From contig CP104013.1 of the NCBI GenBank assembly GCA_025839675.1, forward strand, positions 3,750,001 to 3,782,000: a stretch of DNA of 32,000 nucleotides, read 5' to 3'. Positions 1 through 32,000 of this stretch are shown here, one piece after another. The position numbers and the translations under genes were made by a program. Position 1 is the stretch's first letter, and each line of letters starts with the position of its first letter. This DNA comes from Candidatus Lokiarchaeum ossiferum (lineage in GTDB: Archaea > Asgardarchaeota > Lokiarchaeia > Sigyniarchaeales > Promethearchaeaceae). Under the pieces are notes generated by a model. It was not told the DNA's origin. It searched no databases and saw only the letters and a list, made by a program, of their open reading frames with translations.

Positions 1-74
1 GGTACATCTCCATCAAAGATATATTCTGGAGTCACTCGTTTTAATACCGTTATTTTAACTCGATGTCGTGTCAT
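1..74 (-). CDS. TIGR04076-family small protein, paralog 1 (5' end only; the gene runs off the left window edge)
   Basis: Absent from the ORF track because it has no stop inside the window. The reverse complement starts with ATG (72..74) and reads MTRHRVKITVLKRVTPEYIFDGDVP. That is 19/25 identical to the N-terminus of the 136..465 product (MTHSRVKITVLKRVDPSIIFNGDVP). Seven codon differences are synonymous. Confidence 0.7.
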   Translation of the reverse strand, partial: MTRHRVKITVLKRVTPEYIFDGDV

Positions 75-99
75 TGTTTTTCACTTCAATTTGTTTTTC

Positions 100-111
100 A
101 AAAAAAAAAAA
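100..111 (-). terminator. Oligo-T tract (T12 on the minus strand) downstream of the 136..465 gene
   Basis: An A12 run on the + strand lies 25 nt past the TAA at 136..138. Archaeal transcription commonly terminates at oligo-T tracts. Confidence 0.3.
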
Positions 112-135
112 GTTGCATTTTCTATATATTTTTAA

Positions 136-465
136 TTACTCATCTAATCGTTCTAGTTTAAAAGAAACTGGTCGAATTCCATCTGAACAGCATGCAATAG
201 CGGTCCCTCGTTCAAGCCATGGATAGAAATCTCCTCCTCCTCGGATGGTAAGATATTCTTTGAAGAGATCCATCCATGCCCAATTGCAAAATCCTAGAGG
301 ACATCGACTGGAATTATCAGCATCGACAATAAATTCTTGACCATCTTCAAGGGCTGTGCATATTTCATATTTTTCACCATTTGGCCGAGAGGGTACATCT
401 CCATTAAAAATTATTGATGGATCGACTCGTTTCAATACGGTGATTTTTACACGCGAGTGTGTCAT
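136..465 (-). CDS. TIGR04076-family small Cys-containing protein, paralog 2
   Basis: 109-aa ORF with ATG at 463..465. Motifs as I recall them for this family are VKITVLKR, QEFIVD, GFCNWAWMD, GGG and IACCSDGIRPVSFKLERL. It is clearly paralogous to 1363..1674 and 1..74. Confidence 0.85.
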   Translation of the reverse strand: MTHSRVKITVLKRVDPSIIFNGDVPSRPNGEKYEICTALEDGQEFIVDADNSSRCPLGFCNWAWMDLFKEYLTIRGGGDFYPWLERGTAIACCSDGIRPVSFKLERLDE

Positions 466-494
466 TTTTATCAGTTTTATTTTCTATCAAAAAA

Positions 495-1355
495 TTAAAT
501 GCCTTCTTTCATTGAATCATAAAATTCTCTTGAAGGATGGGTAAGATTACCCGCTATTCTGGTGTCATGTAAACAGCAAGAACAATATGGATCACCTTCC
601 ATTATTGTGTGCTCCATGGTTAACCGGAAAGCAGGGTTACTATTATTATATCCCTGAAAATCTCCATAACACGCCACTAAGTATTTTAATTCCTGATCCG
701 GTAAATCTTGGATAGCATCTTTCCACATACATGTGTCTTTGCGTTGAGGAAACTTTCCATCTTGGATTTTTCCGTGCAATATCACCCACCCAATGTTTGG
801 TTTTTTTTTGTTACTTTGGATTGTTGCTGATCGAAATTCTTCCAAGCTTTTGATAGGGGGATTTTGAGGAGCAAAGCTTTTGACGTATTCTGTTACAAAT
901 TCTTTGTAGAGGGAAATTCCTCTCACTCGATCTGTACTCTCAATTATTGACTGGACATTATAATAGCGAAATATCAGATAGGAACGTATATTGGCTCGAT
1001 TTGTGGTTTCAACTTCTGTGTTCAGGTCCATAATCCTAACAGGTATGTTCAAAATTTCTAAAGTCCGCCTTATTACTTGTTCTACGAGAAAAGGAAAATT
1101 CTCTAAAACTGGAAATTTCTGAAAAATTGGGGTTATATTGTAGGAGATTATTGATTTATCCATTGAAATTTTATCAAGTAAACTATTAACATATTTTTCT
1201 TTAAGAATGGGACTTTTTTTTCCCAAAAACTGAATTAAATAGGCAACACGGTTGAGAATATTCTCTTGCAGTTGATTTAATACATTTATTTTCTTCGAAT
1301 CAGCTAAATTTGAAATACTGTAGCTCCCAGTTTTTATTGTGCTCATAGTTATCAT
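495..1355 (-). CDS. Hypothetical protein with a C-terminal L-2-amino-thiazoline-4-carboxylic acid (ATC) hydrolase-like domain
   Basis: The C-terminus LVACYGDFQGYNNSNPAFRLTMEHTIMEGDPYCSCCLHD follows the same C..D...np.i.l.R/T..T.M.G...C(C) pattern as the 2299..2805 product. The track start at 1409 would overlap the upstream gene by 47 nt in another frame. The ATG at 1355 lies 8 nt after that gene's stop, so I chose it. The ATG at 1346 is also possible. Confidence 0.65.
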   Translation of the reverse strand: MITMSTIKTGSYSISNLADSKKINVLNQLQENILNRVAYLIQFLGKKSPILKEKYVNSLLDKISMDKSIISYNITPIFQKFPVLENFPFLVEQVIRRTLEILNIPVRIMDLNTEVETTNRANIRSYLIFRYYNVQSIIESTDRVRGISLYKEFVTEYVKSFAPQNPPIKSLEEFRSATIQSNKKKPNIGWVILHGKIQDGKFPQRKDTCMWKDAIQDLPDQELKYLVACYGDFQGYNNSNPAFRLTMEHTIMEGDPYCSCCLHDTRIAGNLTHPSREFYDSMKEGI

Positions 1356-1362
1356 CAGAATG

Positions 1363-1674
1363 TTAAGTTGAAATTCTTTCGACTTTAAAACAAACGGGTC
1401 TAATTCCATCGGGACAGGCGGTATAGATCATGTCCTTTCCTGTCCATGTAGGAAATCCACCACCGCATTGCAAGATATTTACACTCTTATATAAACCATA
1501 CCAAGCATGATGGCAAAAGTCTTTTGGCATATCTCCCGATTCATCGACCAAAAACTCGCTTCCTTCCTCAAGCCAACAAATCGGAATGGGTCGTCCGTCT
1601 GCGCGAATGAAATCCTCGCCAATAACATCCTTCGGAGAGAATTTTTTCACAACGGTTATTTTTATTTGACTCAT
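1363..1674 (-). CDS. TIGR04076-family small Cys-containing protein, paralog 3
   Basis: 103-aa ORF with ATG at 1672..1674. Motifs are IKITVVKK, SEFLVDE, DFCHHAWYG, CGGG and YTACPDGIRPVCFKVERI. A weak SD-like AGGAAG lies upstream. Confidence 0.85.
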   Translation of the reverse strand: MSQIKITVVKKFSPKDVIGEDFIRADGRPIPICWLEEGSEFLVDESGDMPKDFCHHAWYGLYKSVNILQCGGGFPTWTGKDMIYTACPDGIRPVCFKVERIST

Positions 1675-1809
1675 ATTGATATTCTTCCTATCCTAACGGT
1701 ATTTGGAATTTTTCGATAATTTACGAAATATTCAGTACTGTCGTGAAGATGATTATAGGAAGGAAAGAAAACTGTCTATAAAAATGTTTTGAAAAATTAA
1801 CATTATTTT

Positions 1810-1820
1810 CGAACGTATCA
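1810..1820. promoter_or_regulatory. Candidate operator half: the 11-mer CGAACGTATCA shared with 2873..2883
   Basis: The same 11-mer occurs in both intergenic or promoter regions of the TIGR04076/ATC-like cluster. ATATAGAT also occurs in both (1821..1828 and 2850..2857). Confidence 0.25.
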
Positions 1821-1886
1821 ATATAGATGTTAATTGTGATCAATCAAAAATTTTTATTTTTACTTTTTTTGGAAATTAAGGAAGGA

Positions 1887-2261
1887 TCAGAAACGATGGG
1901 CATTTTTACTTACGATTTTCCATCCAGATTTTGTTTTCAACAACAAAATATAGTTAATTTCTCCGATTTTTGTCTCATCTACTGAGTGCCAAGCAATTTT
2001 GGCGAAAGCTGCCGTTCCGGTATATTCTACTGAAATGATATCAGCAGTGAAAGAAGGACCGGAAGAATGCTTGATTGATTTAATCACATCCTCATGAGAA
2101 GCACTTAGCATTTTATAGGGTTCTTGGGTATCTGGATCAATGATCCACCGATGTCCGTCAGTATCCCATGCAGATCGAACTAAATTGAAATTCATGGTTT
2201 GGACTGCTGTAATGTAGTTTCGTATTACTTTCTTTATATCATCGATTTCATTCTCGTTCAT
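1887..2261 (-). CDS. NTF2-like / SnoaL-like (putative lumazine-binding-type) small protein
   Basis: 124-aa ORF. The pattern IKKVIRNYITAV...W...YILLLKTKSGWKIVS is typical of NTF2-fold cone proteins. SD-like GGGAGATGG lies 5-12 nt upstream of ATG 2261. Confidence 0.55.
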   Translation of the reverse strand: MNENEIDDIKKVIRNYITAVQTMNFNLVRSAWDTDGHRWIIDPDTQEPYKMLSASHEDVIKSIKHSSGPSFTADIISVEYTGTAAFAKIAWHSVDETKIGEINYILLLKTKSGWKIVSKNAHRF

Positions 2262-2298
2262 TTTCCATCTCCCATCTCATCATTTTCATGAAAAAAAA

Positions 2299-2805
2299 TC
2301 ACACATTGTTTTTTCGCAATTGATATGTGTGGTCACAACAGTCGTGGCCTTGCATCAGTGTTTTTGTCCTTGTAAACTCAATTTTTGGATTAAAACCCTC
2401 GACGATTGCATAATCACTCATGCAATAGAACTGGTATCCCCACTTTTCCAAGCCGAGTTCTCTCGCCATATCTGCAAAAGGACATTTTGTGACATGCATT
2501 TGCGTAATCTCCCCTCGTGTTGTCACATCATACTCAATTCCACCAGGTGCGCACATTTCTACCCACAATTTTTGGACAAGGGCACCAACATCAGGAGTGG
2601 ATACATTTTTGCTGATATTTTGCCAAAAGCCCAAATTGTCTTCTCTTACATGAGAATCTATGATATCATCGACAGCATCACCTAAATTTGTCTTAATTTT
2701 CTGAAGAAGTTCGATTTTATCTTGAAAAAAAGATTTTCGGGCTGATTTCTTCCAGTTTTCCAATTGATCTATTCGTTCTTTTAGTTCGTTGTAGGTTTCT
2801 TCCAT
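2299..2805 (-). CDS. ATC hydrolase-family protein
   Basis: CPFADMARELGLEKWGYQFYCMSDYAIVEGFNPKIEFTRTKTLMQGHDCCDHTY matches my recollection of the family's C-terminal signature. The track start at 2820 is GTG. ATG at 2803..2805 (MEETYNEL) is preferred. Confidence 0.7.
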   Translation of the reverse strand: MEETYNELKERIDQLENWKKSARKSFFQDKIELLQKIKTNLGDAVDDIIDSHVREDNLGFWQNISKNVSTPDVGALVQKLWVEMCAPGGIEYDVTTRGEITQMHVTKCPFADMARELGLEKWGYQFYCMSDYAIVEGFNPKIEFTRTKTLMQGHDCCDHTYQLRKNNV

Positions 2806-2826
2806 TGTAAATTCACACACATTTCT

Positions 2827-2851
2827 ATGTATTCCGAATATTTAAATACAT
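2827..2851. promoter_or_regulatory. Inverted repeat ATGTATT-N11-AATACAT in the divergent promoter region
   Basis: 7-bp perfect arms (2827..2833 and 2845..2851) enclose a palindromic TATTTAAATA core. The repeat sits between the ATC-hydrolase-like gene (-) and the ArsR-type regulator (+). It could be an operator and/or TATA elements. Confidence 0.25.
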
Positions 2852-2872
2852 ATAGATCGTTTATATACTCAC

Positions 2873-2883
2873 CGAACGTATCA
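2873..2883. promoter_or_regulatory. Candidate operator half: the 11-mer CGAACGTATCA shared with 1810..1820
   Basis: Exact 11-nt identity with 1810..1820. It lies about 40 nt upstream of the ArsR-family gene start. Confidence 0.25.
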
Positions 2884-2922
2884 TAACGGTTGATTTTTTT
2901 TAACTTCCCTTTGGATGATTTT

Positions 2923-3651
2923 ATGACCCCTAAGAAAGATAAATCTGCCCCTCCACTGTCTATAAGTGAAATTCTTCACAGCAAGACACGCTTTCTCATT
3001 TATTCGTTACTTTCAGTATATAAAGAATTGAGCCTTTCTCAATTAAGTAAGGAATTGAAGCGAAATAAATCCACTATCTCCCATCATTTAAAAAAAATGA
3101 TCGCCTCAGGCTTAGTTACTCTATCTAAAGAGGAACAATCTCGATCCAATATCAAGTCGAAGTTTTATTGTTTGGTTGACGATGCGGATGATTTAATTGG
3201 CTTCATGCATCCTGATGATGAACGCATGAAGTTGAAACAAAAGTTAAAAAATGGAACACTGAGTTTTGAAGAACGATGTCAATTGGAAGCAGAAAAATTA
3301 CGAGATCACATCGGTTTTACTCAAACTAAAATAGAACTCTACCAAAAATGGGAAAAATATATGCTTTCGTTAGAGAAACGAATTTTGAGCTCCAATCCTA
3401 AAGTAGCAGAAACGGCTTTAACAGAATTGCAAATATTTGGGAAACGATGGTCTTCAATTTCATTCTATTCTGAGACCTTAGCCAAGGAATTCAATACGCG
3501 TTTTTCAAAATTATATCAAGAAATGGAAGGGTTAATCAAACAAGAAGTATCAGAAACCGGAAAAGGAGCTAGTGAACGTCCTTACGTGGCAAGTATGACT
3601 TTGTTTCCAGTCAAAATTGTTTTAGACCAGATGCAAAAAGAAGAAAACTAA
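2923..3651 (+). CDS. ArsR-family winged-helix transcriptional regulator with a long C-terminal helical extension
   Basis: LSLSQLSKELKRNKSTISHHLKKMIASGLV is a classic ArsR/HTH_20 recognition-helix signature. The track start at 2890 is TTG. ATG at 2923 (MTPKKDK) is preferred. Confidence 0.7.
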   Translation: MTPKKDKSAPPLSISEILHSKTRFLIYSLLSVYKELSLSQLSKELKRNKSTISHHLKKMIASGLVTLSKEEQSRSNIKSKFYCLVDDADDLIGFMHPDDERMKLKQKLKNGTLSFEERCQLEAEKLRDHIGFTQTKIELYQKWEKYMLSLEKRILSSNPKVAETALTELQIFGKRWSSISFYSETLAKEFNTRFSKLYQEMEGLIKQEVSETGKGASERPYVASMTLFPVKIVLDQMQKEEN

Positions 3652-3694
3652 AAAATTATTTATAAAATGCTTGTTCTCCATCTTCTTTTTTTCA

Positions 3695-4288
3695 TTATTT
3701 GAGATACGAACGAATAATTTCAAGAAATTTCTGGATGCTGGGATGTTGGATGTCAATATCGAATAATTTGAATAGATTGAGCCATTTCCCTACCTCATCA
3801 CTCCCTACTAGTAAAGCTTCAAAGTCTTCCTTGGTTCTTATAAAACGAATAAATCCATCTTGCAATTCTTCATTTCTTACTGTAGATCCAAATATTTCAT
3901 TAACTCGATAAATTAATCGATAATTTCTTCTCATTGGGGTGAGATGGTTTGATTTATAGCGTAAAACTATATAGTTTTCAATGTCTCCATTGTTTTCAAT
4001 CGTCTCCATAGGAGATTTGAAGATATTCGATGGAAAATCAACTTCATTTCGGATAATTTCATCATAAAAATAGGAATAAATTCGATAATCTTTTTCGTAC
4101 ATGGCTTCAAAATCATGAAGTGATGAAAAAGTTAGTAGTAATGTATTTTGGGGGGTTATTATCGCTGTCTCAGGCGGAATGGGGGGATAATCCATCAAAT
4201 TTTTTAGAATTGTAGTCAAAATGCTTATCGTTTCTAAATTCTCATCGGATTTTGAGATTACAGAAATTTCGAGAAACGGTTTTTCCAC
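3695..4288 (-). CDS. Hypothetical protein, tandem paralog A (unknown family)
   Basis: 197 aa and roughly half identical by eye to the 4385..4987 product. Shared blocks are MEKPFLEIS, NYIVLRY.SN.L.PMRRNYRLI..VNEIFG, QDG..RF..TKED and IDI.HP.IQKF.EII. The GTG start at 4286..4288 is supported by the conserved N-terminus. It is also supported by SD-like GGGAGTGA (4295..4302) 6 nt upstream. Confidence 0.75.
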   Translation of the reverse strand: MEKPFLEISVISKSDENLETISILTTILKNLMDYPPIPPETAIITPQNTLLLTFSSLHDFEAMYEKDYRIYSYFYDEIIRNEVDFPSNIFKSPMETIENNGDIENYIVLRYKSNHLTPMRRNYRLIYRVNEIFGSTVRNEELQDGFIRFIRTKEDFEALLVGSDEVGKWLNLFKLFDIDIQHPSIQKFLEIIRSYLK

Positions 4289-4384
4289 AGCTTTTCACTC
4301 CCTCTAGACAATATTTTTTGTTAGTAGTTAAATGTCTTGTGTTTATGTAAATAATAAGTCGTGATACTTGAATATGTGAGTTCT

Positions 4385-4987
4385 TCATTTGAGAGATTGA
4401 ATTATTTCCATGAATTTTTGAATAGTAGGGTGGGATATATCTATATTGAATAGCTGAAAAACTTCTGTCCATTGAGCAACTTCATCACAACCGATAAGCA
4501 TGCCCTCCCAATCTTCTTTAGTTTTTAAAAATCGTAAGTATCCATCTTGAATCTCTTCATTGGTAATTTTAAATCCAAATATTTCATTTACTTTATCTAT
4601 CAGTCGATAATTACGGCGCATCGGGGCGAGATTATTTGATCTATAACGAAGGACGATGTAATTTTGATAATAGTCCTCATCCTTAATCGTAGTATTCTTC
4701 AATTTTTGTTGCTCTTTGAAGAAATTTTCATCAAGATCTATATGTCTTCGGAGAATTTCATCATAAAGATATTCGTATACTTCATACGTGTGGCTATATG
4801 CTGCATCAAAATCTGCTAATGATTGGAAAGTTACTAAAAGGGATGGCTTGGATGTAAATTCTATTGATTCTGGAGTTTTCGTCCATATTTCAATCAAACC
4901 TTCTTTGATTCTCTGTAATAATTGAATATCATCCAAATTTGTATCACTTTTTGAAGCAATAGAGATTTCTAAAAAAGGTTTTTCCAT
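4385..4987 (-). CDS. Hypothetical protein, tandem paralog B (unknown family)
   Basis: The track ORF starts at GTG 5023. ATG at 4985..4987 gives MEKPFLEIS, colinear with paralog A, so I chose it. Confidence 0.75.
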   Translation of the reverse strand: MEKPFLEISIASKSDTNLDDIQLLQRIKEGLIEIWTKTPESIEFTSKPSLLVTFQSLADFDAAYSHTYEVYEYLYDEILRRHIDLDENFFKEQQKLKNTTIKDEDYYQNYIVLRYRSNNLAPMRRNYRLIDKVNEIFGFKITNEEIQDGYLRFLKTKEDWEGMLIGCDEVAQWTEVFQLFNIDISHPTIQKFMEIIQSLK

Positions 4988-5053
4988 GTTATCCCACAAT
5001 TTCTTAAGTAACAGTTTGTCCACAATTTTTAAGAAATTTAACTTTTATAATAT

Positions 5054-6001
5054 ATGAAAGGTATTTCTCAAAATCTTGTTCTTCGCTCCTACTTGCTGGC
5101 AACGCTTACTTTTGTTATATGGGGTACTTCATTTGCTATTGGTAAATTTGTGACTCCCAGTCCTCTTTCTCCTTTCAATATCACATTTTTCAGGACAGTT
5201 ATTGCTGCTCTCACTTTATTTATAATTATCGCTTTGAAAGGTCAAATAAAGGCATGGTTTGTTGTTTTTCGGCAAGAATTTCTGAAGTATCTTATTATTG
5301 GAGTATTTTTCTATGGGTGTGGGTTTATTTTGGAATATTGGGCCCTTGCCCGAACTGAAGCCTCGAATCAAGCGATGTTGAGCAATACCATGACATTTTG
5401 GGTGGTCTTGATCAATTTTTTTGTTTTTAAGCAACAAATAAAGAAAAATTTTATAGTGGGGCTAATTTTAGCGTTTATTGGCGTTATACTCATTCTGCTG
5501 ACCGACGAATTTAACTTTTCTTCTGCTACCATTATTGGAGATGTAGGAACTCTAATTGCCTACATCATTTGGGGGATGTACAGTGCATTCACAGCAAAAA
5601 TGAATGAAAAATATAATCCTCTTTTCTCGACATTGTCTATTTTCATATCTTCTTTGATTTTATTACTTCCGATGGCGCTGATACAAGGAGGATTTCAAGA
5701 AATTACACAAATGTCATCTATCAATTGGCTTGCTTTACTCTATTTAGGCATAATATGTGGTGGAATCGCCTTTTGGATATACAATATCGCCTTATCTAAT
5801 GAACAGGTTTCATCGGAATATATTGTCATCTTTTCTCTACTTAATCCCATAATTGGGGTTGTAACTGGTATTATTTTGCTTGGAGAAGGGCTGGTTATAC
5901 GGGAAATAATTGGTATCATAATCATTCTTTCAGCCATTGTACTTGCAAACTGTCAACCAAATAATATGGACTCAATTGAAATAATCTCAGCTAAATTATA
6001 G
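5054..6001 (+). CDS. EamA/DMT-superfamily transporter
   Basis: 315 aa with about ten hydrophobic segments in two similar halves. G-rich helix ends (GTSFAIGKF, GIICGGIAFWIYN) are typical of EamA domains. Confidence 0.85.
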   Translation: MKGISQNLVLRSYLLATLTFVIWGTSFAIGKFVTPSPLSPFNITFFRTVIAALTLFIIIALKGQIKAWFVVFRQEFLKYLIIGVFFYGCGFILEYWALARTEASNQAMLSNTMTFWVVLINFFVFKQQIKKNFIVGLILAFIGVILILLTDEFNFSSATIIGDVGTLIAYIIWGMYSAFTAKMNEKYNPLFSTLSIFISSLILLLPMALIQGGFQEITQMSSINWLALLYLGIICGGIAFWIYNIALSNEQVSSEYIVIFSLLNPIIGVVTGIILLGEGLVIREIIGIIIILSAIVLANCQPNNMDSIEIISAKL

Positions 6002-6051
6002 GATATTTGCCAATCTTAAACTTTTTAAATTTTTAGATTGAAATTCATATA

Positions 6052-7500
6052 ATGCAGATAAAAAAGGGATTTTTTACATTGGAAATGATTTTTTTAGGGT
6101 TATTAGGCGTAATTTTGTTTGTAGTAATGGAATTTAATTATCTTTTGTTTCACTCATTTATTGAGATTTTTGCGATTGTGATTTTTTTTACCACCTTTTT
6201 GATCACTGTTATATCTCGCAAGATTGTGGAAAGCTCTCTTTTACTCCTTATTGGAATTTCAAGTATTTCTTATGCCTTTTTAGATTTATTGCATCTGTTA
6301 ACTTACCAAGGGATGGGGGTTTTTATTGCAATTGATACAAATATTCCCACTCAATTTTGGATTGCGGCTCGTTATTTTCAAAGTATTTCGTTTCTAATTG
6401 GTCTTCTTTTTAGTCGGAAGCACGTCAACTCAGTATTAGTGCTTGCAATTAATATGGTTCTTGTTACTTTTATTTTGTTATCGATTTTTACATTTTCTAT
6501 CTTTCCTGATTGCTACGTTGAGGGGGATGGATTAACCTTATTTAAAATTATAAGTGAATATATAATTTCGGGGTTCTATGGCCTATCTATTTATTTATTA
6601 TTTCGAAAGAGAAAAAAAATTGATTCCCACATCTATATATTTTTCCAAACCGCTTTAGTGTTGAACATAATTTCCGAACTTCTATTTTCATTCTATACTG
6701 ATGTTTATGGGCTGACGAATTTCTTTGGCCATGTGTTGAAGTTCTTTGCATGTTATTGTTTTATGAAATCGATCATTATGACTTTTTTAAAAAATCCGGT
6801 AAATTTACTGGTCTTTAGCTTAAAAAAACATGAGCGAGAACTTAAACAAGAACTCCTTTCCAAAGATATTCTAATAAAAGATATCCATCACCGTGTGAAA
6901 AATAACTTACAAATGATTTCAAGCCTAATTATTTTACAATCCCATGAAATCCAAGATGAAGAAACATTAACAGTTTTCCAAGAGTTACAAGATAGAATTC
7001 AGTCGTTTTCTTTATTGCACCGACATATTTATCAATCTCCTGATTTATCACAAATTTCCCTTGAATCTTATCTAACACAATTAGTCCAATATTTGAAAGA
7101 ATCGATTAATGTGAAAAAAGAGATTTTAATGGAAATTGAAATCGCAGATGTGATGGTTTCTACTAAAATTGCAATCAATTGTGCTCTCATAATTACGGAG
7201 CTGTATTCAAATGCAATGAAACATGCGTTTAATCACCAAGAATCAGGAAAAATATCAATTTGCATATCTCAACTCGAATCCAATCATCTAGAATTGACTT
7301 TCAAAGATAATGGAATGACGAAAATTGCCTTGGATTCTCTCTATAACTCAAAAAATTTGGGTTTCCAGTTGGTATTGGCTGGAGTGGAACAATTAAGAGG
7401 AAAATTAGCTCTTGTTGTAAACGATGGATTACAAGTTATCATCAAATTTCCTTTAGATGGAAAAAACAGCAAAAATCTTTCTAACCATGTTGATTTTTAA
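6052..7500 (+). CDS. Membrane-embedded sensor histidine kinase (HisKA_2-type H box plus HATPase_c)
   Basis: The N-terminal ~250 aa hold 7-8 hydrophobic helices (MASE-like sensor). They are followed directly by IKDIHHRVKNNLQMISSLI (H box), ELYSNAMKHAF (N box) and NLGFQLV (G box-like). No PAS/GAF domain and no response regulator were seen nearby. Confidence 0.85.
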   Translation: MQIKKGFFTLEMIFLGLLGVILFVVMEFNYLLFHSFIEIFAIVIFFTTFLITVISRKIVESSLLLLIGISSISYAFLDLLHLLTYQGMGVFIAIDTNIPTQFWIAARYFQSISFLIGLLFSRKHVNSVLVLAINMVLVTFILLSIFTFSIFPDCYVEGDGLTLFKIISEYIISGFYGLSIYLLFRKRKKIDSHIYIFFQTALVLNIISELLFSFYTDVYGLTNFFGHVLKFFACYCFMKSIIMTFLKNPVNLLVFSLKKHERELKQELLSKDILIKDIHHRVKNNLQMISSLIILQSHEIQDEETLTVFQELQDRIQSFSLLHRHIYQSPDLSQISLESYLTQLVQYLKESINVKKEILMEIEIADVMVSTKIAINCALIITELYSNAMKHAFNHQESGKISICISQLESNHLELTFKDNGMTKIALDSLYNSKNLGFQLVLAGVEQLRGKLALVVNDGLQVIIKFPLDGKNSKNLSNHVDF

Positions 7501-7553
7501 AACTTTAAGGGTAATTCCGTGTCTGTCTGTTTATTAACAGAATCGATCCTGAT

Positions 7554-7561
7554 AAAAAAAA
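7554..7561 (-). terminator. Oligo-T tract (T8 on the minus strand) immediately after the cobN stop
   Basis: An A8 run on the + strand lies 7 nt beyond the stop at 7568..7570. Confidence 0.3.
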
Positions 7562-7567
7562 GGAGAT

Positions 7568-10500
7568 TTAATATTGTTCGACCCAATTTTCAAGTTCCAA
7601 ATACAATCTCTTTAAATTTTCAAGTTGTTCAGAAGTAGCTTCCCAATAGGAACGACGGTGTGCTTGGAGAAAATCTTTAATCATGGACATCATTGCAAAG
7701 TGATTATTTTCAACCAATGCAGATTTAATTTCTTCATTGTCAATATATTGTGAATAATACCGATTCCAAATTTGGCTATTCACACTATCAGTTGTAGCAG
7801 ATAAGCCAAGTACATTTTCAAGTCGTTCAGCAACTTTTTGCCCTCCATGGAAAGGATGTGCCAACATACCTTTTATCCATTTGGGATTTAATGATCTGGT
7901 AATGGAACCTTCTAGTACAGTAGATTGAAGAGTATCTAACCTGATTTCTTTTGAAGTAGTGTCGGCAATCAGAGTAGGTATTTTTTTTTTTTGCACTTCT
8001 TCAGCGGATCGCGAGAGACCTCCTGCAAATTCATAATAGTGATCAAGATCAGTAATATGGTATTCGGTTGAATCTCTTACTTGACTGATGACGTCCAACT
8101 TCTTTAGTGAATGAATGAAAGCTTTTTTTTGTTGGGACACAACTTGGTTTTTTTGGTAAGTAAAGCTCATCGAATTGATATAATCATCTACTAATTCGGT
8201 TTCTTCCGACCAAGTTCCCGCAGAAATCATAGTGGTCAAGTTTGTATTATATTTCCCTGGAGCAGGACCAAAAACACGGGCAATTGGACATCCTGTTCCA
8301 TCCAATTTTTGTTCTAAAAACAACTTTCTAACAAAATTAAAATCAGTTGGCTCATCTAAATGGGCTACCAATTCGAAAGCTTCATTAAGTAGATTGACAA
8401 GGTTTGGAAACGTATCACGAAAAATTCCACAAATTGTAACCAGAACATTGATCCTAGGATGCGTCATTTCATCCCTTGGAATAACTTCCAATTCGGTGGT
8501 CCATATTGAGGATTTTTTTACTGGTTTAACTCCAAGATAATGTAAAATTTGAGAAATTGTTTCCCCGCCAGTTTTCATTGTCTCAAATGCCCAAAGAACC
8601 ACACTAGTCGATTCTGGGTATGTGTGATTACTTTGATAATAATTGGATAAAATTTTACCCGTTATCTCCTTCCCTCGACGAAATGCCGTTGTACTTGGAA
8701 TCAATCGAGGATCAAATCCATAAGAATTCCTGCCTGTGGGATAAATTGAAGGATCTCGAATCGGGTCACCGCCTAAACCCGGTTCTATAAACTCGCCGCT
8801 CAATCCCCGCAAGAGATTCTTCATTTCACAAGATTGCCAATACTGATCTAAAAACTCACCCAACCATCGAATTAGGGGGAAATCAATGTCAGTATCAGAT
8901 ACTGAAAGATGATACTGATGATTTGAATAGAATTTTGTCAAGAGATCTTGAATTTTATTTAGCAGAATTGTATTTTGCACCTTTTCATCACTATCTATTG
9001 CTTCTTGCGGAAATATTTCGTGAGAAATACTCCCCGAATGTAATAGGATTTGTGCAATCATATCGCTTAACTCTTCAAAATTTAAATCTTGGCCCAAAAT
9101 ATGTAATCCCATAGGTATAACTTGTGTTTTATATTGATATATTTGCTCTTCAAGAGCACTTATAGATGAATATTCAATGGGAAGATGGGCAATTGATGTT
9201 TTGATTTCTTCTTCTAAGATCTGTAGTTTTTCTAAAGAAGCACTATCTCCTGAATTTTGCTGCATGGATGACAATTCATGGTATTCTGCAATAAATTTTT
9301 CAATCTGAGCAAATTCTTGATATAATCCAGAAGGTTTGAATGAAGGTCCGGCATGATTAATAACTACTGCGTTTGATCGACGTTTTGCGATTGCTGCTTC
9401 ACTGGTATTTGTGATGTGATAATAATATAAATGGGGAAGCGTGCCGATTAAATGAATTCCATAATCATCGCTGCATCCGAGATTTTGTTTCCCTGGCATG
9501 AATTCTAGAGTTCCATGAGTTCCAAAATGAATGAGTGCGTTGATTTTCAAGAGATGTTCAAGGTAATAGTAAAGAGCTAAATACTGATGGTGAGGTGGGA
9601 TTTTTTGATTATGATAATCTTCAGCATCACCTTTGACGAGTGTGCGTGCTGGTTGCAAGGCGATTATTATATTTCCAAAAATTAGAATTGGCAATTGTAT
9701 ATGATTCTCGATAATATTTATATTTCCAGGCGGTGCACCCCAATAATCTGTAATTTCTTGTTGAAATTGGAGAGGAAGTTGTTGAAAATATTTGAGATAG
9801 GTGCCAATTGGAAGTTTTACTCCAAAGAAATGCGATCTATTTAGGTACTTGGCCTTATTGATTGCTCCATTCTGAAAAAAGAGATCACTTAAATGGATAT
9901 TCTCCAAAAATGATGTTGTAGAATATCCTTCTTTAATAAGGGTTGGAACTAAGTTGGTTAATGATGCAGAGACATCTAGATATGCTGCATTCCCCAGTTT
10001 ATCTTCTCCAGGAGGATAATTATAGATCATCACCGCTACTTTTTTTTCTGCATTGGCTAATTTTCGTAGTTTTAGCCATTTTTTTACACGTGCACCTATC
10101 AATTCGATATTTGGAAGGAGTGGTATAATTTTTAGGATCTCATTATGAATCAAATCTGAATATCCATGTGAATACATGCATCCCACAGTCATCATTTCAA
10201 TTTTTCCATCCAATTCTGGCATGACTACTGATATTATTTGATTAATCGGAATAGTTCCTTGATCTGATTCAAGATAGTCATTCAAGAGAAGATCAAATTG
10301 AATAACAGGTGTTATATGGGGAACATTCATTTCTCGATACAAATCAAGCGTTATTTTCGAATCTCCACCAAGTGGTCCTCCATTTAACTGGAAATATTGG
10401 AAATTGAGAACAATATCAACAATACATTGGCGTTTTCTAAAAAAATAGTTACGATGTGCTTCCACGTTCTGTAAAACATCTGAAAATACCGGAATAATAT

Positions 10501-11356
10501 TATATTCCTCAAAGCGAATAAAAAATTCTCGAATAATTGGTAAAGATTGTTCAAAATATAAACCACCATAAAAAAACAAACCAATAGTTTGCTTATTAGC
10601 ATCTAAAGGATGTTTTTTAAGAAATTGAGGTAATGAATCGTAGTATTGGTTTTCAATAGGATGATAAATCCCTTGTTCGGGTATGAGAGCAGGAAGAGAA
10701 ACTTTGAGATTTGAATATCCCATATAAGATTTGAGAAGAAAGAGAATTAAGTTCTTATGATTTATGGGTATACCCGCTAATCCATTTATCCAATATTGTC
10801 GAAAATAAACCCAATTTCGAATATCTCGTAATGCCTTGAAGGGAAATAGTTTTGAAAACACTCCGAGAATTGCATCCATTTTTTTACCTTTTCTTACAGC
10901 ATCTGTTATATCGGGAAATTCATCAAAATTGAGTTCTTGGTCTTTTTTTGAAGAATTACTTGCCGGAATCATTTTCCCTCGGAAATGACCTAATTTCGTC
11001 AGTCGCATTAATCGCGGGCTTCCTGCAACTATCGTTATAACTTGCATATTTTCATAGCGTTCTGGATCAGAAGTTTCCATACGGGAAAGTTCTTCTTCAA
11101 GAATTTCTACCGCCAAACAATAACCCCTGATATCTAGTAAAAGAACATCTGAATTTGAAATAGCAGAACGAAATTTGTCTTGGGATATTTTTTCTTTATT
11201 GATGTCTTGAACCATATAAATATATAAAGAAATATTGTATCCGTATGTTGCGTTAATCTCAGCAAGGCCTTCGGTCAACCATTGTAATGAGACTGAAGCT
11301 GTTATCAAAGAAATTACGGGTTTAAAACTGGATTCACTTGTAGAAATCTGAGTCAT
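7568..11356 (-). CDS. cobN: Class I chelatase large subunit, CobN/ChlH/BchH family
   Basis: About 1260 aa. LIHFGTHGTLEFMPGKQ matches the conserved HxGxHGxxEWLPGK region of CobN/BchH, and size and colinearity fit throughout. The track start (11416) adds 20 aa read through an AT-rich TATA-like stretch. ATG at 11354..11356 (MTQISTS), preceded by AGGAAGGA, is preferred. Confidence 0.9.
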   Translation of the reverse strand: MTQISTSESSFKPVISLITASVSLQWLTEGLAEINATYGYNISLYIYMVQDINKEKISQDKFRSAISNSDVLLLDIRGYCLAVEILEEELSRMETSDPERYENMQVITIVAGSPRLMRLTKLGHFRGKMIPASNSSKKDQELNFDEFPDITDAVRKGKKMDAILGVFSKLFPFKALRDIRNWVYFRQYWINGLAGIPINHKNLILFLLKSYMGYSNLKVSLPALIPEQGIYHPIENQYYDSLPQFLKKHPLDANKQTIGLFFYGGLYFEQSLPIIREFFIRFEEYNIIPVFSDVLQNVEAHRNYFFRKRQCIVDIVLNFQYFQLNGGPLGGDSKITLDLYREMNVPHITPVIQFDLLLNDYLESDQGTIPINQIISVVMPELDGKIEMMTVGCMYSHGYSDLIHNEILKIIPLLPNIELIGARVKKWLKLRKLANAEKKVAVMIYNYPPGEDKLGNAAYLDVSASLTNLVPTLIKEGYSTTSFLENIHLSDLFFQNGAINKAKYLNRSHFFGVKLPIGTYLKYFQQLPLQFQQEITDYWGAPPGNINIIENHIQLPILIFGNIIIALQPARTLVKGDAEDYHNQKIPPHHQYLALYYYLEHLLKINALIHFGTHGTLEFMPGKQNLGCSDDYGIHLIGTLPHLYYYHITNTSEAAIAKRRSNAVVINHAGPSFKPSGLYQEFAQIEKFIAEYHELSSMQQNSGDSASLEKLQILEEEIKTSIAHLPIEYSSISALEEQIYQYKTQVIPMGLHILGQDLNFEELSDMIAQILLHSGSISHEIFPQEAIDSDEKVQNTILLNKIQDLLTKFYSNHQYHLSVSDTDIDFPLIRWLGEFLDQYWQSCEMKNLLRGLSGEFIEPGLGGDPIRDPSIYPTGRNSYGFDPRLIPSTTAFRRGKEITGKILSNYYQSNHTYPESTSVVLWAFETMKTGGETISQILHYLGVKPVKKSSIWTTELEVIPRDEMTHPRINVLVTICGIFRDTFPNLVNLLNEAFELVAHLDEPTDFNFVRKLFLEQKLDGTGCPIARVFGPAPGKYNTNLTTMISAGTWSEETELVDDYINSMSFTYQKNQVVSQQKKAFIHSLKKLDVISQVRDSTEYHITDLDHYYEFAGGLSRSAEEVQKKKIPTLIADTTSKEIRLDTLQSTVLEGSITRSLNPKWIKGMLAHPFHGGQKVAERLENVLGLSATTDSVNSQIWNRYYSQYIDNEEIKSALVENNHFAMMSMIKDFLQAHRRSYWEATSEQLENLKRLYLELENWVEQY

Positions 11357-11443
11357 GGATGGATTCCTTCCTATTAATATATATAAATTTAAAAAATGAA
11401 TATCTCTTGAGACCATAGATATTTTAAATTGGTGTAGTTATAT

Positions 11444-13633
11444 TCAAACTGGAACTTTAAGTAATCCTTGCTCTTTTAAGATAAATTCCAACTGAGAAAC
11501 TGTGAGATCAGATAAATGATAATATGCAGCGTTTGCCAATTCCGAAAAATCCTTGCAAAGTTGTAAGGGTACCTCCGAATGTTCTGTATCTATGACGAGG
11601 GTTTCAATTTCATCTGCTGCTAATTTTTCCGCGAGGTAAAGAACATCTGAAAGTGCATCGCGAAAGAACACATTCGCTCGAGCGTCTGTGATGAGCACCA
11701 GGAGAGGGATAAAACCTGTTTTCTTCCGTTTTTCTTCATCAATCACTTTGAAAGCTTCTATTATTCCCGCAGCCAAGGGTGTTGTTCCACCCGTAGGAAT
11801 TTCATGAAGTAACTTGTACGCTAAATCCACACTACGAGTCGGAGGGAGAATAATTTCAGCCTTTTCTTTTCGAAAAATAATAAGACAGACTTTATCGCGA
11901 TTAATGTAATTATTTTGCAGAATACGATAAATAGCACCTTTCACAGATGCCATTTGGTTTTCAACACCCATTGAAGCTGAAGCATCAACACAAAAGATGA
12001 TAAGGTGACTTGATTTCCCAATTCTTTTTTTTGTATGGATGTTTTCATCTTTAATTACTAATTTATTCCCATTTTTGATGAACTCACGATTTTCTGGGTT
12101 CAACGCAGCAGAGTTTAATGTTTCTGTCAACGAGATATCAGTGGAAGTGGGGAGATTAATTTGCTGTGAAGAAACACCTCCGACATACTTACCTTTACGG
12201 TCTGCGGTAGGATGAGTGATTTTGGAACCAGAAACTTTTAGCATCTTTCGAATTCGTTTTTGGTGAAGTATTTGAGGACTTTGAATATCATAATTTACGC
12301 CGAACACTTGATCAGGAGTAATAATTTGTGAAAAATCAGGAGAGCCATTTTCTGTCACGTTCTGTTCTGAATTTTGCAAGAGTTCTTCTTCTGATTCAGA
12401 TACTGCTTCAGACTCGGATTCAGCTTCAGCTTCAGGTTCAGATTCAGCTTCATCTTCAGGTTCAGATTCAGCTTCAGGTTCAGATTCAGCTTCAGGTTCA
12501 GATTCAGCTTCAGGTTCAGACTCATTTTTAATCTCTGGTTCTTCAGATTGTGCAGAATCTGGCTCTTCTTCTTCGAGTTGTGTAGAATCTCCTTTTTCTT
12601 GAAATTCTTTTATCAACCTATCAACAAAATCTTCATCAAAAGCATCATCTTCAAAAGGAAGACGGTGCAATCTATGCGTAATAGCCAACTTAGTGGCTAT
12701 TTTTATATCTTGAGGTAAAACTTTCAAACGATTTTTATACGCTGCTAATGTTTTTGCCGTTTCTGCGATGGTGATATCTGCTCGATGTCCATCAGTTTTG
12801 AAATGGATACAAATTTGTGCAATGAGAGCCAGTAAGTTATCAGAAATTTCTGTTAAATGAAGGATGCTCCGTCCATGAATAATCTGTTTCTGTAGTTTTT
12901 TTTGCAGAGTATCAAATTGAGCATGGAATTTCTCTGGATCTTCACGATATGCCGCAGAATATTTCATTATCTTCACACGTTGCTTTATATCTGCAATTCT
13001 TTCAATTGTTGTGCTCAATCCAAAACGATCCAACAACTGTGGGCGAAGATTTCCTTCTTCAGGATTCATTGTTCCAATTAAAATGAAGTGGCTTGGATGA
13101 TGAAGGCTGATTCCTTCTCTTTCAATTACATTGATACCCATTGCAGCACTATCAAGTAGAATATCAGCAACATTGTCTGCAAGCAAATTGATTTCATCAA
13201 TATAGAGAATGTTTCGATTCGCTGTAGCCAAAATTCCTGGTTCCAAAGATTTAATTCCTTGGGTGAGGGCTTTCTTAATATCAATGGTACCAACCACCCG
13301 ATCTTCGGTGGAATTAATGGGTAGATTGATTACTTGCATCTTTTTGTATACAATATCTTGATCGGTGAAACTATTGGTGCGAATCTTTTCTTGACAGACA
13401 TGACAAGATTCTTTGGGATCATCTGGATTACAGTTGAATTTACAATCTTTAATCGTTTTAATATCTGGTAATAGGTCAGATAACGCCCGAACTGCAGTAC
13501 TTTTTGCAGATCCCTTCATTCCTTTAATAAGAATTCCGCCAATCTTTGGGTTGATTGCATTCAAAATCAACCCCAATTTCATCATTTCTTGACCAATTAG
13601 GGCCGTGAAGGGATAAGGTTTGTAATGTGTCAT
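11444..13633 (-). CDS. Fused ChlI/BchI-type AAA+ ATPase and ChlD/BchD-type vWA subunit of a class I chelatase
   Basis: N-terminal motifs are [12 protein letters not shown], Walker [10 protein letters not shown], Walker [11 protein letters not shown] and [16 protein letters not shown]. The middle is an acidic (ESEPEA)n linker. The C-terminus is a vWA domain with MIDAS DASASM. The track start at 13642 is TTG. ATG at 13631..13633 (MTHYKPYPF) is preferred. Confidence 0.9.
12392..12523 (-). repeat. In-frame 18-nt tandem repeat encoding the acidic ESEPEA linker
   Basis: TTCAGATTCAGCTTCAGG occurs as three perfect consecutive copies (12461..12478, 12479..12496, 12497..12514). Degenerate copies lie on both sides. 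Confidence 0.9.
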
Positions 13634-13934
13634 GCACTTCAAATCTTTGTAATTCTCTACAATCGAAAATAAAATAATTTATAACAATAATCTCAATTAA
13701 TAATATTTTCGAAATGAGTATTACTGATAAAAATGACCCAAATCATAAAAAAATTTCCAATGAATTCAAGGCACTTTGGGCATCAATGAAAAAGCGGTGA
13801 AAATGATTATCCTAAGTGGAAAAATTTTCCCTTAGTTGAAAAAAAAACACATTTAAGTTTATATAGAAAAACTCATTTCGTTAAAGTAGGTTTAAAACAT
13901 ACACCTAGCAAAAAAAATACACTAAGTGAGAAGA

Positions 13935-14561
13935 ATGTCACAACCATACATACATCGTCCACCGCTTTATCGGTTTTTACGGAACATTATAGATGTCCCT
14001 TTAGAAAAAACCATCCTTGATTGTGGAGCTGGCGGAAAAGTTCCACCTCTTGCATTATTTCAGTCATATGGATTTAAAACAACTGGAATTGATATTTCAG
14101 AAGAGCAAATTAAGAGAGCCAATGAATATTGCAAAAAAAATAATGTTGATCTTAATATTCAATATGGAGATATGACCAAAATCCCGTTTGAAGATGAGTC
14201 CTTTAGCTATGTCTATTCTACTGGTTCTATATTTCATTTGACAAAGAAAGATAGTGGCATTGCAATTCAAGAAATGTTGCGAGTTTTAAAGAAAGGAGGA
14301 TACCTTTATGTCGATTTTCTTAATACCGATGATGGTGAATATGGAAAGGGTGAAGCTGTTGATCCAATAAACTCACCGGGTGAATTTCATCAAAAAGAAC
14401 GTGGGAATGAAGTTCTTCATTCCTATTATGAGGATAATGAAGCCGATAGATATTTTAATGGGGTCTTGATTGAGTTAAAAAACAAAAATAATATGGAGAT
14501 TCTTCATGAAGGAACAGTCCATCAACTTTCCTTCATTGAATATATTATCAAAAAGATCTGA
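13935..14561 (+). CDS. Class I SAM-dependent methyltransferase
   Basis: ILDCGAGGK (motif I), acidic DISEEQI (motif II) and VLKKGGYLYVDF. The track start at 13926 is GTG. ATG at 13935 is preferred. Confidence 0.8.
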   Translation: MSQPYIHRPPLYRFLRNIIDVPLEKTILDCGAGGKVPPLALFQSYGFKTTGIDISEEQIKRANEYCKKNNVDLNIQYGDMTKIPFEDESFSYVYSTGSIFHLTKKDSGIAIQEMLRVLKKGGYLYVDFLNTDDGEYGKGEAVDPINSPGEFHQKERGNEVLHSYYEDNEADRYFNGVLIELKNKNNMEILHEGTVHQLSFIEYIIKKI

Positions 14562-14903
14562 ATTACTTTCAATCTGATTTTTTCCAAATTCCTCCCTATT
14601 TTGTATCGGAATTGATAATCAATACTCATGACGATGATCTTGCGAGTCTAACTCTATTTTTAACTCAGTCTTCCCTTCAAGGATCGTTGGTTTCCTTTCT
14701 AGTTATAGTTTTTAATATCGTGTGCTTTTTCAGTGCTAATCTGACTCAAAAATGATTGTTAAGTTGAAAAGTGAAAAATTTAATTGCATAAATCATCCTA
14801 ATTCGTGCTATTTTATTCAAAAAGATTGGATAGTGCTTTTGATGAGTCTGATAATCAAACTAATTAGAGATGCCTTATAAAATATTAGGTCTAATTTTAT
14901 ATG

Positions 14904-14921
14904 TATGAATACATATTCATA
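14904..14921. promoter_or_regulatory. Perfect palindrome TATGAATA-CA-TATTCATA upstream of the DUF5320 gene
   Basis: 8-bp arms with a 2-bp spacer, ending 30 nt before ATG 14951. It is a candidate dimeric-regulator operator, or it may overlap the TATA/BRE. Confidence 0.3.
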
Positions 14922-14950
14922 TCGTAACCAGTAATATTGGTGGAAAAATC

Positions 14951-15298
14951 ATGCCAAGTGGAGATGGAACGGGACCCAATGGACGTGGTCCGATGACAGG
15001 TCGAGCTTTAGGGCCTTGTAATGGAAATATCGTACCTGGATATGGTCGAGGTTTAGGATATGGACGCGGTGGCGGTTTTGGCCGCGGTCGAGGTATGGGA
15101 TATGGTCGAGGAAGTGGCTATGGAGGAGGTTACGGACGAGGTCGAAGCTTTGCTTACCCTCCTGTTCAATATACACCTTCGATAACCCCTTTTGATGAAG
15201 AAACTCAATTAAAAAATCTTGAACTTCAAAAAAATCTGCTTGCGAACGATATGCAAGCCCTCGAAACTGAAATTGAAAGATTAAAAAATAAACAATAA
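14951..15298 (+). CDS. DUF5320-family protein with an expanded RGG/GYG low-complexity core and a C-terminal coiled coil
   Basis: The N-terminus MPSGDGTGPNGRGPMTGRALGPCNG matches my recollection of the DUF5320 signature (MPxxDGTGPxGxGPxTGRGxGxC). It is followed by GYGRGLGYGRGGGFGRGRGM and GYGRGSGYGGGYGRGRSF. The tail LELQKNLLANDMQALETEIERLKNK is heptad-like. Confidence 0.75.
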   Translation: MPSGDGTGPNGRGPMTGRALGPCNGNIVPGYGRGLGYGRGGGFGRGRGMGYGRGSGYGGGYGRGRSFAYPPVQYTPSITPFDEETQLKNLELQKNLLANDMQALETEIERLKNKQ

Positions 15299-15307
15299 TT
15301 TTTTTTT
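15299..15307 (+). terminator. Oligo-T tract (T9) abutting the stop codon of the DUF5320 gene
   Basis: TAA at 15296..15298 is followed directly by TTTTTTTTT. Confidence 0.35.
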
Positions 15308-15605
15308 CTTCATCCTATGCTCATTCGTTGAGTTTTTTTCTTTTTCATCATCTACTTAATCAGAATAATAATGGTAGAAGTACATTCTATTTTGATCAAA
15401 AGTTTAATTTTTAAATAAATTTTTCAGGAGATAAAACACCATGGTTATTTCTTCAGTAGAATCAATCATTGTTTGATCAACGCTGTTGAAAGAAGTATAA
15501 TTTTTTTTTCTCCGAATTTTGAAGTCAAAAAGATGGTTATGTACCGACTAAAACTTTAAATCCAACCTATCTAAATGTTAGTCAAACAAAAATGGAATTA
15601 AAATC

Positions 15606-18089
15606 ATGAAACCGATTCATTATAATTTAAGTTTAGAACCCGATTTGACCGCCTTTACATTCAAAGGTAAATCTCAAGTTGAGATTGATCTCGAGGTTCC
15701 TGCATCCACTGTGTGCATTCATGGAAAAGATCTCGAAATTCAAGTGTGTAATTTACGAAAAGAAAATGCTACTTCTCCCGTCTCCCGTTGTGACTTTGAT
15801 TTTGATCAAAAAAAACAAGAAATCATCGTAAAATTACCTTCTGAAGTGTCCGGGAAGATTTGGCTAGATTTTGAATTCACAGGTATATTAAATGATATGC
15901 TTGCAGGTTTCTATCGAAGTCGTTACATTGTGGATGGGGAAACGCGGTATATGGCCACCACTCAATTTGAAGAACGAGACGCGCGTGCTGCTTTTCCCTG
16001 TTTTGATGAACCTGCTTTGAAAGCTACTTTTGATCTGGAATTTATTGTGGATTCTCATTTACAAGGGATCGCTAATACTGCAATTAAGGAAGAAAAAGCC
16101 CTTGAATCAGGAAAAAAATCTATCAAATTTAATAGAACTCCTCGAATGAGTACCTACTTGTTATACTTTGGAATTGGGGAATTTGAATTTTTAGTAGATG
16201 ATACGAAATCTCCTATCCTTCGTATTGCTGCCCCTCCTGGAAAAGCACAATTTGGGAAATTTGCTTTGGATATTGCTCGAAAATCATTTGACTATGGTGA
16301 AACAGTTTTAAAAGCCCCTTATCCGATAAGTAAGTGTGATTTTCTTGTAGTGACCGATTTTGCTGCAGGGGCGATGGAAAATTACGGAGCAATCACCTTT
16401 CGGGAAAACTTACTTCTTACTTATGAAGGAAAAAGTTCTAAACTCGACTATATTCGAATAGCTCAAGTTGTAGCCCATGAAATTGCTCATATGTGGTTTG
16501 GGGACTTAGTGAGTCCGTTAAAGTGGAAATATATCTGGTTAAATGAATCTTTTGCCACATATTTCACTTATGCCATTCCGGATTATTTTTTCCCAGAATG
16601 GAAATCTTGGGAAACTTTAGTTGGTGATCGCGGTTTAGGAGGCATGAATCGGGACTCACTTATTTATACTATTCCCGTTGAACTTCCAGGGGATGACGAA
16701 GTTAATATTGATGCTTCTACTGCCCCGATAATTTACGCTAAAGGGGCTATCATAATTCGAATTCTCGAAGAATTTTTAGGTCAAGAGAAATTTTTCGAGG
16801 GAATTCGCCATTTCTTGAAAAAGTATCAATATGACTCCGCTTCGAGTGAACAATGTTGGGAAGCTTTTGAAGAAGCCACCGGAGAACCCATTATTGATTT
16901 CGCACATTCATGGGTAAATCAACCTGGCTTTCCTTGTATCGAAGTAAGTCAAGAAGGGGCAAAAGTCACTTTAACTCAATCACGATTCACTTATCTTGAA
17001 AACCAATCTTCAAATTTATGGGTAATTCCGGTTCATTTGAATCTGTATATGAAAGATGGTTCCAATCAAACTATGGCTGTCGTACTTAAACAAAAATCGA
17101 TTTCATTCGATTTACCTGCAGATACGCTCTGTTTTAAATTGAATAAGGATCAAGTTGGCTTTTATCGAGTTAAATATTCGTTGGAACATTTGGATTGCTT
17201 GGGAAATATGATTCAGAAGAAAGTTCTTTGTACTCTTGATCGTTTCGGAGTTCAAAATGATTTTTATGCTTTAACTTATCGTGGTGATTACCAAATAAAG
17301 GATTATATTACCTTTATTCAGAAATATTTTTCAGAAGATGATTCTGATCTCGCTTTGGTCAATATTATAGAAAATATCGGGCGATTAATGCTGATTTCTC
17401 CGAAAAATCGAACCTTTATTTCCGAAATTTCTAAATTATTTGCTGAATCCGTGCTAAAAAGGATAGGTTTAGATCCCCAAGAAGATGAAACGATGTTGCG
17501 AGCGGTTGTTCGTAGTGACTATTTGCACATTGCAGCAGAATGTGGGTCTCAAGTGGCTAAGGACTATGCTTTCAAACAGTTTGAGTTGTTACGCGAAGAC
17601 AAAGATGTGCCTGCAGATAATTTAGGGTCTATTTTGCGAATTATTGCTGCTAACAAACCAGAAACTTGGCAATATATGGTGGATCAAAGTTTAAACCCTG
17701 ATCTTCCAGAAGGGAAAAAGGTCCTCTTTTTAACTGCCTTAGGTGCTTATAAAACTAAGGAATTATTAGATAAATCCTTAGAATTTAACATAACTGATGT
17801 TCCAAAGCGAAATAGGGTGTACATCATAGCAAATGTGGCTCGAAATCCGGAAGCTACCAAATGGATTTGGGGGTATTATCAAGCCAATTTTCAAACCTTT
17901 ATGAAAGAATTCCCTATTTCCGTTCTGGGGAATACGCTTGCCATAGTTCCACCGATTGGAGGGATGTATCATGAAGAAGAGGTTTTGAAATTTCTGGAAA
18001 TGGTGCAAAATATGGATCCTCGGGGGAAAGGAACCGCCAAAATGGCGGCCGAAATGGCTCAATTGTATTCCAATATTAGTAAACGATAG
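15606..18089 (+). CDS. M1-family zinc aminopeptidase (tricorn-interacting factor F2/F3-like)
   Basis: GAMENYG exopeptidase motif and HEIAHMWFGD-x-WLNESFA (HExxH-x18-E). It has a long helical ERAP1-like C-terminal domain and is 827 aa. Confidence 0.9.
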   Translation: MKPIHYNLSLEPDLTAFTFKGKSQVEIDLEVPASTVCIHGKDLEIQVCNLRKENATSPVSRCDFDFDQKKQEIIVKLPSEVSGKIWLDFEFTGILNDMLAGFYRSRYIVDGETRYMATTQFEERDARAAFPCFDEPALKATFDLEFIVDSHLQGIANTAIKEEKALESGKKSIKFNRTPRMSTYLLYFGIGEFEFLVDDTKSPILRIAAPPGKAQFGKFALDIARKSFDYGETVLKAPYPISKCDFLVVTDFAAGAMENYGAITFRENLLLTYEGKSSKLDYIRIAQVVAHEIAHMWFGDLVSPLKWKYIWLNESFATYFTYAIPDYFFPEWKSWETLVGDRGLGGMNRDSLIYTIPVELPGDDEVNIDASTAPIIYAKGAIIIRILEEFLGQEKFFEGIRHFLKKYQYDSASSEQCWEAFEEATGEPIIDFAHSWVNQPGFPCIEVSQEGAKVTLTQSRFTYLENQSSNLWVIPVHLNLYMKDGSNQTMAVVLKQKSISFDLPADTLCFKLNKDQVGFYRVKYSLEHLDCLGNMIQKKVLCTLDRFGVQNDFYALTYRGDYQIKDYITFIQKYFSEDDSDLALVNIIENIGRLMLISPKNRTFISEISKLFAESVLKRIGLDPQEDETMLRAVVRSDYLHIAAECGSQVAKDYAFKQFELLREDKDVPADNLGSILRIIAANKPETWQYMVDQSLNPDLPEGKKVLFLTALGAYKTKELLDKSLEFNITDVPKRNRVYIIANVARNPEATKWIWGYYQANFQTFMKEFPISVLGNTLAIVPPIGGMYHEEEVLKFLEMVQNMDPRGKGTAKMAAEMAQLYSNISKR

Positions 18090-18104
18090 TAACTATATTC
18101 AAAG

Positions 18105-18115
18105 TTTTTTTTTTT
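18105..18115 (+). terminator. Oligo-T tract (T11) after the M1 peptidase gene
   Basis: A T11 run lies 15 nt after TAG 18087..18089, in a convergent intergenic region. Confidence 0.4.
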
Positions 18116-18250
18116 ATATTTTCCTCGTTCTAATTTAAGGAATCAGTAAAACCATCCGAGGTTGCATTCAATAAAATAAAAAAGAGATTTTGCATTACAA
18201 ATTTTAATTTCTTTTGATTCTTTTTTCCTCAATGAATCATTCATATAGGA

Positions 18251-19468
18251 CTATTCAATTGTAATCCATTTATCCTGGGGAGGAATTAAAAACCGACAGC
18301 CATCTTTGGTCACTACAATCATTTCTTCCAGTGAAACCTGCCCATAATGCTTGGTGCGCACTTCTAATTCGAGAGTAAACACATTATTCTCCTCGACGGG
18401 AAGATCGGTCTTTCCTTTGTAGATCTCCCATCGGGCTCCCAGATTCACGCCTCCATCATGAGCTTGTTTTCCGACTTGATGTCCTAAGGAGTGCATATAT
18501 TCTTCATAGCCCCGTTCAATAACATAATCGCGGGCTGCTTTATCCACTTTATATGCTTGAATTCCAGGTTTAATCACCTTGGATGCTCGAAGAATTGCTT
18601 CTTTAACTGTGTCGAATGCATGGTGGAGTTCATCTGGGATTTCGTCGTACTTGCCAAAATACCACATTCGTTGAATGTCTGAACAATATCCTTTCAAACG
18701 CACTCCAAAATCGTTATGTAAGGTATGTCCTTTTTGAATGACTAAATCTTTTCGTGGAAAATCATGTCCTAATTCCTTATCGGGTCCAGCATCCACTGAA
18801 GGACAGCCTTGTTTTTGCCATGCGGCTCCAACTCCATGGGCATCCATTTCCTCAAAGAATTTTTCTTGTACTTCAAATTCAGACATACCTACTTGAAATT
18901 TCTTCGCCATACTTTGATTGATTACTTCCGTTAATTCACACGCTTTGGTAATCAACTCTACTTCGGTAACAGTTTTCCTACCTCTTAGAGCGTTGATAAT
19001 TTTAGTAGAACTACAAAATTTGTCTGTATAATCTGCCAGTATATCTTGTAAAATTAACCACATTCCATAAGAAAGACCATCGGCTGTGACATCCGTTTTT
19101 GAATAATTGAGGGCAATCTTTTTGGGTTTCAGTTTTTTCATTAAGTTTTGAAGAGGTTCAGCAAGTCCTTTCTTACATCCAATAACTTCATCCCAAAGTC
19201 CTTTACCCCGGGTGGCATTTTCATCAAAATATGCCACAATCGCTGTTTTTGTTAGAACTCCATCCTTTAGGGAAAAAACAAAAGCTGATTGTCCTACTAC
19301 ATCTCCTCCTACTACCAATTCCATCGCTGGATCTGGCGTAGAAGCTGTTTCGCGCACAAAAATCATCCAACAATCAATATCCACTTCTTTTAATATTGGA
19401 ATTAATTGAGCATGCTTTTCATTAATAATCGAATTTAGTAATTCTGGATTCGGATATTCTTGACTCAT
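18251..19468 (-). CDS. M24-family metallopeptidase (Xaa-Pro aminopeptidase/creatinase-like)
   Basis: A creatinase-like N-domain precedes a pita-bread domain. Candidate metal-ligand contexts are CSDIQRMWYFG, HSLGHQVG and FTLELEV. Confidence 0.85.
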   Translation of the reverse strand: MSQEYPNPELLNSIINEKHAQLIPILKEVDIDCWMIFVRETASTPDPAMELVVGGDVVGQSAFVFSLKDGVLTKTAIVAYFDENATRGKGLWDEVIGCKKGLAEPLQNLMKKLKPKKIALNYSKTDVTADGLSYGMWLILQDILADYTDKFCSSTKIINALRGRKTVTEVELITKACELTEVINQSMAKKFQVGMSEFEVQEKFFEEMDAHGVGAAWQKQGCPSVDAGPDKELGHDFPRKDLVIQKGHTLHNDFGVRLKGYCSDIQRMWYFGKYDEIPDELHHAFDTVKEAILRASKVIKPGIQAYKVDKAARDYVIERGYEEYMHSLGHQVGKQAHDGGVNLGARWEIYKGKTDLPVEENNVFTLELEVRTKHYGQVSLEEMIVVTKDGCRFLIPPQDKWITIE

Positions 19469-19540
19469 AGTATTTACAATAATAGAAGGGGAGTAGAAAA
19501 AAATTTGGAATAATGATGATTTATTTTGTAGATATACAAC

Positions 19541-20059
19541 TTATTCTTGAATCCCATGTTTTAACATGACTATTGTGTCCATCACTCGACTCCAACTGTA
19601 TGTACTATCCTCAATTGGGGGGTTTTCCAAAGCAAAGCGAATATAGGCCATTTGTGCAAAATGATGCACTGCATGCATCGAGGTTCGCCAGATCATCCAC
19701 CCTAAAGTGCCCATCTGTATTGTTTGTTCCTTATCCAACACATGGGGGATAATTTCCAACTGCTCTCCCTCAGATTTCTCGATGGTTTTCAATAAATATT
19801 CTTCCATCTTGTCATATCCTTCAATAATTATGTCCATGGGATTATCCGGTCCGATGTATTCCAAGTTTTCATGCCCTTGCTTTAACAACCAAAATATCTC
19901 AGCATTTATGATGTGCAGGAAATATGACTTAATTGACCTTCCCTTGGTATTTGGAGGTGTCCAAGTTTGTTCTTCTTCCTTTAAATCCACAATCATACGG
20001 TGTCCATAACCGCGCACTAGTTTTACCAGCTCAATTAGCTCATTTTTAGAAGTTTTCAT
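19541..20059 (-). CDS. DinB/YfiT-like four-helix-bundle protein
   Basis: FLHIINAEIFW and SMHAVHHFAQMAY provide the His-rich pattern typical of DinB_2. Start ambiguity: ATG 20086 adds MVCLLISIT and leaves only 26 nt to the divergent gene. ATG 20059 is preferred. Confidence 0.65.
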   Translation of the reverse strand: MKTSKNELIELVKLVRGYGHRMIVDLKEEEQTWTPPNTKGRSIKSYFLHIINAEIFWLLKQGHENLEYIGPDNPMDIIIEGYDKMEEYLLKTIEKSEGEQLEIIPHVLDKEQTIQMGTLGWMIWRTSMHAVHHFAQMAYIRFALENPPIEDSTYSWSRVMDTIVMLKHGIQE

Positions 20060-20112
20060 TGTGATTGAAATAAGTAGACAAACCATAAAAATTCGTATTT
20101 ATTGATAGCTAT

Positions 20113-20718
20113 ATGAAAATTTATTTTGTGCGCCATGGACAATCTTATGTTAATATAACACGTGAGTTTTCCTATAAGCTGGTAGATAAGCCTTTGACTT
20201 CTAAAGGAATTAAGCAGGCTAAGGAAGTCGCTCAAACATTAGCAAATTTACAAATTGACTTTATTTATTCTTCTCCCATGAAAAGGGCATTGGAAACGGC
20301 CCATTGGATTGGAACTAAGACTAAAAACCAAATTGAGTCTATTGAAGATTTTCGAGAATTAAATGTTGGTGATTTGGAAAGACATCCTCCGTCCGATGAA
20401 AGTTGGGAGCAATTTTTTGAAGTGTGGCATGCTTGGGATAGTGGAAATCATGAAAAATCATTTCCCGAAGGCGAAAACTACAATACTCTTCTTGAACGAA
20501 TGAAAAATGGTTTAAAATTGGTTCTTCAATCATCTTATCATACCGTTGTTATTGTGGGTCATGGGGGAATATTTTGCCAGTGTTTACCCGCTCTTCTAAC
20601 TAATTTAACTCGAGAAGATTTAAAACATAAAGATTGGCCAAATACTGGAATTATTGAAGCAAAGCTTGACCTAGTAAATAATAATGTACAAGGATCACTT
20701 ATATCAATGAATTTCTAA
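20113..20718 (+). CDS. Histidine phosphatase superfamily (phosphoglycerate mutase-like) protein
   Basis: IYFVRHGQS (RHG catalytic motif), SSPMKRALETA and VVIVGHGG (distal His). Confidence 0.85.
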   Translation: MKIYFVRHGQSYVNITREFSYKLVDKPLTSKGIKQAKEVAQTLANLQIDFIYSSPMKRALETAHWIGTKTKNQIESIEDFRELNVGDLERHPPSDESWEQFFEVWHAWDSGNHEKSFPEGENYNTLLERMKNGLKLVLQSSYHTVVIVGHGGIFCQCLPALLTNLTREDLKHKDWPNTGIIEAKLDLVNNNVQGSLISMNF

Positions 20719-20805
20719 TCCACTTTTATTATTTCTCTTCCATTACTGTCAAAATCATCGAATGAAGTGAAATGATTTAATTACTCAATCAACCTTATTA
20801 TTTTC

Positions 20806-21342
20806 ATGCGAAAATTCGGAAAGTTAAAGGTATTACTTACAGTATTTCTGTGTCTTACTGCTATTTTTGGACCCATGCTTTTTGCAGCTGCTGCTGAAGA
20901 AAGTTTCACGTTGTCGACCGGGGAACATAAAACCATTGCTCTCGGTGAATTAAATACGAAGCATATAATTTCTGTTTCATTTGTTTCTGATAACAAAGTT
21001 CACATATTTCTCATAGAAAATCGGGAAATTGCAGACTTTTTAGCAGATAAATCCAGTATGAAGGAAGAAACCGATAGTGGGACCACTGGGGGATTTGAAG
21101 ATCATAAGATAGAGTATAATTCTGATTATAGTCTTATTATTAGAAATTATGACACACTTTCGGCATCTGGCTCAATTACATATGAAATTTCTGGAGGAAC
21201 TGATTTTACTATTATTGGGATCATCGTAATTGTAGTTTCTGCTTTAGGGACCATAGTTGCAATAGGTATTCGGGCTAGTCGTGGAGAAAAAGTTAAGTTT
21301 AACAAGGATCACAAAGGAAACACCCGAGTTACCTTTGAATAA
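20806..21342 (+). CDS. Secreted, C-terminally membrane-anchored hypothetical protein
   Basis: N-terminal signal-like segment KLKVLLTVFLCLTAIFGPMLFAAAA, then a beta-rich-looking ectodomain. One C-terminal TM helix (FTIIGIIVIVVSALGTIVAIGI) is followed by a short basic tail. Confidence 0.6.
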   Translation: MRKFGKLKVLLTVFLCLTAIFGPMLFAAAAEESFTLSTGEHKTIALGELNTKHIISVSFVSDNKVHIFLIENREIADFLADKSSMKEETDSGTTGGFEDHKIEYNSDYSLIIRNYDTLSASGSITYEISGGTDFTIIGIIVIVVSALGTIVAIGIRASRGEKVKFNKDHKGNTRVTFE

Positions 21343-21344
21343 TC

Positions 21345-21372
21345 AAAAAAAAATTTTTTGTTTTTTTTTTTT
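21345..21372. terminator. Bidirectional A9-T6-G-T12 element between convergent genes
   Basis: The element begins 3 nt after TAA 21340..21342 (+ gene) and ends 16 nt before the TGA at 21388..21390 (- gene). It gives an oligo-T tract on either strand, and the A/T runs can pair as a hairpin. Confidence 0.4.
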
Positions 21373-21387
21373 GTATAGAAACTAATT

Positions 21388-22140
21388 TCATTTTTTTGGC
21401 TTGGTTATCAGGAAAATTAAAAGCAGTAACAATGAGAGAAATATCCAAAATCCTGCACATCCATAAAGGAAAATTAGGAGATATTCGTTGTAAAAACTGG
21501 TTCCAAGCAAAAAGAGACTTAATGCTCCCACAAATATGAGATAACCAAAAAAAATCATCATCAATTTCATGCCCAGAGAGATCGATTTTGAAAAAGATTT
21601 TATCTTTCCGCTAAGATTTCCTGAGGAAAACAAGGTTTTAATCCGTATATTATCTTTGTAAAATGCTTTTAACCAGACAAAATAAGCCATGATTCCAGCG
21701 CCTAAGAGACTGAAAAAGGCTTCCGTGAATCGGAAAGGATCTTCAGTTCCAATTGTTAGATTCAAAAGATATTTTATCGAAATAATCATAATATTCATCC
21801 AAAATAGATATAAAGTGATTGAAATGATTCCAATAACGAATTTAAATGCACTTTTCAAATTTCCTTCTTGGGCGGAGTCACCTAATTTCTGATTTACTCG
21901 ATGCATCAGTGAAAAATGTCTCCGAAGAAGTGGTAATTGCTTTAAAATCTTCATTTTATCATCCGGTATATCTACGGCTACTGCTAAAAATCCAAAGAGG
22001 AAGAAAATTGAGTAGGAAATGAATGCAGGAATTTCAAAAAATAAACCGATAATATATCCTATTCCCAAAAAAAAACCGTAAGTAATGATTGAAATAAGGA
22101 TTGAGTAAAATGGCTTTCGTTTTTCCTTTTTTTTTTCCAT
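21388..22140 (-). CDS. Polytopic membrane protein, unknown family
   Basis: 250 aa with about six hydrophobic helices and a Lys-rich N-terminus (MEKKKEKRK). It begins 9 nt after the upstream gene, which suggests an operon. Confidence 0.6.
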   Translation of the reverse strand: MEKKKEKRKPFYSILISIITYGFFLGIGYIIGLFFEIPAFISYSIFFLFGFLAVAVDIPDDKMKILKQLPLLRRHFSLMHRVNQKLGDSAQEGNLKSAFKFVIGIISITLYLFWMNIMIISIKYLLNLTIGTEDPFRFTEAFFSLLGAGIMAYFVWLKAFYKDNIRIKTLFSSGNLSGKIKSFSKSISLGMKLMMIFFGYLIFVGALSLFLLGTSFYNEYLLIFLYGCAGFWIFLSLLLLLIFLITKPKK

Positions 22141-22149
22141 TTTTCTTTC

Positions 22150-23478
22150 CTACTTTGACTTTTTCTTCTTATCTTTCTTTTTTTTGAACATTTTTGGCCA
22201 ATATAATTTCCCTATTAAGAATACTAATAGGGCTCCAAAACAACCTGCAAAGATTGATTTTACCGTGGTTAATAAAGATTCATTATTGGTAATAATAAAA
22301 TCTAGGATTTCAAATACAATACTCGCTCCAAGAATTAAATTGACCATGTTGAGTATTTTTTCTTGCCGTTTGTTCCCTTCTTCTTGTTTATCTAAAAAGA
22401 TTGAGTTGAGTTCTTCAGTATTACTCTCCAACTTGTCGGAAATCATTTGCCAATTCTTTTCAATATCATTAATTTCGACACAGTGTTTTAATAAAGTATG
22501 GTAATGTTGTCGATGGCTACGTGAAAGATCTGTAAAGAAAGGTGCAAGAGTTTTTTGAAGGATCATTTTCAACCGGTTTGTTTTATCTAAATCATCTTTA
22601 ATAAGGGCGGGTTTTTTGTCTGTGAATTCTTTCGTAGTGAGCTGTTGTGTATCTTGATCAATTTCAGCATTCACTAAGACCATCGCAAATCCTATTGTTC
22701 TGATCTGAATTACAGTTTTGATCACCGTATTATACATATAACCTGTAGAATCTGGAGTGTGTTCATCTTTAATGAAATATTTTGGATAATTTTCTTCATT
22801 CATAAAGACTAAGCCCGAATTTCGATTGATAAAATGCATCTCTGAAGTTCTATTACTTAAATTGAATTCCACTCTTCGGGCATACAATTCATCATGATAA
22901 TCGGGAAATTGGCCTGAATAGAGTTCCACCCATTTTCCAATTTCTTGTTTGTTTTGATCAATTGTTTTTTTAGTCCACTCTATTGTAGAGTCCGAGGTTG
23001 TGTTTGAAACAACATTGATTGCATAGGGGACTGTGTGTTCATCAAACAAGAATTTCTTTTCAAAAGCTTTAACTAAGTCATACCATATAAGGAACACAAT
23101 TTGTTGCATCAAATCAGGGCGTAATTCTTCTTTTCGACAATTCTCTACATTATTTTCCTTTAATTGAATCCGCAATAGCAAATAACCCAATTTCTTAAAA
23201 ATTAAATCTTCCCTCTGATATTGAAAATCCTCAATATAATTATTCCATTTTACGGTAATATCTAATGAATGTGCTATTTTTACAATATTTTCCCGAGTCT
23301 GAATCTCTGGAACAAACTTTTGATTAATCATTTCCAGTGATATACTTTGACATCTTTGATTTACATGCTTTTCAATCTTAAGGATCTCGTCATCCAATTC
23401 CTTCCCTTCTAAAGAAGTGAGGGTGGAAATTCCAAGCCATTCTTCATGGAAAATAAGCTTTAATGTTGAATCACTCAT
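22150..23478 (-). CDS. Hypothetical protein with CorA-like topology: large soluble N-domain, long helix, two C-terminal TM helices, poly-Lys tail
   Basis: The C-terminus reads NKRQEKILNMVNLILGASIVFEILDFI, a short loop, FAGCFGALLVFLIGKLYW, then KMFKKKKDKKKKSK. No GMN motif is present. The track start at 23484 is TTG. ATG at 23476..23478 (MSDSTLK) is preferred. Confidence 0.6.
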   Translation of the reverse strand: MSDSTLKLIFHEEWLGISTLTSLEGKELDDEILKIEKHVNQRCQSISLEMINQKFVPEIQTRENIVKIAHSLDITVKWNNYIEDFQYQREDLIFKKLGYLLLRIQLKENNVENCRKEELRPDLMQQIVFLIWYDLVKAFEKKFLFDEHTVPYAINVVSNTTSDSTIEWTKKTIDQNKQEIGKWVELYSGQFPDYHDELYARRVEFNLSNRTSEMHFINRNSGLVFMNEENYPKYFIKDEHTPDSTGYMYNTVIKTVIQIRTIGFAMVLVNAEIDQDTQQLTTKEFTDKKPALIKDDLDKTNRLKMILQKTLAPFFTDLSRSHRQHYHTLLKHCVEINDIEKNWQMISDKLESNTEELNSIFLDKQEEGNKRQEKILNMVNLILGASIVFEILDFIITNNESLLTTVKSIFAGCFGALLVFLIGKLYWPKMFKKKKDKKKKSK

Positions 23479-23521
23479 AGACAAAGTATTGGCAATTTGA
23501 GTAATAAGTTTTTAGGTGAAC

Positions 23522-24400
23522 CTATTTGAATCTGGTGACTTCTCGCACTATCTCTCGGGAAGCATGATAAGGTTGAGGAATGGCTTTTTTGGGAAGAATT
23601 AATTTGCTTATTTGAATGTTTTCTCTTAATATTAACTGATTATATGCATAATACAAGAGAAATTCTAAATTAATGACATCATCGTTATTGTAGGCAAGTA
23701 GCGTCTCCAAATAACGTAAATCTTGTGTTTTTCGATATTTTCGCCATAAAATAACTGCTGTATATCCATCCACACCGTCCGTCTCTTCACGGACAAGACC
23801 CACTTTCTTTTCAATTTTCTTTAGTCCTCCTCGTAATCCAATCCTTCGGAGTAAAAAACACAGGTCAAAATGAACTTGGGGAAGTTTAATGCCCATTTCA
23901 GATTGAATAAAGGGAACATCAAACCCTTTTCCATAGAATGTTGCAATGGCTGGAAATTGAGCAATGAAAGCAGGAAAATCACCTAAGTTTTTATGTCGAA
24001 CAAAATCATGTACTTTCACACCATCATAGACTGCAATGGTCGTTATATGGCTTGAAGGAAAGGATAATCCCGTTGTTTCAATATCGAGATAGGCTATTTT
24101 CCCTAAGAAATTTGGGATAAGTTGCCAGTGAAAGTCCGAGGAAATAAATTGGTTTATTGATCTAATATCAAAATTTTGACATGCCTGTTGAAATTGGGGA
24201 ATAAGTCGTTTCATACGTTCCCAAATTGATCGTGAGATGGAAACTGGTTGGGGTTTTTGGAGCACATCTTGCCACGTATGAATTTTCGCCATTCGTAATT
24301 TCTGTTCCGTTTTAATACCTACCGAAGGAAAAATTTGGAAATTGTGCTCGATCATAGCTATATGTTGTATTTTTTCTAAGTTATTAAAAAAACTAGGCAA
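23522..24400 (-). CDS. RNase H-like (DEDD-type, YprB/COG3359-like) exonuclease-fold protein with an N-terminal HhH-like segment
   Basis: AYLDIETTGLS (Exo I), FYGKGFDVPF (Exo II) and AYNNDDVINL (Exo III-like). The N-terminal IFPSVGIKTEQKLRMAKIHTWQDV resembles a helix-hairpin-helix. The start is uncertain: TTG 24400 has GAGGAGAT about 17 nt upstream, and ATG 24355 is the alternative. Confidence 0.75.
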   Translation of the reverse strand: MPSFFNNLEKIQHIAMIEHNFQIFPSVGIKTEQKLRMAKIHTWQDVLQKPQPVSISRSIWERMKRLIPQFQQACQNFDIRSINQFISSDFHWQLIPNFLGKIAYLDIETTGLSFPSSHITTIAVYDGVKVHDFVRHKNLGDFPAFIAQFPAIATFYGKGFDVPFIQSEMGIKLPQVHFDLCFLLRRIGLRGGLKKIEKKVGLVREETDGVDGYTAVILWRKYRKTQDLRYLETLLAYNNDDVINLEFLLYYAYNQLILRENIQISKLILPKKAIPQPYHASREIVREVTRFK

Positions 24401-24468
24401 TTTTGATTTAGTAAAATCTCCTCAAACAAAAAAATTGTGAAAAAAAAAATAAAACAAATATGGTAAAT

Positions 24469-25791
24469 TTAACTTGCTTCTAATTCAGTTTGATAGTCGG
24501 TAAGGAGATCTGCTTCAGCTTCAACCACTGGTGTTTCTGAAGATTCTTCTGCTATTGACTCATTTCCATAAGATTCGCCATAGTGCATCATGGTGGTGAA
24601 TTTAATCAAGATAAAATAGACTATGATAGAAATAGCCGGACTGATGATGAAAATGGCCACAATCGGGGTAAATTCCCCGATTATTCCCCAAATTATTAAT
24701 CCTACAGGATTGAGTGATTTAATAATAGTAAACATTGAGGCAAACACTCTTCCTTGGAGTTCTTTTGGTATTGTTACTTGAAGTACAGACATCAGTTGGG
24801 TGTCAATAAAGGCAAGATCAATTCCCAAAATTGCACAAGCGATATAAAACAACCACCAAGTGCCTTGCGGAACTAAGGCTAAACCAATTAATACAACTGA
24901 TAGGAACATACCGCTAGTAATTACTGATTTCATCGTTGATTTTCGCTTGGACGACATCAATAAGATAGAGCCACCTATCATTCCAACTTGAAACAAGACT
25001 TCAACCCAACTATAGTTGGTCACTGTGCCTTCATGATGTCCTAAGATTAAAAGAGGAAACAATGAGAAAATGGGAACCACAATAAAATTGGCGGTTGCAA
25101 ACATAAAAAATACGGATGTCAAACCAGATTCTTTGATATAACTTAACCCTTCTCCAAATTCTTTTTTGAATGAAATTTTATCACCCTTTTCATGATTTGT
25201 GACTGATGGAATTCGAATTAGGAATAAAATAACAGCTGTTGGAATAAAAGTAAATACATCTAACCAATATATTTGTTGAATCGTGAATGTTGATACAGCT
25301 ATTGCTCCAATTGCTGGACTTGCAATGTTGATTAACGAATTGAAGATTTGATTTATTGAATTGATTTTTTTGATTTTTTTTTCTGGAACCATTAAAGGTG
25401 TTAGACTTACTGAAACTGGGTTCTGAAAACCTTGACATGTGCCCCTTATCCCTAATAGGACCAAGATGTGCCACAATTCTGCTACATTAAGTTGAAATAA
25501 GATAATTAAAACAAATGTTGCTAATGCTTGGGTAGCATCAGAAATAATTAAGATCAAGTTTTTATTAAATTTGTCCGCAATCACTCCTGAAAATGGCGAT
25601 ACGATAATCATGGGAACAATAGATGCAATACTTGCAATCGAAAGAATCAAACTACTTTCAGTTGATTCAGCGAGGTACCAAATAACAGCAAAAGAAACAA
25701 TCATTGACCCGATCATTGAAATAAATTGGGTAATGAAAATGATAATAAATCCTTGGAAGGATTTTTCGGAAACTTCGTTGTAGGAGATCAT
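24469..25791 (-). CDS. MFS transporter (EntS/MFS_3-like) with an acidic C-terminal tail
   Basis: About 12 hydrophobic helices. PFSGVIADKFNKN resembles MFS motif A. The tail is ESSETPVVEAEADLLTDYQTELEAS. Confidence 0.85.
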   Translation of the reverse strand: MISYNEVSEKSFQGFIIIFITQFISMIGSMIVSFAVIWYLAESTESSLILSIASIASIVPMIIVSPFSGVIADKFNKNLILIISDATQALATFVLIILFQLNVAELWHILVLLGIRGTCQGFQNPVSVSLTPLMVPEKKIKKINSINQIFNSLINIASPAIGAIAVSTFTIQQIYWLDVFTFIPTAVILFLIRIPSVTNHEKGDKISFKKEFGEGLSYIKESGLTSVFFMFATANFIVVPIFSLFPLLILGHHEGTVTNYSWVEVLFQVGMIGGSILLMSSKRKSTMKSVITSGMFLSVVLIGLALVPQGTWWLFYIACAILGIDLAFIDTQLMSVLQVTIPKELQGRVFASMFTIIKSLNPVGLIIWGIIGEFTPIVAIFIISPAISIIVYFILIKFTTMMHYGESYGNESIAEESSETPVVEAEADLLTDYQTELEAS

Positions 25792-26027
25792 AGATAATCA
25801 ATCATTTTTTTTTTACTACTATGTAATTTTAGTGTGTATTGCTAATAAACCTTTGTGATAAATGTGTATGTTTTTTGCATACTTCTTTAGAAATATCATT
25901 AAATGATTCTCAAATCTTGTAGAATTGAGATCAAATTATTACTTTTGTGTGTAATATAAATATGTCAAAATTGAAATTGAACAAAATCAAAAAAGAGGTA
26001 GCATATTTGATCTGTCGGAAAAATAAA

Positions 26028-26879
26028 TTATAAATCTTCGACAGAATAGAATTTGATCCATCGCTTGATATTTTTCTCTCGGCATTGTTGATATTTCTTT
26101 TCAATCATTGGATAAATTTCTTGAAAATTTTTACTTGTTTCCAAGGAATCAAGTTTTAGTGAATTTAGAACACTAGTTCTCATTCCTGTGAGATAATCTA
26201 AATAATGCTGCATATTTTCATACTTGATTGGTTTTCCATGGCCTGGTATATACCATTCTGCTTTGAGATCGATTATTTTTTTTAGTTGTGTGATCCAACC
26301 ATCTGGGTTACTCCATGTTCCTGTTGAATTGGGGATTCTGTTTTCCCAAAGTAAATCTGCTGCTATGACCACTTTATCCTCTGGAATATAAATAAAAGAT
26401 GAACCAGGAGTATGTCCTCCTGCGAATACAAAATTGATTTCTATTGAACCATTATGAATTGTAAGTTGCTTTGAAATTCCAAGATCAGGTATTCTGACTT
26501 TCATATTCTGGATTTCTTCTGCTCTCTCTGGAAATTTATTGATGTATTTCTTTTTATTTTCCTCAATTTTGGCTGGAATTTCAGATTCCATCATTTTTTG
26601 CAAGATTGATGAACTGATAATGGTTGTATCGAAGTATTCCTGCATGCCACCAATATGATCTGTGTGAAAATGGGTCAAAAAGAGATACTTAATTGGTAAC
26701 TTATATTTTTCTTCAACTGCTTGCCGAAAAGCTTTACCTTCCGTAGGAAGTAAGTTGGCATCAACAATTATTGCGTAGTTCTTACATAGGATTGCTGCTT
26801 GATTTACTTGTTCGTAAAAGTTGCAATTAATATCTGATATCACCACATGTTCAGAAATCTGATTTAATTTAATGACCAT
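26028..26879 (-). CDS. MBL-fold metallo-hydrolase
   Basis: LTHFHTDHIGG (HxHxDH), GGHTPGS and PGHG. SD-like GAGGAG lies 5-10 nt upstream of ATG 26879. Confidence 0.85.
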   Translation of the reverse strand: MVIKLNQISEHVVISDINCNFYEQVNQAAILCKNYAIIVDANLLPTEGKAFRQAVEEKYKLPIKYLFLTHFHTDHIGGMQEYFDTTIISSSILQKMMESEIPAKIEENKKKYINKFPERAEEIQNMKVRIPDLGISKQLTIHNGSIEINFVFAGGHTPGSSFIYIPEDKVVIAADLLWENRIPNSTGTWSNPDGWITQLKKIIDLKAEWYIPGHGKPIKYENMQHYLDYLTGMRTSVLNSLKLDSLETSKNFQEIYPMIEKKYQQCREKNIKRWIKFYSVEDL

Positions 26880-27098
26880 TTTTTCTCCTCTTCAAAATAA
26901 TAACTATGTAGAAAGAAAAAAAATGGTTATTTGAATGAGATCAAAAATGTTTTTGGATGCTTTTCCATCGTATTTTAACCACAAATCGAAAATTTCGAAA
27001 TGATTAGTTTATTTATCAAAAAAGTGATCTCAAGCATTTTTAATAATATTCAAAGAAAAATAGTAAAAAATGGGGTAGATTTTGATAGGATCAAAAAA

Positions 27099-27260
27099 TT
27101 ATACAATTTTACCTTCTTTTTCTAGCTTAATGACCATTTCATGACCATGGCATTTTATTATTTGCTCTTTAGAGCAATTTCCGTCCTTAAATGAATCTCT
27201 TACTTCTGGTAAATCGCATTCACAATCATTTTTATGATCTTTTGTTATTTTTTCATTCAT
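27099..27260 (-). CDS. Small (53 aa) Cys/His-rich protein, a candidate metal- or redox-active micro-protein
   Basis: My own translation is MNEKITKDHKNDCECDLPEVRDSFKDGNCSKEQIIKCHGHEMVIKLEKEGKIV*. It is below the track's length cut-off. ATG 27258..27260 is preceded by SD-like GAGGATGA (27267..27274) with a 6-nt spacer and an in-frame upstream stop. It is divergent from the HxlR gene. Confidence 0.5.
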   Translation of the reverse strand: MNEKITKDHKNDCECDLPEVRDSFKDGNCSKEQIIKCHGHEMVIKLEKEGKIV

Positions 27261-27384
27261 TTTTTATCATCCTCGTAATCTTTAAGAAGAATACATATAT
27301 TATATTTAATGAAGTATTTAAACTTCAAAGAGTGAAGTGTAGAAGTAACTTTCCAATTGGGAAGTATTGGAGTGAAATTCAAAG

Positions 27385-27798
27385 ATGGATATAAATAATC
27401 AAAAAATACAAGCAAATGATTCTGTTGAAAAACATCAATCCTTAGCAGATGCTCCACTTGAATGGCATTGTATATCTAGCAAAAATAATCCTGCTTGTCA
27501 AAATAATTGTTTTACAAAGAATATTTTATCTTTATTTGGGAAAAAGCATACTTTACAAATCATTCGGCTTCTTCTGGATAATAAACAATTGAGATTCAAT
27601 GAAATTCTTAATCAAATTGGTGGAAGTCCAAAAACGATTACAGAACGATTGCGTGATTTAGAAAAAAGAAAACTGATTATCCGGGAAGTGTTTAATGAGA
27701 TCCCAATGCGGGTTCAATATTCTTTAACGGACGCAGGGAAAGACTTGGAAGATATTTTTGAACGTATTTCGCTCTGGGCTAAAAGATGGATGGATTAA
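27385..27798 (+). CDS. HxlR (MarR/DUF24)-family winged-helix regulator with a Cys/His-bearing N-terminal extension
   Basis: NCFTKNILSLFGKKHTLQIIRLL...RFNEILNQIGGSPKTITERLRDLEKRKLIIRE...VQYSLTDAGKDL is the HxlR signature. The N-terminal extension carries H28, C29, C38 and C42. SD-like GGAGTGA (27369..27375) lies 9 nt upstream of the ATG. Confidence 0.85.
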   Translation: MDINNQKIQANDSVEKHQSLADAPLEWHCISSKNNPACQNNCFTKNILSLFGKKHTLQIIRLLLDNKQLRFNEILNQIGGSPKTITERLRDLEKRKLIIREVFNEIPMRVQYSLTDAGKDLEDIFERISLWAKRWMD

Positions 27799-28057
27799 TA
27801 AAACGCTTAATAAATTTTTCAAATAAATCAAAATTTCATTCACTTTTAGAATTATACCATCTTTCATGTTTCAGTCAAACTGCTTTCTCCCTTAATCAAT
27901 TTTATATCAACTATGCATTATTGAAAATAAAACTATGTAGATTTAACCTATTTACTATGTATGCTTAACAATTAACAGACAACCTATTGTCTAAGTAGTT
28001 TAATTCATGAACTTCCCATTCTGTTTTAATAGCCAAAAATGTTAGTGACTTTTGAAT

Positions 28058-31000
28058 ATGAAAAGAATGAGTGACAATGCCCAGTATGTTGGAATTAACA
28101 TCGGGTCTGTATCAGTCAATGTTGTAATTTCTGATGGTTATGGTGAATTAGAATCGATTAAGGAACCGCATTTAGGAAATCCACAAAAAATATTGGCTGA
28201 AATTTTGGATAGTCGTGTATCAGCCGAAGAATCATTTTACGAAGTTTGTGGAACTTTTGGGTCTATTTCGGATAATACTGCAATTGAAAGTGGATTGGTT
28301 TCTTCCAATAAAAAATATGATATAGTGCTTTCTTTGGGGGGAGAGTCTTTTACACTTTATATTTTAGATGATCAAAGTCATATAGTGAATATTTTATCTC
28401 AAGACAAATGCGCTGCGGGGAGTGGAGAATTCTTCATCCAGCAAATAGAACGGTTGAATCTGTCTTTGGAAGATGCAATTGAATTAGCCGCTAAAGGAAA
28501 AAATATTCGTTTAGCTTCTCGATGTTCGGTGCACTGTAAATCCGATATAACACACAAGTTGAATAAAGGTGAAGCTCCATTAGAAAATGTTCTGAGTTCT
28601 TTGTTATCAAACATGGTGAACCAAGCCTTAGGGTTAATCAATCAATCAAAAGTAAAGGCTAAGAATATTTTATTGATTGGAGGTCTCTCATTAAATAGTA
28701 CATTTGTAACAAAACTTCGCGATCGCTTACCGGATGTAAATGTAGATATTACCAAGTTCAGTCCTGTTTATGAAGCCTATGGAACAGCACTTCTTGTTCA
28801 GGAAAACCCTCAAAATTTAACCCCCAATCTGAAAATTGCTCATTCTTTTAGCACTTTACCCAACCTTAAAGATTTTGGGCATCTTGTAAAACTAATGGAA
28901 ATGCCCGAATCTTCTCTATCGAATGATGAGAATAAAGAATATATTTTAGGGATTGATGTTGGATCTACTACTACTAAAGCAGTGGTTATGGAAGAAAAGA
29001 CATCTGCAATTCTTGGTTCTTTTTATGGAAGAACTAATGGAAATCCTATACAAGCCACCAAAGATTGTCTGCAGGAGATTATTGGTCAAATCGGAGATAA
29101 AAAAATCAAATTGGTTGGAGTCACCGGCTCCGGACGCCAAATGGTTGGGGCTTATCTGGGTACTTCAGGAATATTTAATGAAATTTCAGCTCATTCCATG
29201 GGTGCTGCCTACTTTGATCCTGAAGTCGATACAATTTTTGAAATCGGCGGTCAAGATGCAAAATATATGTTCTTGCAAAATGAGGTCCCAGTGGACTATG
29301 CGATGAATGCTTCGTGTTCAGCAGGTACAGGGTCATTCTTGGAGGAAAGTGCTAAATGCGATTTGAATGTGAAGGTTACAGAAATTTGCGATGTGGCTCT
29401 AAATGCTACACATCCCGTCAGATTCAAAGCCGACTGTGCTGCCTTTATAAATTCCGATATTCGAACTGCATTGCAAGAAGGATATGAGCGCGATGATATT
29501 ATTGGCGGATTAGTATACTCTATATCTAATAATTATCTGAATAAAGTCAAAGGTTCTCGTCCAATTGGAAATAAAATCTTTTTCCAAGGGGGAGTGGCCA
29601 AAAATAATGCCGTTGGTTATGCTTTTGCCCAAATAACGGGACGTGAAATAATTATTCCTCCTTTTCCAGAATTGATGGGTGCCTTTGGGATCGCTTTAAT
29701 GTCTGAGTTCAAATATAACAATCACTTAATCTCTCGAATGGAAGCTTCCACTACTTTATCTTCATTAATTGATACCGAAATGCGACACATTGGACAATTT
29801 GTGTGCAAATCTTGTGAAAATTTTTGTCAAATCGAACGATATCAAGTCGGAGAACGTAAATTTCCTTTTGGAGGGAAATGTACAAAGTGGGAACATAGTT
29901 GGAAGAAAGATGATAATGTTATTGAAAAAGAAGACTTGGTGGCATGGCGGAATGGGTTCATGTATAATCCTGAAGTTGCGTTAACTGAGATTTCCGGAAC
30001 ACAGAATATCGCAATAAAAACACAAATTGGTATTCCACGGGCTCTTTTGACCCATGCGCTTTATCCTCTTTTCTCTTCCTATTTTACCAATCTTGGTTTT
30101 GAAGTTGTCCTCTCAGATATAGAACCTGATGTAGAACTTTTGCCAAATGCTCCATTTTGTTATCCTATTCAAATCATGCATGGGGCAGTGGCAAATTTAG
30201 TGAAGCGCGGTATACAGTTGCTCTTTATTCCTTATATTCATAAGTTAAAACGAAGTCAAAAATGGGTAGATTCCACTTTTTGTCCGATTACCTTATCTGC
30301 TCCGTATTTAACTTTACCCATATTTGATCAATCCACATTTTTAACGCCTGAATTGGACTATTCCGATGGTTATTTGGAAAATGAAGCCCTCATCGAGCTT
30401 GCTCATGACCAATTCAACATCCCTATTGAACAATGTCACAAGGCGTATAAAAAAGCTGCATTGTATCAAAATTCCTTAGAAGCCCAAATTAAAGAAAAAG
30501 GGCGGGAGATATTGGATAGAATCACCAACTCGGATGAAATTGGGATTATCGTTGTTGGTCGCAGTTATAATGTCTATCCTGCCGAGACATCACAATCTAT
30601 TCCAAAGAAGTTGGTGAGTATGGGAGTAAACGTGCTTCCTTTTGATTTTCTTGAACCAGTTTCCAAAACCGATATTTCATGGTATTTCGCGAATTACGTG
30701 AAAGAAGCAGTCAATCTGGTACAACAGCACGATAATTTATTTTTACTCTACATTAATAATTATAGCTGCACGGTAGATGCATTCATTCAGAATCATGTAC
30801 GTAGTGAAATGGCTTCAAAACCGTATCTTTTATTGGAATTGGATGCTCATGTTGCTGATGCGGGAACCCAAACTCGATTGGAAGCCTTTTTAGAGATTAT
30901 AAAAAACTATCAACTCTCACGAGCGCCAAAACCAATTAATGATTATCAATTATCCAAGGTATTTGAAGAAAATGGAAAACCAGTTGTAATCACATCCGAT

Positions 31001-32000
31001 GGGGAACGAATGGACTTCACCGACGAGCGCATAAAAGTCTATATGCCTTGTTTTTCAGAAATTCATACAGCCTTAATTGAGAAATTTTTGGTAAATGCCG
31101 GAATCAATATGGGACATATTGGTGATATCCAACTAGAATATCCTATTGAAGGATTAAAACATTGTTCTGGAAAAGAATGTGTTCCTTTGCCAATCGTTTT
31201 GGGACAAATTTTACATATTGTAAAAAATCGAAAACCCGGTGAAATTTCTGGCTATATGATTTTAACAGGAGGAGAACCTTGTGTCGTATGTCAATACAAA
31301 CAATTTATGACCGAATTTTTGATTAAAAATAAAATTAAAGATGTCTTCTTCTTTGGAATTAACAAGGAATACCATTACATTGGGTTCATGAATAAGGATT
31401 TCATCCAATATGCTCCAAAAATGATGGCTCTTGGGGATCTTATACATGAGGTTTCCAGTACTCTCCAAGTTGTAGGAGAAGATGGAGCGATGGATTTGTT
31501 CCAAAAATATTTAGATGAATTTCTAGCTGATTTTACAGAAATGCAAAAATCAAATCGGGAAATTGATAAATTTGTTCAAAAGATTAAAACCATTCCCACA
31601 AAAATGTCTCCCCAAGATTGTCCTAAAGTGTTACTCGATGGGGACTTCTTTGTTCGATACAGTCCTTTCTTTTTGAAGGAAATGAAAGCTTTGTATGCCC
31701 AACACGGAATTATTGTTAAATCGAATGATCTCTTTGAAATTTTCGTAGCGGCCATTCCATTTGGTAGCGTTATTGCGGGACCCAAATATCGAGATAGATA
31801 TGTAAAGAAAATGCGTGATAACGTCCAAGGAAACCGTAATCTTTGGGATCCTCTAACTCCTGGATTTTATGCGAGTCAATTACTCTATAAGTTAATGACT
31901 AGCATTGAAAAAAGACTACGGAAGAAATTTGAACGTACCGGACTCATTGTGTCAAAACCATCTAATGTATTACATGCTTTAAATAAATGTGATAATGGAT
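28058..32000 (+). CDS. Giant fusion protein (at least 1314 aa, 3' end beyond the window): two BcrAD/BadFG (HgdC-like) ATPase modules, a Cys4 linker and HgdB/DUF2229-like dehydratase-component domains
   Basis: Absent from the ORF track because it has no stop before the window end. My own translation from ATG 28058 (in-frame TGA at 28046) is open through 31999.
Module 1 motifs: VGINIGSVSV, QDKCAAGSGEFF, ASRCSVHCKSD.
Module 2 motifs: LGIDVGSTTTKAVV (from nt 28946), EIGGQDAKY, NASCSAGTGSFLEE, KADCAAFINSD, FFQGGVAKNNAV.
Linker: CKSCENFCQ-x16-C (nt 29804..29881).
Dehydratase-like region: IGIPRALLTHALYPLFSSYF, VVGRSYNVY, LLLELDAHVADAGTQTRLEAF, PKVLLDGDFFVRYSPF. Confidence 0.9.
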   Translation, partial: MKRMSDNAQYVGINIGSVSVNVVISDGYGELESIKEPHLGNPQKILAEILDSRVSAEESFYEVCGTFGSISDNTAIESGLVSSNKKYDIVLSLGGESFTLYILDDQSHIVNILSQDKCAAGSGEFFIQQIERLNLSLEDAIELAAKGKNIRLASRCSVHCKSDITHKLNKGEAPLENVLSSLLSNMVNQALGLINQSKVKAKNILLIGGLSLNSTFVTKLRDRLPDVNVDITKFSPVYEAYGTALLVQENPQNLTPNLKIAHSFSTLPNLKDFGHLVKLMEMPESSLSNDENKEYILGIDVGSTTTKAVVMEEKTSAILGSFYGRTNGNPIQATKDCLQEIIGQIGDKKIKLVGVTGSGRQMVGAYLGTSGIFNEISAHSMGAAYFDPEVDTIFEIGGQDAKYMFLQNEVPVDYAMNASCSAGTGSFLEESAKCDLNVKVTEICDVALNATHPVRFKADCAAFINSDIRTALQEGYERDDIIGGLVYSISNNYLNKVKGSRPIGNKIFFQGGVAKNNAVGYAFAQITGREIIIPPFPELMGAFGIALMSEFKYNNHLISRMEASTTLSSLIDTEMRHIGQFVCKSCENFCQIERYQVGERKFPFGGKCTKWEHSWKKDDNVIEKEDLVAWRNGFMYNPEVALTEISGTQNIAIKTQIGIPRALLTHALYPLFSSYFTNLGFEVVLSDIEPDVELLPNAPFCYPIQIMHGAVANLVKRGIQLLFIPYIHKLKRSQKWVDSTFCPITLSAPYLTLPIFDQSTFLTPELDYSDGYLENEALIELAHDQFNIPIEQCHKAYKKAALYQNSLEAQIKEKGREILDRITNSDEIGIIVVGRSYNVYPAETSQSIPKKLVSMGVNVLPFDFLEPVSKTDISWYFANYVKEAVNLVQQHDNLFLLYINNYSCTVDAFIQNHVRSEMASKPYLLLELDAHVADAGTQTRLEAFLEIIKNYQLSRAPKPINDYQLSKVFEENGKPVVITSDGERMDFTDERIKVYMPCFSEIHTALIEKFLVNAGINMGHIGDIQLEYPIEGLKHCSGKECVPLPIVLGQILHIVKNRKPGEISGYMILTGGEPCVVCQYKQFMTEFLIKNKIKDVFFFGINKEYHYIGFMNKDFIQYAPKMMALGDLIHEVSSTLQVVGEDGAMDLFQKYLDEFLADFTEMQKSNREIDKFVQKIKTIPTKMSPQDCPKVLLDGDFFVRYSPFFLKEMKALYAQHGIIVKSNDLFEIFVAAIPFGSVIAGPKYRDRYVKKMRDNVQGNRNLWDPLTPGFYASQLLYKLMTSIEKRLRKKFERTGLIVSKPSNVLHALNKCDNG

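Follow-up and report, generated by a model that had tools for sequence, protein, structure and literature searches.

The locus lies at the left edge of the window, by which we mean the whole 32 kb stretch of DNA that was analysed, and consists of a minus-strand gene cluster and an ArsR-type regulator transcribed divergently from it. The minus-strand order is a short ATC hydrolase-like protein (ATC-short), an NTF2-like protein, and then TIGR04076 paralog A, a long ATC hydrolase-like protein (ATC-long) and TIGR04076 paralogs B and C. The open reading frames sit on this strand at the coordinates given in an earlier note on this DNA, which had also put the gaps between the last four genes at 8, 29 and 61 nt; the latter two are right, but the first is actually 7 nt. 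The window is approximately 98% identical to a syntenic locus from Ca. Lokiarchaeum ossiferum (L006), where the operon continues past the left edge of the window to an MFS transporter and then a metallo-beta-lactamase-fold (MBL) hydrolase. In L. ossiferum and in a second syntenic relative the operon ends with the MFS and MBL genes; both belong to the cluster, which the window edge cuts. Against a more diverged relative (L001) dN/dS is 0.02-0.17 across all six genes, showing purifying selection.

Paralogs A (1363..1674, minus strand, 103 aa) and B (136..465, minus strand, 109 aa) match the NCBIfam TIGR04076 model with 63.0 and 61.7 bits respectively (cut-off 33). Paralog C (1..74, minus strand) runs off the left edge after its first 24 codons (translation MTRHRVKITVLKRVTPEYIFDGDV), which share 75% identity with the beginning of paralog B; its L006 counterpart is complete at 107 aa, with a TIGR04076 HMM match of 5e-32. 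The family assignment proposed for two complete reading frames and the start of a third is therefore upheld, the third through paralog identity and the L006 gene. Over the shared start, paralogs B and C differ by seven synonymous and six non-synonymous codons, as had been counted, but the comparison spans 24 codons and not 25, and 11 are identical. Identity among the paralogs is 35-56% and dS between them is saturated, and dN/dS against L001 is 0.020 for paralog A and 0.054 for paralog B, in agreement with the suggestion that these are old duplicates kept under selection. Between paralogs B and C a run of ~12 T (100..111, minus strand), read directly from the sequence, may act as an archaeal oligo-T terminator or as an attenuator.

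TIGR04076 comprises small Cys proteins from anaerobic bacteria and archaea; it has no Pfam model and is, to our knowledge, uncharacterised. The common cysteine positions noted earlier are confirmed, with C33, C54 and C87, together with D89, kept in 126-127 of 127 sequences (13 of them bacterial), and this Cys3+Asp signature is common to all members examined. At this locus the family is tandemly triplicated and paired with ATC-long, an arrangement that none of the bacterial members examined showed. Paralog A is the most conserved type, with 64-81% identity for most matches across Asgard phyla. Its AF2 model is confident (pLDDT 94.4), yet a comparison with PDB folds gave nothing at E<=0.001.

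ATC-short (2299..2805, minus strand, 168 aa) is a full-length PF14196 protein (79.2 bits) and has 96% identity to an annotated Ca. Lokiarchaeum ossiferum protein. ATC-long (495..1355, minus strand, 286 aa) matches PF14196 through residues 190-260 (32.5 bits, cut-off 28.1). Both reading frames thus exceed the Pfam gathering score, which bears out their naming as ATC_hydrolase relatives. The C/D/C(C) pattern that had been noticed in both domains corresponds to alignment invariants, C-x19-C-x2-D-x24/25-C(x)C-x(1-2)-H. In ATC-short these are C113, C133, D136, C161/C162 and H164 (numbered on the 173-aa reading frame from 2820), and in ATC-long C209-x19-C229-x2-D232-x25-C258-x-C260-x2-H263, within the C-terminal ~70 residues that match the domain. 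A GFNP/RTKTL-type C-terminal core is also kept in both. Unlike the canonical family, however, ATC-long covers only model positions 74-143 and carries about 190 unrelated N-terminal residues; an hhalign alignment of the long and short forms spans only about 63 C-terminal residues. The longest reading frame of ATC-long reaches 1409, but the protein probably begins at ATG 1355 or 1346, perhaps the latter because of the family alignment.

ATC-long belongs to a family of proteins, about 290 aa long, that is specific to Asgard archaea. We found 42 homologues, all taxon-named ones being Loki, Heimdall or Asgard, and a set of 1.84 billion proteins contained 332 representative clusters of the family at 50% identity. 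The genes often stand in tandem, with 3-8 paralogs per array. An MFS::ATC-long fusion of 727 aa also occurs, but as only one metagenomic protein, which a read-through artefact could explain. A sequence search with the ATC-like proteins gave no solved structure. Using the AF2 model of ATC-long (pLDDT 87.8) in Foldseek, we obtained as top PDB matches H-NOX, Bet3/TRAPPC3 (including Thorarchaeota TRAPPC3) and PoxR, all of them weak (E at least 0.007, TM 0.3-0.55). PF14196 is profile-related to V4R and HNOB, with which it has a 3-Cys cluster in common (PMC5847659). Zn is bound by Cys residues in Thor-TRAPPC3 and PoxR, for both of which ligand binding has been proposed (PMC10933270); as their solved structures show, the Cys cluster serves as a structural zinc site and adjoins the ligand cavity (PMC10933270, PMC5847659). 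The H-NOX, V4R (PoxR and MopR sensor domains) and TRAPPC3-Bet3 group, including PDB 7yh3, is the source of all the best ATC-long PDB matches. ATC-long differs from it in Cys spacing, is about 100 residues larger and has no sign of heme, phenol or lipid binding, nor, in comparison with TRAPPC3-Bet3, any link to GTPase or TRAPP partners.

The earlier note had read the repeated gene pairing as a Cys-ligated, perhaps Fe-S, two-component system. A metal site is plausible, but the fold relatives with a solved Cys cluster use it for structural Zn; an Fe-S or redox centre is without direct support, and such a role is unproven for these proteins. Across Asgard archaea the pairing of TIGR04076 with ATC-long is conserved. 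A TIGR04076 gene occurs in nine of the 11 informative ATC-long clusters, and the copies adjoining ATC-long come from at least four TIGR04076 clades; for these reasons we consider the pairing real. It is not general for TIGR04076, where it appears in only 4 independent contexts among about 78 species-level loci, nor for the short canonical ATC_hydrolase, which had no TIGR04076 neighbour in 4 other contexts. At this locus it brings a very small protein with three cysteines and an unmatched fold, present in three copies, together with probable small-molecule-binding proteins. It is very improbable that the adjacency is without functional meaning and reflects lineage-specific paralog expansions that happen to co-locate. 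The widely varying contexts of TIGR04076 and short ATC_hydrolase genes and the abundance of paralog families in Asgard genomes would fit such an accident. Set against this are the nine of 11 clusters drawing on several clades, the tight spacing, the common operator-like motif described below and strong purifying selection. Moreover, the ~1,400 genes called in TIGR04076-centred loci included no ATC-long away from TIGR04076.

A reading built on the earlier note, in which TIGR04076 and the ATC-like proteins assemble into a two-component complex whose Cys residues ligate a redox-active metal or Fe-S centre and which serves, under ArsR control, as an electron-transfer or metalloenzyme pair, is in our view doubtful. 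It would account for the conserved adjacency with its 7 and 29 nt gaps, the invariant Cys3+Asp of TIGR04076 and the invariant Cys3-4/Asp/His motif of the ATC-like proteins. Many bacterial short ATC_hydrolases and a Bacteroides TIGR04076 also carry twin-arginine-type signal peptides, which fit exported cofactor-bearing proteins, and a redox or iron-cluster role for TIGR04076 has been guessed in a Bilophila paper. However, TIGR04076:ATC-long copy ratios range from 3:1 to 1:8 and therefore do not describe a one-to-one pair, most TIGR04076 genes have no ATC-like neighbour, and short ATC_hydrolases in the 4 other contexts lack TIGR04076 beside them. Classic Fe-S spacing is absent, no electron-transfer partner genes lie nearby, and the Cys cluster of solved PoxR and Thor-TRAPPC3 is a structural Zn site.

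Among about 80 species, the commonest partner of TIGR04076 is an MBL-fold hydrolase (22 loci, and 4 bacterial Lactamase_B_2), with NTF2-like genes in about 10 loci, MFS transporters in at least 7, and wHTH regulators of the ArsR or HxlR type also present. Of three bacterial plasmid contexts inspected, one has TIGR04076 next to an SMR efflux pump and a MarR regulator, and in the other two it is near GNAT and SAM methyltransferase genes. ArsR/MarR/HxlR detoxification-efflux operons likewise combine a wHTH regulator, a transporter and a hydrolase, as this cluster does with its divergent wHTH, MFS, MBL and NTF2-like genes, and bacterial TIGR04076 genes adjoin HxlR, or MarR with the SMR pump. The two Cys-protein families, however, are not known components of such operons, and the regulator here has a long C-terminal domain without assignment. 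MBL, GNAT, NTF2, efflux pump and wHTH genes are common and unspecific themes as neighbours, a point that counts against the interpretation we favour below.

The NTF2-like protein (1887..2261, minus strand, 124 aa) matches PF12893, Lumazine_bd_2 (28.7 bits, cut-off 22.1), and weakly PDB 3blz, an NTF2-like protein whose function is not known. The regulator (2890..3651, plus strand) matches HTH_5 with 40.6 bits and HTH_20 with 33.6 bits; both genes had been named correctly. The longest regulator reading frame is 253 aa, orthologues in L001 and L006 begin at ATG 2923 (242-244 aa), and a ~150-residue C-terminal extension is without Cys motifs. Upstream of paralog A, the 212-nt intergenic region (1675..1886, minus strand) holds a candidate internal promoter with a TATA-like TTTTTATA and an 11-mer, TGATACGTTCG, at 1810..1820. 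A second operator-like copy of the 11-mer lies in the divergent promoter region (2873..2883, minus strand), 8 nt upstream of a TATATAAA box. These are the only two copies in the 32 kb window, one per promoter-bearing intergenic region. The 11-mer, TATA-like box and downstream leader of 1675..1886 are conserved in L006, and also in L001 despite the diverged rest of the spacer; at the position of the second 11-mer L001 has TAATACGTTCG. This arrangement suggests one regulator common to both promoters, and makes the ArsR-type control proposed earlier plausible.

We interpret the locus as a co-regulated, two-promoter cluster that may bind, modify and export a small, probably hydrophobic or thiol-reactive, molecule, and give this a probability of roughly 40%. 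Both ATC-like proteins would be ligand-binding and possibly catalytic members of the H-NOX/V4R/Bet3 fold group and, as in PoxR and Thor-TRAPPC3, a zinc ion bound at their Cys/Asp/His motif would give the ligand cavity its shape. For TIGR04076 we propose a small metalloprotein that has a Cys3+Asp site and acts as an accessory common to the ATC-long paralogs and the MBL hydrolase rather than as a 1:1 subunit. The MFS transporter would carry the ligand or product, and the ArsR-type protein would repress both promoters through the common 11-mer until the ligand appears. The MFS::ATC-long fusion, the fold matches and the MFS, MBL and efflux neighbours count in favour of this interpretation.

An ArsR-family regulator could also be read as the ArsR/SmtB-type metal sensor of a homeostasis system, in which TIGR04076 is a metallochaperone or buffer that loads Zn or Fe into the MBL and ATC-like proteins. 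Both recurrent partners are expected metalloproteins, through the MBL HxHxDH motif and the ATC-like Cys motif, and TIGR04076 is very strongly conserved (dN/dS 0.02). We nevertheless regard this as improbable. The regulator scores 38 bits against NCBIfam HTH_metalloreg, below the cut-off of 55, so shows no metalloregulator-level match, and by inspection its translation lacks the usual Cys/His sensing motifs. The cluster has no metal transporter, MFS not being a typical metal pump family, and the NTF2-like, GNAT and efflux-pump neighbours suggest organic ligands.

Even less probable is a sulfur-compound pathway that salvages or makes a cysteine-derived metabolite, with the ATC-like proteins as enzymes that open thiazoline or amidine rings, like Pseudomonas AtcB, and TIGR04076 as a carrier of sulfur or thiols. 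The above-cut-off PF14196 match and the characterised L-ATC hydrolase from which the family takes its name point this way, as do the PF14196 gene tolI in the tolyporphin biosynthetic cluster and a ThiF-type E1 and ubiquitin-like protein directly upstream of Heimdall ATC-long arrays. The ThiF link, however, was seen only in one group of related genomes, and unlike the Pseudomonas system this cluster is without AtcA or AtcC partners; no racemase or carbamoylase gene of these types occurs in any locus tabulated. Of the domain, the long form retains just the ~70 residues at the C-terminus, and arrays of 5-8 diverged paralogs fit varied ligand binding better than a single step.

Two further observations count against the small-molecule binding and export interpretation. 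The only characterised PF14196 member is an enzyme and not a binding protein, and orthologues of TIGR04076 paralog A are also found in housekeeping contexts, for example beside an EF-2-like gene in 7 loci.

The cluster lies at the start of the window, which has a G+C content of about 34% and whose first 6 kb is 97.7% identical to a syntenic locus on the Ca. Lokiarchaeum ossiferum chromosome CP163304.1 (L006). An earlier note, made from the sequence alone, had placed the open reading frames on the minus strand and named their families; all were found there as described, and HMM searches bore out each assignment. TIGR04076-A (1363..1674, minus strand) and TIGR04076-B (136..465, minus strand) scored 63.0 and 61.7 bits against NCBIfam TIGR04076, for which the curated cut-off is 33. 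ATC-short (2299..2805, minus strand) matched PF14196 ATC_hydrolase at 79.2 bits over nearly the whole model (gathering cut-off 28.1), and ATC-long, a 286-aa protein (495..1355, minus strand), matched it at 32.5 bits through residues 190-260, which cover model positions 74-143 only. The NTF2-like protein (1887..2261, minus strand) was identified by Lumazine_bd_2 (PF12893) at 28.7 bits (gathering cut-off 22.1) and weakly matches PDB entry 3blz, itself NTF2-like. The divergent regulator (2890..3651, plus strand) matched the ArsR-type winged HTH model HTH_5 (PF01022) at 40.6 bits (cut-off 22). Against the metal-sensing ArsR/SmtB model NF033788 it scored 38.1 bits, below the cut-off of 55, and no CVC or alpha-5 His/Asp motif was seen in its sequence. 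The window edge leaves only 24 codons of a third paralog, TIGR04076-C (1..74, minus strand), a fragment too short for HMM scoring; its orthologue in L006 is complete at 107 aa and matches a TIGR04076 HMM at 5e-32. The gap between TIGR04076-A and ATC-long, which the note gave as 8 nt, is 7 nt, and the conserved N-terminus of the ATC-long family suggests that this protein possibly starts at the ATG at 1346.

The cluster extends beyond what the window shows. In L006, and also in L001 from a metagenomic relative that is more diverged, an MFS transporter and a metallo-beta-lactamase-fold (MBL) hydrolase come next after the third TIGR04076 gene, in the same orientation. All three loci have the ArsR-type regulator in divergent orientation. 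The L001 proteins are 71-93% identical to those of the window, and the window's six cluster genes are under purifying selection relative to L001 (dN/dS 0.02-0.17), with the lowest value for TIGR04076-A, the most constrained of the six. Mutual identities of 35-56% and saturated dS mark the three TIGR04076 paralogs as old duplicates. The earlier description of them as old duplicates kept under selection therefore stands, as do the 7 synonymous and 6 non-synonymous differences counted between two of them, beside 11 identical codons; the stretch compared is 24 codons long, not 25.

Two spacers of the cluster share an 11-mer, TGATACGTTCG, on the coding strand. One copy is in the 212-nt intergenic region between the NTF2-like gene and TIGR04076-A (1810-1820, minus strand) and the other in the spacer between the divergent regulator and ATC-short (2873-2883, minus strand), both spacers being promoter-bearing. 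These are the only 2 copies in the 32 kb window, where about 0.2 would be expected. The 11-mer also occurs at 9923 and 10983 in L006 and at 8634 and 9867 in L001; the NTF2-TIGR04076 spacer of L001 is otherwise diverged, yet the motif is retained at both sites just upstream of TATA-like boxes. Because it is confined to the two promoter spacers and kept in L001 in this position, we regard it as a candidate operator in an archaeon. We also take the shared 11-mer as evidence for two co-regulated transcription units, and we infer that the ArsR-type protein binds it. A sigma-70 promoter scan was uninformative, since the model is bacterial, the host is an archaeon and 17 sites were found against 14 expected; it returned zero terminators. 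No riboswitch or other Rfam RNA matched window 1..3700 at E<=1.

We hypothesise that the cluster is a co-regulated module for binding, processing and exporting a small molecule, and we put the probability of this reading at roughly 40%. In this scheme each ATC-like protein would enclose a cavity stabilised by zinc, and TIGR04076, a small metalloprotein, would serve as a shared accessory. The NTF2-like protein and the MBL hydrolase may bind or process the presumed ligand, the MFS transporter would provide its exit route, and the ArsR-type protein would act as a ligand-responsive repressor. What the data establish is which genes are present, their conservation, the pairing and the common motif, while the metal, the ligand, the interactions and the target of the regulator are inferred. 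The PF14196 matches could instead be read as the mark of a true thiazoline-type enzymatic pathway, which we consider very unlikely; neither a racemase nor an N-carbamoyl-amino-acid amidohydrolase, as in the AtcA/AtcC context, was found in the window cluster or the syntenic loci. A role as a defence system was rejected, as the PADLOC anti-phage defence models gave zero matches for the cluster's five structural genes and only generic wHTH matches for the regulator.

The ATC-long family comprises proteins of about 290 aa whose taxonomically named members are all Asgard. A search of 1.84 billion proteins gave 332 representative clusters for it at 50% identity, and its members often stand in tandem arrays of 3-8 diverged paralogs. 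ATC-long and ATC-short have only their C-terminal 63 or so residues in common, where both carry the motif C-x19-C-x2-D-x24/25-C(x)C-x(1-2)-H at the same spacing, with invariant Cys, Asp and His. PDB searches with ATC-short, as a single sequence and as a profile, gave no relevant relative. The predicted model of ATC-long (pLDDT 87.8) gave consistent yet weak Foldseek matches in the PDB (E 0.007-0.4, probability up to 0.97) to H-NOX, the PoxR phenol-sensor domain and Bet3/TRAPPC3, the last including Thorarchaeota TRAPPC3. These matches agree with the link of PF14196 to V4R and HNOB through a common 3-Cys cluster (Galperin et al. 2018, PMC5847659), and with the Cys-bound Zn found next to a ligand cavity in both Thor-TRAPPC3 and PoxR, reported together with a proposal of ligand binding for Asgard V4R/TRAPP-like proteins (Tran et al. 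2024, PMC10933270). Characters of this fold group are a two-layer alpha/beta architecture and a structural Zn, held by Cys, that ties the sheet to a helix; the invariant Cys/Asp/His motif of the ATC-like proteins may be the counterpart of that site.

A repeated pairing of TIGR04076 with ATC-like genes had been proposed from the window, and it was borne out for ATC-long. TIGR04076 lies inside or at the head of 9 of the 11 informative ATC-long clusters (the window lineage, L033, L057, L060, L088, L089, L090, L091 and L096) and is absent from L087 and L092. ATC-adjacent TIGR04076 copies fall into at least four separate clades of a neighbour-joining tree, so the pairing is not a single inherited arrangement, and no ATC-long turned up away from TIGR04076 in the TIGR04076-centred loci, which total some 1,400 called genes. 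Chance adjacency is in our view extremely unlikely. Seen from the TIGR04076 side, ATC-like genes adjoin it in only four contexts that are independent of one another (the window lineage, L033, L057 and L060). For the short ATC_hydrolase the pairing failed: none of the four further contexts examined, one in Heimdall, one on a JGI metagenome contig and two in bacteria, has TIGR04076 nearby, and the neighbours there are GNAT, glyoxalase, APH and ABC-transporter genes. A metagenome scan with the ATC-long profile yielded only 6 loci.

Copy ratios of TIGR04076 to ATC-long run from 3:1 in the window to 1:8 in L060, which argues against a fixed 1:1 complex of the two proteins. This variable stoichiometry also speaks against the earlier proposal of a two-component Cys-ligated system made of TIGR04076 and the ATC-like proteins, taken here as an Fe-S or redox pair. 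So does the precedent for zinc set by the solved V4R/TRAPPC3 members, and we hold such a system to be unlikely. Twin-arginine-type signal peptides were seen on many bacterial short ATC_hydrolases (P0082, P0095, P0110, P0111, P0114, P0115, P0121, P0123 and P0127), and a Bacteroides TIGR04076 (L079 9773-10153) has a twin-arginine-like signal peptide; together these suggest that the proteins take up a cofactor on folding and are exported afterwards.

It is also conceivable, as a long shot, that ATC-long and TIGR04076 form an Asgard-specific system in which arrayed H-NOX/V4R/Bet3-like proteins carry lipids or small molecules, are served by a Cys3-Asp mini-metalloprotein of new fold and are coupled to membrane transporters. 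A single metagenomic protein of 727 aa (P0190) carries an MFS_1 transporter at residues 27-379 and a full ATC-long domain at 448-725. Either the fusion is genuine or it arose as a read-through artefact; if genuine, it would tie ATC-long to transport under the main reading as well. Published work discusses the V4R/H-NOX/Bet3-like fold group as the origin of the Bet3 subunits of TRAPP, and the weak structural matches would make ATC-long an Asgard-only expansion of it. The group includes the TRAPPC3/Bet3 ancestor, so if such a carrier system were real, eukaryotes could have recruited part of their trafficking toolkit from a ligand-shuttling function of this kind in prokaryotes. On Heimdall-type contigs, the ATC-long/TIGR04076 arrays are immediately preceded, on their own strand, by ubiquitin-like and ThiF-type E1 genes (L087 1318-3031, L088 913-2847, L089 1-1189); this arrangement, seen only in related genomes, could indicate a sulfur-carrier or modifier link.

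TIGR04076 is widespread in anaerobes and functionally blank. The conserved cysteines described in the earlier note were confirmed across 127 archaeal and bacterial sequences (13 bacterial): C33, C54 and C87, along with D89, are kept in 126-127 of them, and the set extended by G90, P93 and V94 (CxDG(I/L)RPV) is kept in 125-127; AW and DG..PV motifs are likewise conserved. AlphaFold predicts the structure with confidence (pLDDT 94.4), and Foldseek found no PDB relative at E<=0.001; a PDB sequence search gave no relevant relative, and the family has no Pfam model. Kinship with the ATC Cys domain was ruled out by hhalign (probability 0.1%). A metallochaperone role for TIGR04076 is in our view very unlikely. 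TIGR04076-A orthologues, which are the most conserved type of the family, lie between a protein of about 484 aa and an EF-2-like GTPase of 750 aa in seven Asgard species (L007, L011, L013, L015, L021, L028 and L037). Neither MBL nor ATC-like genes adjoin them at these loci, and this looks like a housekeeping context.

Wider neighbourhoods were taken from 80 TIGR04076-centred loci of GTDB species genomes, mostly Asgard with 13 bacterial, scanned with HMMs built here. Tandem arrays of 2-4 TIGR04076 copies occur in 29 of them. Within two genes of TIGR04076, an MBL-fold hydrolase is met most often (22 loci, plus a Lactamase_B_2 type in 4 Firmicutes loci), followed by NTF2-like Lumazine_bd_2 proteins (about 10 loci) and MFS transporters (at least 7). 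The adjoining wHTH regulators are ArsR/HTH_20 in archaea and HxlR in 7 Firmicutes loci. In gut Firmicutes (L073, L077 and L080-L084), 2-3 tandem proteins of 278-329 aa with Gly-rich and CxxC motifs, which have no Pfam match, precede TIGR04076, and an MBL_2 or small 160-190-aa ORF, a divergent HxlR regulator and further ORFs follow it. Three plasmid loci (L103, L104 and L105 5001-5318, the last on the Clostridium tagluense plasmid NZ_CP086157.1) also carry TIGR04076. Class I SAM methyltransferases are nearby on two of the plasmids, and on a third, from Clostridium, an SMR efflux pump and a MarR regulator come after the gene. The RefSeq annotation of one TIGR04076 protein bears the GO term 'S-adenosylmethionine metabolic process' (IEA).

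Both families, though functionally blank, were already catalogued. What is new is the long form confined to Asgard archaea, together with its arrays and the small Cys protein conserved as its partner; none of the few papers found to mention TIGR04076 or PF14196 describes the pairing, the ATC-long family or its arrays. TIGR04076 thereby gains concrete, testable partners in ATC-long, the MBL hydrolase and the MFS transporter. Ca. Lokiarchaeum ossiferum is among the few cultured Asgard archaea, so the predictions are open to transcriptomics and recombinant protein work. The strength of the case is a clear testable module in such an organism, one that may be connected with the V4R/Bet3 fold group.

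Several other features of the window were considered. Positions 5054-13642 hold an EamA transporter, a MASE3-HisKA_2 histidine kinase, a CobN-type chelatase subunit (1282 aa) and a 732-aa ORF that by appearance resembles a fusion of ChlI/ChlD type whose linker is an acidic SEPEAE repeat. The CobN/ChlID chelatase (7.5-13.6 kb) was rejected as part of the cluster and is probably unrelated, because it is absent near the cluster in the more diverged L001. Positions 24469-26879 (minus strand) hold another MBL-fold hydrolase beside what by appearance is an MFS-type transporter. The MBL is only 20-23% identical to the operon-end MBL of L006 and L001 and the transporter has only a weak local match to the operon's MFS, which rules out a displaced operon copy. 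Between TIGR04076-B and TIGR04076-C there is a run of about 12 T (100-111, minus strand), and other genes of the cluster are followed by runs of T6-T9; these could be archaeal oligo-T terminators or simply AT-rich spacers. Two tandem paralogous proteins of 197 and 212 aa (3695-4288 and 4385-5023, minus strand), with no Pfam or NCBIfam match, adjoin the regulator in the window and also in L001 and L006.

Follow-up and report, generated by a model that had tools for sequence, protein, structure and literature searches.

The window analysed here, 32,000 nucleotides of the Candidatus Lokiarchaeum ossiferum genome (contig CP104013.1, positions 3,750,001 to 3,782,000), ends inside a very large gene on the forward strand. 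As claimed in the initial annotation, the frame of ATG 28058 stays open for 1314 codons up to base 32000, the window edge; this is the first ATG, the closest upstream in-frame stop ending at 28048. Full-length orthologues have about 1420 residues (1422 in the metagenomic sequence P0001 and 1419 in P0006 of Promethearchaeum syntrophicum MK-D1), so about 107 residues of the gene lie past the edge. The window protein can be aligned end to end with P0001 (92% identity, one gap) and is colinear with P0006 (62% identity). Comparison with the related locus L004 over the 1314 codons gave a dN/dS of 0.054 (dS 0.75), indicating strong purifying selection and thus a working gene, and its composition is native. 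The interval from 28399 to 31828 holds exactly seven short ORFs of at least 60 aa, each in a different frame from the large one or on the opposite strand; they had been taken for shadows of the large frame, and this reading stands. The gene that they overlap is the one that is colinear with its orthologue and under such selection. The genome, described earlier as archaeal-looking, is indeed archaeal, and the best relatives are all Asgard. Judged from these comparisons, the ORF is native to an Asgard archaeon of the Lokiarchaeial group and functional there.

Table 1. Features at the locus, in window coordinates
Feature	Position	Strand	Basis
HxlR-family winged-helix regulator gene	27385..27798	+	PF01638, 9.4e-20
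Conserved upstream non-coding region	27890..28057	+	conservation with L004
Perfect palindrome AGACAA-CCTA-TTGTCT	27977-27992		within the upstream non-coding region
Fused ATPase-ATPase-Cys4-Red1-Red2 enzyme gene (5' 92% of ~1420 codons)	28058..32000	+	open frame, orthologue alignments
Act1, HgdC-type ASKHA module (aa 1-285)	28058..28912	+	C-terminal part of PF01869, HadI/HgdC alignment, model
Act2, canonical activator ATPase (aa 290-555)	28925..29722	+	PF01869, TIGR00241, HadI/HgdC, Foldseek
Cys4 linker (aa 575-612)	29780..29893	+	invariant Cys, model
Red1, HgdB/BcrB-like unit (aa ~650-955)	30005..30922	+	DUF2229 and HGD-D C-terminal fragment
Red2, second reductase-like unit (aa ~985-1314 of ~1420)	31010..32000	+	invariant Cys, model

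The HxlR-family gene lies directly upstream on the same strand and may possibly be a local regulator; it is also a neighbour in the 92% relative L004 and is absent at the other Asgard loci examined. The non-coding region in front of the large gene is conserved with L004 far above distal intergenic sequence, and above the synonymous sites of the gene itself, including a run of roughly 60 identical nucleotides. It contains a palindrome with one copy in the window and otherwise seen only in L004, and the region is a putative promoter/operator. A search of this region against Rfam gave no match with a meaningful score, and its RNA folding z-score was 0.10.

The encoded protein consists of two HgdC/BcrAD-type ATPases, a four-cysteine linker and two dehydratase-component-like units, an order proposed in the initial annotation and one on which profiles and models agree. 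A profile search for the BcrAD_BadFG and DUF2229 families, suggested at the same time, matched PF01869 twice (5.9e-56), TIGR00241 (3.5e-69) and PF09989. Act2 covers positions 1-270 of 271 in PF01869 and 1-248 of 248 in TIGR00241, matches HadI (6.6e-36) and HgdC (4.8e-33) with the cluster cysteines aligned, and reaches Foldseek TM scores of 0.85-0.87 to 4eht, 1hux and 9gai_D; structural matches of the ATPase half comprise HadI, HgdC, MbdQ and DCCP-R (TM 0.78-0.87). In Act1 only the C-terminal part of PF01869 is matched (aa 88-244, 4.1e-14), while its model (pLDDT >90) has an ASKHA-like order of strands and helices, and the model of both modules together is confident (pLDDT 86.9, pTM 0.80). The cysteine motifs noticed earlier were located at DKCAAGSG (aa 116) and SRCSVHC (154) in Act1, and at NASCSAGTG (417) and KADCAAF (457) in Act2. 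C118 (28409-28411) and C420 (29315-29317) align on Cys127 of HgdC, and C156 (28523-28525) and C460 (29435-29437) on Cys166, the two residues that hold the bridging [4Fe-4S] cluster in HgdC; none of the four varies among 107 sequences.

The nucleotide-binding motifs of Act2 are canonical (DVGSTT, EIGGQDAK, QGGVAKN) and those of Act1 are degenerate (NIGSVS, SLGGESF). The degenerate phosphate-1 motif had already been pointed out; since degeneracy of this type is kept across the clade, it is no idiosyncrasy of the window sequence. Act1 also has the clade signature SRCSVHCKSDITH. Its Asp/Thr at phosphate-1 and its acidic/Lys residues at phosphate-2 are lost clade-wide, in the Asgard and sister bacterial clades alike, whereas PlsA-type proteins retain DxGSTT along with ELGGEDAK and have RCGVFAK where the Asgard protein has RCSVHCK. 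On its motifs, Act1 is best described as a conserved pseudo-ATPase. These observations agree with the idea that the two modules pair within one chain as a pseudo-dimer and use ATP asymmetrically, given cluster cysteines in both modules, lost motifs in Act1 and a confident model.

The linker motif reported earlier is also present (C583-x2-C586-x3-C590-x17-C608), its four cysteines being invariant in 107 sequences and found as well in the PlsA orthologues used for comparison (Listeria, Collinsella and Acetoanaerobium). Modelled as a small three-stranded beta unit with a pLDDT of about 70-80, the linker may hold an additional metal, either a [4Fe-4S] relay or Zn. In the reductase half, Red1 matches PF09989 (3e-47, aa 656-864) and a sub-threshold fragment of about 70 residues at the end of PF06050 (270-342 of 342). 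Red2 is the most divergent part of the protein; the full Red2 of P0001 gave zero Pfam matches, and the Red2 model is confident (pLDDT 86.5, pTM 0.85). Invariant cysteines are C701, C742 and C904 in Red1, and C1041, C1075 and C1351 in Red2, the last (P0001 numbering) lying in the missing tail as read from P0001. The Red2 spacing, C-x33-C-x274-C, resembles Cys95/128/380 of BzdO, which like HadB has a published three-cysteine [4Fe-4S]-OH2 site. From the conserved positions, three cysteines per unit would fit sites of the HAD/BzdO type and not a double-cubane cluster.

Comparison with characterised systems places the protein within a known superfamily. Its ATPase modules are clearly homologous to the activators of 2-hydroxyacyl-CoA dehydratases, HgdC and HadI (E 1e-33 to 1e-36), and its catalytic half has the fold of HgdAB and HadBC with three cysteines per unit. 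However, the Asgard activator is fused, duplicated and half-degenerate, a Cys4 linker is added, the Asgard loci have no conserved CoA-transferase partner, and no sequence-level match to solved HAD/BCR subunits was obtained for the reductase half, profile search included. Fold matches of that half were limited to BzdNO, MbdON, DCCP and HadBC (TM 0.40-0.47). The top ones came from class I benzoyl-CoA reductases (BzdNOPQ and MbdONPQ; 8s02, 9gai_B), which likewise have a heterodimeric ATPase pair, but these have four separate subunits, the TM scores are only 0.40-0.45, and the 6-Cys [8Fe-9S] cluster of BzdN (ligands Cys36/73/100/263/293/327) is absent from the Asgard protein.

The kinship with PlsA and Ger suggested in the initial annotation is real: the protein and Listeria PlsA align colinearly over their full length (E 1e-99). 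PlsA/PlsA-PlsR (C. perfringens CPE1194-1195, E. faecalis EF1327) has its parts in the identical order, Act1-Act2-Cys linker-Red1-Red2, the ATPase, linker and reductase cysteines are all shared, and fused and split gene forms occur in both groups. Membership in the PlsA clade proper was nevertheless not borne out, identity to Listeria PlsA being only 26% and the module-1 motifs differing; no other group of the tree lies farther away than PlsA. Ger, also called 'modified PlsA' or glycerol ester reductase (T. maritima Tmari_0479/AGL49404.1; D. alkenivorans SHJ90043.1), was compared through its published description. Anaerobic and self-sufficient, as the Asgard enzyme would be, it too is a single polypeptide of about 150 kDa with two PF01869 modules and PF09989 (BBD), the sole part conserved in all alkyl-ether producers, and its discoverers classed the MK-D1 and other Asgard homologues as Ger homologues. 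The two differ in host, here an archaeon whose cultured relative MK-D1 has no ester lipids, and in C-terminal Pfam pattern, which in Ger is BBDHDDH or BBDHDHDH and here consists of BBD with a single H fragment, Red2 being silent in Pfam.

At E<=1e-3 the family has 2031 representatives, mostly uncharacterised. Sequences from Loki-, Heimdall-, Thor-, Gerd- and Kariarchaea form a monophyletic clade with a Nitrospira-type bacterial clade as sister (about 41% identity to the nearest bacteria), and from this tree the Asgard clade appears to be old and distinct. Among the nearest bacteria with a name are members of taxa for which Ger homologues have been listed (Nitrospirota, Thermodesulfobacteriota and anammox Planctomycetota). 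Asgard genomes also contain a second, split two-gene paralogue, whose separate 464-aa gene is homologous to Red2 (E 8e-22).

The explanation that we favour, at a probability of roughly one half, is a native, single-polypeptide, self-activating Fe-S radical reductase of the PlsA/Ger type, with lipid esters as the leading candidate substrates. Its class and electron-transfer logic, those of an ATP-dependent iron-sulfur radical reductase of PlsA/Ger architecture in the BCR/HAD ('archerase') superfamily, are very probably correct. Act1 and Act2 would pair within the chain as a pseudo-heterodimer that shares a single [4Fe-4S] cluster, with ATP bound and hydrolysed in Act2 alone to drive a low-potential electron, possibly through a linker cluster, to two three-cysteine [4Fe-4S] clusters of the HadBC/BzdO type. 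One of these, with an open iron, would bind the substrate carbonyl and give a ketyl radical, followed by reduction and dehydration. Among 11 Asgard loci (the window included) and one Nitrospira locus there is no conserved partner gene, which is consistent with a self-contained enzyme.

The substrate class is a more tentative matter. By homology to Ger and PlsA it may be the ester carbonyl of an acyl-glycerolipid, converted to an alk(en)yl ether, a proposal we put at somewhat under even odds. The only experimentally defined activities of the full architecture convert an sn-1 ester to a vinyl or alkyl ether, for which a single gene is enough in E. coli. The earlier caution that sequence alone does not reveal the substrate is upheld. 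According to the Ger authors, sequence does not allow Ger and PlsA to be distinguished either. Ester-lipid gene capacity has been noted in some Lokiarchaea; MK-D1, whose lipids are exclusively isoprenoid and whose genome lacks genes for ester-lipid synthesis, nevertheless carries an orthologue, which counts against a lipid substrate. The inactive Ger paralogue Ger2 and the gene neighbourhood in MK-D1, both described below, speak against it too.

An unlikely alternative is a fermentation enzyme at the acyl-CoA level, a fused, self-activating ketyl-radical enzyme similar or related to 2-hydroxyacyl-CoA dehydratases, whose substrates would be CoA thioesters from amino-acid or fatty-acid catabolism and not membrane lipids. 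MK-D1 is an amino-acid fermenter that lacks ester-lipid synthesis genes, classical superfamily members use CoA esters, and databases annotate the protein as 'acyl-CoA dehydratase activase'. Upstream of the MK-D1 orthologue, on its strand, come a thiolase gene, a 199-aa ORF and genes for an acyl-CoA dehydrogenase and a MaoC hydratase, and downstream of it come those for CoA-transferase A/B, a layout that we take to be reminiscent of clostridial had operons. Such a neighbourhood is, however, seen in only one of the 11 Asgard loci, CoA-ester use has been demonstrated for no member of the fused architecture, and the full-length colinearity with PlsA, the distant reductase half and the fragmentary PF06050 match argue against it as well.

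Less probable still is the recruitment, in Asgard archaea, of a PlsA/Ger-architecture enzyme to a different carbonyl or ester substrate, for example lipids scavenged from partner bacteria, esters such as waxes, or a metabolite specific to archaea; homology would then give the chemistry, not the physiological role. The age and distinctness of the Asgard clade, the divergence of Red2, the lipids of MK-D1 and the size of the uncharacterised family are in its favour, as are the split paralogue, which suggests functional diversification, and Ger2, a close D. alkenivorans Ger paralogue that made no ether lipids from E. coli lipids. Positive evidence points to no particular alternative substrate, the retention of all Fe-S ligands and of the architecture argues for conserved chemistry, and the ester-lipid genes of some Lokiarchaea weaken the case further. 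A small-molecule reductase with a double-cubane [8Fe-9S] cluster (DCCP-R/DCCP or E. coli YjiL/YjiM type), a comparison drawn initially, is very improbable: although fold and sequence searches did match DCCP (6eno, 7yzm_A) and DCCP-R (7yyl_E/F) and this branch shares the ATP-driven reductase module and some fused forms, its fold match is no better than those of BCR/HAD subunits, and the cluster requires six ligating cysteines in one unit of about 400 aa (7-Cys motif CX19CX18-19CX29CX166-170CX32-34CX32C), against three, differently spaced, in each Red unit.

With the PlsA/Ger-type reductase as the preferred reading, occurrence in an archaeon, initially considered notable, is no novelty, as a 2022 publication had listed homologues of Ger from Heimdallarchaeota and from Lokiarchaeota, among them MK-D1, under a broad criterion (E<=1e-50 and >=30% coverage). 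The gene thus joins an already known kind, adding one more Asgard member to the published Ger homologues.

The frame opened by ATG 28058, the first ATG after an in-frame stop that ends at 28048, was found to run through 1314 open codons to the final base of the window. Compared with a 1422-residue orthologue encoded on a 51.7-kb metagenomic contig (P0001, contig L004), it aligns end to end with 92 % identity and one gap, and the 1314 codons compared give a dN/dS of 0.054 at a dS of 0.75. The base composition of the gene fits that of the remainder of the window. Full-size relatives are 1380-1470 aa long, so that about 107 C-terminal residues of the gene lie beyond the window edge. The seven ORFs that overlap it in other frames or on the opposite strand are its shadows. 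The initial annotation had proposed this long ORF together with its domain architecture, and both are borne out by agreeing profile, structural and comparative evidence; every motif that it quoted was found in its place.

Pfam and NCBIfam profiles recognise two BcrAD_BadFG/CoA_E_activ modules (PF01869 twice; TIGR00241), termed here Act1 and Act2, and beyond a Cys4 linker a DUF2229 region followed by a C-terminal fragment of HGD-D, which together are a single reductase unit, Red1. The HGD-D (PF06050) match covers profile positions 270-342 of 342 at 17.8 bits against a threshold of 28.4. The ~465 residues after Red1, termed Red2, had no Pfam match. Across 107 aligned full-length sequences, conservation is complete or almost complete for 15 cysteines inside the window, and the missing C-terminal residues, as read from P0001, include one more that is invariant.

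Coordinates of the features discussed; aa and Cys numbers refer to the window protein, and Cys conservation to the 107-sequence alignment
Feature	Location	Remarks
Fused gene	window 28058-32000 (+)	cut by window edge
Seven shadow ORFs	window 28399-31828	each at least 60 aa
Conserved upstream region	window 27890-28057	~170 nt 5' of start
Palindrome AGACAA-CCTA-TTGTCT	window 27977-27992	perfect, unique
CobN-type chelatase gene, then ChlI/ChlD-like AAA+/VWA gene	window 7568-13642 (-)	1282 aa; 732 aa
Two adjoining ORFs	window 21388-23484 (-)	250 and 444 aa, Pfam-silent; synteny kept in L004 4314-6391
DUF2229	aa 656-864	Pfam
HGD-D C-terminal fragment	aa 879-948	Pfam, sub-threshold
Act1 Cys	C118, C156, C160	C160 clade-specific
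Act2 Cys	C337, C420, C460	C337 nearly invariant
Linker Cys	C583, C586, C590, C608	
Red1 Cys	C701, C742, C904	
Red2 Cys	C1041, C1075, C1351	C1351 in P0001 numbering, outside window
MK-D1 orthologue locus	L005 6161-16089	chromosome 3831060-3840988
Polytopic membrane protein gene	L003 14177-15661	directly downstream of family gene
Acyl_transf_3 gene	L008 6317-7774	upstream of family gene
Split pair	L018 7001-9919 and 9950-11344	
Split pair	L019 7001-9958 and 9961-11370	
B12-binding radical-SAM gene	L018 5050-6297	upstream of split system

AlphaFold models made from the same alignment reached a pLDDT of 86.9 and a pTM of 0.80 for the ATPase half, and 86.5 and 0.85 for the reductase half including its complete C-terminus. 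HadI, HgdC, MbdQ/P and DCCP-R match the ATPase half in structure with TM-scores of 0.78-0.87 (0.85-0.87 for HadI and HgdC). Alignment places Cys127 of HgdC at C118 and C420, and its Cys166 at C156 and C460; in the activators of known structure these two HgdC residues hold the bridging [4Fe-4S] cluster. For the reductase half, Foldseek at E<0.01 retrieved BzdNO, MbdON, DCCP (double-cubane cluster protein) and HadBC only, with TM-scores of 0.40-0.47, all of them catalytic components of the benzoyl-CoA reductase/2-hydroxyacyl-CoA dehydratase (BCR/HAD) superfamily.

The window protein therefore carries, on one chain, the ASKHA-fold activator with both cluster cysteines that marks the 'archerase'-dependent BCR/HAD superfamily, and the HgdB/BcrB-like fold of its catalytic components with a three-Cys motif in each Red unit. 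Its architecture is that of plasmalogen synthase (PlsA) and glycerol ester reductase (Ger), with two PF01869 modules followed by PF09989/BBD and full-length colinearity with PlsA; the linker and reductase cysteines are common to the window protein and PlsA-type proteins. The alignment with Listeria PlsA is colinear over aa 10-1204 (E 1e-99), with an identity of only 26 %. Narrower assignments were rejected. PlsA sensu stricto, as in Firmicutes and Actinobacteria, is set apart by this low identity, by its Act1 motifs (DVGSTT/ELGGEDAK vs NIGSVS/SLGGESF in the window protein) and by its most distant position in the neighbour-joining (NJ) tree. By sequence the protein is also not HgdAB/HadBC, as a full-length PF06050 is lacking and a family-profile search of the PDB with the reductase half matched no HAD or BCR catalytic chain. 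That the enzyme belongs to the proposed class and follows its electron-transfer logic, as a self-activating ATP-driven Fe-S reductase, is held with a probability of about 0.9.

The two ATPase modules differ in their nucleotide-binding motifs. Act2 is canonical (phosphate-1 DVGSTT, phosphate-2 EIGGQDAK, adenosine QGGVAKN), whereas the Act1 counterparts are degenerate, NIGSVS and SLGGESF, and PF01869 recognises only the C-terminal half of this module. The degeneracy is present in every Asgard member; phosphate-1 reads NIGALT in the bacterial sister clade and EIGAVS in the Thermodesulfobacteriota/Scalindua group, and a large Desulfobacterales clade shows another degeneracy, CLGAST. In Listeria, Collinsella and Acetoanaerobium, by contrast, the PlsA-type proteins retain DxGSTT and ELGGEDAK. 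Since the degeneracy is kept across the clade, the suggestion of the initial annotation that the modules pair within the chain as a pseudo-dimer and use ATP asymmetrically is well supported at the sequence level, and Act1-Act2 would constitute a built-in, half-dead ATPase pair.

The same annotation had also drawn a comparison with DCCP and YjiM, which did not hold. In published structures a double-cubane [8Fe-9S] cluster has six ligating cysteines per unit (BzdN Cys36/73/100/263/293/327), and the seven-Cys motif of DCCP, CX19CX18-19CX29CX166-170CX32-34CX32C, falls within one unit of ~400 aa; Red1 and Red2 have three invariant cysteines each, C701-x40-C742-x161-C904 and C1041-x33-C1075-x274-C1351, and do not fit a six- to seven-Cys motif. 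Three-Cys [4Fe-4S] clusters with an open iron are known from the structures of BzdO (Cys95/128/380), HadB and HadC, and the Red2 spacing resembles that of BzdO. With three cysteines per Red unit, the cluster sites are predicted to be of the HAD/BzdO type. The Cys4 linker, a small beta unit in the AlphaFold model, takes the form C-x6-C-x3-C in the Desulfobacterales clade; it may bind zinc, or an extra cluster for relaying or storing electrons.

The closest relatives of the window protein are Asgard archaeal throughout. Identities are 61-67 % for proteins of Promethearchaeota MAGs, 62 % for the closed genome of Promethearchaeum syntrophicum MK-D1 and 50-59 % for Heimdall-, Thor-, Gerd- and Kariarchaeal proteins, including one from the closed Heimdallarchaeum aukensis chromosome; the nearest bacterial proteins, from Nitrospira, Binatia, Acidobacteriota and Roseiflexaceae MAGs, reach about 41-42 %. 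The family as a whole is very large: when each 50 %-identity cluster is counted by one representative, 2031 match the reductase half at E<=1e-3, and 298 do so at E<=1e-30. Trees were built by neighbour-joining with bootstrap, a simple distance method whose support values are indicative, from sequences other than the experimentally validated Ger proteins (such as T. maritima AGL49404.1). The fused Asgard proteins are monophyletic (bootstrap 71-83 %) and join a Nitrospira-type clade (100 %); this pair joins a Thermodesulfobacteriota/Ca. Scalindua/Abyssobacteria clade (84-93 %), and the Act1 signature SRCSVHCK is common to all three. The Desulfobacterales clade and the PlsA-type references are more distant. 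The fused gene is a conserved and selected Asgard-wide lineage, and sporadic contamination or recent transfer can be set aside. The taxa around the Asgard clade overlap the reported carriers of Ger homologues (Nitrospirota, Thermodesulfobacteriota and anammox Planctomycetota), which is no more than suggestive.

Most of the bacterial proteins closest to the Asgard clade (P0085-P0120) belong to Nitrospira, a genus that oxidises nitrite aerobically, although this enzyme class is oxygen-sensitive; on one contig of Nitrospira sp. CG24B (L017) an MlaC phospholipid-transport gene lies near the family member. Anaeramoeba flamelloides, an anaerobic eukaryote, encodes a full-length member of 1491 aa (P0220) on an 11.8-Mb contig; its neighbours in the NJ tree are bacterial sequences of the Vicinamibacteria type and not Asgard ones.

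A second system of the same family was found in Asgard genomes (Promethearchaeota, Lokiarchaeota, Thorarchaeota and Odinarchaeota), split over two genes. The first encodes Act1-Act2-linker-Red1 in ~960-1000 aa, and the second, directly 3', a Red2 homologue of 464-469 aa with all three cysteines and no Pfam match. With 55 % identity, the split pair is much closer to the fused proteins of Thermodesulfobacteriota and Ca. Scalindua than to the fused Asgard type (only 32 %); it is thus an independent lineage, and in the tree it is never the sister of the fused Asgard type. The radical-SAM gene upstream of one split pair is not conserved.

Across 11 Asgard loci, the window included, and one Nitrospira locus, no conserved partner gene was found, which matches a self-sufficient enzyme. 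The genes shared upstream between the window and the P0001 contig encode an M24 peptidase, DinB, a histidine phosphatase, two unannotated ORFs, an RNase-H-like protein, an MFS protein and HxlR. Immediately 5' of the start, conservation between these two contigs is far above that at the synonymous sites of the gene, with an identical run of roughly 60 nt, and the palindrome adjoins the HxlR-type regulator gene. This region has no Rfam match and no RNA-folding signal, which makes a protein operator or promoter the likelier reading. Neighbours that hint at lipids or membranes are sporadic: neither the Acyl_transf_3 gene nor the gene for the polytopic membrane protein, whose N-terminus is acyltransferase-3-like, is conserved. 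Elsewhere in the window lies a complete chelatase set of two genes, CobN-type and ChlI/ChlD-like, here on an Asgard contig; the second has an insert that is acidic and of low complexity.

Ger homologues in Lokiarchaeota (Ca. Prometheoarchaeum syntrophicum by name) and Heimdallarchaeota were reported, and their implications for eukaryogenesis discussed, by Sahonero-Canavesi et al., 2022, using a broad criterion (DIAMOND matches to T. maritima Ger with E<=1e-50 and >=30 % coverage); this limits the novelty of the window gene. Our literature search found no later paper linking Asgard archaea to Ger. In later work the group behind the 2022 report stated that Ger and PlsA are not assignable from sequence, there being no Ger sequence signature, and found that Ger2, a close paralogue in D. 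alkenivorans, made no ether lipids. A lipid ester is tentatively favoured as the substrate, at somewhat less than even odds. Demonstrated activities of the full Act1-Act2-Red1-Red2 architecture are ester-to-ether conversions only, and the window protein keeps all Fe-S ligands as well as the order of the domains; however, MK-D1 carries an orthologue although its literature describes isoprenoid lipids only and no ester-lipid synthesis genes. Such genes have been reported for some Lokiarchaea, and the lipid composition of Asgard archaea is still named among the open questions in a review of 2026.

The MK-D1 locus also brings in acyl-CoA as a possible, though unlikely, substrate. There the orthologue lies downstream of genes for a thiolase, a 199-aa Pfam-silent ORF, an acyl-CoA dehydrogenase and a MaoC hydratase, and upstream of CoA-transferase A/B genes, a layout typical of acyl-CoA fermentation that resembles clostridial had operons; however, this setting is confined to MK-D1 and absent from the window and nine other Asgard loci examined. 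Some substrate that is neither a lipid ester nor an acyl-CoA is slightly less likely still.

No known organisms are more closely related to the eukaryotic host lineage than Asgard archaea, and the transition from archaeal isoprenoid-ether to bacterial-type membranes is an open problem. Rewriting of esters to ethers after lipid assembly is therefore of interest in these archaea, a point already made by the discoverers of Ger. What is new here is the Asgard-wide selected lineage, the asymmetric ATPase pair, the predicted HAD/BzdO-type sites, the split system and the fact that the one cultured carrier has no known substrate, and these findings caution against homology-based annotation of Asgard genes as Ger or PlsA. 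As an unlikely but credible proposal, the fused clade may represent an ancient, vertically inherited, Asgard-wide, ATP-driven ketyl-radical reductase with a physiological substrate other than bacterial-type ester lipids made by the host itself, because MK-D1 makes none. In that case, the fused type and the split paralogue of separate bacterial ancestry would stand for two functions. Such an enzyme could perform a new carbonyl reduction in Asgard fermentation; alternatively, its substrates could be acyl lipids obtained from bacterial partners in syntrophy, with ether lipids as the products. If true, this would be a direct enzymatic bridge over the lipid divide in the archaea most closely related to eukaryotes.
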